Positions 1 to 64,000 of a stretch of DNA of 64,000 nt are shown in pieces. The stretch comes from Vairimorpha necatrix. Taxonomy: Eukaryota. How positions within the stretch are numbered: position 1 is the stretch's first letter; each line of letters begins with the position of its first letter. The DNA is taken from the NCBI GenBank assembly GCA_036630325.1, contig CP142728.1, positions 62,001-126,000 of the forward strand, in the 5' to 3' direction. A program made the translations under genes and the position numbers. Below the pieces are notes generated by a model, which was given only the letters and a program-made list of their open reading frames with translations, had not been told where the DNA came from and did not search any database.

Positions 1-1796
1 TTTTTTCATATATACTGTGCAAAACTTATTCATAAAAATTTAATTTCATAGTTTCTATGACTAATTGGATGCATATTTAAGATTTTGGTAACCCTCTCTT
101 TTTTCAGTAATCTATTTTTAAAGTTCAAATATTGATGAGAAAGTTGTGATGATAATATCAATTTCTACTAAAATCTCTTTTTAGCTTATAATTTTTTGAT
201 AATAAACATCATATTATCTATATAAAAATTAGTCAATTCAAATTTAAAAAAGTATTGCGATAGAATATTTGGTAAATACATCTCAATAATAATAAATTCT
301 TTAAAAAAACATTAGTCTACATTATATCAAATACGACTTTTAATCTTTTATAAAACGTGATAATTAAGTTTTGTCCTATTTTAATTACTATAAATAAATA
401 TGAAATATTAGGAGTTATGTGTCTAGGAATATTATTATCCTAGAAATTGCATCTAAGTTCTGTTTAATATATATTGTAAGTTTATATTTTGATATTTGAT
501 ATATTTATGCAAAATTCAATTTGTATGAATTAAATTTAGACTTTAAAACGTAAAAGGTATTTTACATAAAATAATTATAGATTTAAAACATCTGATTTAA
601 ATTTTAAATATTAATCTGCTCTAATGCAATAATTACAATTTTAACTTACCATGTGCTGCTTTTTCTGCAAAATTTCATAGAAAAATCTTGATGTCTCATA
701 GGACATTCAAAATGTAATGTTATAGCTAATTTACATTCTAAAAAATCTATTTTAAGTAAGATTAATGAAGCACGTAATACAAATTAATTATTTTACAATG
801 CACATATATTTTAATGTCTAACTCCGCCGTGTTTACTAATTTTTAGATAAATAGTTTTTGTATAATCTTTTTATTTCGATTAAGTTTTTCAAGATCTTCT
901 TTTTTAAAATATATCTATAAATAATATATCATACAAGATTAGGTTTTTGTTCTGTGTTTGGCTTAAAAATTGCTCTGTGAAATTATCCTTTGCTTTGAAC
1001 TATGGGCCATATTCAAGAAGATTCATAAAAAAAAATTTCTTTGACAACAATATGATTTGATATGTTTATGGTCAATACATTTAGACTTTGCATTCTTACA
1101 AAACATAAATGCCTTTTATTGTGAACCTGATGCATATTATTTTATTTTAATTAAATAAATTCTAAATATTGGTGTAGATCAATATTTTCTTTGCTCGATG
1201 TTTAAAATCAAACGAAAAATAAATGAACATTTACATAAAATATAAGATTATCTTACTTATTGATCTCAGATGTATTCTTACGTAATTTAATATAATGCTG
1301 CATAATAAATATCACTATCACAAGTAAATCTAAAATTTTATATTAAGCTATAAATCATTATCACTTAATGAATTAAAATACTATTTATAATTGTAAGAAT
1401 TGCATATGAATTTGTAATTATACTTATTTTATTGGTCAGAAATGCAATGTAAGTAATATAATTGAAAGCTTTTCACTTAAAACCTGAAAAGAGAAAAAAA
1501 ATATTTCCATTTTAAAATTAAGGTTATATTTTTATATAATTTACCAAAAATTTATACAATTAATATAATGATCATCAAACAATATCAGTAAAAAAAAATT
1601 ACGTTTATTCAATCTTAAGTTTTGTCAAGATATTCATAAGAATTTTCTTACATCTACCCATACATATAATGTTCTTAAAAAAATTATGTGCCAACTAATA
1701 AATTCCAAACGCTGATTGTTTGTTCATATTGTAGTATGTATATTTATATAGTTTATTTTAGTATAATTTTTGACTTACTAATCACATTTACAAGTT

Positions 1797-1935
1797 AAGT
1801 CACAATTTCTTCTGGCAGTTTCCGGAGTTCCTTCTAAAATCCTATATTGGGCTCTTGAATGCCCTTTCTAATCAGCCATGCTCATGTCTGATTGACATAG
1901 TATGACTTTTTTAAAGTCATTTAATCATTCTTGTT
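1797..1935 (-). mobile_element. Short 3' fragment of an RLE-type non-LTR retrotransposon
   Basis: Nucleotide similarity (CTGGCAGTT...ATTGGGCTCT...CATGTCTG.TGACATAGT) to the clearer LINE 3' fragments at 11400-11675 and 23990-24615; boundaries approximate. Confidence 0.6.
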
Positions 1936-4347
1936 AAAATTAAAATGTAATATACCGAATTACTTTATATAGATAAAATTTAAATTTTACAAAAAATGTC
2001 GTAATATGTTTTGAAGGATGCTATGCCGATTTTTATGCTTTATATACATTTAACAAAATTAACAATCACACTGTTCATAAAAGGCATTCACAAGTTTATG
2101 TATTCTAAAATACTTTTTGAATTGAATATTATGTTTATTCAATAATAATTTTTTGAGACTATTCAAAATAAGCCATATCGAAATTATAAAGGCAGAGACA
2201 AAGAAAATCTTGCCAAAAAAGTTATAATCTATGTATATAATCAAAGAGAAATGATGTGAGTACAAATTTAGCAAAGTATTGAATTTTAAAACAATTAGTG
2301 GGGATTGTTGTATTTTCTAATGCAAATTTTGGTAGTTTTATATATTATAATAATATAGAGTAGTTTTGTTTTCAGCACTCAATAACTTTAAGTGAAAATT
2401 GTCTTTTCCTTTGTTTTAAGAAATTAAAAATACAAATATCTATCGGTAGGAAAATTAATCGAAAGATAGCTTGGTAACATGCTGAATATTTATTGTTATT
2501 AATAATACTTCATGTAAGATATTATGTACTTTCTATCTCAAAAAAGTTTCGTTAAATTTATATATATATCCGTCATGTTGTAATATACCTTTCTCAATAA
2601 AATACTTCACATGTAATCTACTATTTAGTGAGGAAACTGATTAGATCATTGAACCGTATTCTATTTCACATCAACAAAATTATAAAGACTGGAAAAACTA
2701 TCATATCATAAAATTTTTTATAGTTTTTGAAGTAAAACAAGAATTTAATATTTAATTAAAATTGTGTTCTAAAAATATTTGATTTTTGATTTATTTTATT
2801 AAACTTTGCATTTTTTTTAAAATAACTTAACACAATTTATATATTTCTAAATATAAAACAGTCAATAAATATCTATATTATTTGTTCTAAACAGAACCTA
2901 TAATAAACAAGAAAAAACGATACATAAATAGTAAGGTTTTTTTATATGATTAAATTCCTCAAATGATTATTTTTACGATTAACAATAACATGTTTAAACC
3001 TTATGTATGATAATAATTTTATATTTATTCGTTTCGAACAAGTTAAAAAAAAAAACTATGATTTAATAATTAGATGTATATAGGTATTAGAAAAATATTA
3101 TAGCTTGCATATTAAAATTTGTTGCAACCGAATTAGATAGCCTAAAATTTGTTACTCAATCAAAATTTCTAAATATGCTAAAAGTATTTTTCATCAATTC
3201 ACTTTTTCTATTTAACGACAGCTTAATGAGATTAGAATTCTTATTTTTATCTTATTGGTGTAAGTTCAAAAAAAAATAATTTTAACCTTGTTTGATAATT
3301 CAGGTACATGACATCTGTCAAAAATCTCGTTATCGAATATGTTGCAAAAATTTTTAAAAAATAATTACCTATAACAAAAATAAAAATTGTATAAAAAACA
3401 AATGTAATTAACTTTTGAGCATTACAGGAATGAAAAAAATAATATAAACAAAAAAAGTTAGATTAATGTAATAAGAGAGTTCCACGTAATATTAAATTTT
3501 TATTTATACAGTAAAGTCAAATATAGTTAATTTTTTAGATACGCTTTCATATCATGAGTAATCAATAGGGTAAATTGTTAATAAGATGTAGTATTTCAAA
3601 TTGAGCTTGTTAATGTACATGTACTGGAAATTTTTCTCAACAGAAAAATTTTCACCTTGTTTTCAATCTTTTTAATTTCATAAAATCGAATAATTTTTTA
3701 TAAGTTTCTATGCTTTTATTTAGTGTATAGAAAATTATAGCTGAGTTATTTCGAGGTTGTTTTTAAACTACGAAAAAATAATAACTTTAAATTACGATTT
3801 TATATAAATATGTATTTTAGTTTGCCCTACAATATTTAATGTACATAAATTAAATTTTTAATCAGCTTCAATCTAAATTTAAAAAATAATTATAGTCTTA
3901 GATAAAAATTCTAACATTATGCTCATTTTTATTTTAAAGATATAAATTAAAAAAATAAGTATTTAACACCTCTCAAACTGTTTATAAACAAAATTTTTAA
4001 TTCAAGTATAAACATCACGATTTTTTGGTTAAATATAGCCAATTTAATAAAACATTTGAGCCATAATAACATATAACAGTATTTTGCTTGTGATTTAATT
4101 TTAGAGATCAAATATGTTCTTAACTAATAATTTTATTTTATAACATAAAAGTTGTTTATCAATTTACTCATAGTCGGAATAAAAAATATCTACAAGCGTC
4201 AACTTTAATACGTATTGACATATCTCAATAGACAAATAATAATATTTAAAAAATTTTTAGAAAAGGGAATAAATTTATATAAGTTCTGTAATATTTTCTG
4301 TATAAAACGATCTAATAGTTACTATGTAATTAATTAAAACGATTTTA

Positions 4348-4749
4348 CTATTTTATTTTGTTTTTTCGTTTTTTTTTTACTACCAAATTTTGCACATTTG
4401 ACATTCGTCTTGCTTTACAATATATCGTGAAAAGTAGTATAGGACTTAAGTCATGCTTAGGGGCCTTTTTATGATATAAATATTCATTTACTGGTGATAT
4501 TTTTTCACTTTGTCTTTTATTTTGAAACCATACAGTGATAGTCTTAAGATTTAAATTTAGCATAAAAGCTAAATCGATTTTTGTTTGATAGGAAGGATAC
4601 ATTGTTATGTTATACACCTCGCTTAAAGTAAATGTTTGTATTTTGGATTTCTGTTTTCTTTTAGTATGAGAACTTTCAAATCCATTTTTTAATAAACATA
4701 ATCCCAATGCAGCTTGAATTTTTAGTTCTTCTTCAAAAATATTGTTCAT
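4348..4749 (-). CDS. Homeodomain protein (microsporidian HD type)
   Basis: LSEVYNITMYPSYQTKIDLAFMLNLNLKTITVWFQNKRQ matches the homeodomain with the helix-3 WFQN motif; GGGGCTATG start context; paralog of 52436-52792. Confidence 0.88.
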   Translation of the reverse strand: MNNIFEEELKIQAALGLCLLKNGFESSHTKRKQKSKIQTFTLSEVYNITMYPSYQTKIDLAFMLNLNLKTITVWFQNKRQSEKISPVNEYLYHKKAPKHDLSPILLFTIYCKARRMSNVQNLVVKKKRKNKIK

Positions 4750-7700
4750 AGCCCCGAATTAAAAAGTACGTTTTTTATTATATTAAAAATTAATAAGATT
4801 GTTCTAAAAAAATAATTAATTGAAATATTAATTTCACATTTAAAGTAATTAGAAAGTATTTGTGTCTTTATACTGATCATTTATTATAAATTAAATACAA
4901 ATTTATATTAAAATTAGACTTTACTATAAAATTGTTGGTTAAACAATATGTCAATCAGTTTTATTTTTTTTTTATTCTTATTAAAAAAAATTACAAATCA
5001 GATAGATCTTAGTTTTATCATTTTATAGTGCCTCTTAAAAATAAAAAAAATAATTAAGACAATTTTGTTTGTAATCTTAACAAAATAACAAAATAAAATG
5101 TAAAAAACTTTCATCGTGGCTTCATTGTAAATTAAAAATGCAAAAAAATATGTCTCTATAAATTTCTAACGAAATTTTAAATTAGATGTAAGTTTTATGT
5201 TAAAATAAAAGTTTTTTATATTTTATGTTATTGGTCTTGTGAATTAATCGTATGGCACCAACATCGTTAAGATTTATGCTTTTAGCAATATTCTATCAAA
5301 ATAGTGGTTTATGTTCAAAATTTCTCATATGTGATATTTTTTCATACGAAGAAATCTATGTTGTTTGTTGTTCAACAAAATTCAAATAGATTTTGAATAG
5401 ACTATATAAAGTTCAATAAGTATAAATACTATGTTGAAAATGCAAAAGTATGCTTTTATATAATTAATAACAATTAAGTAAAAAATATATAATTTATCAA
5501 TTATCACAACATCTGATTATATACGTAATTGCAAAATAGAGTATTAATGTACCTATAGTCTACTTTTTCATATTAATTATGTGTTATATTATTTGTATAT
5601 AATTCATTTTCTAATTTTAAGACAAAATATATAATATTTAAAAATTGAATTTTTCTCACATTGTTGTTTTTTATAAAATTAGAAATTTTAAATTTTAAAA
5701 GCTTAACATTACATAATCGATTCGTACATTTGAAAATTCAAACTCTCCCGTAAACAATACAATATGAGTTTTTATTGAACTAAATATACATGATTTACAA
5801 TGATACGGGACTATATTATTCGAAAGTAAAAATTATAATCAATTGATAATTTAGCTTAAAAAAAGTTTTCTTGTAAATGTATTAGCAATATATAACCGTT
5901 ATATTTTTGAGCGAAAACAAATTTAAGGGGAAAATTTTCAAAAATAAAAATCTAAAATTGACAGCCATCATAAATTTAAAAATTCTTGATTTGATCTTAT
6001 TTAGAAATGAGACATTTAAATAAACTTATAAGTATCCTGATAAAAAACCAACTTATTAAAGTTATATACTCCAGAATGTGGTAAAGAAAAGAAAAATGAT
6101 CCTAGTCTCGGTTTTATTATTAACATATTATGGCTTTACAAAATGTCTAAAGAACCATTTTAATGTCAAATTATAAAAAAATGAATTTACACATGTTCTT
6201 AAATATAAATATCTAAAAAATTATTTTCGCAATTATCTTGTTTTGGCTTAAAAGTTTATTTTAAATGTGTTTGTATGTGGTACTGTTTGGGTAAATTGTA
6301 TTTTAAAAAGCGTTTTAGATCATTTATTACATTACATTAACTTTCCATTGGCATATTAATTATATTATTGAAGATTCGTTTAGTATTGTATCTGTTTATC
6401 CAAAATGTGCATCTTAAATAGACGATTACGTAATAAAATGTTTCTACAATGGAAATCAAAATACAAATTGTAAATCTTTTAGATATGAATACCTAAAAGC
6501 CAAATTGCAGAGTAATAATTGATGGTGTAAGTTGACCAAAGATAGAGTATAAATTAATGTAAATAAAAAATTTAAAAAAGTTTTTTAAAGAAAATGAAAT
6601 TTTAAAAGTTATTTTGATACTGATACAATTGGATTTAGTAAAAATAATACCAATACAGAATTAGATGACAACAAAAAACTTGTTCTACCTAAGATTAAGT
6701 ATTGCAACGCTATCAAATTCGATATCAAACAGAAAATTCCATTCAAATATGTTCAGGACAGAAGCTTCTGATGATGACGTCGATACTAAGCGTACCCCGC
6801 GACGGCTTCATCTAATCTAATAACAGTTGTATTTTTATATATTATTCCGTTTTTTATTGCCGTTAAAATTATTCTTACAAAATTTTTAAGAGTATACACC
6901 CTAAAAATGTTATAAATGAATTTTTAGTAGTACTGATTTGTATAGTATTAAAGCAAAGCAAATCATGATTACGTATAATGGTATCATAAAATTATGATAT
7001 TCATAATTCAGTTTGTTTAACTTATTAAAATAAATTGTACTTTTTGCAAACACTTGTAACGACTTTTCAGTACATCCATTGTGATCTTTACCGTAGTATC
7101 GTTCGATTTTATCAAATATGTCATAATTATATGAAAAGAAGATACAATTTTATTTTAAATCTGGTTGCTTGCCTTCTGCAAACTGCAATTAGTAGTAAAA
7201 AAATAAGAATTTTTTTTTGAACTACAATATGTGTATTCTGAAAATATAGTAAAAGCACCTGATTTAAATTCTATAGGTCTTATTTTGATTTATTTTTAGT
7301 CTTTCATATATTCGAAACCATCTGACATTTAATTGACATTTGTAATTATTTTTTGATCTCCTTTCTAGTATGTTTAATTCTAATTTGCTGGTTGTTGAAA
7401 TTGATATAAGACATTTATCTATTTTTTTTGTGAAATACTATAATAATTTCTCTACTAACGAAACAAAAGCAGAAACTAACATTTTGTTTCATCTTAAAAC
7501 ATTATGGTATTTGGGAAAATGATTTAAACCATAATGACACATTTTTAAATAAAATTATCGAATTAATAACTCATAATAAAGTGAATATTGCAAAACACAG
7601 ACAAATCACAGGATTCTATTCTTGATACAATATTAAAAATAAGGTTTTTTAAATATTCATAAGATAGAACAATATTAATATAACATTTTCTGACATATAT

Positions 7701-8188
7701 GCTTGCTTTAAATAAATTTTAATCATAATATATAAATCTGAAACTTTACAACATTTATGGTTTTTCACCTTTTTATTTTTTAAGTATATTATAGGAAAAG
7801 AAAACATAAATTGTTTCTTAGGCTATTCTGTTTGTTGTTTTAAAATTTATATAGATGATAGACTGGTACAAATATTTTATATAAGATCACAATTGATATT
7901 AAACTGTATAAATTTCGGTTATTTTTCATATTTTACATATATTTCAATGGTTTAACGTATTTCAAAAACGAGCAATAACGAATCAATTAATAACTTATTA
8001 GCTAATATTGTTTTTAAAATTTATTAAAAAAATATTTAGTTTTAAATTACTATTGCAGACATACTAATATGTCTTTAAAGTAGTTATAGAATTTATTAAT
8101 CATATATATTATTTATATCTCTTGTAAATGTCATAAGATGACTCAAATTAATTTTGTGTCATATATATTCCATTAAAAAACAGCCCTA

Positions 8189-9484
8189 ATGTATTTGCAA
8201 TTTCTAATGTATGTTGTTTGGGGATATTCTTGGCTGTCTTTATTTGTTGAATATAAAGAAAATTCTATATGTGATGTATATATAGGTGTTACAAGCTATG
8301 CTAGCCGTTTAAAAAACTTACATATTACTCTCCTTAAAGACAAATATTTTAAAGCTGATGCCCGAAATATGAGGGAATTTATAGATAATGTACAACTGTC
8401 GATGGCAAGTAACGGAAGTAATTTATATCTAGTAAATAAACAGGAATATGATGAAATCAGAATAGCATCATCTATATTAAATTACAATGATTCTGTTAAA
8501 AAATTCTCTCAAAGTGAGAAATATTATAAATATACAATTAACTTGTTGGATGGAAGGACATATTTTTTTGCAATTGTTTTAGAAAGAGCGAATAATGGAC
8601 CTATATCCCTTACGTATACACAAATATTTAATTTTGATGGTAAATTTCGATGTGGTGAGCTTTACTTACAAAAAGTTCCGTTTTATATAGATAAAATTCC
8701 GACTAGTACAAATGTAAATCACATTCTTGATACAAACAAAAGTAATAGTTTGGAAAATAGTCATAAGACTGCGAAGCAAAATAATAGTTGTAAAAATACT
8801 AAACAAAATAATAATCATATGAATGCTGAACCGAAAGATAATCTTGATAAGAATCTAAGGAACTCGGGCCTTGAAAATGATCTTGAGATTAAATCTCCTG
8901 ATATGAATACTGCAGACGAAACTGCCAATAATAATCCTACGAACAAAACTGCTTGCATGAATCTTACTAACTCTGGACTTGATAGTAATCTTGCAAACGA
9001 AAAAGCAGATAAGAATCTTACTAACTCTGGACTTGATAGTAATCTTGTGGACGAAAAAGCTTATAAGAATATAAGTAACTCTGGATCTAAAAATATTCTT
9101 GAGAACGAAACTCCTGATATGAATATAAGTAACGCGGTACCTGATAATAATCTCGAGAACAAAGCTCCAGATATAAATATTGTGGACGAATCTTCTGATA
9201 ATACTTTTACAAAGAAAACTCCTGATAATAATCTTGTGAGCGAAACTCCTAGTGAAAACCTAAGTAACGTGGGACTTGATAATATATTTGAGAACGAAAA
9301 ACTTGATAATAAAAAATTAATTAGCTCTGGATCTAAAGGTAAACATGGAAATAACGAAGATGGTTCAAAAGACGATCCAAATGACAATGATAGTAAACTT
9401 TTTAAGTATTGTCTATTTTATATCGTTTTCGTAGTATTATTAGCTTTTTCCGTATTTTTTTTACAAAAAAAAAATAAAAATTAA
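8189..9484 (+). CDS. Lineage-specific type I membrane/surface protein (family A member 1) with an 18-aa repeat stalk
   Basis: 431-aa ORF; CCCTAATG start; hydrophobic N-terminus; KE-N-x-CD-x-Y motif shared with the paralogs; C-terminal TM segment (YCLFYIVFVVLLAFSVFFL) followed by a basic tail. Confidence 0.85.
   Translation: MYLQFLMYVVWGYSWLSLFVEYKENSICDVYIGVTSYASRLKNLHITLLKDKYFKADARNMREFIDNVQLSMASNGSNLYLVNKQEYDEIRIASSILNYNDSVKKFSQSEKYYKYTINLLDGRTYFFAIVLERANNGPISLTYTQIFNFDGKFRCGELYLQKVPFYIDKIPTSTNVNHILDTNKSNSLENSHKTAKQNNSCKNTKQNNNHMNAEPKDNLDKNLRNSGLENDLEIKSPDMNTADETANNNPTNKTACMNLTNSGLDSNLANEKADKNLTNSGLDSNLVDEKAYKNISNSGSKNILENETPDMNISNAVPDNNLENKAPDINIVDESSDNTFTKKTPDNNLVSETPSENLSNVGLDNIFENEKLDNKKLISSGSKGKHGNNEDGSKDDPNDNDSKLFKYCLFYIVFVVLLAFSVFFLQKKNKN
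8849..9310 (+). repeat. Degenerate 54-bp (18-aa) coding tandem repeat, about 8 units
   Basis: AATCTTACTAACTCTGGACTTGATAGTAATCTTG occurs at 8960 and 9014; protein units such as MNLTNSGLDSNLANEKAD, KNLTNSGLDSNLVDEKAY, KNISNSGSKNILENETPD. Confidence 0.85.
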
Positions 9485-10349
9485 TATTAAATTACTAATT
9501 ATTATAGTTTTTTCGTATGTTACACGTTAGAAATTTTTTACAAAATAAGTGATAAATTTAAGAATTTTTATTTTACACTGACAAATTTTTATGTATAATA
9601 TTAATATATTGCCACACAATGATATAAATCTTTGACTATTTTCCCGTTCTTTTAAAAACTTTTATGATTTATACTATCAATCTACAATTTGTTCATACAA
9701 TCATTAGAACAAAAAATAAACTTGATGTTATGCCCAGAAAATAATATAGAGAACAACAATTGGAATGCAAACATTATAATGCAATGATGGTTTACTAATA
9801 CATATATTAGCTCATTAAAACTATACTGAAATTCACTTGAGTATAAGAATAACGTACTATTTATTAATATTTGTAACAAACTGAGTATAAATAGTGCCAA
9901 GCTTATTATAAAGAAGATATGTAATGACTGTAACTAATATAAAAGATATTTCGAATGTACCTAAAAACTGTTTTAGATTGTAATAAAACTAGATTTTGTA
10001 TGGTTATTGATAAACATAAATTCAAATTCATTAAATATTCCCCCATCGTAACGGATTCTATTGAAATAATTATTTTTATTAAGTAAATATTTTGAAGGCC
10101 AATTTCACGTGTATTTTTAAAGTTTCAATAAATATTCGCAAAATCTTATGAAGATTGTCGACCTATAAAGAATTTTTTTAATATTAACTACTTGAAATGG
10201 TATAAACTTTTAAACTTTTTTACAAAAATTTTGCTTATAAACAATTTGAATATGGCGCAATTTTATATTCTTATAAATAAAGGCACTTTTGTTTTATCTT
10301 TGCATTACTACTGAATCTTATTATAGAGTTGAAACAACACTATAAGAAT

Positions 10350-11276
10350 AGTGATTGATTGTAAAATGTTTCTAAAATAGAGATTTTATCATGAAATAAA
10401 AAATAACTATTCTATAACCCAATCAGCAAATTTAAAATTTCCGAAGATCAAAAAATCTTATACATTACTATTAGATCTAATTTTAGAACTGAAAAGTCTT
10501 TGGTCGTCGGCAAACAAAAATACTTTAAGTAATTTTAATAACAAAAAGGGCACTTTTAAGGTACAATTGCCAGAGAATTGATTCATTTAATATGATCTAG
10601 AATATTTGCGTAAGATGTTGAATTGTTTTATTCACCATAAAATATGATACTTAGATGATTCATCATAGTACTCATGCGACAAATATTGTTTAATTGAAGT
10701 ATTACAGATTTTTATAGAATACAGAAAATAATGCTTATGAATAAAGTGAAGGATGATGTTTAATTTCATAATACAGTATAGAAGCATACGCTAGATTTTA
10801 TCTATAAAACTTTTGTTTCGAAAAAGTAGACTTGACCTTTAAAATTTTTTTTGTCTTTAAAAGAACACTCTGAAAATCAAGAGGAACTAAAACTTACGTT
10901 TAGTTTAGAATAAGATTAATCAATTTATACGGCAAAAACATTTGTGTCTATGAAAATAATTAAAAATTCATAGGAATATCTAAACAGTAATACATAAGAA
11001 AAATAAAAATTCAATCTGATGTAATAAAATCAGGTATAATGAAGTTACACTGAGTGAATTATTAAGTAAATTTATATATGATAATTTAAAATATTTTCTG
11101 TGGTTTAGATAAATAACGTCAGCCGAATGAGTAAAAAATACACGATACGATGGTTTGACAAGCAACGATAAAATAATTATTTGGTTTCAGGAAATAGTAA
11201 ATATTTATAGTGAAGATAAAAAAAAATTTTTACATTTCAATGCGGGATCTACTAGGTTGCCTTTCAATAAATTATG
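10350..11276 (+). pseudogene. HECT-domain E3 ubiquitin ligase pseudogene fragment
   Basis: Manual translation of 11122-11276 gives AE*VKNTRYDGLTSNDKIIIWFQEIVNIYSEDKKKFLHFNAGSTRLP, matching the HECT C-lobe consensus DWxxNTxY...IxWFWE...KKFLxFxTGSxRLP. Stops are present; the 5' boundary is uncertain. Confidence 0.7.
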
Positions 11277-11399
11277 AATTCTTTTGGTTCTGGTGTATAT
11301 CTAGGCAGATTTACAGTACGAAAAATATATTTTTATAATATTAATATCTAAAAATGCTATGTCATTTTTAATATATAATTTATTTGGGTAAAATATTCG

Positions 11400-11675
11400 G
11401 CTTATTAATTACTTTTCACAAGATACGCTTACAGTCTCATCTGGCAGTTCCATGACTTCCTTCGAGATTCACTCATTGGGCTCTCGAAGACCCCTTCCTG
11501 ATCTTTATCAAGACCATGTCTGGCTGACATAGTTAGGCTTTCTGAGTCATTTTAAGGACTCTTGACTGTATATATGCTTCCGTTCTGGGTTCTAATCTGA
11601 GCACTTTGATATGCGTACGGTGAAAATTAGTTACTATTCCATCCAACGTCATCACATAAGGAATAATTTTTTGGC
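11400..11675 (-). mobile_element. 3' fragment of an RLE-type (restriction-like endonuclease) non-LTR retrotransposon
   Basis: Minus strand reads KIIPYVMTLDGIVTNFHRTHIKVLRLEPRTEAYIQSRVLKMT, the typical C-terminus of microsporidian RLE LINE ORFs. Confidence 0.8.
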
Positions 11676-11678
11676 TTG

Positions 11679-12153
11679 GATTGTTAAATCAAAAAAAATT
11701 AATTTAAAATATGTTAGGTTATTTATAATTATATAGCTTTATGATTATATTCTTTTTTTAAATTAAATTTCGTATACAAATATATATTTATTTGGCATTT
11801 CTAATGTCTAAAGATGCAAGTATTTTTGGTGCTAATGATTGCTTCTCCTTTATTTTGCACTTCGTTTATGGGGTAATAAGAAATAAAGTGAACACCCTCA
11901 GAGGGGGGCGTATTGGTCTCAATTCTAAAAAATCAGAAGGGCAAAAAATGCTTATTAGTTAATATTATTGTAAAAACTTGTATTAAAATATAATTGTGTA
12001 CATAAATATATATTTATTTATTGTTTTTAATGTCATAAGTGCTTAGTAATTTTTGTCCCCTTCCTGCTCCTCTTTTTTTGCACTTCAATTTTTGGGTTCG
12101 AAAAAAAAATCGAAGCGCTTCAAAAAAGGGGGGGTCTAATGTACCCCTCCCCC
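11679..12153 (-). mobile_element. Truncated, diverged copy of the MITE at 25846-26684
   Basis: Reverse complement of about 25846-26321 (e.g. TCATAAGTGCTTAGTAATTTTTGTCCCCTTCCTGCTCCTC); only one terminal arm is present. Confidence 0.85.
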
Positions 12154-12765
12154 TATTTGTAATATTTTAAATTGCCGCAAAAAAGAAAGGAGGAGGTTCT
12201 AAAATATAATAATAAAAATCATATTTACATCTATAAAACTAATATTTTCGGCGAGACGTACCTCCGCTTGGGGTACGTCAGTTTCCAAAAAATTTTTGGA
12301 TATTTTTATCATTTAATGAGATTATCAAAAGTGTTATAGTAAATGTGTTTTCTATAATGAGCTAATGAAATAAAAAGAATGTCTCAAAATACATCAATAC
12401 GAAACAATATCTTTATTTAACTTTACTGTCATCTTTTGAGATCTAAACAAATAATAGTCATCCTGAATACTGATTAGTAGCTACTTATAGACGCTTTTTT
12501 TTCATTTTCGTTTGCTTATTTTTTTGTCTGATGTATTTATACATAAAAAATAATTTTTATAAAAGTGAAGGAAATAATTATTTTGATTATTAAAAGGTTA
12601 ATAGTACCAAAAAAATATTTAAATTAAGATTGAAAATAATAATTTAAACATGAAAAAAAACTATTAAAATGTAAAAAAAATTTGATGTAAAAATGTCTAG
12701 TTGATAACTGTCAATTTGTGATTTATATTAATTATGCATATAAATATCTAAAAGTCATGACCCCA

Positions 12766-13440
12766 ATGTTATTGAGAATAATTACGTTTTTTCTTTTTGT
12801 ATATGGCGATTTATATTTACTATTCGATTATAAAGAAGATGACACTTGTGATTGTTACATAAGTCTTTCTAATAACGTAGAAATTGATGATAATTACAAA
12901 GTATTTTTGTCTCAATATAAAAATTGGTTAAAAGAGGAAGTAAGAGATTCATGTAGAGCTAATATTCTTATAAAAAAGGTTTATAAAGAAGGACTCCTTT
13001 TGGAAAGGGTGGAAAAAAAAGATTATGATCAAATCAGAAAATTAGCAGGAAATATTACCAATGAGAAAAAACGTGAAATATTTTTAAACAATGGAAATTT
13101 CCGAAAGTGTGGTTTCAACAAATTCGAATACGCAAAATTTTTTTTTGAAATAGTTTTTTATGAACCGAAAAAACATACAATTACATGGGAACATAGTGCA
13201 TCATATGATTATGATCCGAAAGATGTTTTTAGTAAACTCATACTTTATAGAACTAGAAGTTTAACTATAAATGCTGGATTTTTAGAAAAATTTGTTAAAG
13301 ATTTAAACTCCTCTATTTGCTCTGATACCAATAAATCGAACAGTATAACTGAAAAAAAGAACGAAGAAAAAAACCTTGAGAGCTTAGATAACACGAAAAT
13401 TTTTGATGTTTTTAATAAGAAAAGTATTAAAAAAAATTAA
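12766..13440 (+). CDS. Family A member 2 (C-terminally truncated, no TM anchor; secreted form or young pseudogene)
   Basis: CCCCAATG start at 12766 (track ORF starts 12718); signal-like MLLRIITFFLFVYG; YKEDDTCDCYIS motif; ends at an A-run. Confidence 0.75.
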   Translation: MLLRIITFFLFVYGDLYLLFDYKEDDTCDCYISLSNNVEIDDNYKVFLSQYKNWLKEEVRDSCRANILIKKVYKEGLLLERVEKKDYDQIRKLAGNITNEKKREIFLNNGNFRKCGFNKFEYAKFFFEIVFYEPKKHTITWEHSASYDYDPKDVFSKLILYRTRSLTINAGFLEKFVKDLNSSICSDTNKSNSITEKKNEEKNLESLDNTKIFDVFNKKSIKKN

Positions 13441-15329
13441 GAGAAACTGACAAAGCTGCCGTATAAATTTTTTTTTAGTTTTACGTTTTTTTATCAATTT
13501 AAATTTAATTTTGTTTATTTTAATTTTTTAAGAGTCATAGAAGAGTTTTTTCTGCTTTTGACAAAATTGAGAGCCATGGTATGACGTTTTCTGAAATCAC
13601 ATGCGTCATAAATAATTTTTACATGAGAAAGATTTTTTTTATAAACATTCGATATTGTGTTGACCAATGATTTTACAAGATAGCAGGGTGTGTAAAATCA
13701 ACCCCCCCCCCTGAATTATATACACTGTCCTCTTTATCAGTGAAGATTTAGCATTATCTGAGAATTTTGAGTATAGGTATGAGAAGTAGGATACTTTATT
13801 GGAAGAAAGGGCTAAAGTTGTTTAGCATGCACTCGACAGAAAACTTTAAAAAGGAGAATCGTGGATTAAAAATTGCAGCAAAATTTATTGAACTTTCGAA
13901 AAAACAAACAATTCAAACCAACTACAAAATTAAAAATTTCAAATTCAACTCTTGAGATGATTAATCAAATATTAATATTTTTTAATCGTTCAAAATTCAT
14001 ATTGGTGTAACTCTAGTTATCAATAATTGATCTTTGCAGATATCAAACTGTTTCTTCACAAGCTGGTCCACTTAAATATGGTTATCACAAAAAGTGTTTC
14101 AAATTTGAAATCAAAGACAGAGTTGTGTAAGAAAAATGCAATTCCGTTCAGACTCATCTACACTTTCCAACAATTTTAATTTTAAAAATTTATAGGACTA
14201 TTATTTCATTAAAAATTATAAGTACTATAATTTTTACTTATTTTTGATATTAAATGCAAATTATATATCTCTATATTTAAAATTATCTATAAAAACCATA
14301 ATAACTATTTTTTTGTAAGTCAGACCAACATGACTTAATAATATGTTTTTTTGTACCAAGTAAAGTAAGATGAAATTAGTGTATATAAGTATTAGATTAA
14401 AAATTTGTAAAAAAAATTGATTACATTACAACTTGTATCGAGTATTGAGGTATTATCCGGGAGTTGGCCGTTCCTCAGATAGCATTCTATGATGCTTCTC
14501 TTGGGTATCAAAGTTTGGTTGTAATTAAAGTAGTTTTATTTAATTTGCCTCCTTGGGCATCATCTTCCCTCTTCTGAGGATGCATTGATTGATACTGCTG
14601 TTCTCTAGACTCCTCTGTTCTTCTCGACATGTTTTTTTTTGTGGGGTAAAAATAAAAAGAAAATATTTATAGGAAAAATAAATTCTAGAAAATTCATTTG
14701 GAGGGAAAATTTAATAATGTGGTAAATAATACCACAAGTATATACGCTATATGTTTATTTTACTTCGTTTTTTTATGATTGAAATATAAACAACTTGAAT
14801 AAATATCAATAAATTAAAAAGAAGAAATTATATGACAAATATTGATACAAATGTAGATAAAAAACAAAATTTTATTAAGTATTGTTCTTAAGTTTTATTT
14901 AAAATTTATAACGAGTTATCAATACCTTCTTTATTATTCAAAAATTCTTAGAATTCTCCAAATTTTATTTTTTGGTTAAATTAATCTTCACTAAAGATAC
15001 AACTTTATTTATTAAATTTTATTTTTAACTTCAATTCAATTATATAATTTACTTTAATTGATATATAAAAGCAGATTTTCTGTTTTTAGGAAACATATAA
15101 GCATCATATTAAATTTTGATGTTTTAATAGGATACTTTTATAGTTCAATTTGGTTTGAATTGCCTTTTTGATCTAATTTTTTTTGAATGTATGTTTTAAT
15201 TTTTGAACAGATTTGTTCTGTAAAACATAAAGTAGGTATGTATTCAGTTCATACACGCATCGGGAAAATGAATTTACATTTTTTATTAAAAAATAGGAAA
15301 AATAAAAAAAGACACATAACAATTTAATT

Positions 15330-15950
15330 GAATAATATATGAAGATAGTTTATATGTTCATTATTCGGTATTTGATAAGCCCAGAGCAACTGTAAAATGT
15401 AGTCATAGTGTTCGTCTTGGTGTATTCATGTCAAGACAGAATATCTATCTCTCTTGAAAATGACCAAAATACCACAATTTGTTTGGTATTGTGTCTCGGG
15501 ATCATGAGAGTATACAAAATTGGCGGAGTTATTCAAATACTGTGCTTCATCCTTGTGATTTGACTAATGTGGCATCATATGCTCTTTTTGATAAGTGATA
15601 CAATGGAACTAGGTAATAAATTTTGTTGTATTGCCTCAAGGTGAATAGCCGCATTTCTACTAGCCAGGAAGCAAGGCACGCGTTTTTCTGTCTATTAACT
15701 CGTTGAAATTATTTAAATTTATTTGGTTTTTAATAATAAAACTTACCTTTTTAACAAATTTTGTTCTTATCAATTTTGTCATTTTTTAAAAAACTGGTCC
15801 TTTCATATTTTCAATTCGGGGTTCAAACGGCCATGCATTCGAAAATAAATTGTATTGTCGGAGCTTACAAACATTTTATCTTGTAAACACTTGAAAATAT
15901 GATCATGGCAACAAAAAATTGCAGAATTTACCGGGTATCACAACCCCATA
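15330..15950 (-). mobile_element. Highly degenerate Merlin/IS1595-like transposase relic
   Basis: Minus-strand fragments LVASRNAAIHLEAIQQNLLPSSIV...RAYDATL...NSANFVYSHDPET resemble the ISXO2/Merlin V-x-DR...ILPGSII...NHSxNFVxP motifs; many frameshifts. Confidence 0.5.
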
Positions 15951-16343
15951 TATTATTTTATTATACAAAGTATTAAATATCTTTATACAACTAGATATAA
16001 AATGATATTTGTAAATATCATATCAATTTGATTTTATGTTTATAATTAGAGTGTAAAACTAACGAAGCTTCGACAGAATATTGTAGATGTATCAACTACA
16101 TAAGAAAATTGCAAATTCTCAAGATTAAAAACAATTGTGCATTCAATCAAATCGCAACATAACCTTTATGTATTTGTTTTGAAAAATCACTTAAATTAAT
16201 AAAGTTTCATTATTATTTTATTATTGCTTTCATATAAGATTAAATGTTTAATGCATTATTTTTAATATACAATTATTCTACTCTTTACCTTATGATGTGT
16301 AATTTAGTTAAAGATACTATAGAAATACTATGAATTGATTTTA

Positions 16344-16530
16344 CAGTCCATTTCATTTTTATAGACACCTTGTTTCATAATTATAGACACCTTGTACCAT
16401 TTTTATAGACACCTTGTTTCATAATTATAGACACCTTGTACCATTTTTATAGACACCTTGTTTCATTTTTATAGAACCCTCATTTCATTATTATAGACAC
16501 CTTGTTTCATTTTTATAGACACCTTGTTAT
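16344..16530. repeat. Left TIR of the Tc1 element, built from 8 tandem 22-bp units
   Basis: Unit consensus TATAGACACCTTGTTTCATTTT. Confidence 0.92.
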
Positions 16531-16689
16531 AAAATTCATTTTTATTTTTTTCATAATTTATTTATATAGTTGAATCGTAAAGAAAAGATAACGATATAGA
16601 TATAAACATCATTATTTACATGGCAAACTATGAAAACATCTTAGAAGTTTTTAATTAAAATTTTTAATATTAATTCAGAAAAAAAATCG

Positions 16690-17734
16690 CTAAATTCTCC
16701 ATATGAGAAAAGTAACCATCCATGACGAATACTTCTGTGTTCAACACGTCCTCAATACAATCAATTAACAAAGGAGTGGTTGTTGGTCTAGGTCTCTGTT
16801 TTACTCGGGACTTGAAACTGTTTTAAAACTCCTCGATAGGGTTTAGTTGTAGAGAATATGGAGGGAGAAGTTTTAGACTGTATCCTTTGTTTCTAAATGC
16901 AGCAGCTACTTCGGATGTTCTGTGTATAGATGTGTTATCCAATATTATAAATCTGTTTTCCTCTTGCTCACAAATAGGTAAATTATTGTCATTGAATTGG
17001 CAAAATCTGTAGATTTAAAATTCCGACTTTAGTTTTATGCGCATATAATTCAATAACGCTTATAGCACACATTAAAGAAACATTAGTCCCTTTCGAATTC
17101 AGGACCGTTACACAACACTTAGTATTTCTTAATGAATAACCAAAAGTATTGTTAAGGTGCAGATTTAAACCAGTTTCATCGAGAAATATTAAATTATAAT
17201 TCGATATGATATCTATTACTCTCGCATATTGACACCTTAACAGCTTGTTCTGAGGACTGTTTCTACATAGTGGATGCAAAGTCAGGGTTTAGAACTATAC
17301 CCTATTTTTTTAACAAGTCTGCAAACAGTTGACTTAGAGTAATGTCCCGTGGAATTTAAATTTTGCAATTTATCGGATAAATTATATAGACCCAGACAAG
17401 GATTACGGGCCATTTCCGTTGCAATAATATTTGAAACCATAGAAATATCTTTCAAAGATTCACTCTTTTTTTGTTCTGCCGTTTTAAAAGTTTTAAGGTT
17501 GGTAAATTCTCCTGTAAAATATCTTTTATATAGGCGTTTGACGCTAGACTAACTGAGATTTAAAGCAACTTCTATATCAATAAGTTTCATACCAGGTCGA
17601 GTAACGAAGGAAAATTTTCGATTATCGACCTGGTAATCAACTTCCTGGTTTTTCTTGGGGTAGAAAACTGCGTTTCATCTTCTATCTCAGCAAATGATCT
17701 TTTTTACGATATTCCTTAAGTTTATCTCTGACAT
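16690..17734 (-). pseudogene. Tc1 transposase pseudogene
   Basis: ATG at 17734; DDE motifs lie in different frames; in-frame TAA just after NPIEEF; the 16989-17279 ORF is one piece; 3' boundary approximate. Confidence 0.85.
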
Positions 17735-17790
17735 TTAGGTTTCTCATATTTAAAGGTTTAAAAATTTTAAAGAAAGTAAAATAAATTTTA

Positions 17791-18064
17791 GAACAAGGTG
17801 TCTATAAAAATGAAACAATGTGTCTATAATAATGAAATGAGGGTTCTATAAAAATGAAACAAGGTGTCTATAAAAATGGTACAAGGAGTCTATAAAAATG
17901 AAACAATGTGTCTATAATAATGAAATGAGGGTTCTATAAAAATGAAACAAGGTGTCTATAAAAATGGTACAAGGTGTCTATAATTATGAAACAAGGTGTC
18001 TATAAAAATGGTACAAGGTGTCTATAATTATGAAACAAGGTGTCTATAAAAATGAAATGGACTG
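17791..18064. repeat. Right TIR of the Tc1 element, 12 tandem 22-bp units
   Basis: Reverse complement of the left array plus an extra 88-bp (4-unit) duplication. Confidence 0.92.
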
Positions 18065-21000
18065 TATTTATAGATTGTAAAGATGAAGTGTTTGTATATT
18101 GTTAATTGGTACTACAATCGAAGCTGGTAAAATGTCTGACTTCCAAATTTTTCTTTCTCAAAGAAAGTTTATCACACACAAAAAAAACATGTGATATGCT
18201 GTTGTATTGTCATTGATATTATTTTATATAATGATCAACTTATGGTTTCAGTGGACATGAAACGAATATAAAAAATCAAAAGGCAAGCTTGTGAAATTTA
18301 AGATGAAGACGTTAGGAAATAATTTCTATCAATGTAAAATGTTGCAAAGCGGGGTTTAATTTATTAGTGTACAGTAATTTTTTTTGACATATTCGCTTGT
18401 AAAAAACAAGAAAACTCTTAATTGGGCACACACATGTATGTATATATTCAAGAAAAAGCATTCAAAGTAATTACATAAATCAAATTATAAATATCTGTAA
18501 AAACCTTTTGATTCCTTAGAAAAAAATGTTTGGAACTTCTTAATCGTTCAAATATTGATTTTAAAATAAATATTGAACACAAGAAACCAGATAAATTAAA
18601 CAAACAGAATTTATCAAAGACAACATAAATTTACCCGTAAATATGTTAGAAAAAATCGCGAGCTTCGACAGAAGCTATTTGATATATATAATACGGATTA
18701 AACTAAAAATTAAAATAGACCATAAGCCTCATAATGCAGATAAACACTATTAAAATACGAATAAAAAACTGTGTATATTATAAGAAAACAGATTTAAAGA
18801 ATAGATGCCTTAGCTGGGCATGATCACAATACTATCAAAAAAAAATTACATACAAATGTCAAATTTAGATTAGTCTTAAACTAAATAGTTATGATGACTG
18901 TAATTTGTGAAGTAAAGATAACAACGAAAAAGACAAATTCAAAAATTAAATCAAGTATATTTATGAATCTCTATCGAATTAAAATTCTGAATAACATGGT
19001 GACAATAATTTTTCGTTTTGATCTTATTTACGCTTTCAAAATAAAGTTATTATTTTTAAAGGTGGGACAATATTATTATTTCGAAAATATAATATTTTAC
19101 ATATTAATTTGTTATATTTAGTTAATTACATATAATTTTACAGAAATAACCGTTAACTAAATATAATTTCTATCTTGTTACGTTAAAATTAAAATAAAAA
19201 GTAATTAAATAAATATTGATATATCAAATTGTACTAATTTTATTCATAAATAAAAAAATTTATCAGATGATTATATTAATTCGTAATAAAATTGTGAAAC
19301 CAATGTTTAGGGAAGGAAAAAGCAATATGCTATAAATAAAAAATCTTGGCTTTAACTAATTTTTCTTAAAAAGAAACTAACAGCAGGCAGAACCTTTTAT
19401 GTTTTCTTAATCATATAATTTGCAGCACAACGACAATATCAAAGGTATTTATACAAACTTAATTCAATTATATACATAAGATATTTTAAAATTTAAAAAA
19501 CCATTATTTTTAACAATGCTTCATGTTATAAACTTAGACCATTACATCGTATCGTCAAATAAAGTAGTAAAAAATATATAGGGAGAACTTGTCTTGCAGT
19601 TATTATATACTGTAGTATTTGAAAATATGCAGAAAGTAATAAAATTTTAAGTATACTGATATAAATCACTAAAATTCAAGTTTGAAGGCCAACAAACTTT
19701 GATACTGGCAGTTGTCTCCAAAATTTATGTAAAACAATCTTGTGAACTTTTGTGTTTGAATTGATGTAGCTTGTATTTGAATTTCTTTTTTTGTCATTGT
19801 TAATTTCAGAAACTACTTCTAAGCGTGTCTTTAAAGTTGATGATCGCTAGAAGTTATTGATTTTTTAAAATAAATAATATTCTTTCTAAAATGTATTTTC
19901 TGTTTTATATTGTTTTAGTTTGTAAATTAATACAATATTGTATGACTTATATATTCAAATTTAATACTAAATCAAAAATTATAATATTTGATGCAATACA
20001 TAAGTAAATGCTTCGCTCATTATGTAATAAGATTTTTATGATATAATATGTTCAATGTTGTTTTTACGCTAAAATTATGGAATTTATATATAGAATAAAT
20101 GTAAAAGCCAATGTATTTAAGTTTATGATTTATTCATTGAAAATTATATGACATATATACAAATGAGCACTTGATCTATATAATATCATAAACAAAAAGT
20201 TATTCTGTTAGAATTTGTTTTTTCTATGCTTTTCTGTAAATAATGTCAATATACTCGTAGTGATTAAAAACCAGAAAAATGTTTGAAAATAAACAAGAAT
20301 AATAATTTCGCTCCAACATGCTTTTATTCAACAACCATAATATACAAGTGTTACATTTCATTTAGATTAAAAAAGACGATGAAAGAGGTATAGAATAAAA
20401 TCTCGAAAAAAAATAAAAAGGTAAAATCTTTCAGTTTAAAGATTATATTTTGTAGATATGTCGTATCGATTTTTAAATCTATCCTCTTAGTCATCTTTTA
20501 TAAGCAATTTATAATTAACAAGAAGTACACGTATTAATATGTGCGTTTTAAAGAACCGTGTGTATTATATTTAGCTCAAAATATTAATTTATTTCATTTT
20601 CTAGAAAAACAAATTATACTTTTATTAGAATATATAAATTTTTTGTTGGTATTAAAACTTATTTTATTGTACTTGTCATCTCAAATGCACGTATATTACA
20701 TAGAAAGTAAATCCTTGATTCTTTAATAGAAAAGTTAATAATATTAACTAGAATAAAGTCAAATAGCTTCGACACTAAAATTAAAATCATATTCAAAGAT
20801 CAAAATTGTTTTTGAACGATGAAAAAGGTTTTTTTTTGTATTTTTATGCTTAACGTAGAATAGTGCATTTATTTATAGTTTATATGTAATCAGAATTAAT
20901 ATTTGACGTATAAATTGATCAACTGAGAGTTAGAAAAATGTTAATTGTCTATGACTGATAATTTTCATTTTATAGCATAATTATTACTTAACACAATATT

Positions 21001-21201
21001 TGATATGTAAGTTGGCTTTCAAATACACTAACATTCCTAACATATTAAAAAATCTAAAGAAATTCTCATTTATTAGTAACATTTATTGAATTAAATATAC
21101 TATAAATATGGTTTTTTATGACAAAAATCATAAATTTGAAAACACGTCAAAGTCGTGTATATTATAATTTATCATATAAAAAACGAATTCCCTGGACCCT
21201 T

Positions 21202-22155
21202 ATGATTTGTAAAATATTTTTATGTTTTCTTTTTGCTTGCAGTAAAGTAACCATCTTTGTAAATCACAAAGAAAATAATGTTTGTGATGGATACGTTGGA
21301 TTTTCAAAGGAAATTGATGACTACGATGAAGTCAAAATTTTTCTCTCCAACGAGATTAATATTCTATTTAAAAAAATTGACAATAAACAATACATTGCAG
21401 ATATTGTAACACTAGTAAACGAATCAAGTTTGCCTCTGCTTCCCATAAACAGTGAAGAATATGAAGAACTTCGAAGTTTAGGTTCAAACATACAAGACAG
21501 CGAACTGCGTGATCATTTTAATGATAGTGTAAAGTATTTTAAATGTAGTTTTAATTGTAATGATTACAGACACTGCGTTTTAGAATACATTTTATATAAA
21601 GAAGAAACCAATACTGTTTCGTGGGCACACAGCATAATATTGTATCTTGAAGAGGATTTTATTTATGGAAATGCGTACTGGCAAAGAAAATGTGATTTAA
21701 AAATCAATGTATCAAGGTTGGATACAATTATTGGATATTTAAACAATAAATGCCAATTAGAAAGTCCTAACATTTTAAGTGAAATAAGGAATGAAAGAAT
21801 GAGGGGAAAAATATTGTCACGTAATAGGTTAAAAAAATCTTCAGCTAACGGATCCTGGGAAAATATGACACCAGTTTTGGGTACCGATCCTAGTAATGAA
21901 AATCGCCAAAATATATTAGAACGTGAAATTAATGATCATGATAATAATATAACAGTTTTAAAAAAATCAAATATTAATACTAAAACTGAAGATGATGATG
22001 AAAATGATCCTTACGCAAAATATATAGTACATTGTGGCTTGAATAACAAAACTTCTTATAAACGGCCTATAAACTCGTTGAAATATTATGATTACGCTAT
22101 CTTTTTTATACCAGCTGCTATATCATTGGGTATTTTTTTTTATAATAATAAATAA
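21202..22155 (+). CDS. Family A member 3, type I membrane/surface protein
   Basis: CCCTTATG start at 21202 (track ORF starts 21118); signal-like MICKIFLCFLFACS; HKENNVCDGY motif; YKEETNTVSWAHS; C-terminal TM YAIFFIPAAISLGIFFY. Confidence 0.85.
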   Translation: MICKIFLCFLFACSKVTIFVNHKENNVCDGYVGFSKEIDDYDEVKIFLSNEINILFKKIDNKQYIADIVTLVNESSLPLLPINSEEYEELRSLGSNIQDSELRDHFNDSVKYFKCSFNCNDYRHCVLEYILYKEETNTVSWAHSIILYLEEDFIYGNAYWQRKCDLKINVSRLDTIIGYLNNKCQLESPNILSEIRNERMRGKILSRNRLKKSSANGSWENMTPVLGTDPSNENRQNILEREINDHDNNITVLKKSNINTKTEDDDENDPYAKYIVHCGLNNKTSYKRPINSLKYYDYAIFFIPAAISLGIFFYNNK

Positions 22156-23989
22156 TATAAAGTCTTATGTTTGCTTTTACAAAAATGTAATTTTTTTATT
22201 TTTGTAATAAATGTGATCTCCATATAACTTCGCTGATTTGTAGTTTTTTTACGACGTATAGACATGAAAAATGTATTTTTAGATAAAAAAGATAAAACAC
22301 ATTTGTAATTATTTTTGTATAGAGATATATTTTGATTAAGTAATTACAAGTAAGATTTTGATAGGGTCTTGCAGTTTGATTTAGAAAAATGTTTGCTTCA
22401 CTGTTATGCCTTCACAGATTTTTTTTCTTTGATAGTCTCAAAACCTATATAAATAGGTACATTCTGTATTCTTTAATAATTTTGCATTTATTACTTGTGT
22501 TTTTTCATATACTTTTATATTTTGGAATGTGCAAACAAATGAGATTATCTAATTCTTAGTATAAAGATATTTTTGTTTATATTTAAATTTTTACATTGTA
22601 TTTAATCAGCTATGATTTGTTTCATCATTTCCAACGTCATAACATATAAAAATACAATTTTTCGAAAAATTGTACTGTTACAATAAATTTCTCACCAAAA
22701 TAATTATTTTTTGCCGTTGGCGTCATTCTAATTAATAATTAAAGATTATATTGCCTTATTTTTGTATTGTTTATTATTTTCGATATTTATTTTGTTGTCG
22801 ACATCTAATTTCATCTATAAAAGCATCCCATCTATGCGCTTACTACAATGGTTTTGTTCTAATACACTATCATATATGCACATGACATATTCTGAAATCA
22901 TATACTTTTGTTTATGGTTCATTATTATAAAAATAATATTATAATGGACTGATGAACAGAAACGTTTTTATTGATAAAACATAATTTAAACATAAAACTA
23001 GCATCAACGATAAACATGCAATGAATTTTTTTGTCAAAATAATAACTTTAAATAAATGGGGAAAAAATAAATTTATTATACATTATACGTCGGAAATGAA
23101 GTTTAGTATGAAAGAACACATTATATACATGTTTTATTATAGTTTTTAAAAAAAATGTGAATGTCTTCCACGTGAAATAAAAACTAAATGGTCCTTTCTT
23201 GTAAAGGTAAAGGTCCTTTCCTTACGTTTGGAATGCATAACAGATAGTCGTTCATACCAAAATTCGCAATATTGTACTAAATTAGAACTAATTTAAATTA
23301 CTTTATTATCAACAAGTTCTTGAACATTTTTTATTACTTTGGCTTCAGTATAATTTTTATCTTTTTCATCTTTCTTAAGTTCAGAAAAATATGCGAGAAA
23401 TTCAAAATCTGTTTATTGTTTTTGGTAAAAAGGAGACAACAGTATCGAATTCAAATTTTTATAGCAGTGAATCGTTTCATGTACGCCTCCTAGTTTTTTA
23501 CATTACCGAAATTCTCTTTATCGACTGAGTTATACAAGTCTACCATATAAATAATATTATTTTGTAAAAATCTTGTTAATTAGACCAGTAAGATCTCTAT
23601 ATAGCTATATATATTTTCTTTATATGTGTCGACAAAAGTGACGTATGCGTGCTGGTAAAAATGTTCCAGCACGCTTATAGAATTAATGTTAGTTTTTTTA
23701 AATGTTTTATGTTAGTCGTTTTTGTTTGTAATTGGTTCGCTGTAAAGTGTTCGTTTGAGTTTCTTTTCATAGATTCGTATCTACGACATAATTTTGCTAT
23801 TTATAGTTGTAATTCACGAACTACTTTATATGTTTCATAATGGACCATTGGCCTTTTCTAAATATTGGCGTGCTTTGAAACTGTTTGACATTTCCTTATT
23901 GAATGTTCACTCTGAAAACCTGTGGTTATACCACAAAAAACTATTACATTATATTTTACCCCACCGTCTATAATTGATTTATTAAGCTA

Positions 23990-24615
23990 TATTGACAATA
24001 TGACCACAAAATGAGATCAAATGCTATCGCATTATTACATGATATGGCGCAATGAGGCATTGCGATGCATACACCTGCAGTTATAGAAGACGTATGGTGT
24101 ATTACAACATAGATGAATTAAAATTCAGTCGGTCCAAAAATCTGTAGCTAATGAGTATACTGAGATACGAATTGAAAATAGGATACATTCATGTATTAAA
24201 ATAATGTATAACAAGGCCTATATACTAATTGTGGACAAGTTGAAGAAAGAAGAGATCGTTTTTGAAGTTGGAATCACAAGCTAACAACCTTCTTGCGGTA
24301 GAAAAAGAAAAGAAATATAAATACGAGTCGCTTGCAAACCTGTGGCTTCTATCTATAGTATCAGACAAAAAGTATTTTTTATATGATTACTTTTTATAGA
24401 ATAGTGCTAATTTTCACCGCGCGCATAAAAGGTTCTGTTATAACCCAAACTGAAGAATATATACAAACAAGAGTCTAAAAATGACAGCAAAAAGCTATCT
24501 ATGTCAGCTGGACATTATCTTGAACCTGATCAGGAAGGTGTATTTGAGAGTCCAATGCTTGGATTTCAGAAAGGGTTGCATGCGTATCATGTGAAAAGTA
24601 ATTGGTAAATAAAAT
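23990..24615 (+). mobile_element. Degenerate 3' part of an RLE-type non-LTR retrotransposon
   Basis: Fragments MLSHYYMIWRNEALRCIHL, SVQKSVANEYTEIRI, EVGITS, VEKEKKYKYESLAN correspond to the RHN...PD..EVG..EKxxKY endonuclease region; 3' end is homologous to 11400-11640. Confidence 0.8.
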
Positions 24616-25845
24616 ATTTATTATACCAATAAAGTGTTTTATAGCTGTATTAGCATAAACGATCTCCGAATATGCATGATGATTAGTCGAAGGAGTTGTT
24701 TTTAAACAGTTTTTTTTCAGTAACTATACGCAGTTTGGGATACATAGGCCTCCAATAAATATCGCTAAGGTTCTATTATGAAAAAAAATAGCATATTTAT
24801 AAAAAAAACTTTATCTTGTTTCTTGTTAAATCTATTTTTCATGTATCAAAATCTTGTTTGATCAAATGTATATTTTGTATATAAAAACTAATAGTGCCAC
24901 GTGTGAGATCTTTGAAAGAAAAATGGCTTTATAAGTACCTAATGTTTCTTAAGGTACGAAAATTTGAATAAAGTGTTCCATAAATAATATATAAAGGATA
25001 TTTTTGTATATCATTGGCTTTAATAATATAAATCCGCTTACATATGATTATGTTATAAATTATATTTTGATATAAACATGTGTATTTAACTAAAGCCAAA
25101 GTCTACAACTAAATGACGGTTTATCGAATACAGTATCAATCATACTAAAAAATAGATAAAACTTAGCCAATAGATTAAATTTATTGAACAACAGAGTTAC
25201 TTATTTTTAAGAACGTATTTATGATGATAAGTTGAATTATTTACAATTTAATTTAGTTTTAAATATCGAAATTAGTTTGATCCTCAATGTTTCATAAGTT
25301 ATTTTTTTGTTTACTTTCTACTATCTGTGAATTAACTTTATTAATACATCACAGAGAATCTAATCTTTGTGATTTATACATTGTATTTTCAACAGAAGAT
25401 GTTCAGTTTGATGAAATGAGATGTTTTCTTACTAATGATATGGATTTGCTGAGTAAAAAAATTGAATACAGACATCATCTTGAAGATATTATAATATTAG
25501 TTGCAAAATTCGAATTGCCTATGATCGATCTGAAAAAAGAAAATTATAGAAAATTACGAGAACTGAGTTCTGAAATTCAAAACATCGAAATCCGTAATAA
25601 TTTTATAAATAGTGTGACATATTATACATGTAGTATTGATTTACAGGAGTACAAAATTTGTGTATTTGAGTTCATTTTGTATAAAGAAGAAGACAAAACT
25701 GTCTCGTGGGCATACAGCCAAGAAATAATTTTAAACGAAATTATAAATTCTCGTAAAGTCCGCTGCGAGAGAAAATGTGATTTGAAAATTGAAGTATCGA
25801 ATTTAGATACAATTTTTGCATATTTATACAATAAATGTATATCGG

Positions 25846-26684
25846 GGGTGAAAGATACCACAGTACCCCACATTTGAGGGTGTTTACTTTATTTTTTCGA
25901 ACCCCAAAAACGAAGTGCAAAATAAAGGAGGAGCAGGAAGGGGACAAAAATTACTAAGCACTTATGATATTAAAAATAACAAATAAATATATATTTATGT
26001 ACAGAATCATATTTTAATACAAGTTTTTACACTTATATAAATTAACAAGCATTTTTTACCCTTCTGATTTATTAGAATTGGGGACCAACACGCCCCCCTC
26101 CAAGGGTGTTCACTTTATTTTTTCGAACCCCCAAAACAAAGTGCAAAATAAAGGAGAAGCAATCATTAGCACTCAAAGTACTTGCATCTTTAAACAGTAA
26201 AAATACCAAATAATTATATATTTGTATACGAAATTTAATTTAAAAAAAGAATATAATCATAAAACTATATAATTCTAAATAACTTAACATATTTTAAATT
26301 AAATTTTTTGATTTAACAATCTGTATTGATCGTTGAACATTTATTTAAATTTTCTTATATAAATAATATTTATAATTTTAATTGTTGGTTTATTATAAAA
26401 GTAGATTTTTGAAGAAAATCTACTTTTATAATAAACCAACAATTAAAAAAAAATGGAAAAAATAAGAAGGGCAAAAAAGATACAACACAATAAATGATTA
26501 TTATAACTAAATTTAAGATTAAATTTTGAATAAAAGCATGTATTTATTTGTTATTTTTAATATCATAAGTGCTTAGTAATTTTTGTCCCCTTCCTGCTCC
26601 TCCTTTATTTTGCACTTCGTTTTTGGGGTTCGAAAAAATAAAGTAAACACCCTCAAATGTGGGGTACTGTGGTACCTCGCCTCC
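25846..26684. mobile_element. Non-autonomous TIR element (MITE), 839 bp, about 140-bp TIRs, 9-bp TSD (Mutator- or Merlin-like)
   Basis: TSD GTATATCGG (25837-25845) / GTTTATCGG (26685-26693), one mismatch; GG...CC termini; near-perfect inverted arms TACCACAGTACCCCACATTTGAGGGTGTTTACTTTATT. Confidence 0.9.
26376..26448. repeat. Perfect 34-bp inverted repeat with a 5-nt spacer inside the MITE
   Basis: TTTTAATTGTTGGTTTATTATAAAAGTAGATTTT-TGAAG-AAAATCTACTTTTATAATAAACCAACAATTAAAA. Confidence 0.95.
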
Positions 26685-27479
26685 GTTTATCGGCTTGTCC
26701 TAACATTTTTACAGAAATAAGAAATGAAAAGAACTTGCAAAGGCTTAGGTCAATCAATAGTTCAGAAAACGTGTATATTAATAGAGACAATCTGAATAAG
26801 ATTAAAAAAGCAGACAAATCTATTTGTAGTTTTGTCATTAAAAATTATGACAAAAAAATTAAATTTGATGTATCAGATTTGAATCAGCATTTTTTAAAAC
26901 AAAGTAAAATAGATATAAATGGTTAAGTTGATGAAAAAAAATAAAAACAAATTCGAAATAAAGCCATTTTCAAATTTAAAAATCGACAATAATAATCCTA
27001 AGAAACAAATTAATAGCTCTCTAAAATATTATCACTATGTATCATCGTTCTATCTATAGTTGTATCGGCGGGGTTTTACTTGAAATATAAATGTTGATGC
27101 ATATTATAAATTTTTTGTAAATATAAGCCTTCTATAACTCAAGTATAATTATAGCAAATGTTTATTTGATTGCTTTTAATTTGATTTTTAACTAATTTAT
27201 TGAGTTAATTTTCTTGCCGCAGTTAGATATACGTAGCAATAGCGGTCCCGATATCGCTCATGGGATTCGGCTCGTCTCGGACTTTAGTTTCTGTGGACCT
27301 ATCATGTTTCTCAACTTTGACACTTTACTTCTTTATAGTGATGATATTGAGTAATGTGCTTACAGCTCTAGGCACTTCTTTCTCTCCTGTATCCTCTTGG
27401 TCATATCCTTGTCGTCGTTCCAAAGAAATATACCCTAAAATCTATTTTAGCACAATATACTAAATCTACGCTAAGATAT

Positions 27480-28460
27480 AGATGTCTTTTAAGTTTTCTG
27501 ATTTACTTTCTGTGATATTTAATCGCCACATCATCCCATGTCATTACATTAGAAACTATTATTGTGTGGGATTAATGTATTGGTTTCATTTTATTTGCAA
27601 GAAGGTAATACTTTTTAGTTTTTCAATCATGACAATAGTAAGTAAACCCAAGTTAATTATATCACTTCAACTATTAAAAATTCTTTCTTCTTCGTGTCAA
27701 ACACAAAAACATTAGGCTTATTTTGAATTTCTTTTTATTAGAGAATAAATTCGTATTCACTCTTATTTTACACGATCAATTTGCTCTCTTGTATTGAGTA
27801 TCCACGTATTTTTTTTGTCTTCTTAGCCTCTTGTTTGATACATAGTAAGAGAGGATGCATTTAATTCCCTCGTTGTGTCTTTTAATATAATCAAAATCAA
27901 ACATTTGATCACGCTTGAGAGCTAAATGTTGACGCTTTACTTTGAGATCCACAATGAAGACATTGTCTTTCCTGTCCACAGAAAATATTTCTAAACTGTG
28001 GGAAGCAGTTACTTGCTTCATTTAGCCTAATTGTTTCCTTTGACCAGCCAGGTAGAAGATTCCATAATGCATACTAATTCATTGCCTCTAGTTTTAGACA
28101 GCTTTACATAGTGATTTAGGTTAATTTTGTCTTAAATCGCTTCTTTCTAAATATCTATTAGCATTGCGCCGTTTTTTCTATTACAAAGTGGTACCTAATA
28201 CTTAGATGCTCGTTGATTATAAACAATATTGATTTGCCTTCGCATCTTCTTTAGTTTTGCCGCCATTCAGAGTGAGCAACTTCAGGGCATATCTAATATT
28301 TATTTTAAAATAAGAAGCATAATTTCGCTCTATCATCGTTACTAAATAAGTTCTTCTCGGTTCTGATTTAGTACGGTATGACCTTTTCTTGCAAAACTGG
28401 TTGTAGATGGACCTGGTAATTAATAAGTACCTATCATATATCAAAATCGATACTTTATAA
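27480..28460 (-). mobile_element. Possible degenerate rve-integrase (Ginger-like) element relic
   Basis: QMFDFDYIKRHNEGIKCILSY resembles the integrase D...Y...NxGYKYILT motif; ITRSIYNQFCK resembles the region before the CxxC; heavily decayed. Confidence 0.35.
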
Positions 28461-29906
28461 ATCTTTTGGTTAAAATTTTAGTAATCACACTATTTAGTTT
28501 ATTTTTGAAATTACTTTCTCATATATAGATCAAATCATATTCCTACTATTTAATTGGGGATATTACAGTTTTTAAACGCCCTGTAAGATATCACCTCACA
28601 CTTTTTAAAGTCACTCTATAAAAGCACTAGAGTCATCTTCTGTTGCTCCAGGTCTTTATTATAATGAGCTTAAAGTAACTACCGCATCTTCTCTACAACG
28701 TTATATTTGTTTTAAACATATTTCTGTTCATTTCTTAGCCTATAGCCAAGAAGCCATTATAAATTTCCTTATTAATCAGTTTTAAAACAACATTTTTTTC
28801 CCTGTGGAGCTTTAAATCATTAAAGAAAATATATGTTCGTTACATAATTCTTTCGTGAGTCTGTATTCATACTTTTGAATAAGTTGAAATCAGTTATCAC
28901 CCCAGTCTATCTATACATTGTACAAACATACGGGAACAAGAATTCTCATTGTAATGCACCCCCCTTTCTATCTTTAAATCAGTTTCTTGTAAATTATAAT
29001 AACATACTTTATATTTTTTTTACGATAGTTTAATTAAAAAACGTGTTGTTTTAAGAGATTGTATAATTATTATAAGTTACGCTATAGCTTTAAAATGGGT
29101 TTAAATGTTAAAAAAAAATATTTTGTGTAAAAGGCACAATATGATATAATCTACATAAATTAAACGATGAATTTATTTTTTTTTTTTTTGAAGCATTGCT
29201 TTGTCCGAATTAACGATAGAAATAATATTTCTACTTCTTAGATTCTTTGAGACATCAAATGTTACATTAAAGGTTGCAATGTTATAGTTTTTAGAGTTAA
29301 AAGATTTTAATCCTATATGTTTGTAGACCGAAGAACCTTTCCACGCGATATTTACCACGTTGTAATGTTTTTAATATACTTAGGAGGGTCGATGATTTTA
29401 AGTTACTTTGGCAACTGTTTGTTCTTTCCGCCATTTCACTAATTATGATGGTATTTAGTTTTTATTTGGATTATTTATAACAAATATTTTCATAAAATTT
29501 CGAATTTTTATAAATATGATAAAAATTGACATTTTTGAAATATAGCCTGCAACAAACGATGGAGGCATTCTGCATTAAAAATAAAGAAATTAAAAAAATA
29601 TGACGTTCCTTATTTTACATAATGAAATTCATCCATTTTAATGTGTAATATGTCATATGTCATCATTTTTACTTGTTATTCTGTGTAATTCATCTCATAC
29701 AAATTATTTTTTTGGGCTGAACATGTAAAAAGTTTTAAATTTTAATATTATATTTAGTATTTAAATGTTTGAGTATAGAATGTGACTTTGTAAATGACTA
29801 TATTGTGTATTATGGATAGATAAGATTTAATCAATAATATTGAAAGGCTCTTTTTGATTTTCATAATTTTACGACATACACTAAACCCTTATTTATAAAA
29901 AAATTT

Positions 29907-31021
29907 GGATCTAGTTTGCTACGCGCTTGGAGCCAAACCTAGTTTGTTATAAGCCCGGAATGAAAAATAACAGCTTTTAAAGAGAAAAGAACTTTTATAG
30001 CATGATAATAAAAAAGCAACAATGTAAAAAGACAGGCTTCATTTAGAATTATTTTTATTTTAGCTTATGGCTAGTAAAGCTAGCATTTTAAAACGCAGTT
30101 CCTTAAACGTGCCTCTGAACACCAGTTCAGCTATAAGACTAGGAAGTTGCGCTTTTTAAACACCATACATTTTTTTTCGCCATAAGCTTCATCTTATTTA
30201 AGAATGACTCGATGTTCTAAGTATTTCCTCCAGTTATCGGATCAACGAAATTTGTCTTGTGGTTTATAACCAGATGACGGAACCCGAGCTCTCTTTCGAT
30301 ATTCGCATTTGATCTTCAGCCATCTGAGTGGATTATTGTGCCAGGTCTAATAACCTAGCAATGATCGGAAGTAAAACACCAGCTGATCGATTTGTTACAA
30401 TCTCCATATAGCACTTCGCAGGAGAGAAAGAGGTGTCTGCGATCCCCAAAACCCACACATCACTAGATGGTGCTCTGCCATGATGATATTTGATCTTGTG
30501 GACGAACTGGCTTTCGTCGATCTGGCAAATAATACCTGGACCTCCCAATCTCATAGGATCAGCCTTAAAGTATGCTTTAAGGATAGTCCTCAGCTTGTTT
30601 ATAACCGCCACGATGCTGTTTCTTCTGAATATATGTTCTAAAATAATCTCTTTAATCTGTTTTCCTTCGCTCCAAAGCATAATCATAGCGAAGATCTCTG
30701 ACAATAGCAATAAAAATCCCCCAAAGGATCCAGTTCTAATGCTCTTTGTGCTCCTGTAGAGCCTGCACACTTTTTTATCGCAAGTCCAGCAAATAAGGTC
30801 TGGGCCCTTCTTCGATTGCCCAATCATTCCAGATAAACACTCAGAACAGGACAACTGGTCTGAAAAGGGTTTGTTCTCGCAGAACATAAATCATCTTTAA
30901 AGGTGGCATTCTACGGATTTGTACGTAAATTTAAAACTGCGCAACAACCGAATTCATTGGGGTAACATTTTCTTAAAATAGTTTGTTATGCGCCCTATTG
31001 GTAGTATAACAAACTAGGTCC
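29907..31021 (-). mobile_element. Merlin (IS1595/ISXO2-like) DNA transposon with a frameshifted transposase
   Basis: TIRs GGATCTAGTTTGCTAC / GTATAACAAACTAGGTCC; LGGPGIICQIDESQF..KYHHGR..WVLG, then in other frames IIHSDG* and NHKTNFVDPITG; CCCCAATG start at 30957 is out of frame with the 30333-30887 ORF; candidate TSD is imperfect. Confidence 0.88.
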
Positions 31022-31558
31022 AGAATTTTTTAATTTAAAGAAAGTACAAATTTTTTCTAATAAATTGATGTTGAAAATTTTCATCACTTGTATAAACACA
31101 ATATAAAAATGAGTTTAAGAAATTTATGAGTTTTTTTTGTTTGCAATTCTCTAAATATTAAGATTTATGATTATAGTAATTTTTACTTCAACTATTAGTA
31201 TTGCGTTCTTATATTCTAAAAAAGAACTTAAATCTATTTTAACTTTAGATATAGTTTGTTTTAATTGTTTTTTAGTTTTATTCTATAATATTTGTTCGCA
31301 AATATTCCTTGATTGGTATTCTTAAATTGCTTTTACAATGATTTAATGCTTTAAATTTTTTAATTGTTCATATTCAATCATCTATTCTACTATATATATA
31401 AATACAATAAAAAACTAACTTATTTTTAATCCTCTCTTTTATGAATTAAAAGACTATAAAAAATGTAAATCGACTTAAAAGCGTTAAAAAACTCTTGCAT
31501 GTGTTTATAATGTATTTTATGGTTCGCTAATTAAATTCGTTTAAAGAATTTAATAATA

Positions 31559-31607
31559 TATAAGTGCTTAACATAATTGGGGTTTAATATTATTACTGAT
31601 TATAACA
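31559..31607 (-). repeat. 3' LTR (49 bp)
   Basis: Minus strand TGTTATAATCAGTAATAATATTAAACCCCAATTATGTTAAGCACTTATA, preceded by a polypurine tract at 31608-31617. Confidence 0.92.
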
Positions 31608-31623
31608 TCCCCCCTCCAGACGG

Positions 31624-34600
31624 TTAGTCTCCTTCAACATACTTTAAATCCCCTACACCCTTAAGATCATAATGCCTTTTTTTCACCAACCTTCCATTCT
31701 CTAATCTCACTATATATGAATCTCCTGGACATAGCTCAATCACTCTTCCCATGTCTAAAAATCGACCCTTACTATACTTACTACATCCCTTTAAATTCTC
31801 ATTCTTGGCAACCCTAACTATCTGGTTCCTTTTGAACTTTTCTCTAAACCAACTTTTAAACTGTTGCGCATACTTTCCCTCTGGACTATTCTCCATACTA
31901 ACATTTCCTGTATTATCGGTTAAAGCTTCTACTGGCGTGCACTTAATACCAGCATGAAAACTTAAATTATATTTCTCAATAGCTTCATAAACCTTGTTCT
32001 CGAATTTTTCTTTTTGGCTCTTTAAAATACTATCTCTTACAGTTCTAATAACTCTTTCTACTCTTCCATTACTTCTGTGCGACTCAACGCTGACCTTTCT
32101 ATGACTAATATCTAAATTTCTACATAGCTCGGTAACTTTTTCGTTGCAAAACTCTTTACCATTATCCGTAATGATTTCCTCTGGTTTTCTACCCTGTTTA
32201 CACAAATCCTTGATAAATTCGGCAATTCCAGATGCGTGCTTGCTCTTCAATACTCTGCCCCATAATCTCCTTGTAAAGTAATCAACTGCCAAAACAATAA
32301 ACGCTTTCTCATCCCTAAATTCTATTAAATCTAAGCCAACCTTCTCTAAATATCTTGTCGTGTTCACTAAATCAGTACCGCCACTCGTTTTTCTATTAAA
32401 AATCTGACAAGTCTCGCAATTCTTAAGGACCTTTTCGATCTGATCCTTAATTCCTGGCCAATAATACTGTTTCCTCAACTCATAATATACCGTTGTTCTG
32501 CTTCTGTGGCTCAAATTTACATGACAATCCATTATTAATCTCTCTCTGTCTTGTTCCAAAGGCATCTCGCCTTCTCTACCACTATCAAATACCCAGTATT
32601 CTTTACCTTCTACAATTTTTACATGCTTATTTCTTTTCCCTTCTTTTTGTCTATCACGGCGTGTTTCATTTCTCTTTTTCTTTGCATCTTTTTCTTTTGT
32701 ATATACCCTACTTAGCGCATCGGCTACGACCATATTTTCTGGAGTTCTATATTCTATCACGAAATCAAATTCCTGAATCTTCTCGACCCATCTATTAATT
32801 CTAGCATTCTTAAAGTCGGGCTTGTTTCTTATTTCGCCCAACGCTTTATGATCAGTTTCTATTCTAAATTTCCTACCTCTTAATTCATATTCAAACTTTT
32901 TAACGCCCCAAAAAACTGCGTACATTTCTTTTTCTGATATACCATAATTAACTTCCGTAACGGTAAACTTCTTAGACGCCCACTGTACTGGCACCCATTC
33001 TCCTTGATTATTTTTCTGTAACAGTACTGCGCCCATGCCTACATTACTAGCGTCAGTCCTCAACAAAAATTCTTTATCATAGTCTGCTATTTGCAGCTTT
33101 CCTAGGCCTTTCAATACTTCTTTTAAATTATTAAACTCGTTTTTCATATCATCCGTCCACTTCCAATTATCATTCTTCCCTTTTAAACTATCTGTCAACC
33201 TAACTGTCAATCCAGCGTAATTCTTAATAAAATCTCTGAACCAACCCGTCATTCCTAAAAATCTTCTTACATCTGACACGCATGTTGGTATCGGAAACTC
33301 TAGGGCTTCATTTTTCTTTATCTCTGACGGTATTATATCTTCTCCATTTAAAGTGACTCCCAATAATTTAACTTCCCGTTGACAAAACTGAACTTTATTT
33401 GCATTCAGCTTCAAATTGTTTTCCTTCAGTCTATTTAATACCCTTTTCACTAATTGCTCGTGTTCTCCTATCGTTCGGCTGTACAACACAATATCGTCCA
33501 TATACACCTCTACTCCTTTGCCTTTCATATCTCTAAAAATCCTATCCATAATTCTCTGCAATATCTGCGGGCTATTCTTATATCCCATAACCATAGAGTT
33601 CCATTCATAAACCTTGCCATTAAAATCAAACGCCGTCTTATGTTTATCCTCCTCCTCTATCTCAATACTATAGAAGGCCTCTTTTAAGTCGAAAACCGTC
33701 ATATATTTTGCACCTTGTGTAGCTCTTACAACATCTCTTATGTTAGACAATCTATACTCGTCCTTTTGTACAATATCGTTCAATGCCATCAAATTACTAA
33801 CCAGTCTTATCTCACCATTTGGCTTTCTGATTGACCTTATAGGATTCCTCCAACTTGAATTTGACTCTCTTATCACTTTCCTTTTTAATAAATCTTCTAG
33901 ATGTAGCTCTGTATCTTTTATCAACGCCTGCGGAACCATTTGTCCCTTTTTAAATACCTTCATACCCGCTTCAGTATTAATTTTACATTTTTCCAGTTTA
34001 CAATATTTTATCTCCTCTTTTCCTAACTTAAAAACCTCTCTAAAACTCTTAGCATACTTATCTAAATTTAATCTGATTCTCTTACTCTCCTCTTTAACGG
34101 CATATTCTTTTTGATTTTTCTCAAATTTGACTCTAAGTCCTCTTTTTGATCTTCTAAAATCTCGCTCCTGACTTGACTCTGATTCACTACCTACTTCCAT
34201 TTTGCAACTGTTATCCTTGTTATTCTTTTTATAATAATTATCTCTATTAATCTTCAGTCTGCATTCAAACACCCTATGCCCTTGTCTATCACAATAGAAG
34301 CATCTCGGTACTCTCGATTTTTGTCTTGGTTGTTCTCTACTAATTTCTTCATTTATAGACCTAGAAATAATTTTTCTCATTTCCTCATATATCTTTTCTT
34401 TTTCCTCTACTTCTTTAATCCTTAACAATAGCTTCTTCCTTATTCCTTCAATATTTTCTTCCTTTTTGATATTTCCCACAATAAAATCTTTTAAATCCAT
34501 CGAAGCCAACTTGAACAGCTCACTCTTCCATTTCACTCTATCTACATCTCTCAAATCCAATTCATACAATATACGCTCTAACTCCTGCAACATCTTTCTG

Positions 34601-34668
34601 ACCACTTGGCCACAGTCCTCTCTTGTGAACTCTTCTTTAGGTATCGCCCCCATATAAGTGCTTAACAT
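31624..34668 (-). CDS. Gag-Pol polyprotein: short Gag with CCHC knuckle, RT, RNase H, integrase (Ty3/Gypsy order)
   Basis: CFYCDRQGHRVFEC knuckle; FDLKEAF and YMDD (RT); TDASNVG, EKE, TDH, ADALSR (RNase H); HHCC zinc finger; integrase D..D35E (GLDL, TDNGKEF, NGRVE); uninterrupted 1014 aa. Confidence 0.97.
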   Translation of the reverse strand: MLSTYMGAIPKEEFTREDCGQVVRKMLQELERILYELDLRDVDRVKWKSELFKLASMDLKDFIVGNIKKEENIEGIRKKLLLRIKEVEEKEKIYEEMRKIISRSINEEISREQPRQKSRVPRCFYCDRQGHRVFECRLKINRDNYYKKNNKDNSCKMEVGSESESSQERDFRRSKRGLRVKFEKNQKEYAVKEESKRIRLNLDKYAKSFREVFKLGKEEIKYCKLEKCKINTEAGMKVFKKGQMVPQALIKDTELHLEDLLKRKVIRESNSSWRNPIRSIRKPNGEIRLVSNLMALNDIVQKDEYRLSNIRDVVRATQGAKYMTVFDLKEAFYSIEIEEEDKHKTAFDFNGKVYEWNSMVMGYKNSPQILQRIMDRIFRDMKGKGVEVYMDDIVLYSRTIGEHEQLVKRVLNRLKENNLKLNANKVQFCQREVKLLGVTLNGEDIIPSEIKKNEALEFPIPTCVSDVRRFLGMTGWFRDFIKNYAGLTVRLTDSLKGKNDNWKWTDDMKNEFNNLKEVLKGLGKLQIADYDKEFLLRTDASNVGMGAVLLQKNNQGEWVPVQWASKKFTVTEVNYGISEKEMYAVFWGVKKFEYELRGRKFRIETDHKALGEIRNKPDFKNARINRWVEKIQEFDFVIEYRTPENMVVADALSRVYTKEKDAKKKRNETRRDRQKEGKRNKHVKIVEGKEYWVFDSGREGEMPLEQDRERLIMDCHVNLSHRSRTTVYYELRKQYYWPGIKDQIEKVLKNCETCQIFNRKTSGGTDLVNTTRYLEKVGLDLIEFRDEKAFIVLAVDYFTRRLWGRVLKSKHASGIAEFIKDLCKQGRKPEEIITDNGKEFCNEKVTELCRNLDISHRKVSVESHRSNGRVERVIRTVRDSILKSQKEKFENKVYEAIEKYNLSFHAGIKCTPVEALTDNTGNVSMENSPEGKYAQQFKSWFREKFKRNQIVRVAKNENLKGCSKYSKGRFLDMGRVIELCPGDSYIVRLENGRLVKKRHYDLKGVGDLKYVEGD

Positions 34669-34701
34669 AATTGGGGTTTAATATTATTACTGATTATAAC
34701 A
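34653..34701 (-). repeat. 5' LTR (49 bp), containing a CCC motif and the ORF start codon
   Basis: Identical to 31559-31607; ATG at 34668 follows AAACCCCAATT. Confidence 0.92.
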
Positions 34702-34922
34702 TAATATAATAATATCTCCTTTAATCCTTCATTCAAAAATTGTAATTTTAAAAAGCAAAAACTTAGGTATCCACAATTTTAAAGCGTGAAATCTTTAGAT
34801 TTTTTGTTAGAAACGTCTATATATTATTAATTGTATTAAAAATTTTTCTGGTTATAAATTTTTCTAATTTATAAATCTTCTAATATATAATAGAATATAA
34901 GAAAATTATTTAAAATAAAGTT

Positions 34923-36452
34923 TTATTTTGTTCTGATATATGACCAATCATCGTCCAGTTCAAAAATTTCTTCTTCTTTCGTCTTTGTAACAATCTTTCT
35001 TTTGCAAATTTTCATGTACACAATAAAAAATACAATAATACCCAACATAACCAAAAATCCCGAAATCTTAACAAAGTGATTTTCGATAAACGAAATATTT
35101 GCCTGTTGAGTTTTATTATAGCTACTATTTGGTGTGATAGTACTTAAGTTTCTATCAATAACAGTATCATTTATAGTATTGGTCAAAACACTAGTATTAA
35201 AAGTCTCATTTAATTTTGTTGTACCAAAATTAATGCTTGACTCTGTAGTAAAAAAAATTTTTTTGAAAGTAGTCGTTTTTATATCATTAGACACTGAAGA
35301 AATATTAGAAATGTCTTCTACAGTATTTGTAATAGAATAATAATTTAAAGTCGACGTCTGTGTATTGTTTCTAAAAATAATTGTATTATTATTGTCAAAT
35401 GATGTATTATATATCGGATTAACAATAAAAGTACTTGTATTGGCATCATTAATAACAGAATTAGTTTCTAAAGTAGTAAATGGGCCAGTGTTATCATAAT
35501 TTTTAGTAGATGTTGAAGTTTCCAATTCATTACTTAAATAAGTACCATTAAAAAAACTTTGTATAGTAGTATTTGAAACATCATTTGACAACATGTTGTT
35601 AAATTGAGTAGTATTTTTATCATAATTAACAGTGGTATAGACGTTAATTTCATATTCAGTAGTATCATTATTATTATTAACAGAAGCAATATTCGATTTA
35701 TTATTAAAATCAGTAATATTGAAAGCATCACAAAGGTCCATAAAAGTAGTTTTATTTGTAAATTTAAAATGCTTAAAATCATAATTACTATCAATGCAAT
35801 CAGATTTGCTTATATGATTTTTATTTTCCTCTGCAAAATCAACAATCCTTTGTTTGAACTCTTCGTTTAAACATCTATTATAATAAGATAAAAACCCAAT
35901 GCACCACTTTTCATAAATATAAAGTCTATTATCTATACTATTAGTTTCAATACAAATCCCCTTATCAATTATCTCCCTCATGATCTGTAATAGAGAATCT
36001 GAATTATCGAGTTTGTCTTTGTGGCATAAACGAAATGAGTAGAAAATTTCAGAAGTTTTACGAACAACTATGTCCAAAAAATCATTTTCTGACTCACTTA
36101 TCTTATTATAAATTATGTAATCTTCTGAAGATCCATTTAAGTAATAAATTAATTTCTTCAAATAATATTTTTTATAAATCTCGTTTCTTTCATTAAATTT
36201 TGATAATGAATAGTACTTTTTAAGTTTACTAACAAAAAACACATTTCTAGTTAACGCTTCCCATACAAAGATCCCAAATTCCTTGATGATAGTTAAGGAA
36301 TAATTTTTGCCTGTTTTACTGTTTATTTTCAGATAGCATTCATTAGTATCGTAATTAAGAATTTCTCTTATTACGGCTGTATCGTGGATACTTGTTTTTA
36401 TTTTAACAATGAAAAATACTAACAAATTAAAATAATAGACTGGTGAATTCAT
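34923..36452 (-). CDS. Type I membrane protein with an N/T/S-rich mucin-like stalk
   Basis: CCCCAG(A)nATG start at 36452 (track ORF starts 36560); signal-like YYFNLLVFFIV; T/S/N-rich stalk; TM ISGFLVMLGIIVFFIVYM; acidic cytoplasmic tail. Confidence 0.85.
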   Translation of the reverse strand: MNSPVYYFNLLVFFIVKIKTSIHDTAVIREILNYDTNECYLKINSKTGKNYSLTIIKEFGIFVWEALTRNVFFVSKLKKYYSLSKFNERNEIYKKYYLKKLIYYLNGSSEDYIIYNKISESENDFLDIVVRKTSEIFYSFRLCHKDKLDNSDSLLQIMREIIDKGICIETNSIDNRLYIYEKWCIGFLSYYNRCLNEEFKQRIVDFAEENKNHISKSDCIDSNYDFKHFKFTNKTTFMDLCDAFNITDFNNKSNIASVNNNNDTTEYEINVYTTVNYDKNTTQFNNMLSNDVSNTTIQSFFNGTYLSNELETSTSTKNYDNTGPFTTLETNSVINDANTSTFIVNPIYNTSFDNNNTIIFRNNTQTSTLNYYSITNTVEDISNISSVSNDIKTTTFKKIFFTTESSINFGTTKLNETFNTSVLTNTINDTVIDRNLSTITPNSSYNKTQQANISFIENHFVKISGFLVMLGIIVFFIVYMKICKRKIVTKTKEEEIFELDDDWSYIRTK

Positions 36453-38499
36453 TTTTTTTTCTGGGGTTAATTTTCTGTCATATAAACAAATAATTAGTAG
36501 CGCCAAACAAAAAAAATAAATTAAATTTATTAGTAACTTGTAAAAGGTGTTTAATTTCATATAATGTTGTATAAACGAACAATTGTTTGATGATTTTTTT
36601 TTTATAAGTGTCTAAATAAAAGATATCGAAAAAGTTTACATCATTATGTTTATTTTTAGAAAAAATAAAATATCACGAATTTATATTTTGCTTTGTCATT
36701 CATTCATCATCGATATATATTATTAATTGATATATTATTCATTTATTTTGTGCTCCCTAAGAAAAAAATTAAAGCATCAAATACCAAAAACTTACGATGT
36801 CGGAAGAAATGTCGTAAGATAAATAAATTTCAAATATCATTAAGTCGATGGTTTTGTAATAATTAACTGATAAAAATTCGGGCGTTATAAAATAATAAGT
36901 TTTATATATTAAAGAAATCAAAATTTACAACTTTCTTATAATCTAACTATAATTTTCTCTTTAAACATAGATTTTATTTTTTTGCAGCATTTTAATTTTA
37001 TATGAAAAAATTTAAAAGATGGATTTTGAATTTTTAGAATAGTGTAAAACGCATTTAAGGAAAAGAACAAACGTGAAAAAAGGATAAAAATGCTACATAA
37101 ATAAATGAAAACACTTTCACTCAACTATTTGTACGATTATCGACATTTTATTTTAGCAAATTATCACTTATTACTTCGCATTAACTAAATAAGGGGTTAA
37201 TAAAACATTGCTTTACTTCCGTATAGTTTGGGCTAACATGTTTCTACTTCCATTTCTAGGTTTTTTAGCATAATGTCCTTTCTTGGTGTACTTTCTGCTA
37301 TACTTTAAACATAAATTATTCTTATAATTTTCTAAATTTTGTTTACGCTAAAAATCATCCATCTTGGTTTTTATCTCACCCCTTTTCTCATTTCGTTATT
37401 TTTACCTTCTTGTCTATCTCAAAAATTTCGGTATACTCTTGTTTAAATCTCTTTATAGTCTCGTCATTTAATTATTTGTTAGTAAGACCTATAATTCCTG
37501 CTCTTTCCATTCTTCTATTGATGTATAATGTTATACTTATAGAATGTTCAATGTTTTTCTTAAAGTTTATTTCCATTTGTTTAGTCATTTTTTCTCTATT
37601 GTTTTTTTGCCTCTGTTTTCTTCCGTTACTAATATGGGACCTAAACAGACCTTTTTAGCATAATCTTGTTCTCTTGCGAATTATATGCAAATTTGTCTTA
37701 AATAAATTCCTTGCCATATCCATAATATATTCTTCTGGGTATCCATCATTCTCTACCTACATTAAAAAATTTTCTTAAAGAAAAGACGTTTGCATCCTCT
37801 TTTGAATACTAAGCGTCCCACGCCCGCCATTTTAAGTAGTTCTGATAGAAAATCTTTTCTCTTTGACCGATTCATTTTGTGGAGCTCCTCTGTTTTACGG
37901 TCCCAAAAAATGAAATAAGTCAATTAAAACAACCATTTCCTTAATCTTAATAAAATATTTGTATTTTTTTCTAAAAGTAAATTTTTCGAGCCATGAATCG
38001 ATATTAACATGTTTTACTCCGTCCTGTTTAGTCATTTCTCACTTCATACCAGAACTAAAATTTTAAATGTCATCTGTGTAAAATCCCCCTTCATTATCTA
38101 ATTCTATCAAGATTTACAGTATTATGTATAAGATTAAGATTTGTTGCAATTGAGAGATAACTAGGATGGCAGTCAGAAGAAAGAATGGCCTGTGGTATCC
38201 TACCACTTAATTGTTACATTTCTTTTTTTTTGTTATTATAATATTTAACAAAAATGAATTTTCTAGAAAAATATTTTTTATAAATAAAAAATATGTAAAG
38301 AAGGGCACTACAAAAATTAAAATGAACAAGAATAATTATAACAACAACAAAGGCAACATGGGAACCACAAAGATGAGTTCTACCGTTAATAAACCATTTA
38401 AAAAATAAATTTACATCCGCTCCCCGTTGGAGCAATATTTTCGTTTGGCTCCCTCAATAGAGGGTACCACAGATCATGATAAAGGTTTATCACCTATTA

Positions 38500-38720
38500 T
38501 TTTTATGGAGTATTATGTTTCCAACCAGAACTTGTACGATATAAAAATTATTTTTATAGTGCTTTAAATTAACTTAAAGTCCATACCGTATCTTTAGCTT
38601 TATGTTCAGTTTTAGATGGAACTCTGTAGTTTCCCTTCTCCACAATACAGTTTCATCATATGTACTTGAACTCCAGGTCCACCTATTTTGCATACTTTTT
38701 TTAATATCTTCAAATATATT
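38500..38720 (-). mobile_element. Merlin/IS1595-like transposase fragment
   Basis: Minus strand reads CKIGGPGVQVH-(frameshift)-DETVL...KDTVW, equivalent to LGGPGIICQIDES...W in the 30 kb element. Confidence 0.6.
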
Positions 38721-38849
38721 CCCCAATCTCAAGCTTAATTATTAAAACTGAGTCATTTGACACGCACGTAAATTTATAATCAATCTATAATCTCTGTTAC
38801 AAAGGATCAAGAACATAACAAAAGATAAATTTTAAATGATTACTCAATG

Positions 38850-41350
38850 ACAAGTATAAAGCTGTTCTTTGCTTTAAAATCTCGTTTCGATTACTACAAA
38901 TAATCTATCTTTTCTTTTTTACGCAAATATCACAAGTTTCGCTACATCATAATCACAATATCCACGTTATTTTGTAAGACAAAAATCCCACTCTCTATAA
39001 TGTAATCTTTACACTTGCAAAGTCTTGAAAACATTAGATGTCTAAAATCATATAAATTTAATTTTGTCATTTGAAAGGTCTTTTTCAAAATAAAAATATT
39101 AAAATTTTGTTTTTTATGTTTTGCAGCACCTATTTTTGAAACCATATAGCAGAGAAGCACCCATTCTGTCAAAGATCTTCGTTAATTTCTTGATCGTTGA
39201 CACAAAATTTTAACCTTCTGTTTCATCTTTTTTTTATTGACACGTTACATAATTCGAGGTTTCTTAGATGTTTTTGTTACCTGGTCCTTCATATATTGTT
39301 AGTATCATTTTTACTAAATGTTAAATGTTTTCCTTTGATACTGCGGTGCTAAATTATTTCTGATCTGTATATTACAACTCGTCTTGGTTGTTTATGAAAG
39401 ATTTCTTTTTTTTTCTTGATCTAAGAATTATCATATTCTAATTTTTATGAACAGTGTGTTTAGTCTCTATTGCTTTTATTTGATATTAAATCTTTTTTAC
39501 TATTTTTTTCTTTTTCGATCCCTTTATGTATTTAAATTATCTGCTAAAACGATTACATTAATAATTATTTTCCTTTGTTATTCGATTGTAAAGCCAAATT
39601 CTTGTATGAATTTTTTCATGATAATAAATGATATTTGTAAAAGGGGCTGTTCCTAATTTCAGATAGTGCTTTAAGTTCTATCGTTATTGTTAGAAGAAAC
39701 CTTATACTACGTTTATCGGTCTCGATTTTTTTTATCAAAATAAACTAGCGTCTAAATTACACTATTTGTGTACCCTTTTCTGTTGGTACAAGCATATTTG
39801 ATGGTCATTGTAAGTATACACTTTCCTTCGTGTCTTCTTGCCATATATAGCTCTAATCCCTGTATCACATGCGTCTGTTCTTGGTCTTAATATTTTCTTG
39901 CTATCTACAATTTTTTTGTTGTTTTCTCTTCTTTTTCCCCACTTGCTATCTAAAAATGTACTTTCACTATCTTCGAACCATATTCAATTTACATCACTTT
40001 TTAGTGTTTTGTAGATCGTGCTGTCTTGAATGGGTAATTATGATAAAATTCTAACCAAATCTATCTGCCTCAAAGTTTTTGCAGGTTCTCTTGCGTCATT
40101 CTGACTTTTCCTTATGTTTCAAAATTTTATTTAATTAAATACTCTATCCAAAAATTAACTCCCAATAGTTTAAATTTTTCTTATTTGAATTGTGCTTTTT
40201 TGTGTTTATTTTCAGTCCACTTTCTATAAATTTTTGAACTAATTAATAAAAAATACCTTCTATATTGCAATCTTGAGCATTTATCCTAAAACATCAATGT
40301 AAACATCAACATAGTTGCTTCTTAGATTTTATTTTGTCTCCTAACGATCTTTGCGTAATCTAATATGAGTTTTTATCATATTTTTATGCTTTCCCCTCCA
40401 CATACACTGATTTTTACCGAAAAGGCAGTCTTATGTTTATGACGCTGCTCAATTTTTACATGAGAGAAGCCTTTCATTCAATATAAAACTGTAAATAGTT
40501 TAACTTTTAAGGCAATAATAATGTGCTGTTTCTAGTCATTCATATGAAAGTTTTTAAACTTATTTATACAAGCACATTATATTGCAAACTAATCTTATTT
40601 TCCTAGATGGTTTTTTTAAAGCTATTATGATACATTTCAACTTGCCCTTTGAATTTCTGTATCGCCCCGTAGTTTTAATAGTCTTAAACGCTCGTCTAAT
40701 TTTTTCGTGTATTAATAAAGAATTTTGTCCGCTCTTTACAACTTCATACTTAATTGTTATTTTTAAACATTTTTCTTCCGTCAAGCATTTTATTTTTTCT
40801 TGCTCTTTTCTTATATCTCTAAATACTTTCCTTTTAATACAAAAGTATAATTTTTATGTTTTTTCTAATATTTAGTGTTGTTAGACATAAACAGTATTAC
40901 AATTACCAAAATTCTAAAGAATTTTGTCATCATTGTTCTATTGTTTTTTTATTTACACAAATCCAACCTTTGATGATATCTCCAATTCAGACCCATCAAA
41001 GCAACATTTCTCTTCTTTTGTTTCGGAAATTTCTTTCTGTACTCATACTCTTCCAAACAATATTCCTTAAATTTCATTTATTTCATTTTATTTTATCAAT
41101 CCAATGTCCGTTTTAATTTTTTCTTACATCTCTTCATTTTGTCAACAACAACCAACTTCCCAATTTCATCAGTTATTATTCCAAGTTTTAAAATAGACAA
41201 TATATTTTTCTATTATCAGATACTGTATTATAATGCTCGCTTGTTTTAAAACCTGCTTTTACATTACTCTTCTTACATTATCATCATGCTCCATTATTCG
41301 GCCATTTTATATAAATTCCAGGCTCACTTCTTATACCAATTTCTTTTATG
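38850..41350 (-). mobile_element. Old degenerate Ty3/Gypsy relic related to the intact element
   Basis: Fragments KKPSRKIRLVCNIMCL (vs RKPNGEIRLVSNLMAL), VDVYID (vs VEVYMDD), KLLGV, KALSEIRNSPF (vs KALGEIRNKPDF) and IQEFGFTIE (vs IQEFDFVIE) occur in colinear order; boundaries approximate. Confidence 0.8.
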
Positions 41351-42172
41351 TTCGTCATGTTATGCATTTTTTTAATAATTTCTTCATTAATTGATCAATC
41401 TTACATATTGTAAATACCAATAACACCAGTTTTATTAAGGAGAAAATTTTAATGAGCTAAACAAGTCAGATTTATTTTATTTTGAAATATCTACAAAACA
41501 AAAAAAACTGTTTAAAGCTGGAAATTTATTACAAAAGCTCCAGCCCTAATAAAAATATTTTATTCATTTGATATCGTAAAAAACTAATAAAAAATATTGT
41601 GCATTTTTAGTAGTTAAAATATGTATTAAAAAGTGTATAATGTTGTAATACTGAAATTATAATGCCTAAAGCTTTTATACCGAGTGTTTAGATAACGTTG
41701 TCTCTGTCTTTGATTGTTTTTTATTTTTGCTCCATAATATAAGAAACAAGATTTATATCAAATTTTATAAACAATTCAGTTTTAAATGAGTTTTTTTTGT
41801 AAGTAAATTTTAGTACGTTGATTTAGTTTAGCGATAAAATGATCGTAGCTCGTTTTTAATACAATACAGAATTGACGTATCATATTAATTTTTCAGTTTT
41901 TAAACATATATATTAAAAAAATTATAACCTAAAGTAATTGTGTTCATAAATAACTTGAATTACATACGTCAGTTCTATTTTATTTTAACATATTAAAACT
42001 TTAATCATATATTTAGAGGACGTAAATTAAATATTAACTTTTTAAAATCATCCCAGAAATAAAGTTGTCGAACAATAACGAATTTCTGATTATAACTTAC
42101 GCTAGAGACATTTTTAAACGATGATTTAAATAGTTTACTAATTATTTAGAAATTCATACCCCTCTCTTATTG

Positions 42173-43724
42173 ATGAACAGAAAAGTTTTCCTACAAATTT
42201 TATTTGTACAAAGTAATGAACACATACTAAAACGACTAGAAAAAATTTTAAATAATGATATACATAATATAAATTATACAACCATAAACAAAAATGACAA
42301 ATATTTAATAGAGTACGTTAGTTATAATGAAAAGAACGAAGAAGTAATTTTTTATGTAGATGAAAATTTCTCTTTTAATAAAGAAAAAAAATTATCAATA
42401 AAATCTTTAAACTTTGAAAATCGACTTAAAAACATCTGTTTTTCTTCAAACAGAAAAAAAGATAATTCAAGAATACTAGTGTATGATAATACTGATAGTA
42501 CTCAGTATAATTTTTTTCTCAGAAAGTTGAAACAGAAGAATAAAAAGCAATATAAAAAAAATAAAAGCAGATACGAGATGATAATAGAAAAAAAACAGTC
42601 CCGAATATAATTATATATTTTCAGACTTCGATCAAAAAAATGATAAAGAAATAAAGTGGGTACAATGTAATGAGACATTTTATATCAAATTTTATATTCA
42701 GAATAAAAATCTACGTCATTATTTTACCATAAATTTAAACAAACTTGAACCTCAGAAACTTCATGAAATATATTTATATAAATATTTTAAAGAAGAAAAT
42801 TGCAATAAGCCGATTATTGAACATTCACTGAATTTATATGATTTTCATGACTTTATAGAAATGTATTATTTTCCTTTGAACAATAATACAAATAATAACA
42901 GTAGTATAATTGATACCAACTTTATATTTTTTAATATAGATACTTTAGAAGATGAAAAAATATCTAAACATGACAATCCTAAGACTTGTTGTCTTTTAAT
43001 AAATTTCAAGAATAATATTAGTATTTGTGAAAAAACTTCAAAAGAGTTAACTAGAATTAAAAAACTATGGATAAATATAACTCAAAAAAACGATAAAGAA
43101 ATTATGTTATTTTATAAACTAATAGAAGGGCATTGTCTAGTTGAATTTGTCCTTGAGAGAATTTTAAAAAAATCAGGTTCAGCAGTAAATATTATATTCA
43201 GTCGGCTCTGTGTTGAAATTAAGATAATTAATATGTGCAATTTTAAAATATTGACTGAAAAAAAGTCATTAATTACTACAGTACAAAAAAATATAATAAA
43301 TGGTAAAATACTGGCAGCAGTTCTTAAAATTCTACAATGCGAAGATGATGTGCGTTCATATCTTATAAAAATTTGTTTGTTTTTAGAAACAGACAATATT
43401 ATTTATTCCAAAGAAAAAACTCAAATTGAATTATTTAGAGAATTGAAGTGTATCTCAGATATATGCGTACAAAATGAAGACTCTAGCGGCATGGGCGGGA
43501 CAGATAATCTATTTGAAGTATTTACAACAATATCTCATCATTGTGAAATTTTATCAAAATATGCTAAAAAGACCTTTGATAATATCTGCGATGCATTTTT
43601 TTTACTTCAAATGGATGATGATAACATAGAAAAAATGGAGATCCAAGCAAACAAATTTGTTGATTTTCATTTTTTGAAAAAATTGCGTCAAAACTTATTA
43701 TCAAAAATGAAAAAAAATGATTAA
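42173..43724 (+). pseudogene. Family B paralog split by one frameshift in an A8 run (or a homopolymer sequencing error)
   Basis: The frame of the 42861 ORF is open back to 42588; deleting one A at 42588-42595 fuses both ORFs (about 516 aa); shares NETFYIKF/NENTYYIRL and LIKICLFLETD/LVKVCLLIETE with 47735-49678. Confidence 0.75.
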
Positions 43725-44639
43725 ATTATAATCTACACTTAACCATTTACCTATTTTTATGCATTGTTTTTTTGTAGCTATATTTTTAATGGTTGCTATA
43801 TGTGATAAAAAAAATGAATTCGATTTGCGCTTTTTTACATTTAAAACATAAAATTGGTTATGTATTGTACGTTGAAGCTTTCATACACATTCATTTGGTT
43901 TTCTCTGATCATATTTTATATGAATATATTTTTTAGTCATTGACAATATAGTAAAACTGAATACATTCATAGAATATTTATAGCTATAGTAATTTCTAAT
44001 CTCGTGCTTTTTTACGATATGATTCTGGCTGCTATTTTAGAATGGCCTTAGTAAGTAAATCAGAAAGCTTTCGTCAAAGAAATTAGACTTTTAATTTTTA
44101 CGCCATCACATAACAATTTATTGCACCTTAATTATCAGTCATTGGTTACAAATTAATCTTAAAGATATAAATCCAAAGTAAAAGATCAAATTTACATGTG
44201 GTCGGTCTTATTTGTTATGAAGAGGATTACATACATATCAATTTTCTTGTTTTTTATATTTATATCGACCCATAATGTTATTAGCTGTTATTTGTGCATG
44301 TAAAATTTTCGTTCTTTTATAAATTACGTTCTTTTTTTTAAATATTTCTATGAATTTAATAGATAGTATGAGAAAAAAATTAAATCATCATAAAAAGCAA
44401 TAGATTTATATGAAACGCCACACAGAGATATGTAATAGTTTACAGCAACTGTATTAAAACCACATATAATTTAGAACGGGTCTTTATATAATTTTTTCAA
44501 GGTCATTGTCTAAATTATTAGTCTAAATACAATTTGTTGTTTTCTGTCTATATTATTCAAAAACAATCCTTTAGTCTTTACTAGCTGATTTTAAGCTAAG
44601 TTCCTCGTGACACCTTTTAGTAAATAGACAACATGTAAA

Positions 44640-45180
44640 CATAAATAGTGTTTTTTAAGAGTTTTCGAGTTCTGGGGAAGGCTGGCCTTGGATAATTGCA
44701 TAGTGTGCACTCTTCCGCGGAGATCAACAATCAAAGATGGAATATTTTATAGAACAAAATTATTAAGAAGCAGCTCCATAAAGTGTGATTTAGTCAAAAA
44801 CTTATTATATTTAATTTATTGAAGCTTTTGTTTGTCAAATTTCCTTCATTTTACCCCCACTGAAATATATTCTACCTGGTCACACCACCTTTTAGCCACC
44901 TCAACTATGTTCTTAGTCCCAGACCCTCCTTAAGTGTGCCCCTGCCGGTGTTCGAAAGAGATGCTCTCCAGTGTCTTCTATATAATTCTCATTTAGAACT
45001 AAGCTTTGGTACTAGTAGATAGCTAGATGGTATTAACATAATTGCTGTGGTACGTTGTCATAGTTCCGCCCATCCCATGGGGTATGGTATAATTGAAGTT
45101 TATATTTGTACATTAGGCCCAATTCATTTGCTAAGATATCGTACTTTTTAGTTTTTCTTGTACTATGTTTTGTGTCAAAC
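44640..45180 (-). mobile_element. 3' fragment of an RLE-type non-LTR retrotransposon (different subfamily)
   Basis: Minus strand EKTKKYDILANELGLMYK...IIPY..WDG...KTLESISFEHRQG; elevated GC; boundaries approximate. Confidence 0.8.
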
Positions 45181-47734
45181 ATTTAAAATAATGTTTACAA
45201 AAAAAAATTTAAATTTATCTATTTTGCTTTATTATTTTTGATTATTCTAATGTACTGATCTATACTTAGAAGTGACTCCTATTTATAATCAAGCTCGTGT
45301 TATCAATAAAAAATTGAGATAGTCTATTAGTAGATATTTAATTATTAACAGGGTGGTCGAAGGTTTTATATATGAAATTTTCTATTGATACGCGCGATAA
45401 TAAACGACATGAGTTTGTTGTACATAGCTTTTTTATTTTCATTTAGGGGGCTTAATAGACAGGACATATCTGAAGTTGTAAGGATCGCTTTTTTCACCCA
45501 AGTCCTGTTTATAAACATTTAGATTTTCCTTTATTATTTCGATATACTTCTAATTGTAGTTCTACTTTTAGACCAAATTACGATCCGAGGAGATATAATA
45601 AAGAAGAGAATACGTATTAAATTTGAGACTTATGACTGCAAAAAAATATATTTTTCTCTAAACTTGTACTACTACATTACAAAAATCATCTAATTATTCT
45701 AAATCGTATGGAATATGAACAAACAACTTAAGTGACATTGTACTAGCCTTATTTTGGTAAAATTACTTTTGTCTGTACAGACTATATATTTATCTTAGAA
45801 TTTTCATTTTGTAGTTTTTATCTTAAGTTTATTCATTCGTGTTGAGTCATTTATGCTCCGATTTCAAATGATATAGTTGTACATGCAACTTTTTTGAATT
45901 CTAATGAATATTATTTTTTATTTAAAGTTTGACTAAATTCTCAACATTGTACTTATATATTATCTATTGACTATCATGAACTTGCTTATCATAATTTGTT
46001 CCTTAAAACAATTTTTTTTATAAATTTATATTGAAGTAATAAACCCCCGCTCTTTGTTGGTTACTTATTTAAAGATATGTATTTTTATATGTTCCTATAC
46101 ATTTATATTTTTAACAATGACGTATTATCGAATGTTAGCAATATGTACGTAATTATTTTAAGCCTCAATTCTTAAATTTAAACAATTTGAAAACGAATGT
46201 AAACCCTATTTTTTTCTAAAGAGAAAATTTGTATCTCATATGTTTAATTAGTCATTATTAAAAACAAAAATGCATTTAATAATTAGAACTGAAAACTTAT
46301 ATGTTCCGTGTATCTAGAAAATTCATTAAAAACGTGTTTATCAAATCGCAACGAGATGCGTCTATTCTTTTGTTACACAAAGTGTATCAGTGGATATAAA
46401 ATACGCATCTTTTTTTCAAGGCACGTTTATTGTTTTATACAGACCTGAGATTAATTTAATCTTGATGCGTCCAAATGTCTTTGATTTCTAACATATATGA
46501 TTATTGTTCGATGAAAAATTGCAATAGCCTAATAAATGGATTGACATAAAACTATAAAAATTTGTTTCACTTAACACGTTTGTTTTTACAACACTAAACT
46601 TTTTTGCAGTCTATTTAATTTTCAACAAATAATATCTTACAAAAAAGTTTTTTAAGATTTTATTCTAATCCTTTTATTAATTTTTTATTCGATCTATGGT
46701 TTGCTGAAATAATATAATGTTTATAGATGATTTGTTGCTCGTTGAATATTTAGAACAGATCGAATATGATCTTTATAATTAATTAGCAATAATTAAATCT
46801 AATTTTGAAGTACATAATATATAATTTACATATATTTGCACAATTATGTTACTTATATATTATTCTGCTTGTCTATTTTAATAATTGAAAGTAGAAATTT
46901 CCATATATAAAAATATCCCTTAAAGTATTTAGTTATTTATTTTTAAATTATACTCTCACTTTAACTTGTTATGTCAGTGGAAAGCCATTACATTTAACAC
47001 AATTTAATTATCTAAACATGGCAGATTAAAATGATGTATCGATATTGTAGCAAAAGTATTTTTTAAGTTTTATCATCTTTTATTAAAATTAAAGTTTAAT
47101 GGGCTAAGCCCATATTATTTTTTGTCAGCATATTTATATATAAATTGTAGAATGTGTTTAAAATTGTCGTTAAAGCTATATAAACAAATTAATATATATT
47201 TTTATTTCTGTTAACAATTTCCTTTAGTTCTCCTTTTTAATAAAAGGGTAGAAAATTAATAACATTCTTTGGTTATTCATATTGTAAAATTTTTATTAAA
47301 ATTTAACTTAATAATTTAGTTTTTAACATATTTGCCTGTCGCAATAATTTTTATAAGTTATGAATTTTTATTTTAACTTCATCAATGATTAAACATAACA
47401 TGTTGTTGATCGGTAGGATAAGTAAATGTTTTAAAATTCTATTAAAGATAGCAGAGTATAATGACGCCATTCTGACCAAATGTCAATCTTAGCACTATTT
47501 GTTTTTTTCGACATTAATTAAAATTGTAATAACAATAAAATAAAATTTAAAAATCCTGGCAGAGCTTGGGGACATTAAATAGTCTTTTATATGGCAAACG
47601 TAAAGCAGTTATGTCTCAATGAAATGTCTTCCCCTTCAAAATTAGAAGACGTCTATATATCAACTAATATTATTGATAATACATTACTAAGGTTATTTGT
47701 TTTTTTATAAAATTTTTTGCAATTTTTACCCCAA

Positions 47735-49678
47735 ATGAATACTCTTATATTTTTTTTGACAACTATATTAGTGCAAACCAATAAAAAAGCTTACCATAAA
47801 ATAAGAAACAACTTAATAGAAAAAATAAAGAAGAAAGAATATCTCATTTACAATTCTAATAAAACTTACGCTAGAATTGATTTATATCTCTCTGAATTTG
47901 ATAAAGCTATAGTGTGTGAAATAGAGGGGGGTATAACCAGTAGAAGCTATCTGAAAAATGTATTTTTCAATGTAACTTATGAAAACAAAACTATAAATCA
48001 AATTGTTTCTGAAATTGAAGAGAATATTATGAACATTCCTAATATTATAAATGACGAATACTCAATACATGATGCTAATATATTAGTATATAACTCATTA
48101 GATGTAAAGCGTTATCCAATTATGAAAAAAATTATAGAAAATATGAAGCATAAAAATTGTGAAAGGCGAGAAAATAAAATAATTGATGAGATTTTTTTTG
48201 AAATTATTTGTGATAAAGATTGTCTTTTATATAAAATGATTTATAATAGAACAGGGCCAAGTTTAAGCAACAAAAAAATTTTAAGTTGCAATCCGGAAGC
48301 AGAATATTCAACAAATTATAATGAAAATACTTACTATATAAGACTTAGAATTGATGTATTAAATTATTGTTACTTTTTTGAATTGAATACTAAAGATCTT
48401 GATGTTGAAAATTTATATTCATTTGATGACATAAATATTAAATTTAAAAGTATTTTTGACAGAGAAATTCTTAGACAGCTACTTATATTATACAATAGCT
48501 GTGAAAACAATTTGCTGAATTCAGTGATAGAATCTATTCCATTGAAATGTACTCCAATTTCTGTCGTAAATATAAGTTCATATTTCAAAATACGAATAAA
48601 ATATGAAAAAATAATATTTGAAGATGAAAACATTGCCTTTTACTATTCGAAAAAAAAATTTAAACATCTCAACAATAAAACATATATAAACGAAGAATCC
48701 TACACTGAAATAAAAGAAATAATAGAAAGTATCTTAGTGATAAAAAAACTGGATCAAGGTAGAGCAGTTGATTTTTTTTATAGAATATTGAAGTTTAACA
48801 AAAAACTAGAATTTTTAATAATGAATATTCTTAATAAGCCGGGAACGGGATTATATCTAATATTTATACATCTCTTGTTTTTTTTGAAAATAATGAATGA
48901 AGATGATTTAAAAATCATAATAGAACAAAAAGATAATGAACTTAAAAAAATAATGATCGCAAAAAATTTATTGAAAAAGTTATCTGATGATATTGACAGA
49001 AGTTTTTATTTAGTTAAAGTTTGTTTATTAATTGAAACAGAAAGGTATATAAATTACAATGTTGAGTTAGAACCAATATTTAAAACTTTCAAAGTGATTG
49101 GTGAACTTATAGAATCAAAAAAAATGTTACAAAAACATATAATTATGCCCACAAAATGTTCAAATTGCGAAAAGGAAGGAAAGTGTAACTGTGCAGAGCA
49201 GCCAATAGAAATATTAAAAGACAAATTTAGATCTTTCATGTCTAATAAATACAAAATTTTTAAAAATGATGAGGAAACAATAAAATACCGTATATATATT
49301 AAGAAGGGAAGTATCAATTGGCTAAGAATCTTTGATGAAATGAAAAATATTCACATTGGTAATATTTTGAAGTATAAAAAAAAAGTTATGAAAAAAATAT
49401 ATAAATTGTCATCATTATTCACAGGGATTGATACTACTGATGTTTATAAATATGATATTAAGAAAGAAGAACTTATTCAAAATTTAGGATTCTATGAGAA
49501 TGAGGTGGAAGAAAACAATAAAAAAATAGGTATTTTATTACTTACAAATACAATAGAAGATGAAAAATTTGAAGATGAAGTGGTAGAAAATAATGAAATA
49601 TTTGAAAATGAAATGGCAGGAATAATAAAAACATTTGTAAATGAAAATACACAAGAATACGAAAATCTCATGCAATAA
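47735..49678 (+). CDS. Lineage-specific, probably secreted protein (family B)
   Basis: CCCCAAATG start at 47735 (track ORF starts 47717); signal-like MNTLIFFLTTILVQT; long uninterrupted ORF; Cys cluster CSNCEKEGKCNC. Confidence 0.85.
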   Translation: MNTLIFFLTTILVQTNKKAYHKIRNNLIEKIKKKEYLIYNSNKTYARIDLYLSEFDKAIVCEIEGGITSRSYLKNVFFNVTYENKTINQIVSEIEENIMNIPNIINDEYSIHDANILVYNSLDVKRYPIMKKIIENMKHKNCERRENKIIDEIFFEIICDKDCLLYKMIYNRTGPSLSNKKILSCNPEAEYSTNYNENTYYIRLRIDVLNYCYFFELNTKDLDVENLYSFDDINIKFKSIFDREILRQLLILYNSCENNLLNSVIESIPLKCTPISVVNISSYFKIRIKYEKIIFEDENIAFYYSKKKFKHLNNKTYINEESYTEIKEIIESILVIKKLDQGRAVDFFYRILKFNKKLEFLIMNILNKPGTGLYLIFIHLLFFLKIMNEDDLKIIIEQKDNELKKIMIAKNLLKKLSDDIDRSFYLVKVCLLIETERYINYNVELEPIFKTFKVIGELIESKKMLQKHIIMPTKCSNCEKEGKCNCAEQPIEILKDKFRSFMSNKYKIFKNDEETIKYRIYIKKGSINWLRIFDEMKNIHIGNILKYKKKVMKKIYKLSSLFTGIDTTDVYKYDIKKEELIQNLGFYENEVEENNKKIGILLLTNTIEDEKFEDEVVENNEIFENEMAGIIKTFVNENTQEYENLMQ

Positions 49679-51595
49679 AAGAAAAAAATAAATCACACAA
49701 TAAATAGAAAATATTATGCAAATTTCAAGGGTATTTTAATTATTATCTAAATTTAGATAGGATTTTGAGAAACATCACAATTTTTTTTACTATTTTTAAG
49801 ACACAGGGCTGCAAGTTACAACCAGGTAAAAAAATAAGTTTAAAATATCAGGAAAATCGCCATTAAAATTAAAGTAAACGTGATTTAGGTATTAAAAATA
49901 TAATTTTATTTGGGGAATGAGAATACATTAAAAAACTAGAAGTTTTTATTTAAACCCGGGCAAATATTAAAATAGATCATAAATTTTTTAATAACGTATA
50001 TCCCATTGTATAAAAATTTTCTTAGTTAGCAATTTATTTACTATATGTTTTCTTAATATAAAAACTCTGTTTTTCAAGTAAAGATGATTACATCTATATG
50101 GTTTCATACCTAAAATTATGAATTAAAGTTCAAGTGTGATAGTTAAAAAATACGCAATACATAATACATTACAAAATATTGTTTACTATCACTTACACAT
50201 AGTGATATCAAATCGAATATTAGGTTATTTAGTTTATGGTTGTAAAAGCATTATTCAAAGAACTTATTAAGACAATGAAAAATAGCAAACAATCTGTCAA
50301 CAAACAATATTAAAAATCGTGCATTCGATTGAGACACATATAATTATAAAATTTAAATAAAAACAACTACATACTAATTTAAACAAATGTGAAAATAATC
50401 TATAATTTTTAAAATAGAACTTAAAATTGCATTCTGCACGTCGTAGAGAAAGATAAATTATCTACGGTCGCTGATAACATAAAATATTTATTTAAATATG
50501 AATAAGCGGAATCAATATATTGAAGAATGAAGCAAAGATTATTTTAGATTATTTTAAAACAATTAAAATCAAAATAGATTATGCCTTAACCACATACTCA
50601 CACAAAATGGCTTTCAAAAAATTACCATTTGTGAAAAATAAATATATTGAAACAAATATTATATGATATACAAGTCTATATTAATTGAACATTCTCTTTA
50701 ATGGTTCTAGAGCTTTTATAATGTTAAAAAAGTTAAACATATAAAATACTAATTTAAAATTCACAAAATTCAATTTTTAGTTGTATATTAAATTATTGTT
50801 AAGTTAAATGATTTTGTAAATCATATAATAGAAAATCTGCCTTTTTACTAATTTCAATCAAATACTGAATTTTAATTACTAAACAAAAACAAATTTTACA
50901 TTCAGTTAATACTATATTCATGAGTATTAAAATTGGTCATCGGCTTCGTGGAAATTTTTATCTTGTCAGTTTTTTTTTGTATTGCACAGGAAAACATTTT
51001 CAATACTATCGAGAGGTGTATCAAATTTATATTGAAACTTGCTCTACTTCATATAAGAGCTTTGGTGTGACAGGTATAATGAGAGATTATGAAAACGATT
51101 GACTTTTGACATAACTTGTCACTAACTTATTTTAAAAAATTACTGTGAACACTGCTTTTCAGATGTCATATATCTTGAACGTGTCATGTGCAACTATATT
51201 AACAAAAACATTTCAAAGCGGACGAAAAAAGATTAAAACAAAAAAATGACTTAAAAAGAACGATAACAATAATTACTAAAAAAAAATACTATGTCGGAGG
51301 AAGATTGCTGCCTTACAATTTGTATTTATTATTGTGGATATAATTAATTATTCAATCTATTTAATTAATTTGCGAAGGTTGATTGTTTAATTAAAAAACA
51401 AACTGTCTGAGATATTTGAAGTGGTTAAGGTTTTTAAACAAAACTTTCACTAAAAATTTTGTCTTTAGTAAGGTGAAAAAAAAAATAATTTACAAAATAT
51501 ACAACTTTCAAAAATTTGAAATATGATTGTTTTATTCACTTTTTGATAAATTAAGTCTGTTTGGTATATATATATTATTTTCTAAACACAACCCC

Positions 51596-52342
51596 ATGAA
51601 GTTAATATTTAATTGGTCTTTTTTTCTTTTAAATATAATCTATTTAAATATTTTTCTATTTTTTCTAATGCACAGATTTTTACTTTTTAAATCAAAGGAT
51701 CCCGTAGATATACCCGTTTATGATAATTATGATGGAATCGATATTTTTTTAAAAGATGCTAATTCTGACAGAGATATTATATTTTGTCATGGGTCTAAAT
51801 TATCAGGAAAAGTTTATAATATTCTTTTAAACGATATGTCTAGACACACTAAATGTAATGTCATCAGTTTTAATTTAAAAGGTATGTTGAATTCCAGAGG
51901 TATATCCTCGGAAAAGGGAATAAGGAAAGAAGTTGATAGTTTTATTTCTTGTTATTTACAAAAAAGAAATAAAAAAGTAATCGTGTTTGGTCAATCTCTA
52001 GGATGTTGTTTGGCAATTCAAATTGGCCGTAAGTTAGGCATCAATAAGGTCATTTTAGAAAATCCATTTATAAATTATAAATCTTTAATTAAGTCGTTAT
52101 ATAAATATGACTTTGTTTCTTATTTTGTAGTAGATAAATGGTGCAATAATAAAATCTCCGAATTAAAGAGTGCACTTTTTCTAATTAGTGATAATGATAC
52201 TTTAATTAAAAACGAGGATGGTAAACATTTGCAAAGTTTAACAAACAATAGTAAAATCGCTTTTTTAAATGGAAGTAACCATTTCAACGCCAATAGAAAT
52301 AGACATTTTTATCAACATATCATAAATTACATTAATAATTAA
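51596..52342 (+). CDS. Alpha/beta hydrolase (Bem46/ABHD13-like) with an N-terminal membrane anchor
   Basis: CCCCATG start; FCHG oxyanion motif, GQSLG nucleophile elbow, ILENPF, candidate catalytic Asp (SDND) and His (SNH). Confidence 0.85.
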   Translation: MKLIFNWSFFLLNIIYLNIFLFFLMHRFLLFKSKDPVDIPVYDNYDGIDIFLKDANSDRDIIFCHGSKLSGKVYNILLNDMSRHTKCNVISFNLKGMLNSRGISSEKGIRKEVDSFISCYLQKRNKKVIVFGQSLGCCLAIQIGRKLGINKVILENPFINYKSLIKSLYKYDFVSYFVVDKWCNNKISELKSALFLISDNDTLIKNEDGKHLQSLTNNSKIAFLNGSNHFNANRNRHFYQHIINYINN

Positions 52343-52435
52343 ATTTTATATTTATAAAAATTTTACTATGTTTAATGTTATGACGTCAAATTTTATTAAA
52401 CAATACAATGTTAAGAAAATTAAAAATGCAAATTT

Positions 52436-52792
52436 TTAATCCGGCACAACTTTCGCTTTACAGTATAACTTATAAAGAATCAAAGGGTTAAGTTCTACTT
52501 TGACGATTCTTTTACTATGTCTTTCTTCATCCAGTACTGCTATTTTTTCACTTTGTCTCTCATTTTGAAACCAGACATTTATTGTTTTAAGTTTTAGATT
52601 TAACATTATACTTAAATCTATTTTGGTCTGAGAAGAAGGATACGCTGTTAGTTTGAACACTTCTTTTAATGTACGACATTGTATTTTTGATTTCTTATTT
52701 CTATTAATGCTTAATCCTTCTGTTCCATTTTTTAATAAACACAATCCCAAAGCTGCCTGAACTTTTTTTTCTTTCCTGATAATGTTTTTCAT
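52436..52792 (-). CDS. Homeodomain protein (microsporidian HD type)
   Basis: LKEVFKLTAYPSSQTKIDLSIMLNLKLKTINVWFQNERQ; GGGGTTATG start at 52792; paralog of 4348-4749. Confidence 0.88.
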   Translation of the reverse strand: MKNIIRKEKKVQAALGLCLLKNGTEGLSINRNKKSKIQCRTLKEVFKLTAYPSSQTKIDLSIMLNLKLKTINVWFQNERQSEKIAVLDEERHSKRIVKVELNPLILYKLYCKAKVVPD

Positions 52793-53106
52793 AACCCCAA
52801 TTGACAAAATTATGTTTTTTATAGTATCTTAAATTAATTATAAAATTTGATATCATGACGAATCATTAGATAAACAAAATATTAAAAAAATACGACGAAA
52901 ATGAAACGTGTCAAAAAAGATACAAACTAATAAGTTTTTCAAATTTTCGACTTTTATAATGAAAATTAGATAAATCATTTATTACGATATTTCTAATATT
53001 TTTATTAATTTTTGACATTAATGATTCCATGAGAATTGATATAAATGACAGTGAAAAAATAAAAGAAGTTTTATTTACAGTTTAAGATTATTTTGAAGAA
53101 TTAATT

Positions 53107-53790
53107 TTAATTTTCTATACATCTGGCAAGTATAGCATTAAAAGACTTATTTTCTGCACAAAGCCATATTCTTATCTTGAACAATTTGAACAAATCTTTT
53201 AACAAATCTCTGAAATCAATTCTTCTAGAACTCTTAAAATAAAAAGTTATTTTTTTCTTGTCCCACTGATATTCACAACTTAGAATATCCATTGTTATGT
53301 TACTTAAGAAAACAAGTTCTTTACATTTTTCTAAACTATTTATCTCATCAATTTCTCTTCTTTTTAATTCTTGTACGTCTAAATCAGTAGCGTATCTCAA
53401 TATTCTTTTACTTTCTATGTCACTAGTTGCTTCTTTGAAAGTTTCAAATATCATACTTAATTTACATTCTGATGCTATACTTAAAACTTTTCCACAGTCT
53501 TCTCCTCTGTCTGCTTCTAATATTACATATGAATCTTTTGTATAACACATATAATCAAAGCCTATGTCTAATCTGCCACTTTTATATTCTATAATGTGAT
53601 AAGTCACCTTAGTGACCAAAAAAGTTTCGGTCATAAAACTTTTCATTATATTTATTAATTTATCACTTTTTATTTCTACTTCTTTAGATTTTTCAGTAAA
53701 CTGTTCACCTATAGCTTTACATTTAATTCTTTTATCATTCCAAGTATCTTCATTTTCCATCCAAACTGTGTTGTTGGCATACAATTTCAT
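53107..53790 (-). CDS. PSP1 C-terminal domain protein (PSP1/YaaT family)
   Basis: VILEADRGEDCGKV and EYQWDKKKITFYF..RRIDFRDLLKDLFKLFKIRIW signature motifs. Confidence 0.9.
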   Translation of the reverse strand: MKLYANNTVWMENEDTWNDKRIKCKAIGEQFTEKSKEVEIKSDKLINIMKSFMTETFLVTKVTYHIIEYKSGRLDIGFDYMCYTKDSYVILEADRGEDCGKVLSIASECKLSMIFETFKEATSDIESKRILRYATDLDVQELKRREIDEINSLEKCKELVFLSNITMDILSCEYQWDKKKITFYFKSSRRIDFRDLLKDLFKLFKIRIWLCAENKSFNAILARCIEN

Positions 53791-54520
53791 ATGTGTATTC
53801 TAATATTTTTTTTTTATACGCATTTTGAATCGTGTTTTATTTCAAATCAATAGATTTGTAACCTTAAAAATATTATTGACTCAAAAAAAACAAAGAACAT
53901 CTGTTTTATACTGTACAAATTAACAAAATGTTGAATTTATAAATATTTAAGTGTTAGTTTTATATTTATAATTTTTTTACACTTTGTTTATAAATGTTTT
54001 AAATTACTTTACATATAAAAAATATTTTTTATTTTGGTTATGTCATAGTTTCGGGATCTCACTTTGAAATTTATAATAATTATATATGAATTTTACAATT
54101 TTTTATAAAATGAATCTGATGGATTGCTTTTAAAATATTTAATAGAATAAACCAAACAATAATTTTTTTTTCAATATCAAAATTTAATTACAGAATTAAT
54201 AAATAATTTGTATATATTAAATAAATGTTCCAATAAATTTATAATTGGTACATTTACAATGATTTATCAGATTTTGAGAGGTTTTACGCATTTAAGAAAA
54301 TGTTCCTATTAATGAATTTTTTATAAATATGGGAAATTAATTAATTATAAGGTAGAAATTATTTAATAAAAAATTTGTGGAATGTATTTTTATCAAAAAA
54401 TACCAAATAATTTATATCCAAAATATTAATATACCAATTAATTAAATCTACAGGTTATAATAATCATTTATATGTTATTGGCATCTTAAAGTATTTATAG
54501 TTTTTTTGTACAGGCATATT

Positions 54521-54925
54521 ATGAACTCAGATATATTGTTTCACCTACTACCCAGACTCTCCGGAAAGTCCCTTAGATTTTTATATACACAAGACTCAAA
54601 GGTATTAAATGAAACAAACCGTTTACAATTAATTCATTTCTATAAAAACAAGCTAAACATAATGAGCTGTAAGAAATTATTATCTTTCTTATATTTCTGT
54701 GAGCAAAGTGGTTGTAGAGATATAGTATATGAATGTTTAGAATGTTTACCAGAATATAAAAAAGTAAACTTATATTTTTACTGGATAAAACATAATAAAA
54801 CTACATTTAAACTTAATTATTATTTTAATGAAGATTTAATAAAGAACAAGATCAGAAAGAGCAATGTCAAATTAAATACAAATACAAGATTAGAATTTGT
54901 AATGTACAATTTAAAAATTCAATAA
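54521..54925 (+). CDS. Hypothetical protein
   Basis: 134 aa from the first ATG, in the gene-dense block; no recognised motif. Confidence 0.55.
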   Translation: MNSDILFHLLPRLSGKSLRFLYTQDSKVLNETNRLQLIHFYKNKLNIMSCKKLLSFLYFCEQSGCRDIVYECLECLPEYKKVNLYFYWIKHNKTTFKLNYYFNEDLIKNKIRKSNVKLNTNTRLEFVMYNLKIQ

Positions 54926-54942
54926 CAAGTAATTAAAAATTA

Positions 54943-55838
54943 GGAGCTTTCCCACTTTAGTCCCCCCCTTACATATATAAATACAAATTTTCAAAAAATA
55001 TCCCTGATTTTTGAAAATCGAAACGGACAGAACGGGAAGGAGAAAAATCCAAAAAAAATTAAATTTAATAAAACAACATAATAACCAAAAATAAACAGAT
55101 TATTTTTTTTATTTTTTCAATTTCCTTAATATTTCATTATAGTTCTGACTTGATCAAATCCTCTACTTATTATACATAAATTTGTATAATAAAAAGATAT
55201 ATTATTGAATATGTATAATAAATAATAACATAACTATGTTATAATGTAATAATAAAAAATCAATAAGAAAATTTTTTCTATATTAATAAATTAAATTAAT
55301 CTTATAGCAGTTTATCTTTAAAATTCATAATTTTAATCTTATAGCAGTTTATCTTTAAAATTCATAATTTTAATCTTATATAATATATATGAATGATTAA
55401 AAATACATAAATATGAAAATTTTCCTCTTCATTTGTTTATAAAAAACAATCAATTACCTAAAATACTAATATTTTATATAAATACTTAAAATAATAAGAA
55501 CCAAACCTAAAATCTGTATTAAACATCATAAATGGAAGAAAAACATAAGTTTCAACACGGAAATATGATAATAATGACAGAAGAAAATAATTTTCTTTTT
55601 ATGTAATTAGACATCTATTTAATCATAATTTTGATAAAATAATTATAATAACTGTTTTATTATTATGTTTTACATGTAATATGGTCAAAATAGAACTTAT
55701 TATAACTATTATATACTACTTTATAAATTTTATATTTTCTCCCTTCCGTTCTGTCCGCTTCGAATTTCAAAAATCAGGGATATTTTTTGAAAATTTGTAT
55801 TTATATGTGTAAGGGGGGGACTAAAGTGGTTTTTGGCC
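54943..55838. mobile_element. MITE, 896 bp, about 105-bp TIRs, perfect 8-bp TSD (Merlin-like)
   Basis: AAAAATTA at 54935-54942 and 55839-55846; GG...CC termini; arms CCACTTTAGTCCCCCCCTTACA / TGTAAGGGGGGGACTAAAGTGG. Confidence 0.92.
55296..55380. repeat. 37-bp tandem repeat (about 2.3 copies) inside the MITE
   Basis: TTAATCTTATAGCAGTTTATCTTTAAAATTCATAATT twice, plus a partial copy. Confidence 0.9.
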
Positions 55839-55910
55839 AAAAATTATTTATTTTTGAAAAAAAAATGAGATTTGTAATTTATATTGAAATGAGAATTAAT
55901 GCTTGATTTT

Positions 55911-56107
55911 TTTGTATTATCATTGTAAATAATAAATAAAATTAGATTTTGTAGTTTAAAATTTAACGTAAATAAAACGCAAAAAAAAAGAAAATTTATT
56001 TGTATTATCATTGTAAATAATAAATAAAATTAGATTTTGAAGTTTAAAATTTAACGTAAATAAGACGCAAAAATAAGAATGATTTTTTTTATTATCATTG
56101 TAAATAA
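55911..56107. repeat. About 88-bp tandem repeat (about 2.2 copies) upstream of the eIF2B gene
   Basis: TTTGTATTATCATTGTAAATAATAAATAAAATTAGATTTTG at 55911 and 55999, partial copy near 56090. Confidence 0.85.
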
Positions 56108-56277
56108 CCAAGAAAAATAAGGGAATAATTTTTAAGTTCAAATACCGTTATTTTTATATTAAAAATAAAGACTATCTTAAAAATTTATACAATTTGTTGA
56201 TTTTCACTGAATTCTCTAATTTTGAATTGACCACATTTTTTTCCGTTATTTTTTTAAAACTTTATTTTATTGCCCCA

Positions 56278-57372
56278 ATGTTTGATTCTGTTATTTTAAT
56301 TGGACCCGGTACAAATTTGTTTCCTCTTATAAACTCGTCTCTAAATATTACAAATATCCCTATAATTAACACTGAACTTCTTCTTATAAATCTTAGATTT
56401 CTTCAACCTATCAGTAGAAAAATTTATATAATAATATTACAGAAGAATATAAACCACATAACACAAATACTAAATCTAATAAAAGTTCCTGTAGAAGTTA
56501 TAGGCATAGATTATTATGATGGAACAGTTCAACAACTTCTTAATTTAGAGAAGAAATTGAAATCTGATAATATAATAGTCACGAAAGGGGATTTAGTCAC
56601 CAATATAGACGTAGTAACTTTAGGCAATGAGTTTAAAGAAAAAAAGTATTCGTTTTTGACGATTCTTTCTCCTGGGGATACTGGGGCAATTTGCGGTTAT
56701 TCAAAAGACGAATTAATTTATTATAGTCGTAACGACAAATATAAAATACCAAATGAAATATTTATAAATTATAGGGTTACGATTAGTAAAGTCCATGACA
56801 CTGCCCATTTTTTCATGTTTAAAAAAAGTCTTTTGGAATTTGCCACTCCAGAAATGTTTAGTTTTAAAACTAACTTTTTACCAATTTTGGTCGAGAAGCT
56901 TCGTCAATGTACGCCTGTTAAAATTTATGATCCTATGGATAATTATATGTTTCAAGTAAGAGATATTTCATCATATATTACTATTAGTAAGTTTCTTAAG
57001 ATTAAAACTTTTACTTCTAATGATAATTTAATATATTCTAAAGGCATGTTTGATGTCATGAAAGTTTATATTAAAAAAAATAAATTGAAAGATACTAAAA
57101 ATATTATAGGAACTGATTTATTTCTAGAAAGTGGATTTATAGTGAACAGTATAATAGGAAATAATGTCTTGATACACAGTAATACCCGGATTTTGTCATC
57201 TATCCTAATGAATAATATTATTATAGGGAATAATTGTGTTATAGAAGATTGTGTAGTAGGGAGTAATGTAAATATTCCTGACAATACCACGCTGATAAAA
57301 TGTAAAATATCGCCTTCTTTTGTTTTTACTAATAATGTGACGGCGGAAGGCAACACGTTCAGCTGTAACTGA
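56278..57372 (+). CDS. GCD1: Translation initiation factor eIF2B gamma-like subunit (NTP-transferase-like domain plus left-handed beta-helix)
   Basis: CCCCAATG start; SVILIGPGTNLFPL..PIIN N-terminus; GDLVTN; C-terminal hexapeptide repeats (SIIGNNVLI, IIIGNNCVIEDCVVG); no C-terminal W2 domain, favouring gamma over epsilon. Confidence 0.75.
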   Translation: MFDSVILIGPGTNLFPLINSSLNITNIPIINTELLLINLRFLQPISRKIYIIILQKNINHITQILNLIKVPVEVIGIDYYDGTVQQLLNLEKKLKSDNIIVTKGDLVTNIDVVTLGNEFKEKKYSFLTILSPGDTGAICGYSKDELIYYSRNDKYKIPNEIFINYRVTISKVHDTAHFFMFKKSLLEFATPEMFSFKTNFLPILVEKLRQCTPVKIYDPMDNYMFQVRDISSYITISKFLKIKTFTSNDNLIYSKGMFDVMKVYIKKNKLKDTKNIIGTDLFLESGFIVNSIIGNNVLIHSNTRILSSILMNNIIIGNNCVIEDCVVGSNVNIPDNTTLIKCKISPSFVFTNNVTAEGNTFSCN

Positions 57373-57497
57373 CAAAATTAAAATTTTTATTTTGAGCTTA
57401 GGAGAAGGTGTCATAATGCTTTGGCGTATAATTAGCAAGAGAACTTGAAAAAAGATACACGCAATAGAATAAATAACATTCAATAGTTTTGATTTAA

Positions 57498-57998
57498 TTA
57501 ATATTTATTATATAATTCATCGTTTTTTATGTGCAAAATTTCTATTGCTTCGCCAGTAGTATTTTGTTTAAATTCTCTTTTATCTAATAAAGCTTGTCCC
57601 ACTGCTAATATCCCCATATTAATTATTTTGATACAGACAATATCATTTTTTTTAAAATCTTCTATGCACTGATCAATGTATTTGAATACACCAGGCGCCA
57701 TGACATTGGCTCCTCTTTCTAAAGGACCAATAGCTCCACTGTCTAAATAGACAGTAGGCAAATTTAAAAGATTTTGTTCTAATGTTTTTATAGTAGGAAT
57801 ATATTTATTATTAAAAAAAAACATTATCGCTTTATTGCCGTCCAATATTAAATTAGATCTGTTTTTAAGTTTAGCTATTTGATATTCTTCTTGTTTTTTT
57901 AGTAATTCTGTGTTACATATTTTATTTATAGATTTCTTGTCTTTTTTACTAATTTGAGAAGTCGAGATTATTTCAATTTTACAGAATAGAGATTTCAT
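57498..57998 (-). CDS. TMA20: PUA-domain translation reinitiation factor TMA20/MCTS1
   Basis: YIPTIK, LPTVYLDSGAI..GANVMAPG, GEAIEILH..DEL motifs; CCCCGCTATG start. Confidence 0.88.
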   Translation of the reverse strand: MKSLFCKIEIISTSQISKKDKKSINKICNTELLKKQEEYQIAKLKNRSNLILDGNKAIMFFFNNKYIPTIKTLEQNLLNLPTVYLDSGAIGPLERGANVMAPGVFKYIDQCIEDFKKNDIVCIKIINMGILAVGQALLDKREFKQNTTGEAIEILHIKNDELYNKY

Positions 57999-58435
57999 AG
58001 CGGGGTAAAAAATTTTTATACGTTTGGGAAATATAATGAATTAATTATATTTTATAAAAACCATCTTATTGAGTAAATAGCAAAATTTATAACTACAATT
58101 GCTTATAATTTGCTCAAAATAGTTTCAGTTGGAGAATTGAATATAGAACTTATAAAAGCACAGATAATATCAAGTAATCCTTACTTATCTTATGAGTTAA
58201 ACAAGTTTGGATATTTTTTAAAAATTTGCCTTAAGTTTTTATAATGCCACATTTAATTAAGTAATATTAAAAATACACTCTAAACATGAATTTATTAGTC
58301 TAACAAATGTGATCTAAACGAATCAATGAAACACTGAATTTTATTGGCACATTGTCTGATTTTTAGTTTTAATTTGTTTAAAGTCTAACAAACTGATTTC
58401 AAAATATATTAACAAGTGAAAAAAAAAGTTCTTGT

Positions 58436-59674
58436 ATGAAGAATCACTATAAAGCAATTTTTTTCTTTGCTTTTCTAATTACAATGTTAATTCTGATATA
58501 CGAGGGATTGTCTTTACTAATATTTTCCACAGACCTAAAAAATGGCGAATACGGCATACCGAAAGATTCTTACACCTTTAAAGTAGCAGAAGCTACAAAA
58601 ATTTATCATACTAGTATGATGCTGGCAGTATCTTCAAGATTTAAAATTTTAAAAGAAAAAATATTGTTGACTTTAATTTACACAGCACTAGCTTGCTGCA
58701 TCCTTTTAGATTTACCAAGAAAATATATTTACAAATTTAGTAGAAATACTATAAATTGTTACACTTGCACGTATCTTAATGTTGATCATGTGCAAGTAGC
58801 CTTTACAAATATTTTTGTATTTTTATTTAGTACGCTTTATTTGTCAGAATATATAGAAACATATCTGGGAATAAGTCGTTATAACTGGATCAACACGATA
58901 TTAATATACTTCATGTTATATTTTTTAGTGTGCCCGTGTGTAGTCTTTTGTATTTTTCTATTATTTCGTATGTTTGGCGGCCAATTAATTCTCGCGTTGT
59001 ACATTTCTTTCATAGCTAAAAATCTTTATGAAATCTTTATAGAAGACGATTTATCTCCAACATTGAGACAATTATCAGCCGAAAGTTTTTCAGAGCCAGT
59101 TGAAAAATCTTTATTAGATACAAAATTAGGAGATAAAGTTTTTTTGGATGTCGACAATTCAAAAGAAACTAATGCAGCACTTGTTGGACTAGAAAATCAA
59201 GCAAGAATTGAAATATATGGAAAATTTAGAGATTTACCAGAAAAACAACAAGATTCAGTGCTTTTACATGAAATAGGACATTCAATAGATCACAGTCTCT
59301 TAAAAAAGTTAAGTGTATATTTTTTTATTTATGGTTTAGAACTTTTAACAATGCTTTTTTTATATAACAAAGGTCCAAAAATTTTTGAATCTGAAGATCT
59401 TTCCAAGACAACGTGTTTCATTTTATTGTTCATTATCTATGAGATTTCTATGAAGGAATTAATAATGGCATTTTACAAATTGTCTTCGCAGCGCGCAGAA
59501 ACTGCAGCAGATATGTGGGCCAAAAGAGCAGGATTCGGCGAAGAATTATCCAAGTCATTATTATACATTTCGATTCAAGAAGCGTCTTATATACGACCCA
59601 CATATTTATATAATGCAATATATGCTATGCACCCGTCTATCTTCTCTAGAGTAGAATTATTAAATAAAAAATAA
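58436..59674 (+). CDS. STE24: CAAX prenyl protease / peptidase M48
   Basis: Multiple TM helices, NAALVG, HEIGH zinc motif, E..AD, HP....R C-terminus. Confidence 0.88.
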   Translation: MKNHYKAIFFFAFLITMLILIYEGLSLLIFSTDLKNGEYGIPKDSYTFKVAEATKIYHTSMMLAVSSRFKILKEKILLTLIYTALACCILLDLPRKYIYKFSRNTINCYTCTYLNVDHVQVAFTNIFVFLFSTLYLSEYIETYLGISRYNWINTILIYFMLYFLVCPCVVFCIFLLFRMFGGQLILALYISFIAKNLYEIFIEDDLSPTLRQLSAESFSEPVEKSLLDTKLGDKVFLDVDNSKETNAALVGLENQARIEIYGKFRDLPEKQQDSVLLHEIGHSIDHSLLKKLSVYFFIYGLELLTMLFLYNKGPKIFESEDLSKTTCFILLFIIYEISMKELIMAFYKLSSQRAETAADMWAKRAGFGEELSKSLLYISIQEASYIRPTYLYNAIYAMHPSIFSRVELLNKK

Positions 59675-59708
59675 ATTTATTGAAAATTTTGTATGTTTTT
59701 TTTAACCC

Positions 59709-64000: not shown

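Follow-up and report, generated by a model that had tools for sequence, protein, structure and literature searches.

The window (the whole 64-kb stretch of Vairimorpha necatrix DNA that was analysed) holds an LTR retrotransposon of 3143 bp, measured between its outer LTR ends, which lies on the minus strand (Table 1). The 49-nt LTR occurs exactly twice in the window, on the minus strand and with no mismatches, and none of 100 shuffled controls gave two LTR matches. A direct-repeat search of the window returned a single family (51 nt, 100% identity, 31558-31608 and 34652-34702, spacing 3094); the exact repeat measures 51 rather than 49 nt because one base of the TAATA target-site duplication (TSD) on each side chances to extend it. 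Neither a second copy nor a solo LTR was found within the 64 kb, where only a weak reverse transcriptase (RT) remnant was seen. The LTR termini are TG...TA and not the canonical TG...CA; shifting the boundary by one base fits the TSD equally well and still does not produce CA. A single open reading frame (ORF) takes up 3045 of the 3143 bp (96.9%), and its first ATG falls within the 5' LTR. Identical 49-bp repeats, TAATA outside both of them, a polypurine tract (PPT) and a TGG-starting primer-binding-site (PBS)-like sequence against the repeats and an unbroken 1014-aa ORF filling about 97% of the element had all been claimed in an earlier note on this DNA, and each was recovered here.

Table 1. 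Features of the element in window coordinates, from the lower to the higher position
Feature	Position	Strand	Evidence
TSD TAATA, 3' side of element	31554..31558		Sequence; empty-site contig with single TAATA
3' LTR, 49 bp, element strand TGTTATAA...CTTATA	31559..31607	-	Repeat search; run contigs branch at 31558/31559 and 31607/31608
PPT GGAGGGGGGA, flush with 3' LTR	31608..31617	-	Sequence; GGGGATGTT invariant in 4/4 aligned elements
Conserved box GAGACTAACCGTCT, directly 5' of PPT, includes TAA stop (31624-31626)	31618..31631	-	Four-element alignment
Single polyprotein ORF, 1014 aa, Gag-RT-RNase H-integrase, no protease	31624..34668	-	ORF list; Pfam; family alignment
Integrase catalytic core, aa 779-857	32098..32334	-	rve E 6.3e-10; D780, D835, E871 invariant
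Integrase H2C2 zinc domain, aa 706-759	32392..32553	-	E 3.7e-14; H716, H721, C751, C754 invariant
RNase H, aa 504-634	32767..33159	-	RT_RNaseH E 2.8e-32; RT_RNaseH_2 E 2.3e-27
RT, aa 280-440, YMDD 389-392	33349..33831	-	Pfam RVT_1 E 8.5e-37
Linker, aa 141-199, poorly conserved, predicted disordered; protease site in relatives	34072..34248	-	pLDDT < 50; no Pfam match; no D[ST]G
CCHC zinc knuckle, aa 123-136	34261..34302	-	C123, C126, H131, C136 invariant 21/21; zf-CCHC E 0.014
Gag helical domain, aa 18-112	34333..34617	-	Predicted model: four helices, pLDDT ~90
PBS-like TGGGGGCGATACC, starts TGG, flush with 5' LTR, translated M-G-A-I-P	34640..34652	-	Sequence; family N-termini M-G or M-A at junction
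Junction start codon: A = last LTR base, TG = first two PBS bases	34651..34653	-	Sequence and family alignment
5' LTR, 49 bp	34653..34701	-	Repeat search
TATAAT within 5' LTR	34693-34698	-	Sequence
ATTAAA within 5' LTR	34677-34682	-	Sequence
CCCC within 5' LTR	34673-34676	-	Sequence
ATG within 5' LTR	34666-34668	-	Sequence
TSD TAATA, 5' side of element	34702..34706		Sequence; empty-site contig

The polyprotein carries RT, RNase H and integrase in Ty3/gypsy order according to Pfam, with the catalytic motifs of all three enzymes intact. The profile of the CCHC region matches retroviral nucleocapsids, and the stretch 51-152 aligns to residues 304-410 of HIV-1 Gag with a score carried largely by the knuckle. 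A Foldseek search for the capsid fold gave no match at E ≤ 0.001 (an Arc C-lobe appeared only at rank 28, with E 3.1), and a wide structure comparison (VIA wide) gave generic helical matches only (Z ≤ 6.5). As modelled, Gag appears to consist of a helical part of about 110 aa followed by one CCHC knuckle, without a recognisable two-domain capsid.

The element had also been described as complete, a claim that holds for the LTRs, TSD, PBS, PPT and intact ORF but not for the protease, which Pfam, motif and fold searches all failed to find; the term is thus not applicable in its canonical sense. Pfam identified no protease in the whole 1014-aa protein, and residues 1-279, searched at E values up to 10, gave zf-CCHC alone. 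The AlphaFold model has pLDDT values below 50 and no β-rich domain across residues 141-199, and the element contains no other sense-strand ORF of at least 60 aa. Among the best 40 of 99 family matches, none shows the hhD[ST]G[AS] motif before RT. The distance from CCHC to RT is 94-178 aa in those 34 of the 40 that show both marks; it reaches 261 and 271 aa, with the motif present, in two relatives from Nematocida, the nearest protease-bearing ones found (∼1300 aa), which have some 130 aa more between knuckle and RT. By Pfam, motif and fold, absence of the protease is common to a clade of polyproteins of about 1000 aa from Nosema, Vairimorpha, Enteropsectra and metagenomes. In a FastTree phylogeny of 57 RT-RNase H segments with midpoint rooting, which excluded proteins shorter than 850 aa or lacking a YxDD at least 100 aa from the N-terminus and followed by at least 350 aa, the 30 compact rows form one branch with support 100, whose sister, with support 99, is the pair of protease-bearing proteins from Nematocida. 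Since no protease was found, assignment to gypsy is made by homology of RT, RNase H and integrase together with the tree, and it designates a protease-less derivative rather than a canonical member.

The protein search returned 99 matches, of which the best 40 are 557-1188 aa long and 36-72% identical; the named sources among these 40 are Nosema granulosis, V. necatrix and Enteropsectra breve, and 19 of them lie on contigs of 2991-3288 bp. A metagenome scan with the single protein detected no relative, and a scan with the family alignment detected four loci, one of which (L003) has a complete LTR pair. L003 is about 50% identical and is itself a complete element of 3163 bp, with 39-bp TG..CA LTRs (one mismatch), the TSD TTATA, the PBS TGGCACCCAGTC and the PPT AAGGCGGGGA. 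Contig ends truncate L001 and L002, and L004 is decayed on its 5' side; in L004 and L005 a G-rich tract is followed by an LTR-like 3' end, of 49 and 38 nt, respectively. Across the window copy, L003, L004 and L005, the box 5' of the PPT retains GACT..CCGTCT in all four, while the adjacent coding sequence diverges. A viral contig collection contained no relative. Genome collections yielded four loci, truncated at contig ends or decayed and none with a complete LTR pair, in two MAGs labelled Clostridium and Turicibacter; one of these loci (L007) has no ORF of at least 150 aa, and we read the loci under these labels as microsporidian contamination.

Ty3 of Saccharomyces and the Metaviridae resemble this element in their RT, RNase H and integrase, which belong to the same families and come in the same order; they also have a CCHC nucleocapsid, make a TSD of 5 bp and carry PBS and PPT flush with the LTRs. 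Canonical Ty3/gypsy elements differ in being about 5 kb or longer and in possessing LTRs of hundreds of base pairs, a two-domain capsid and an aspartic protease. Tf1 of Schizosaccharomyces likewise has a single Gag-Pol ORF; it encodes a protease, and its own 5' end provides the primer. The mag element of Bombyx probably has a 77-bp LTR. In microsporidia, single-polyprotein Ty3/gypsy groups are described by Parisot et al. (2014) and, for Nosema bombycis, as the Nbr elements (Xu et al., 2006, as reported in a citing paper), and the fused Gag-Pol ORF, the RT-RNase H-integrase order and the restriction to microsporidia-specific lineages are common to such groups and the present family. Our literature search found nothing on the LTRs of the Nbr elements, and among the papers listed nothing relevant on the mag LTR or on short-LTR microsporidian, shortest-LTR, smallest autonomous or protease-less LTR retrotransposons.

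The closest counterpart is Aalg retro L of Anncaliia algerae, which is tabulated with an LTR of 50 bp, an ORF at 32-3049 and a total length of 3127 bp (Parisot et al., 2014, Table S1; PMC4202319). Each of the two elements encodes a single polyprotein (about 1005-1014 aa) whose ORF opens within the 5' LTR. Over the first 300 nt of the Aalg retro L consensus, where the likeness is one of layout and not of protein alignment, the LTR begins TGTTATA as it does here and continues with an A/T-rich tract and a CCC shortly before the ATG; a second ATG stands at the LTR/TGG junction, a start-codon layout that is also found in L003. The two differ in genus, in the primer site (TGGCG... against TGGGGGCG... 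here) and in the LTR end (CA in Aalg retro L, TA here). This compact layout (∼3.1 kb, an LTR of ∼40-50 bp, an ORF of ∼1000 aa beginning in the LTR and a junction start codon) is shared by the window element and L003. The earlier note had put the element forward as a candidate minimal retroelement family. The compact family does exist, but as a kind the design is not new, having been tabulated in 2014, apparently without comment on the LTR length or the missing protease (PMC4202319); what is added here is confirmation, an empty-site allele for the window copy and family-wide evidence for loss of the protease.

Taken as a whole, the clade may represent a minimal autonomous LTR retroelement, without a protease of its own, with a one-domain Gag, with LTRs of 38-50 bp that each provide a full host-type promoter and terminator, with R reduced to about 10-20 nt and with a start codon at the U5/PBS junction; we put this forward tentatively, rating it at somewhat under even chances. 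If it is true, LTR retrotransposition can do without proteolytic maturation and without a two-domain capsid. Alternatively, the element could be real but non-autonomous, having lost its protease and the greater part of Gag, with protease and/or capsid supplied in trans by other retrotransposons of the same genome, as happens in plants. This would suit the failure of Pfam, motif and AlphaFold to reveal a protease and a Gag of only ∼110 helical residues and one knuckle, and in Anncaliia many gypsy families of 3.6-4.3 kb are tabulated beside the 3.1-kb one; most tabulated families are of that larger size and have LTRs between 105 and 272 bp (Parisot et al., 2014; PMC4202319). However, the clade that lacks the protease is an old one and diverse (identities reach down to 42%), with intact ORFs of constant length and invariant catalytic residues in RT, RNase H and integrase, and no protease-bearing helper was seen among the named Nosema and Vairimorpha matches (motif in 0 of the best 40 of 99), so that dependence on a helper seems rather unlikely to us.

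Contigs from public sequencing runs bear on whether this copy is mobile. In run X1 the element contigs have a word depth of 34-37, compared with 2.8-4.9 for the flank contigs (depth is not a copy number), and their comparison with the window copy shows 4 differences in 1322 positions and 11 in 1801. Loose contig ends at 31558, 31607, 34701, 34708 and 34711 lead into at least four other flanks (runs X1 and X2); runs X3 and X4 gave only two short contigs each. One X1 contig of 188 nt (record 7, depth 4.78) connects a diverged copy of the left flank with 34701-34822, reading flank, one TAATA and flank, which is the predicted empty site. Its left flank matches by eye at 27 of the 31 positions shown (∼87%), and the contig represents either a diverged allele or strain or, conceivably, a paralogous site. 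Because multi-copy contigs break at the same ends and the empty site has a single TAATA, the short LTR is native and the insertion recent. Both had been proposed in the earlier note, together with checks for other copies ending at the same 49-bp repeats and for empty sites, and both proposals are supported by the results: contigs of two independent runs leave the LTR exactly there, a relative of ∼50% identity has 39-bp LTRs, the LTRs are identical, the multi-copy contigs differ by less than 0.5% and the site is polymorphic. That the TSD, PBS and PPT mark the true ends of the element is likewise supported. The locus is therefore very probably one young copy of a multi-copy LTR retrotransposon of Ty3/gypsy descent, belonging to an ultra-compact lineage specific to microsporidia.

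Directly 5' of the PPT the window copy is one base short, an A that the contigs insert after 31617 at a depth of 63.7 out of 98.2 in X1 and 8150 out of 8627 in X2, and it might be impaired by the loss. Absence of this base, which most copies carry, would fit a dead relic or a domesticated gene that is no longer mobile, but such a fate is very improbable given the identical LTRs, the intact 1014-aa ORF with all catalytic residues, the divergence of less than 0.5% from multi-copy contigs and the polymorphic insertion site. That the 49-bp repeats are an artefact, either collapsed or truncated from longer LTRs or arising from an assembly error, is scarcely credible: LTRs shorter than 100 bp fall outside the usual range, given as 100 bp to over 5 kb (Hermant & Torres-Padilla, 2021), but in two other public runs the contigs branch at these very ends, an empty-site contig is present, the PBS and PPT lie flush with the repeats and relatives have LTRs of 39 and, in the tabulated case, 50 bp.

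The young, mobile copy favoured here illustrates how little sequence an LTR retrotransposon needs (3.1 kb, 97% coding, no protease), and its small size recommends it as a minimal system in which to study LTR retrotransposition experimentally. Standard LTR finders probably default to a minimum LTR length of about 100 bp and would then miss this family, so that the repeat content and recent activity of microsporidian genomes are perhaps underestimated.

As to how so small an element might replicate, integrase would make a 5-bp staggered cut in AT-rich DNA, plus-strand synthesis would be primed at the purine tract directly before the 3' LTR and minus-strand synthesis at the TGG site directly after the 5' LTR. 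The minus-strand primer is probably the 3' end of a tRNA, possibly tRNA-Pro to judge by the primer sites that this tRNA serves. No tRNA genes lie within the 64-kb window, and the tRNA pattern GGCGATA..TATCGCCC was found in neither of the two contaminated MAG genomes. Self-priming in the manner of Tf1 was also considered and is not supported, because only five LTR nucleotides (CCCCA), judged by eye, are complementary to the primer site. For the first strand transfer, the LTR layout would leave R with a length of roughly 10-20 nt. The PBS would be translated, the conserved start codon being composed of the last LTR base and the TG of TGG; if the U5/PBS junction does supply the start codon, the first amino acids are set by the primer tRNA. 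The polyprotein probably either functions without processing or is cleaved by a host enzyme or by the protease of another element.

The 49-bp repeats themselves appear to serve as promoter, terminator and gene start at once. Each could be a host-style mini-promoter and terminator, comprising a TATA-like box and the microsporidian CCC start motif. ATTAAA is situated a short way upstream of the likely transcription start, so we propose that only the 3' LTR copy is recognised as a poly(A) signal. The TATA-like box lies 30 nt before the LTR ATG and the CCC motif 5-8 nt before the same ATG; in Nosema ceranae, a CCC motif is reported to be over-represented at -10 to -3 and TATA to peak near -27 (Cornman, 2009). 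In the window, CCC also occurs within 10 nt before the ATG in seven of the 17 other ORFs of at least 150 aa, two of them sharing the CCCcaa context of the LTR.

The element, a Ty3/Gypsy-type retrotransposon on the minus strand (31559–34701), is 3143 bp long and ends in two identical 49-bp direct repeats. The anatomy claimed for it in the earlier note was borne out at each point: the repeat is found twice in the window (two matches occurred in 0 of 100 shuffled windows), TAATA stands on both outer sides, the purine tract GGAGGGGGGA and the TGG-starting site TGGGGGCGATACC lie flush with the 3′ and 5′ repeats, respectively, and a single ORF fills about 97% of the element. The original observation is thus confirmed and its first reading supported. 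The sense strand of the element encodes no further ORF of at least 60 aa, and its six antisense ORFs (63–124 aa) look incidental. The G+C content is 33–36%, compared with about 20–29% in the rest of the window.

Features of the element, its long terminal repeat (LTR) and its surroundings
Feature	Position	Strand	Remark
Target-site duplication TAATA	31554–31558; 34702–34706		directly outside both repeats
5′ repeat, element strand		minus	TGTTATAA...CTTATA, then immediately TGGGGGCGATACC
3′ repeat, element strand		minus	immediately preceded by GGAGGGGGGA
Single ORF	31624..34668	minus	1014 aa; 96.9% of element
RVT_1	aa 280–440		Pfam
Two RT-linked RNase H families	aa 504–634		Pfam
Integrase_H2C2	aa 706–759		Pfam
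rve	aa 779–857		Pfam
TATAAT	LTR 4–9		LTR numbered 1–49, element strand
ATTAAA	LTR 20–25		
CCCC	LTR 26–29		
ATG	LTR 34–36		
A of junction ATG	LTR 49		
CCC-preceded gene starts	8189, 47735, 51596, 56278, 57998, 59709, 63442		
Right-end genes	within 51000–64000		proteasome alpha subunit; eIF2B-epsilon-like; PUA protein; M48 peptidase; symplekin

Contigs of two public sequencing runs (X1 and X2), in which the shares of the words of the stretch are 0.75 and 0.62, allowed the locus to be compared with other copies. Over 30900–35400, X1 contigs of the element have a word depth of 34–37 compared with 2.8–4.9 for the flanks, a depth that is not a copy number. Compared with this copy, they show 4 differences over 1322 positions and 11 over 1801. 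Long contigs end within the LTRs (at 31580 and 34672), as expected for a 49-bp repeat with two contexts. Beyond 31558, 31607, 34701, 34708 and 34711, loose contig ends continue into four or more different flanks, one of them common to both runs, which indicates that other insertions end at the same bases and answers in the affirmative whether other copies share the 49-bp termini. An empty-site allele, also proposed as a check, was found in X1 (record 7; 188 nt, with a flank-like depth of 4.78). Of this contig, 122 nt lie on 34701–34822 with three other letters; ahead of them stand 66 loose nt, of which the 30 shown match the left flank at 31522–31553 (by eye, 27 of 31 positions). The joined sequence reads as flank, one TAATA and flank, proving the element boundaries and the 5-bp duplication; since its left flank is diverged, it represents a different allele or strain. 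A base after 31617, separating the purine tract from a conserved box, is present in most other copies in X1 and X2 and missing from this copy.

Pfam gave no match to a protease domain in the whole 1014-aa polyprotein, and aa 1–279 scanned alone (Pfam, E up to 10) returned a zinc knuckle only and no protease. The AlphaFold model of the whole polyprotein (mean pLDDT 75.9) places four helices at aa 21–111 with the knuckle next, has pLDDT below 50 for aa 141–199 and begins the RT near aa 200; a β-rich domain at the position expected for a retropepsin is absent from it. When the window protein is aligned with 20 homologues, the CCHC knuckle, YxDD, the acidic residues of RNase H, and the HHCC and D,D,E residues of the integrase are invariant, and this copy therefore looks enzymatically intact.

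A protein search with the polyprotein gave 99 matches, the best 40 of which are 36–72% identical and 557–1188 aa in length, with Nosema granulosis, Vairimorpha necatrix and Enteropsectra breve among the named sources. Contigs of 2991–3288 bp, the length of one element, carry 19 of these best 40. The zinc knuckle and the SxWxxP motif of the RT occur together in 34 of the best 40, spaced by 94–178 aa, and an hhD[ST]G[AS] motif upstream of the RT in none of the 40. Two Nematocida relatives (∼1300 aa) have this motif and knuckle–RT distances of 261 and 271 aa. In a FastTree phylogeny of RT–RNase H segments (57 rows, midpoint rooting; rows shorter than 850 aa, or lacking a YxDD in a suitable position, left out), 30 compact rows, including that of the window, form one branch (support 100) with the Nematocida pair as its sister (support 99), and elements with a protease, from animals and other sources, fall outside this group. 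With a root outside the group, for which midpoint rooting is the only basis, the tree would suggest a single protease loss at the base of an old, diverse clade. The short-LTR, protease-less layout is the design of a family and not a broken copy. One of the named matches in the best 40 of 99 is a 'Clostridium' MAG contig, read as contamination; two bacterial MAGs labelled Clostridium and Turicibacter carry family contigs (loci L005 and L006 in G001; L007 and L008 in G002), probably through microsporidian contamination of low-GC bins.

Short LTRs recur in relatives. The metagenome locus L003, with a protein 50% identical, has 39-bp TG..CA repeats (one mismatch) 3124 bp apart with TTATA flanks, the primer site TGGCACCCAGTC and purine tract AAGGCGGGGA lying flush with the repeats. 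Two further loci (L004, metagenomic, and L005) retain only 3′ ends, with 49- and 38-nt stretches after a G-rich tract in a like layout; the remaining relative loci are decayed or cut by contig ends. When the 3′ ends of the element, L003, L004 and L005 are aligned, GACT..CCGTCT and GGGGATGTT are invariant (4/4) and the adjoining coding sequence diverges. The GACT..CCGTCT box (31618–31631, minus strand, in the window) lies directly 5′ of the purine tract in elements only ∼50% identical in protein. It holds the stop codon in the window and is translated in some relatives (C-termini ...RLEGGML); it could fold as a 4-bp hairpin (AGAC/GUCU), with no covariation in the four elements.

Aalg retro L of Anncaliia algerae is listed with an LTR of 50 bp, an ORF at 32–3049 and a total length of 3127 bp (Parisot et al. 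2014, PMC4202319, Supplementary Table S1). LTRs below 100 bp (45, 73 and 90 bp) are given there for three other complete families, and the remaining complete Anncaliia families have LTRs of 105–272 bp, most being 3.6–4.3 kb long. The Aalg retro L consensus starts with the same order of features as the element (TGTTATA, an A/T-rich tract, CCC and ATG) and, as in the element, the LTR end and TGG create a second ATG. The main text of that paper notes the single polyprotein and appears to carry no remark on LTR length or an absent protease, the word 'protease' occurring 0 times (Parisot et al. 2014). The element adds a member to a compact lineage already catalogued yet never discussed.

In Nosema ceranae, C-triplets are enriched between −10 and −3 relative to the start codon, and TATA occurrence peaks near −27 (Cornman et al. 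2009). CCC occurs within 10 nt before the ATG in seven of 17 other window ORFs of at least 150 aa, two with the LTR-like context CCCcaa. Given these motifs, a TATA-like box at −30 and the CCC spanning −8 to −5, the LTR appears to resemble a host gene start. Transcription starting just downstream of ATTAAA would confine this signal to the vicinity of the RNA 3′ end, with an R of perhaps 10–20 nt. In the family alignment, the conserved junction methionine is followed by G or A, as TGG demands, and about half of the aligned members have an additional ATG in frame within the LTR, a few codons further upstream.

At least four types of primer site follow TGG (window, family alignment, Aalg retro L and L003), suggesting that family elements probably use different tRNAs as primers. 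That of the element begins TGGGGGC, as in tRNA-Pro primer sites, making this tRNA a candidate primer only.

A separate model of the Gag part (aa 1–148; pLDDT 83.3) again has four helices. Foldseek gave no match to it at E ≤ 0.001 and placed the Arc C-lobe only at rank 28, and a Foldseek-independent fold search returned only generic helical bundles (Z ≤ 6.5). A sequence profile of this part of the family Gag hits HIV-1 Gag (5o2u_A, E 5e-11), with most of the score due to the knuckle; aa 51–152 of the polyprotein (34213–34518, minus strand) align to HIV-1 Gag 304–410, a region covering the C-terminal domain of the capsid, SP1 and nucleocapsid. The profile hints that this mini-Gag may be a remnant of capsid C-terminal domain plus nucleocapsid; the fold searches gave no confirmation, and the capsid relationship is a lead only. 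The family motif AS..L..FI falls on the EQASQEVKNWM helix of HIV-1 Gag.

The right end of the window (51000–64000) is densely packed with compact, intron-less conserved eukaryotic housekeeping genes, and positions 1–50000 are gene-poor, with orphan ORFs without a Pfam match; this content fits a Nosema/Vairimorpha-type microsporidian. A 184-aa ORF adjoining the element (30333–30887, minus strand) has a Cys-rich N-terminus and a sub-threshold Pfam match to zf-CRD only; by eye it is reminiscent of a Merlin/IS1595-type transposase fragment, a candidate assignment only. A weak, decayed RT remnant lies at 40418–40658 (minus strand), where tblastn aligns two pieces to polyprotein aa 267–348 (38–41% identity, E 2.7e-4).
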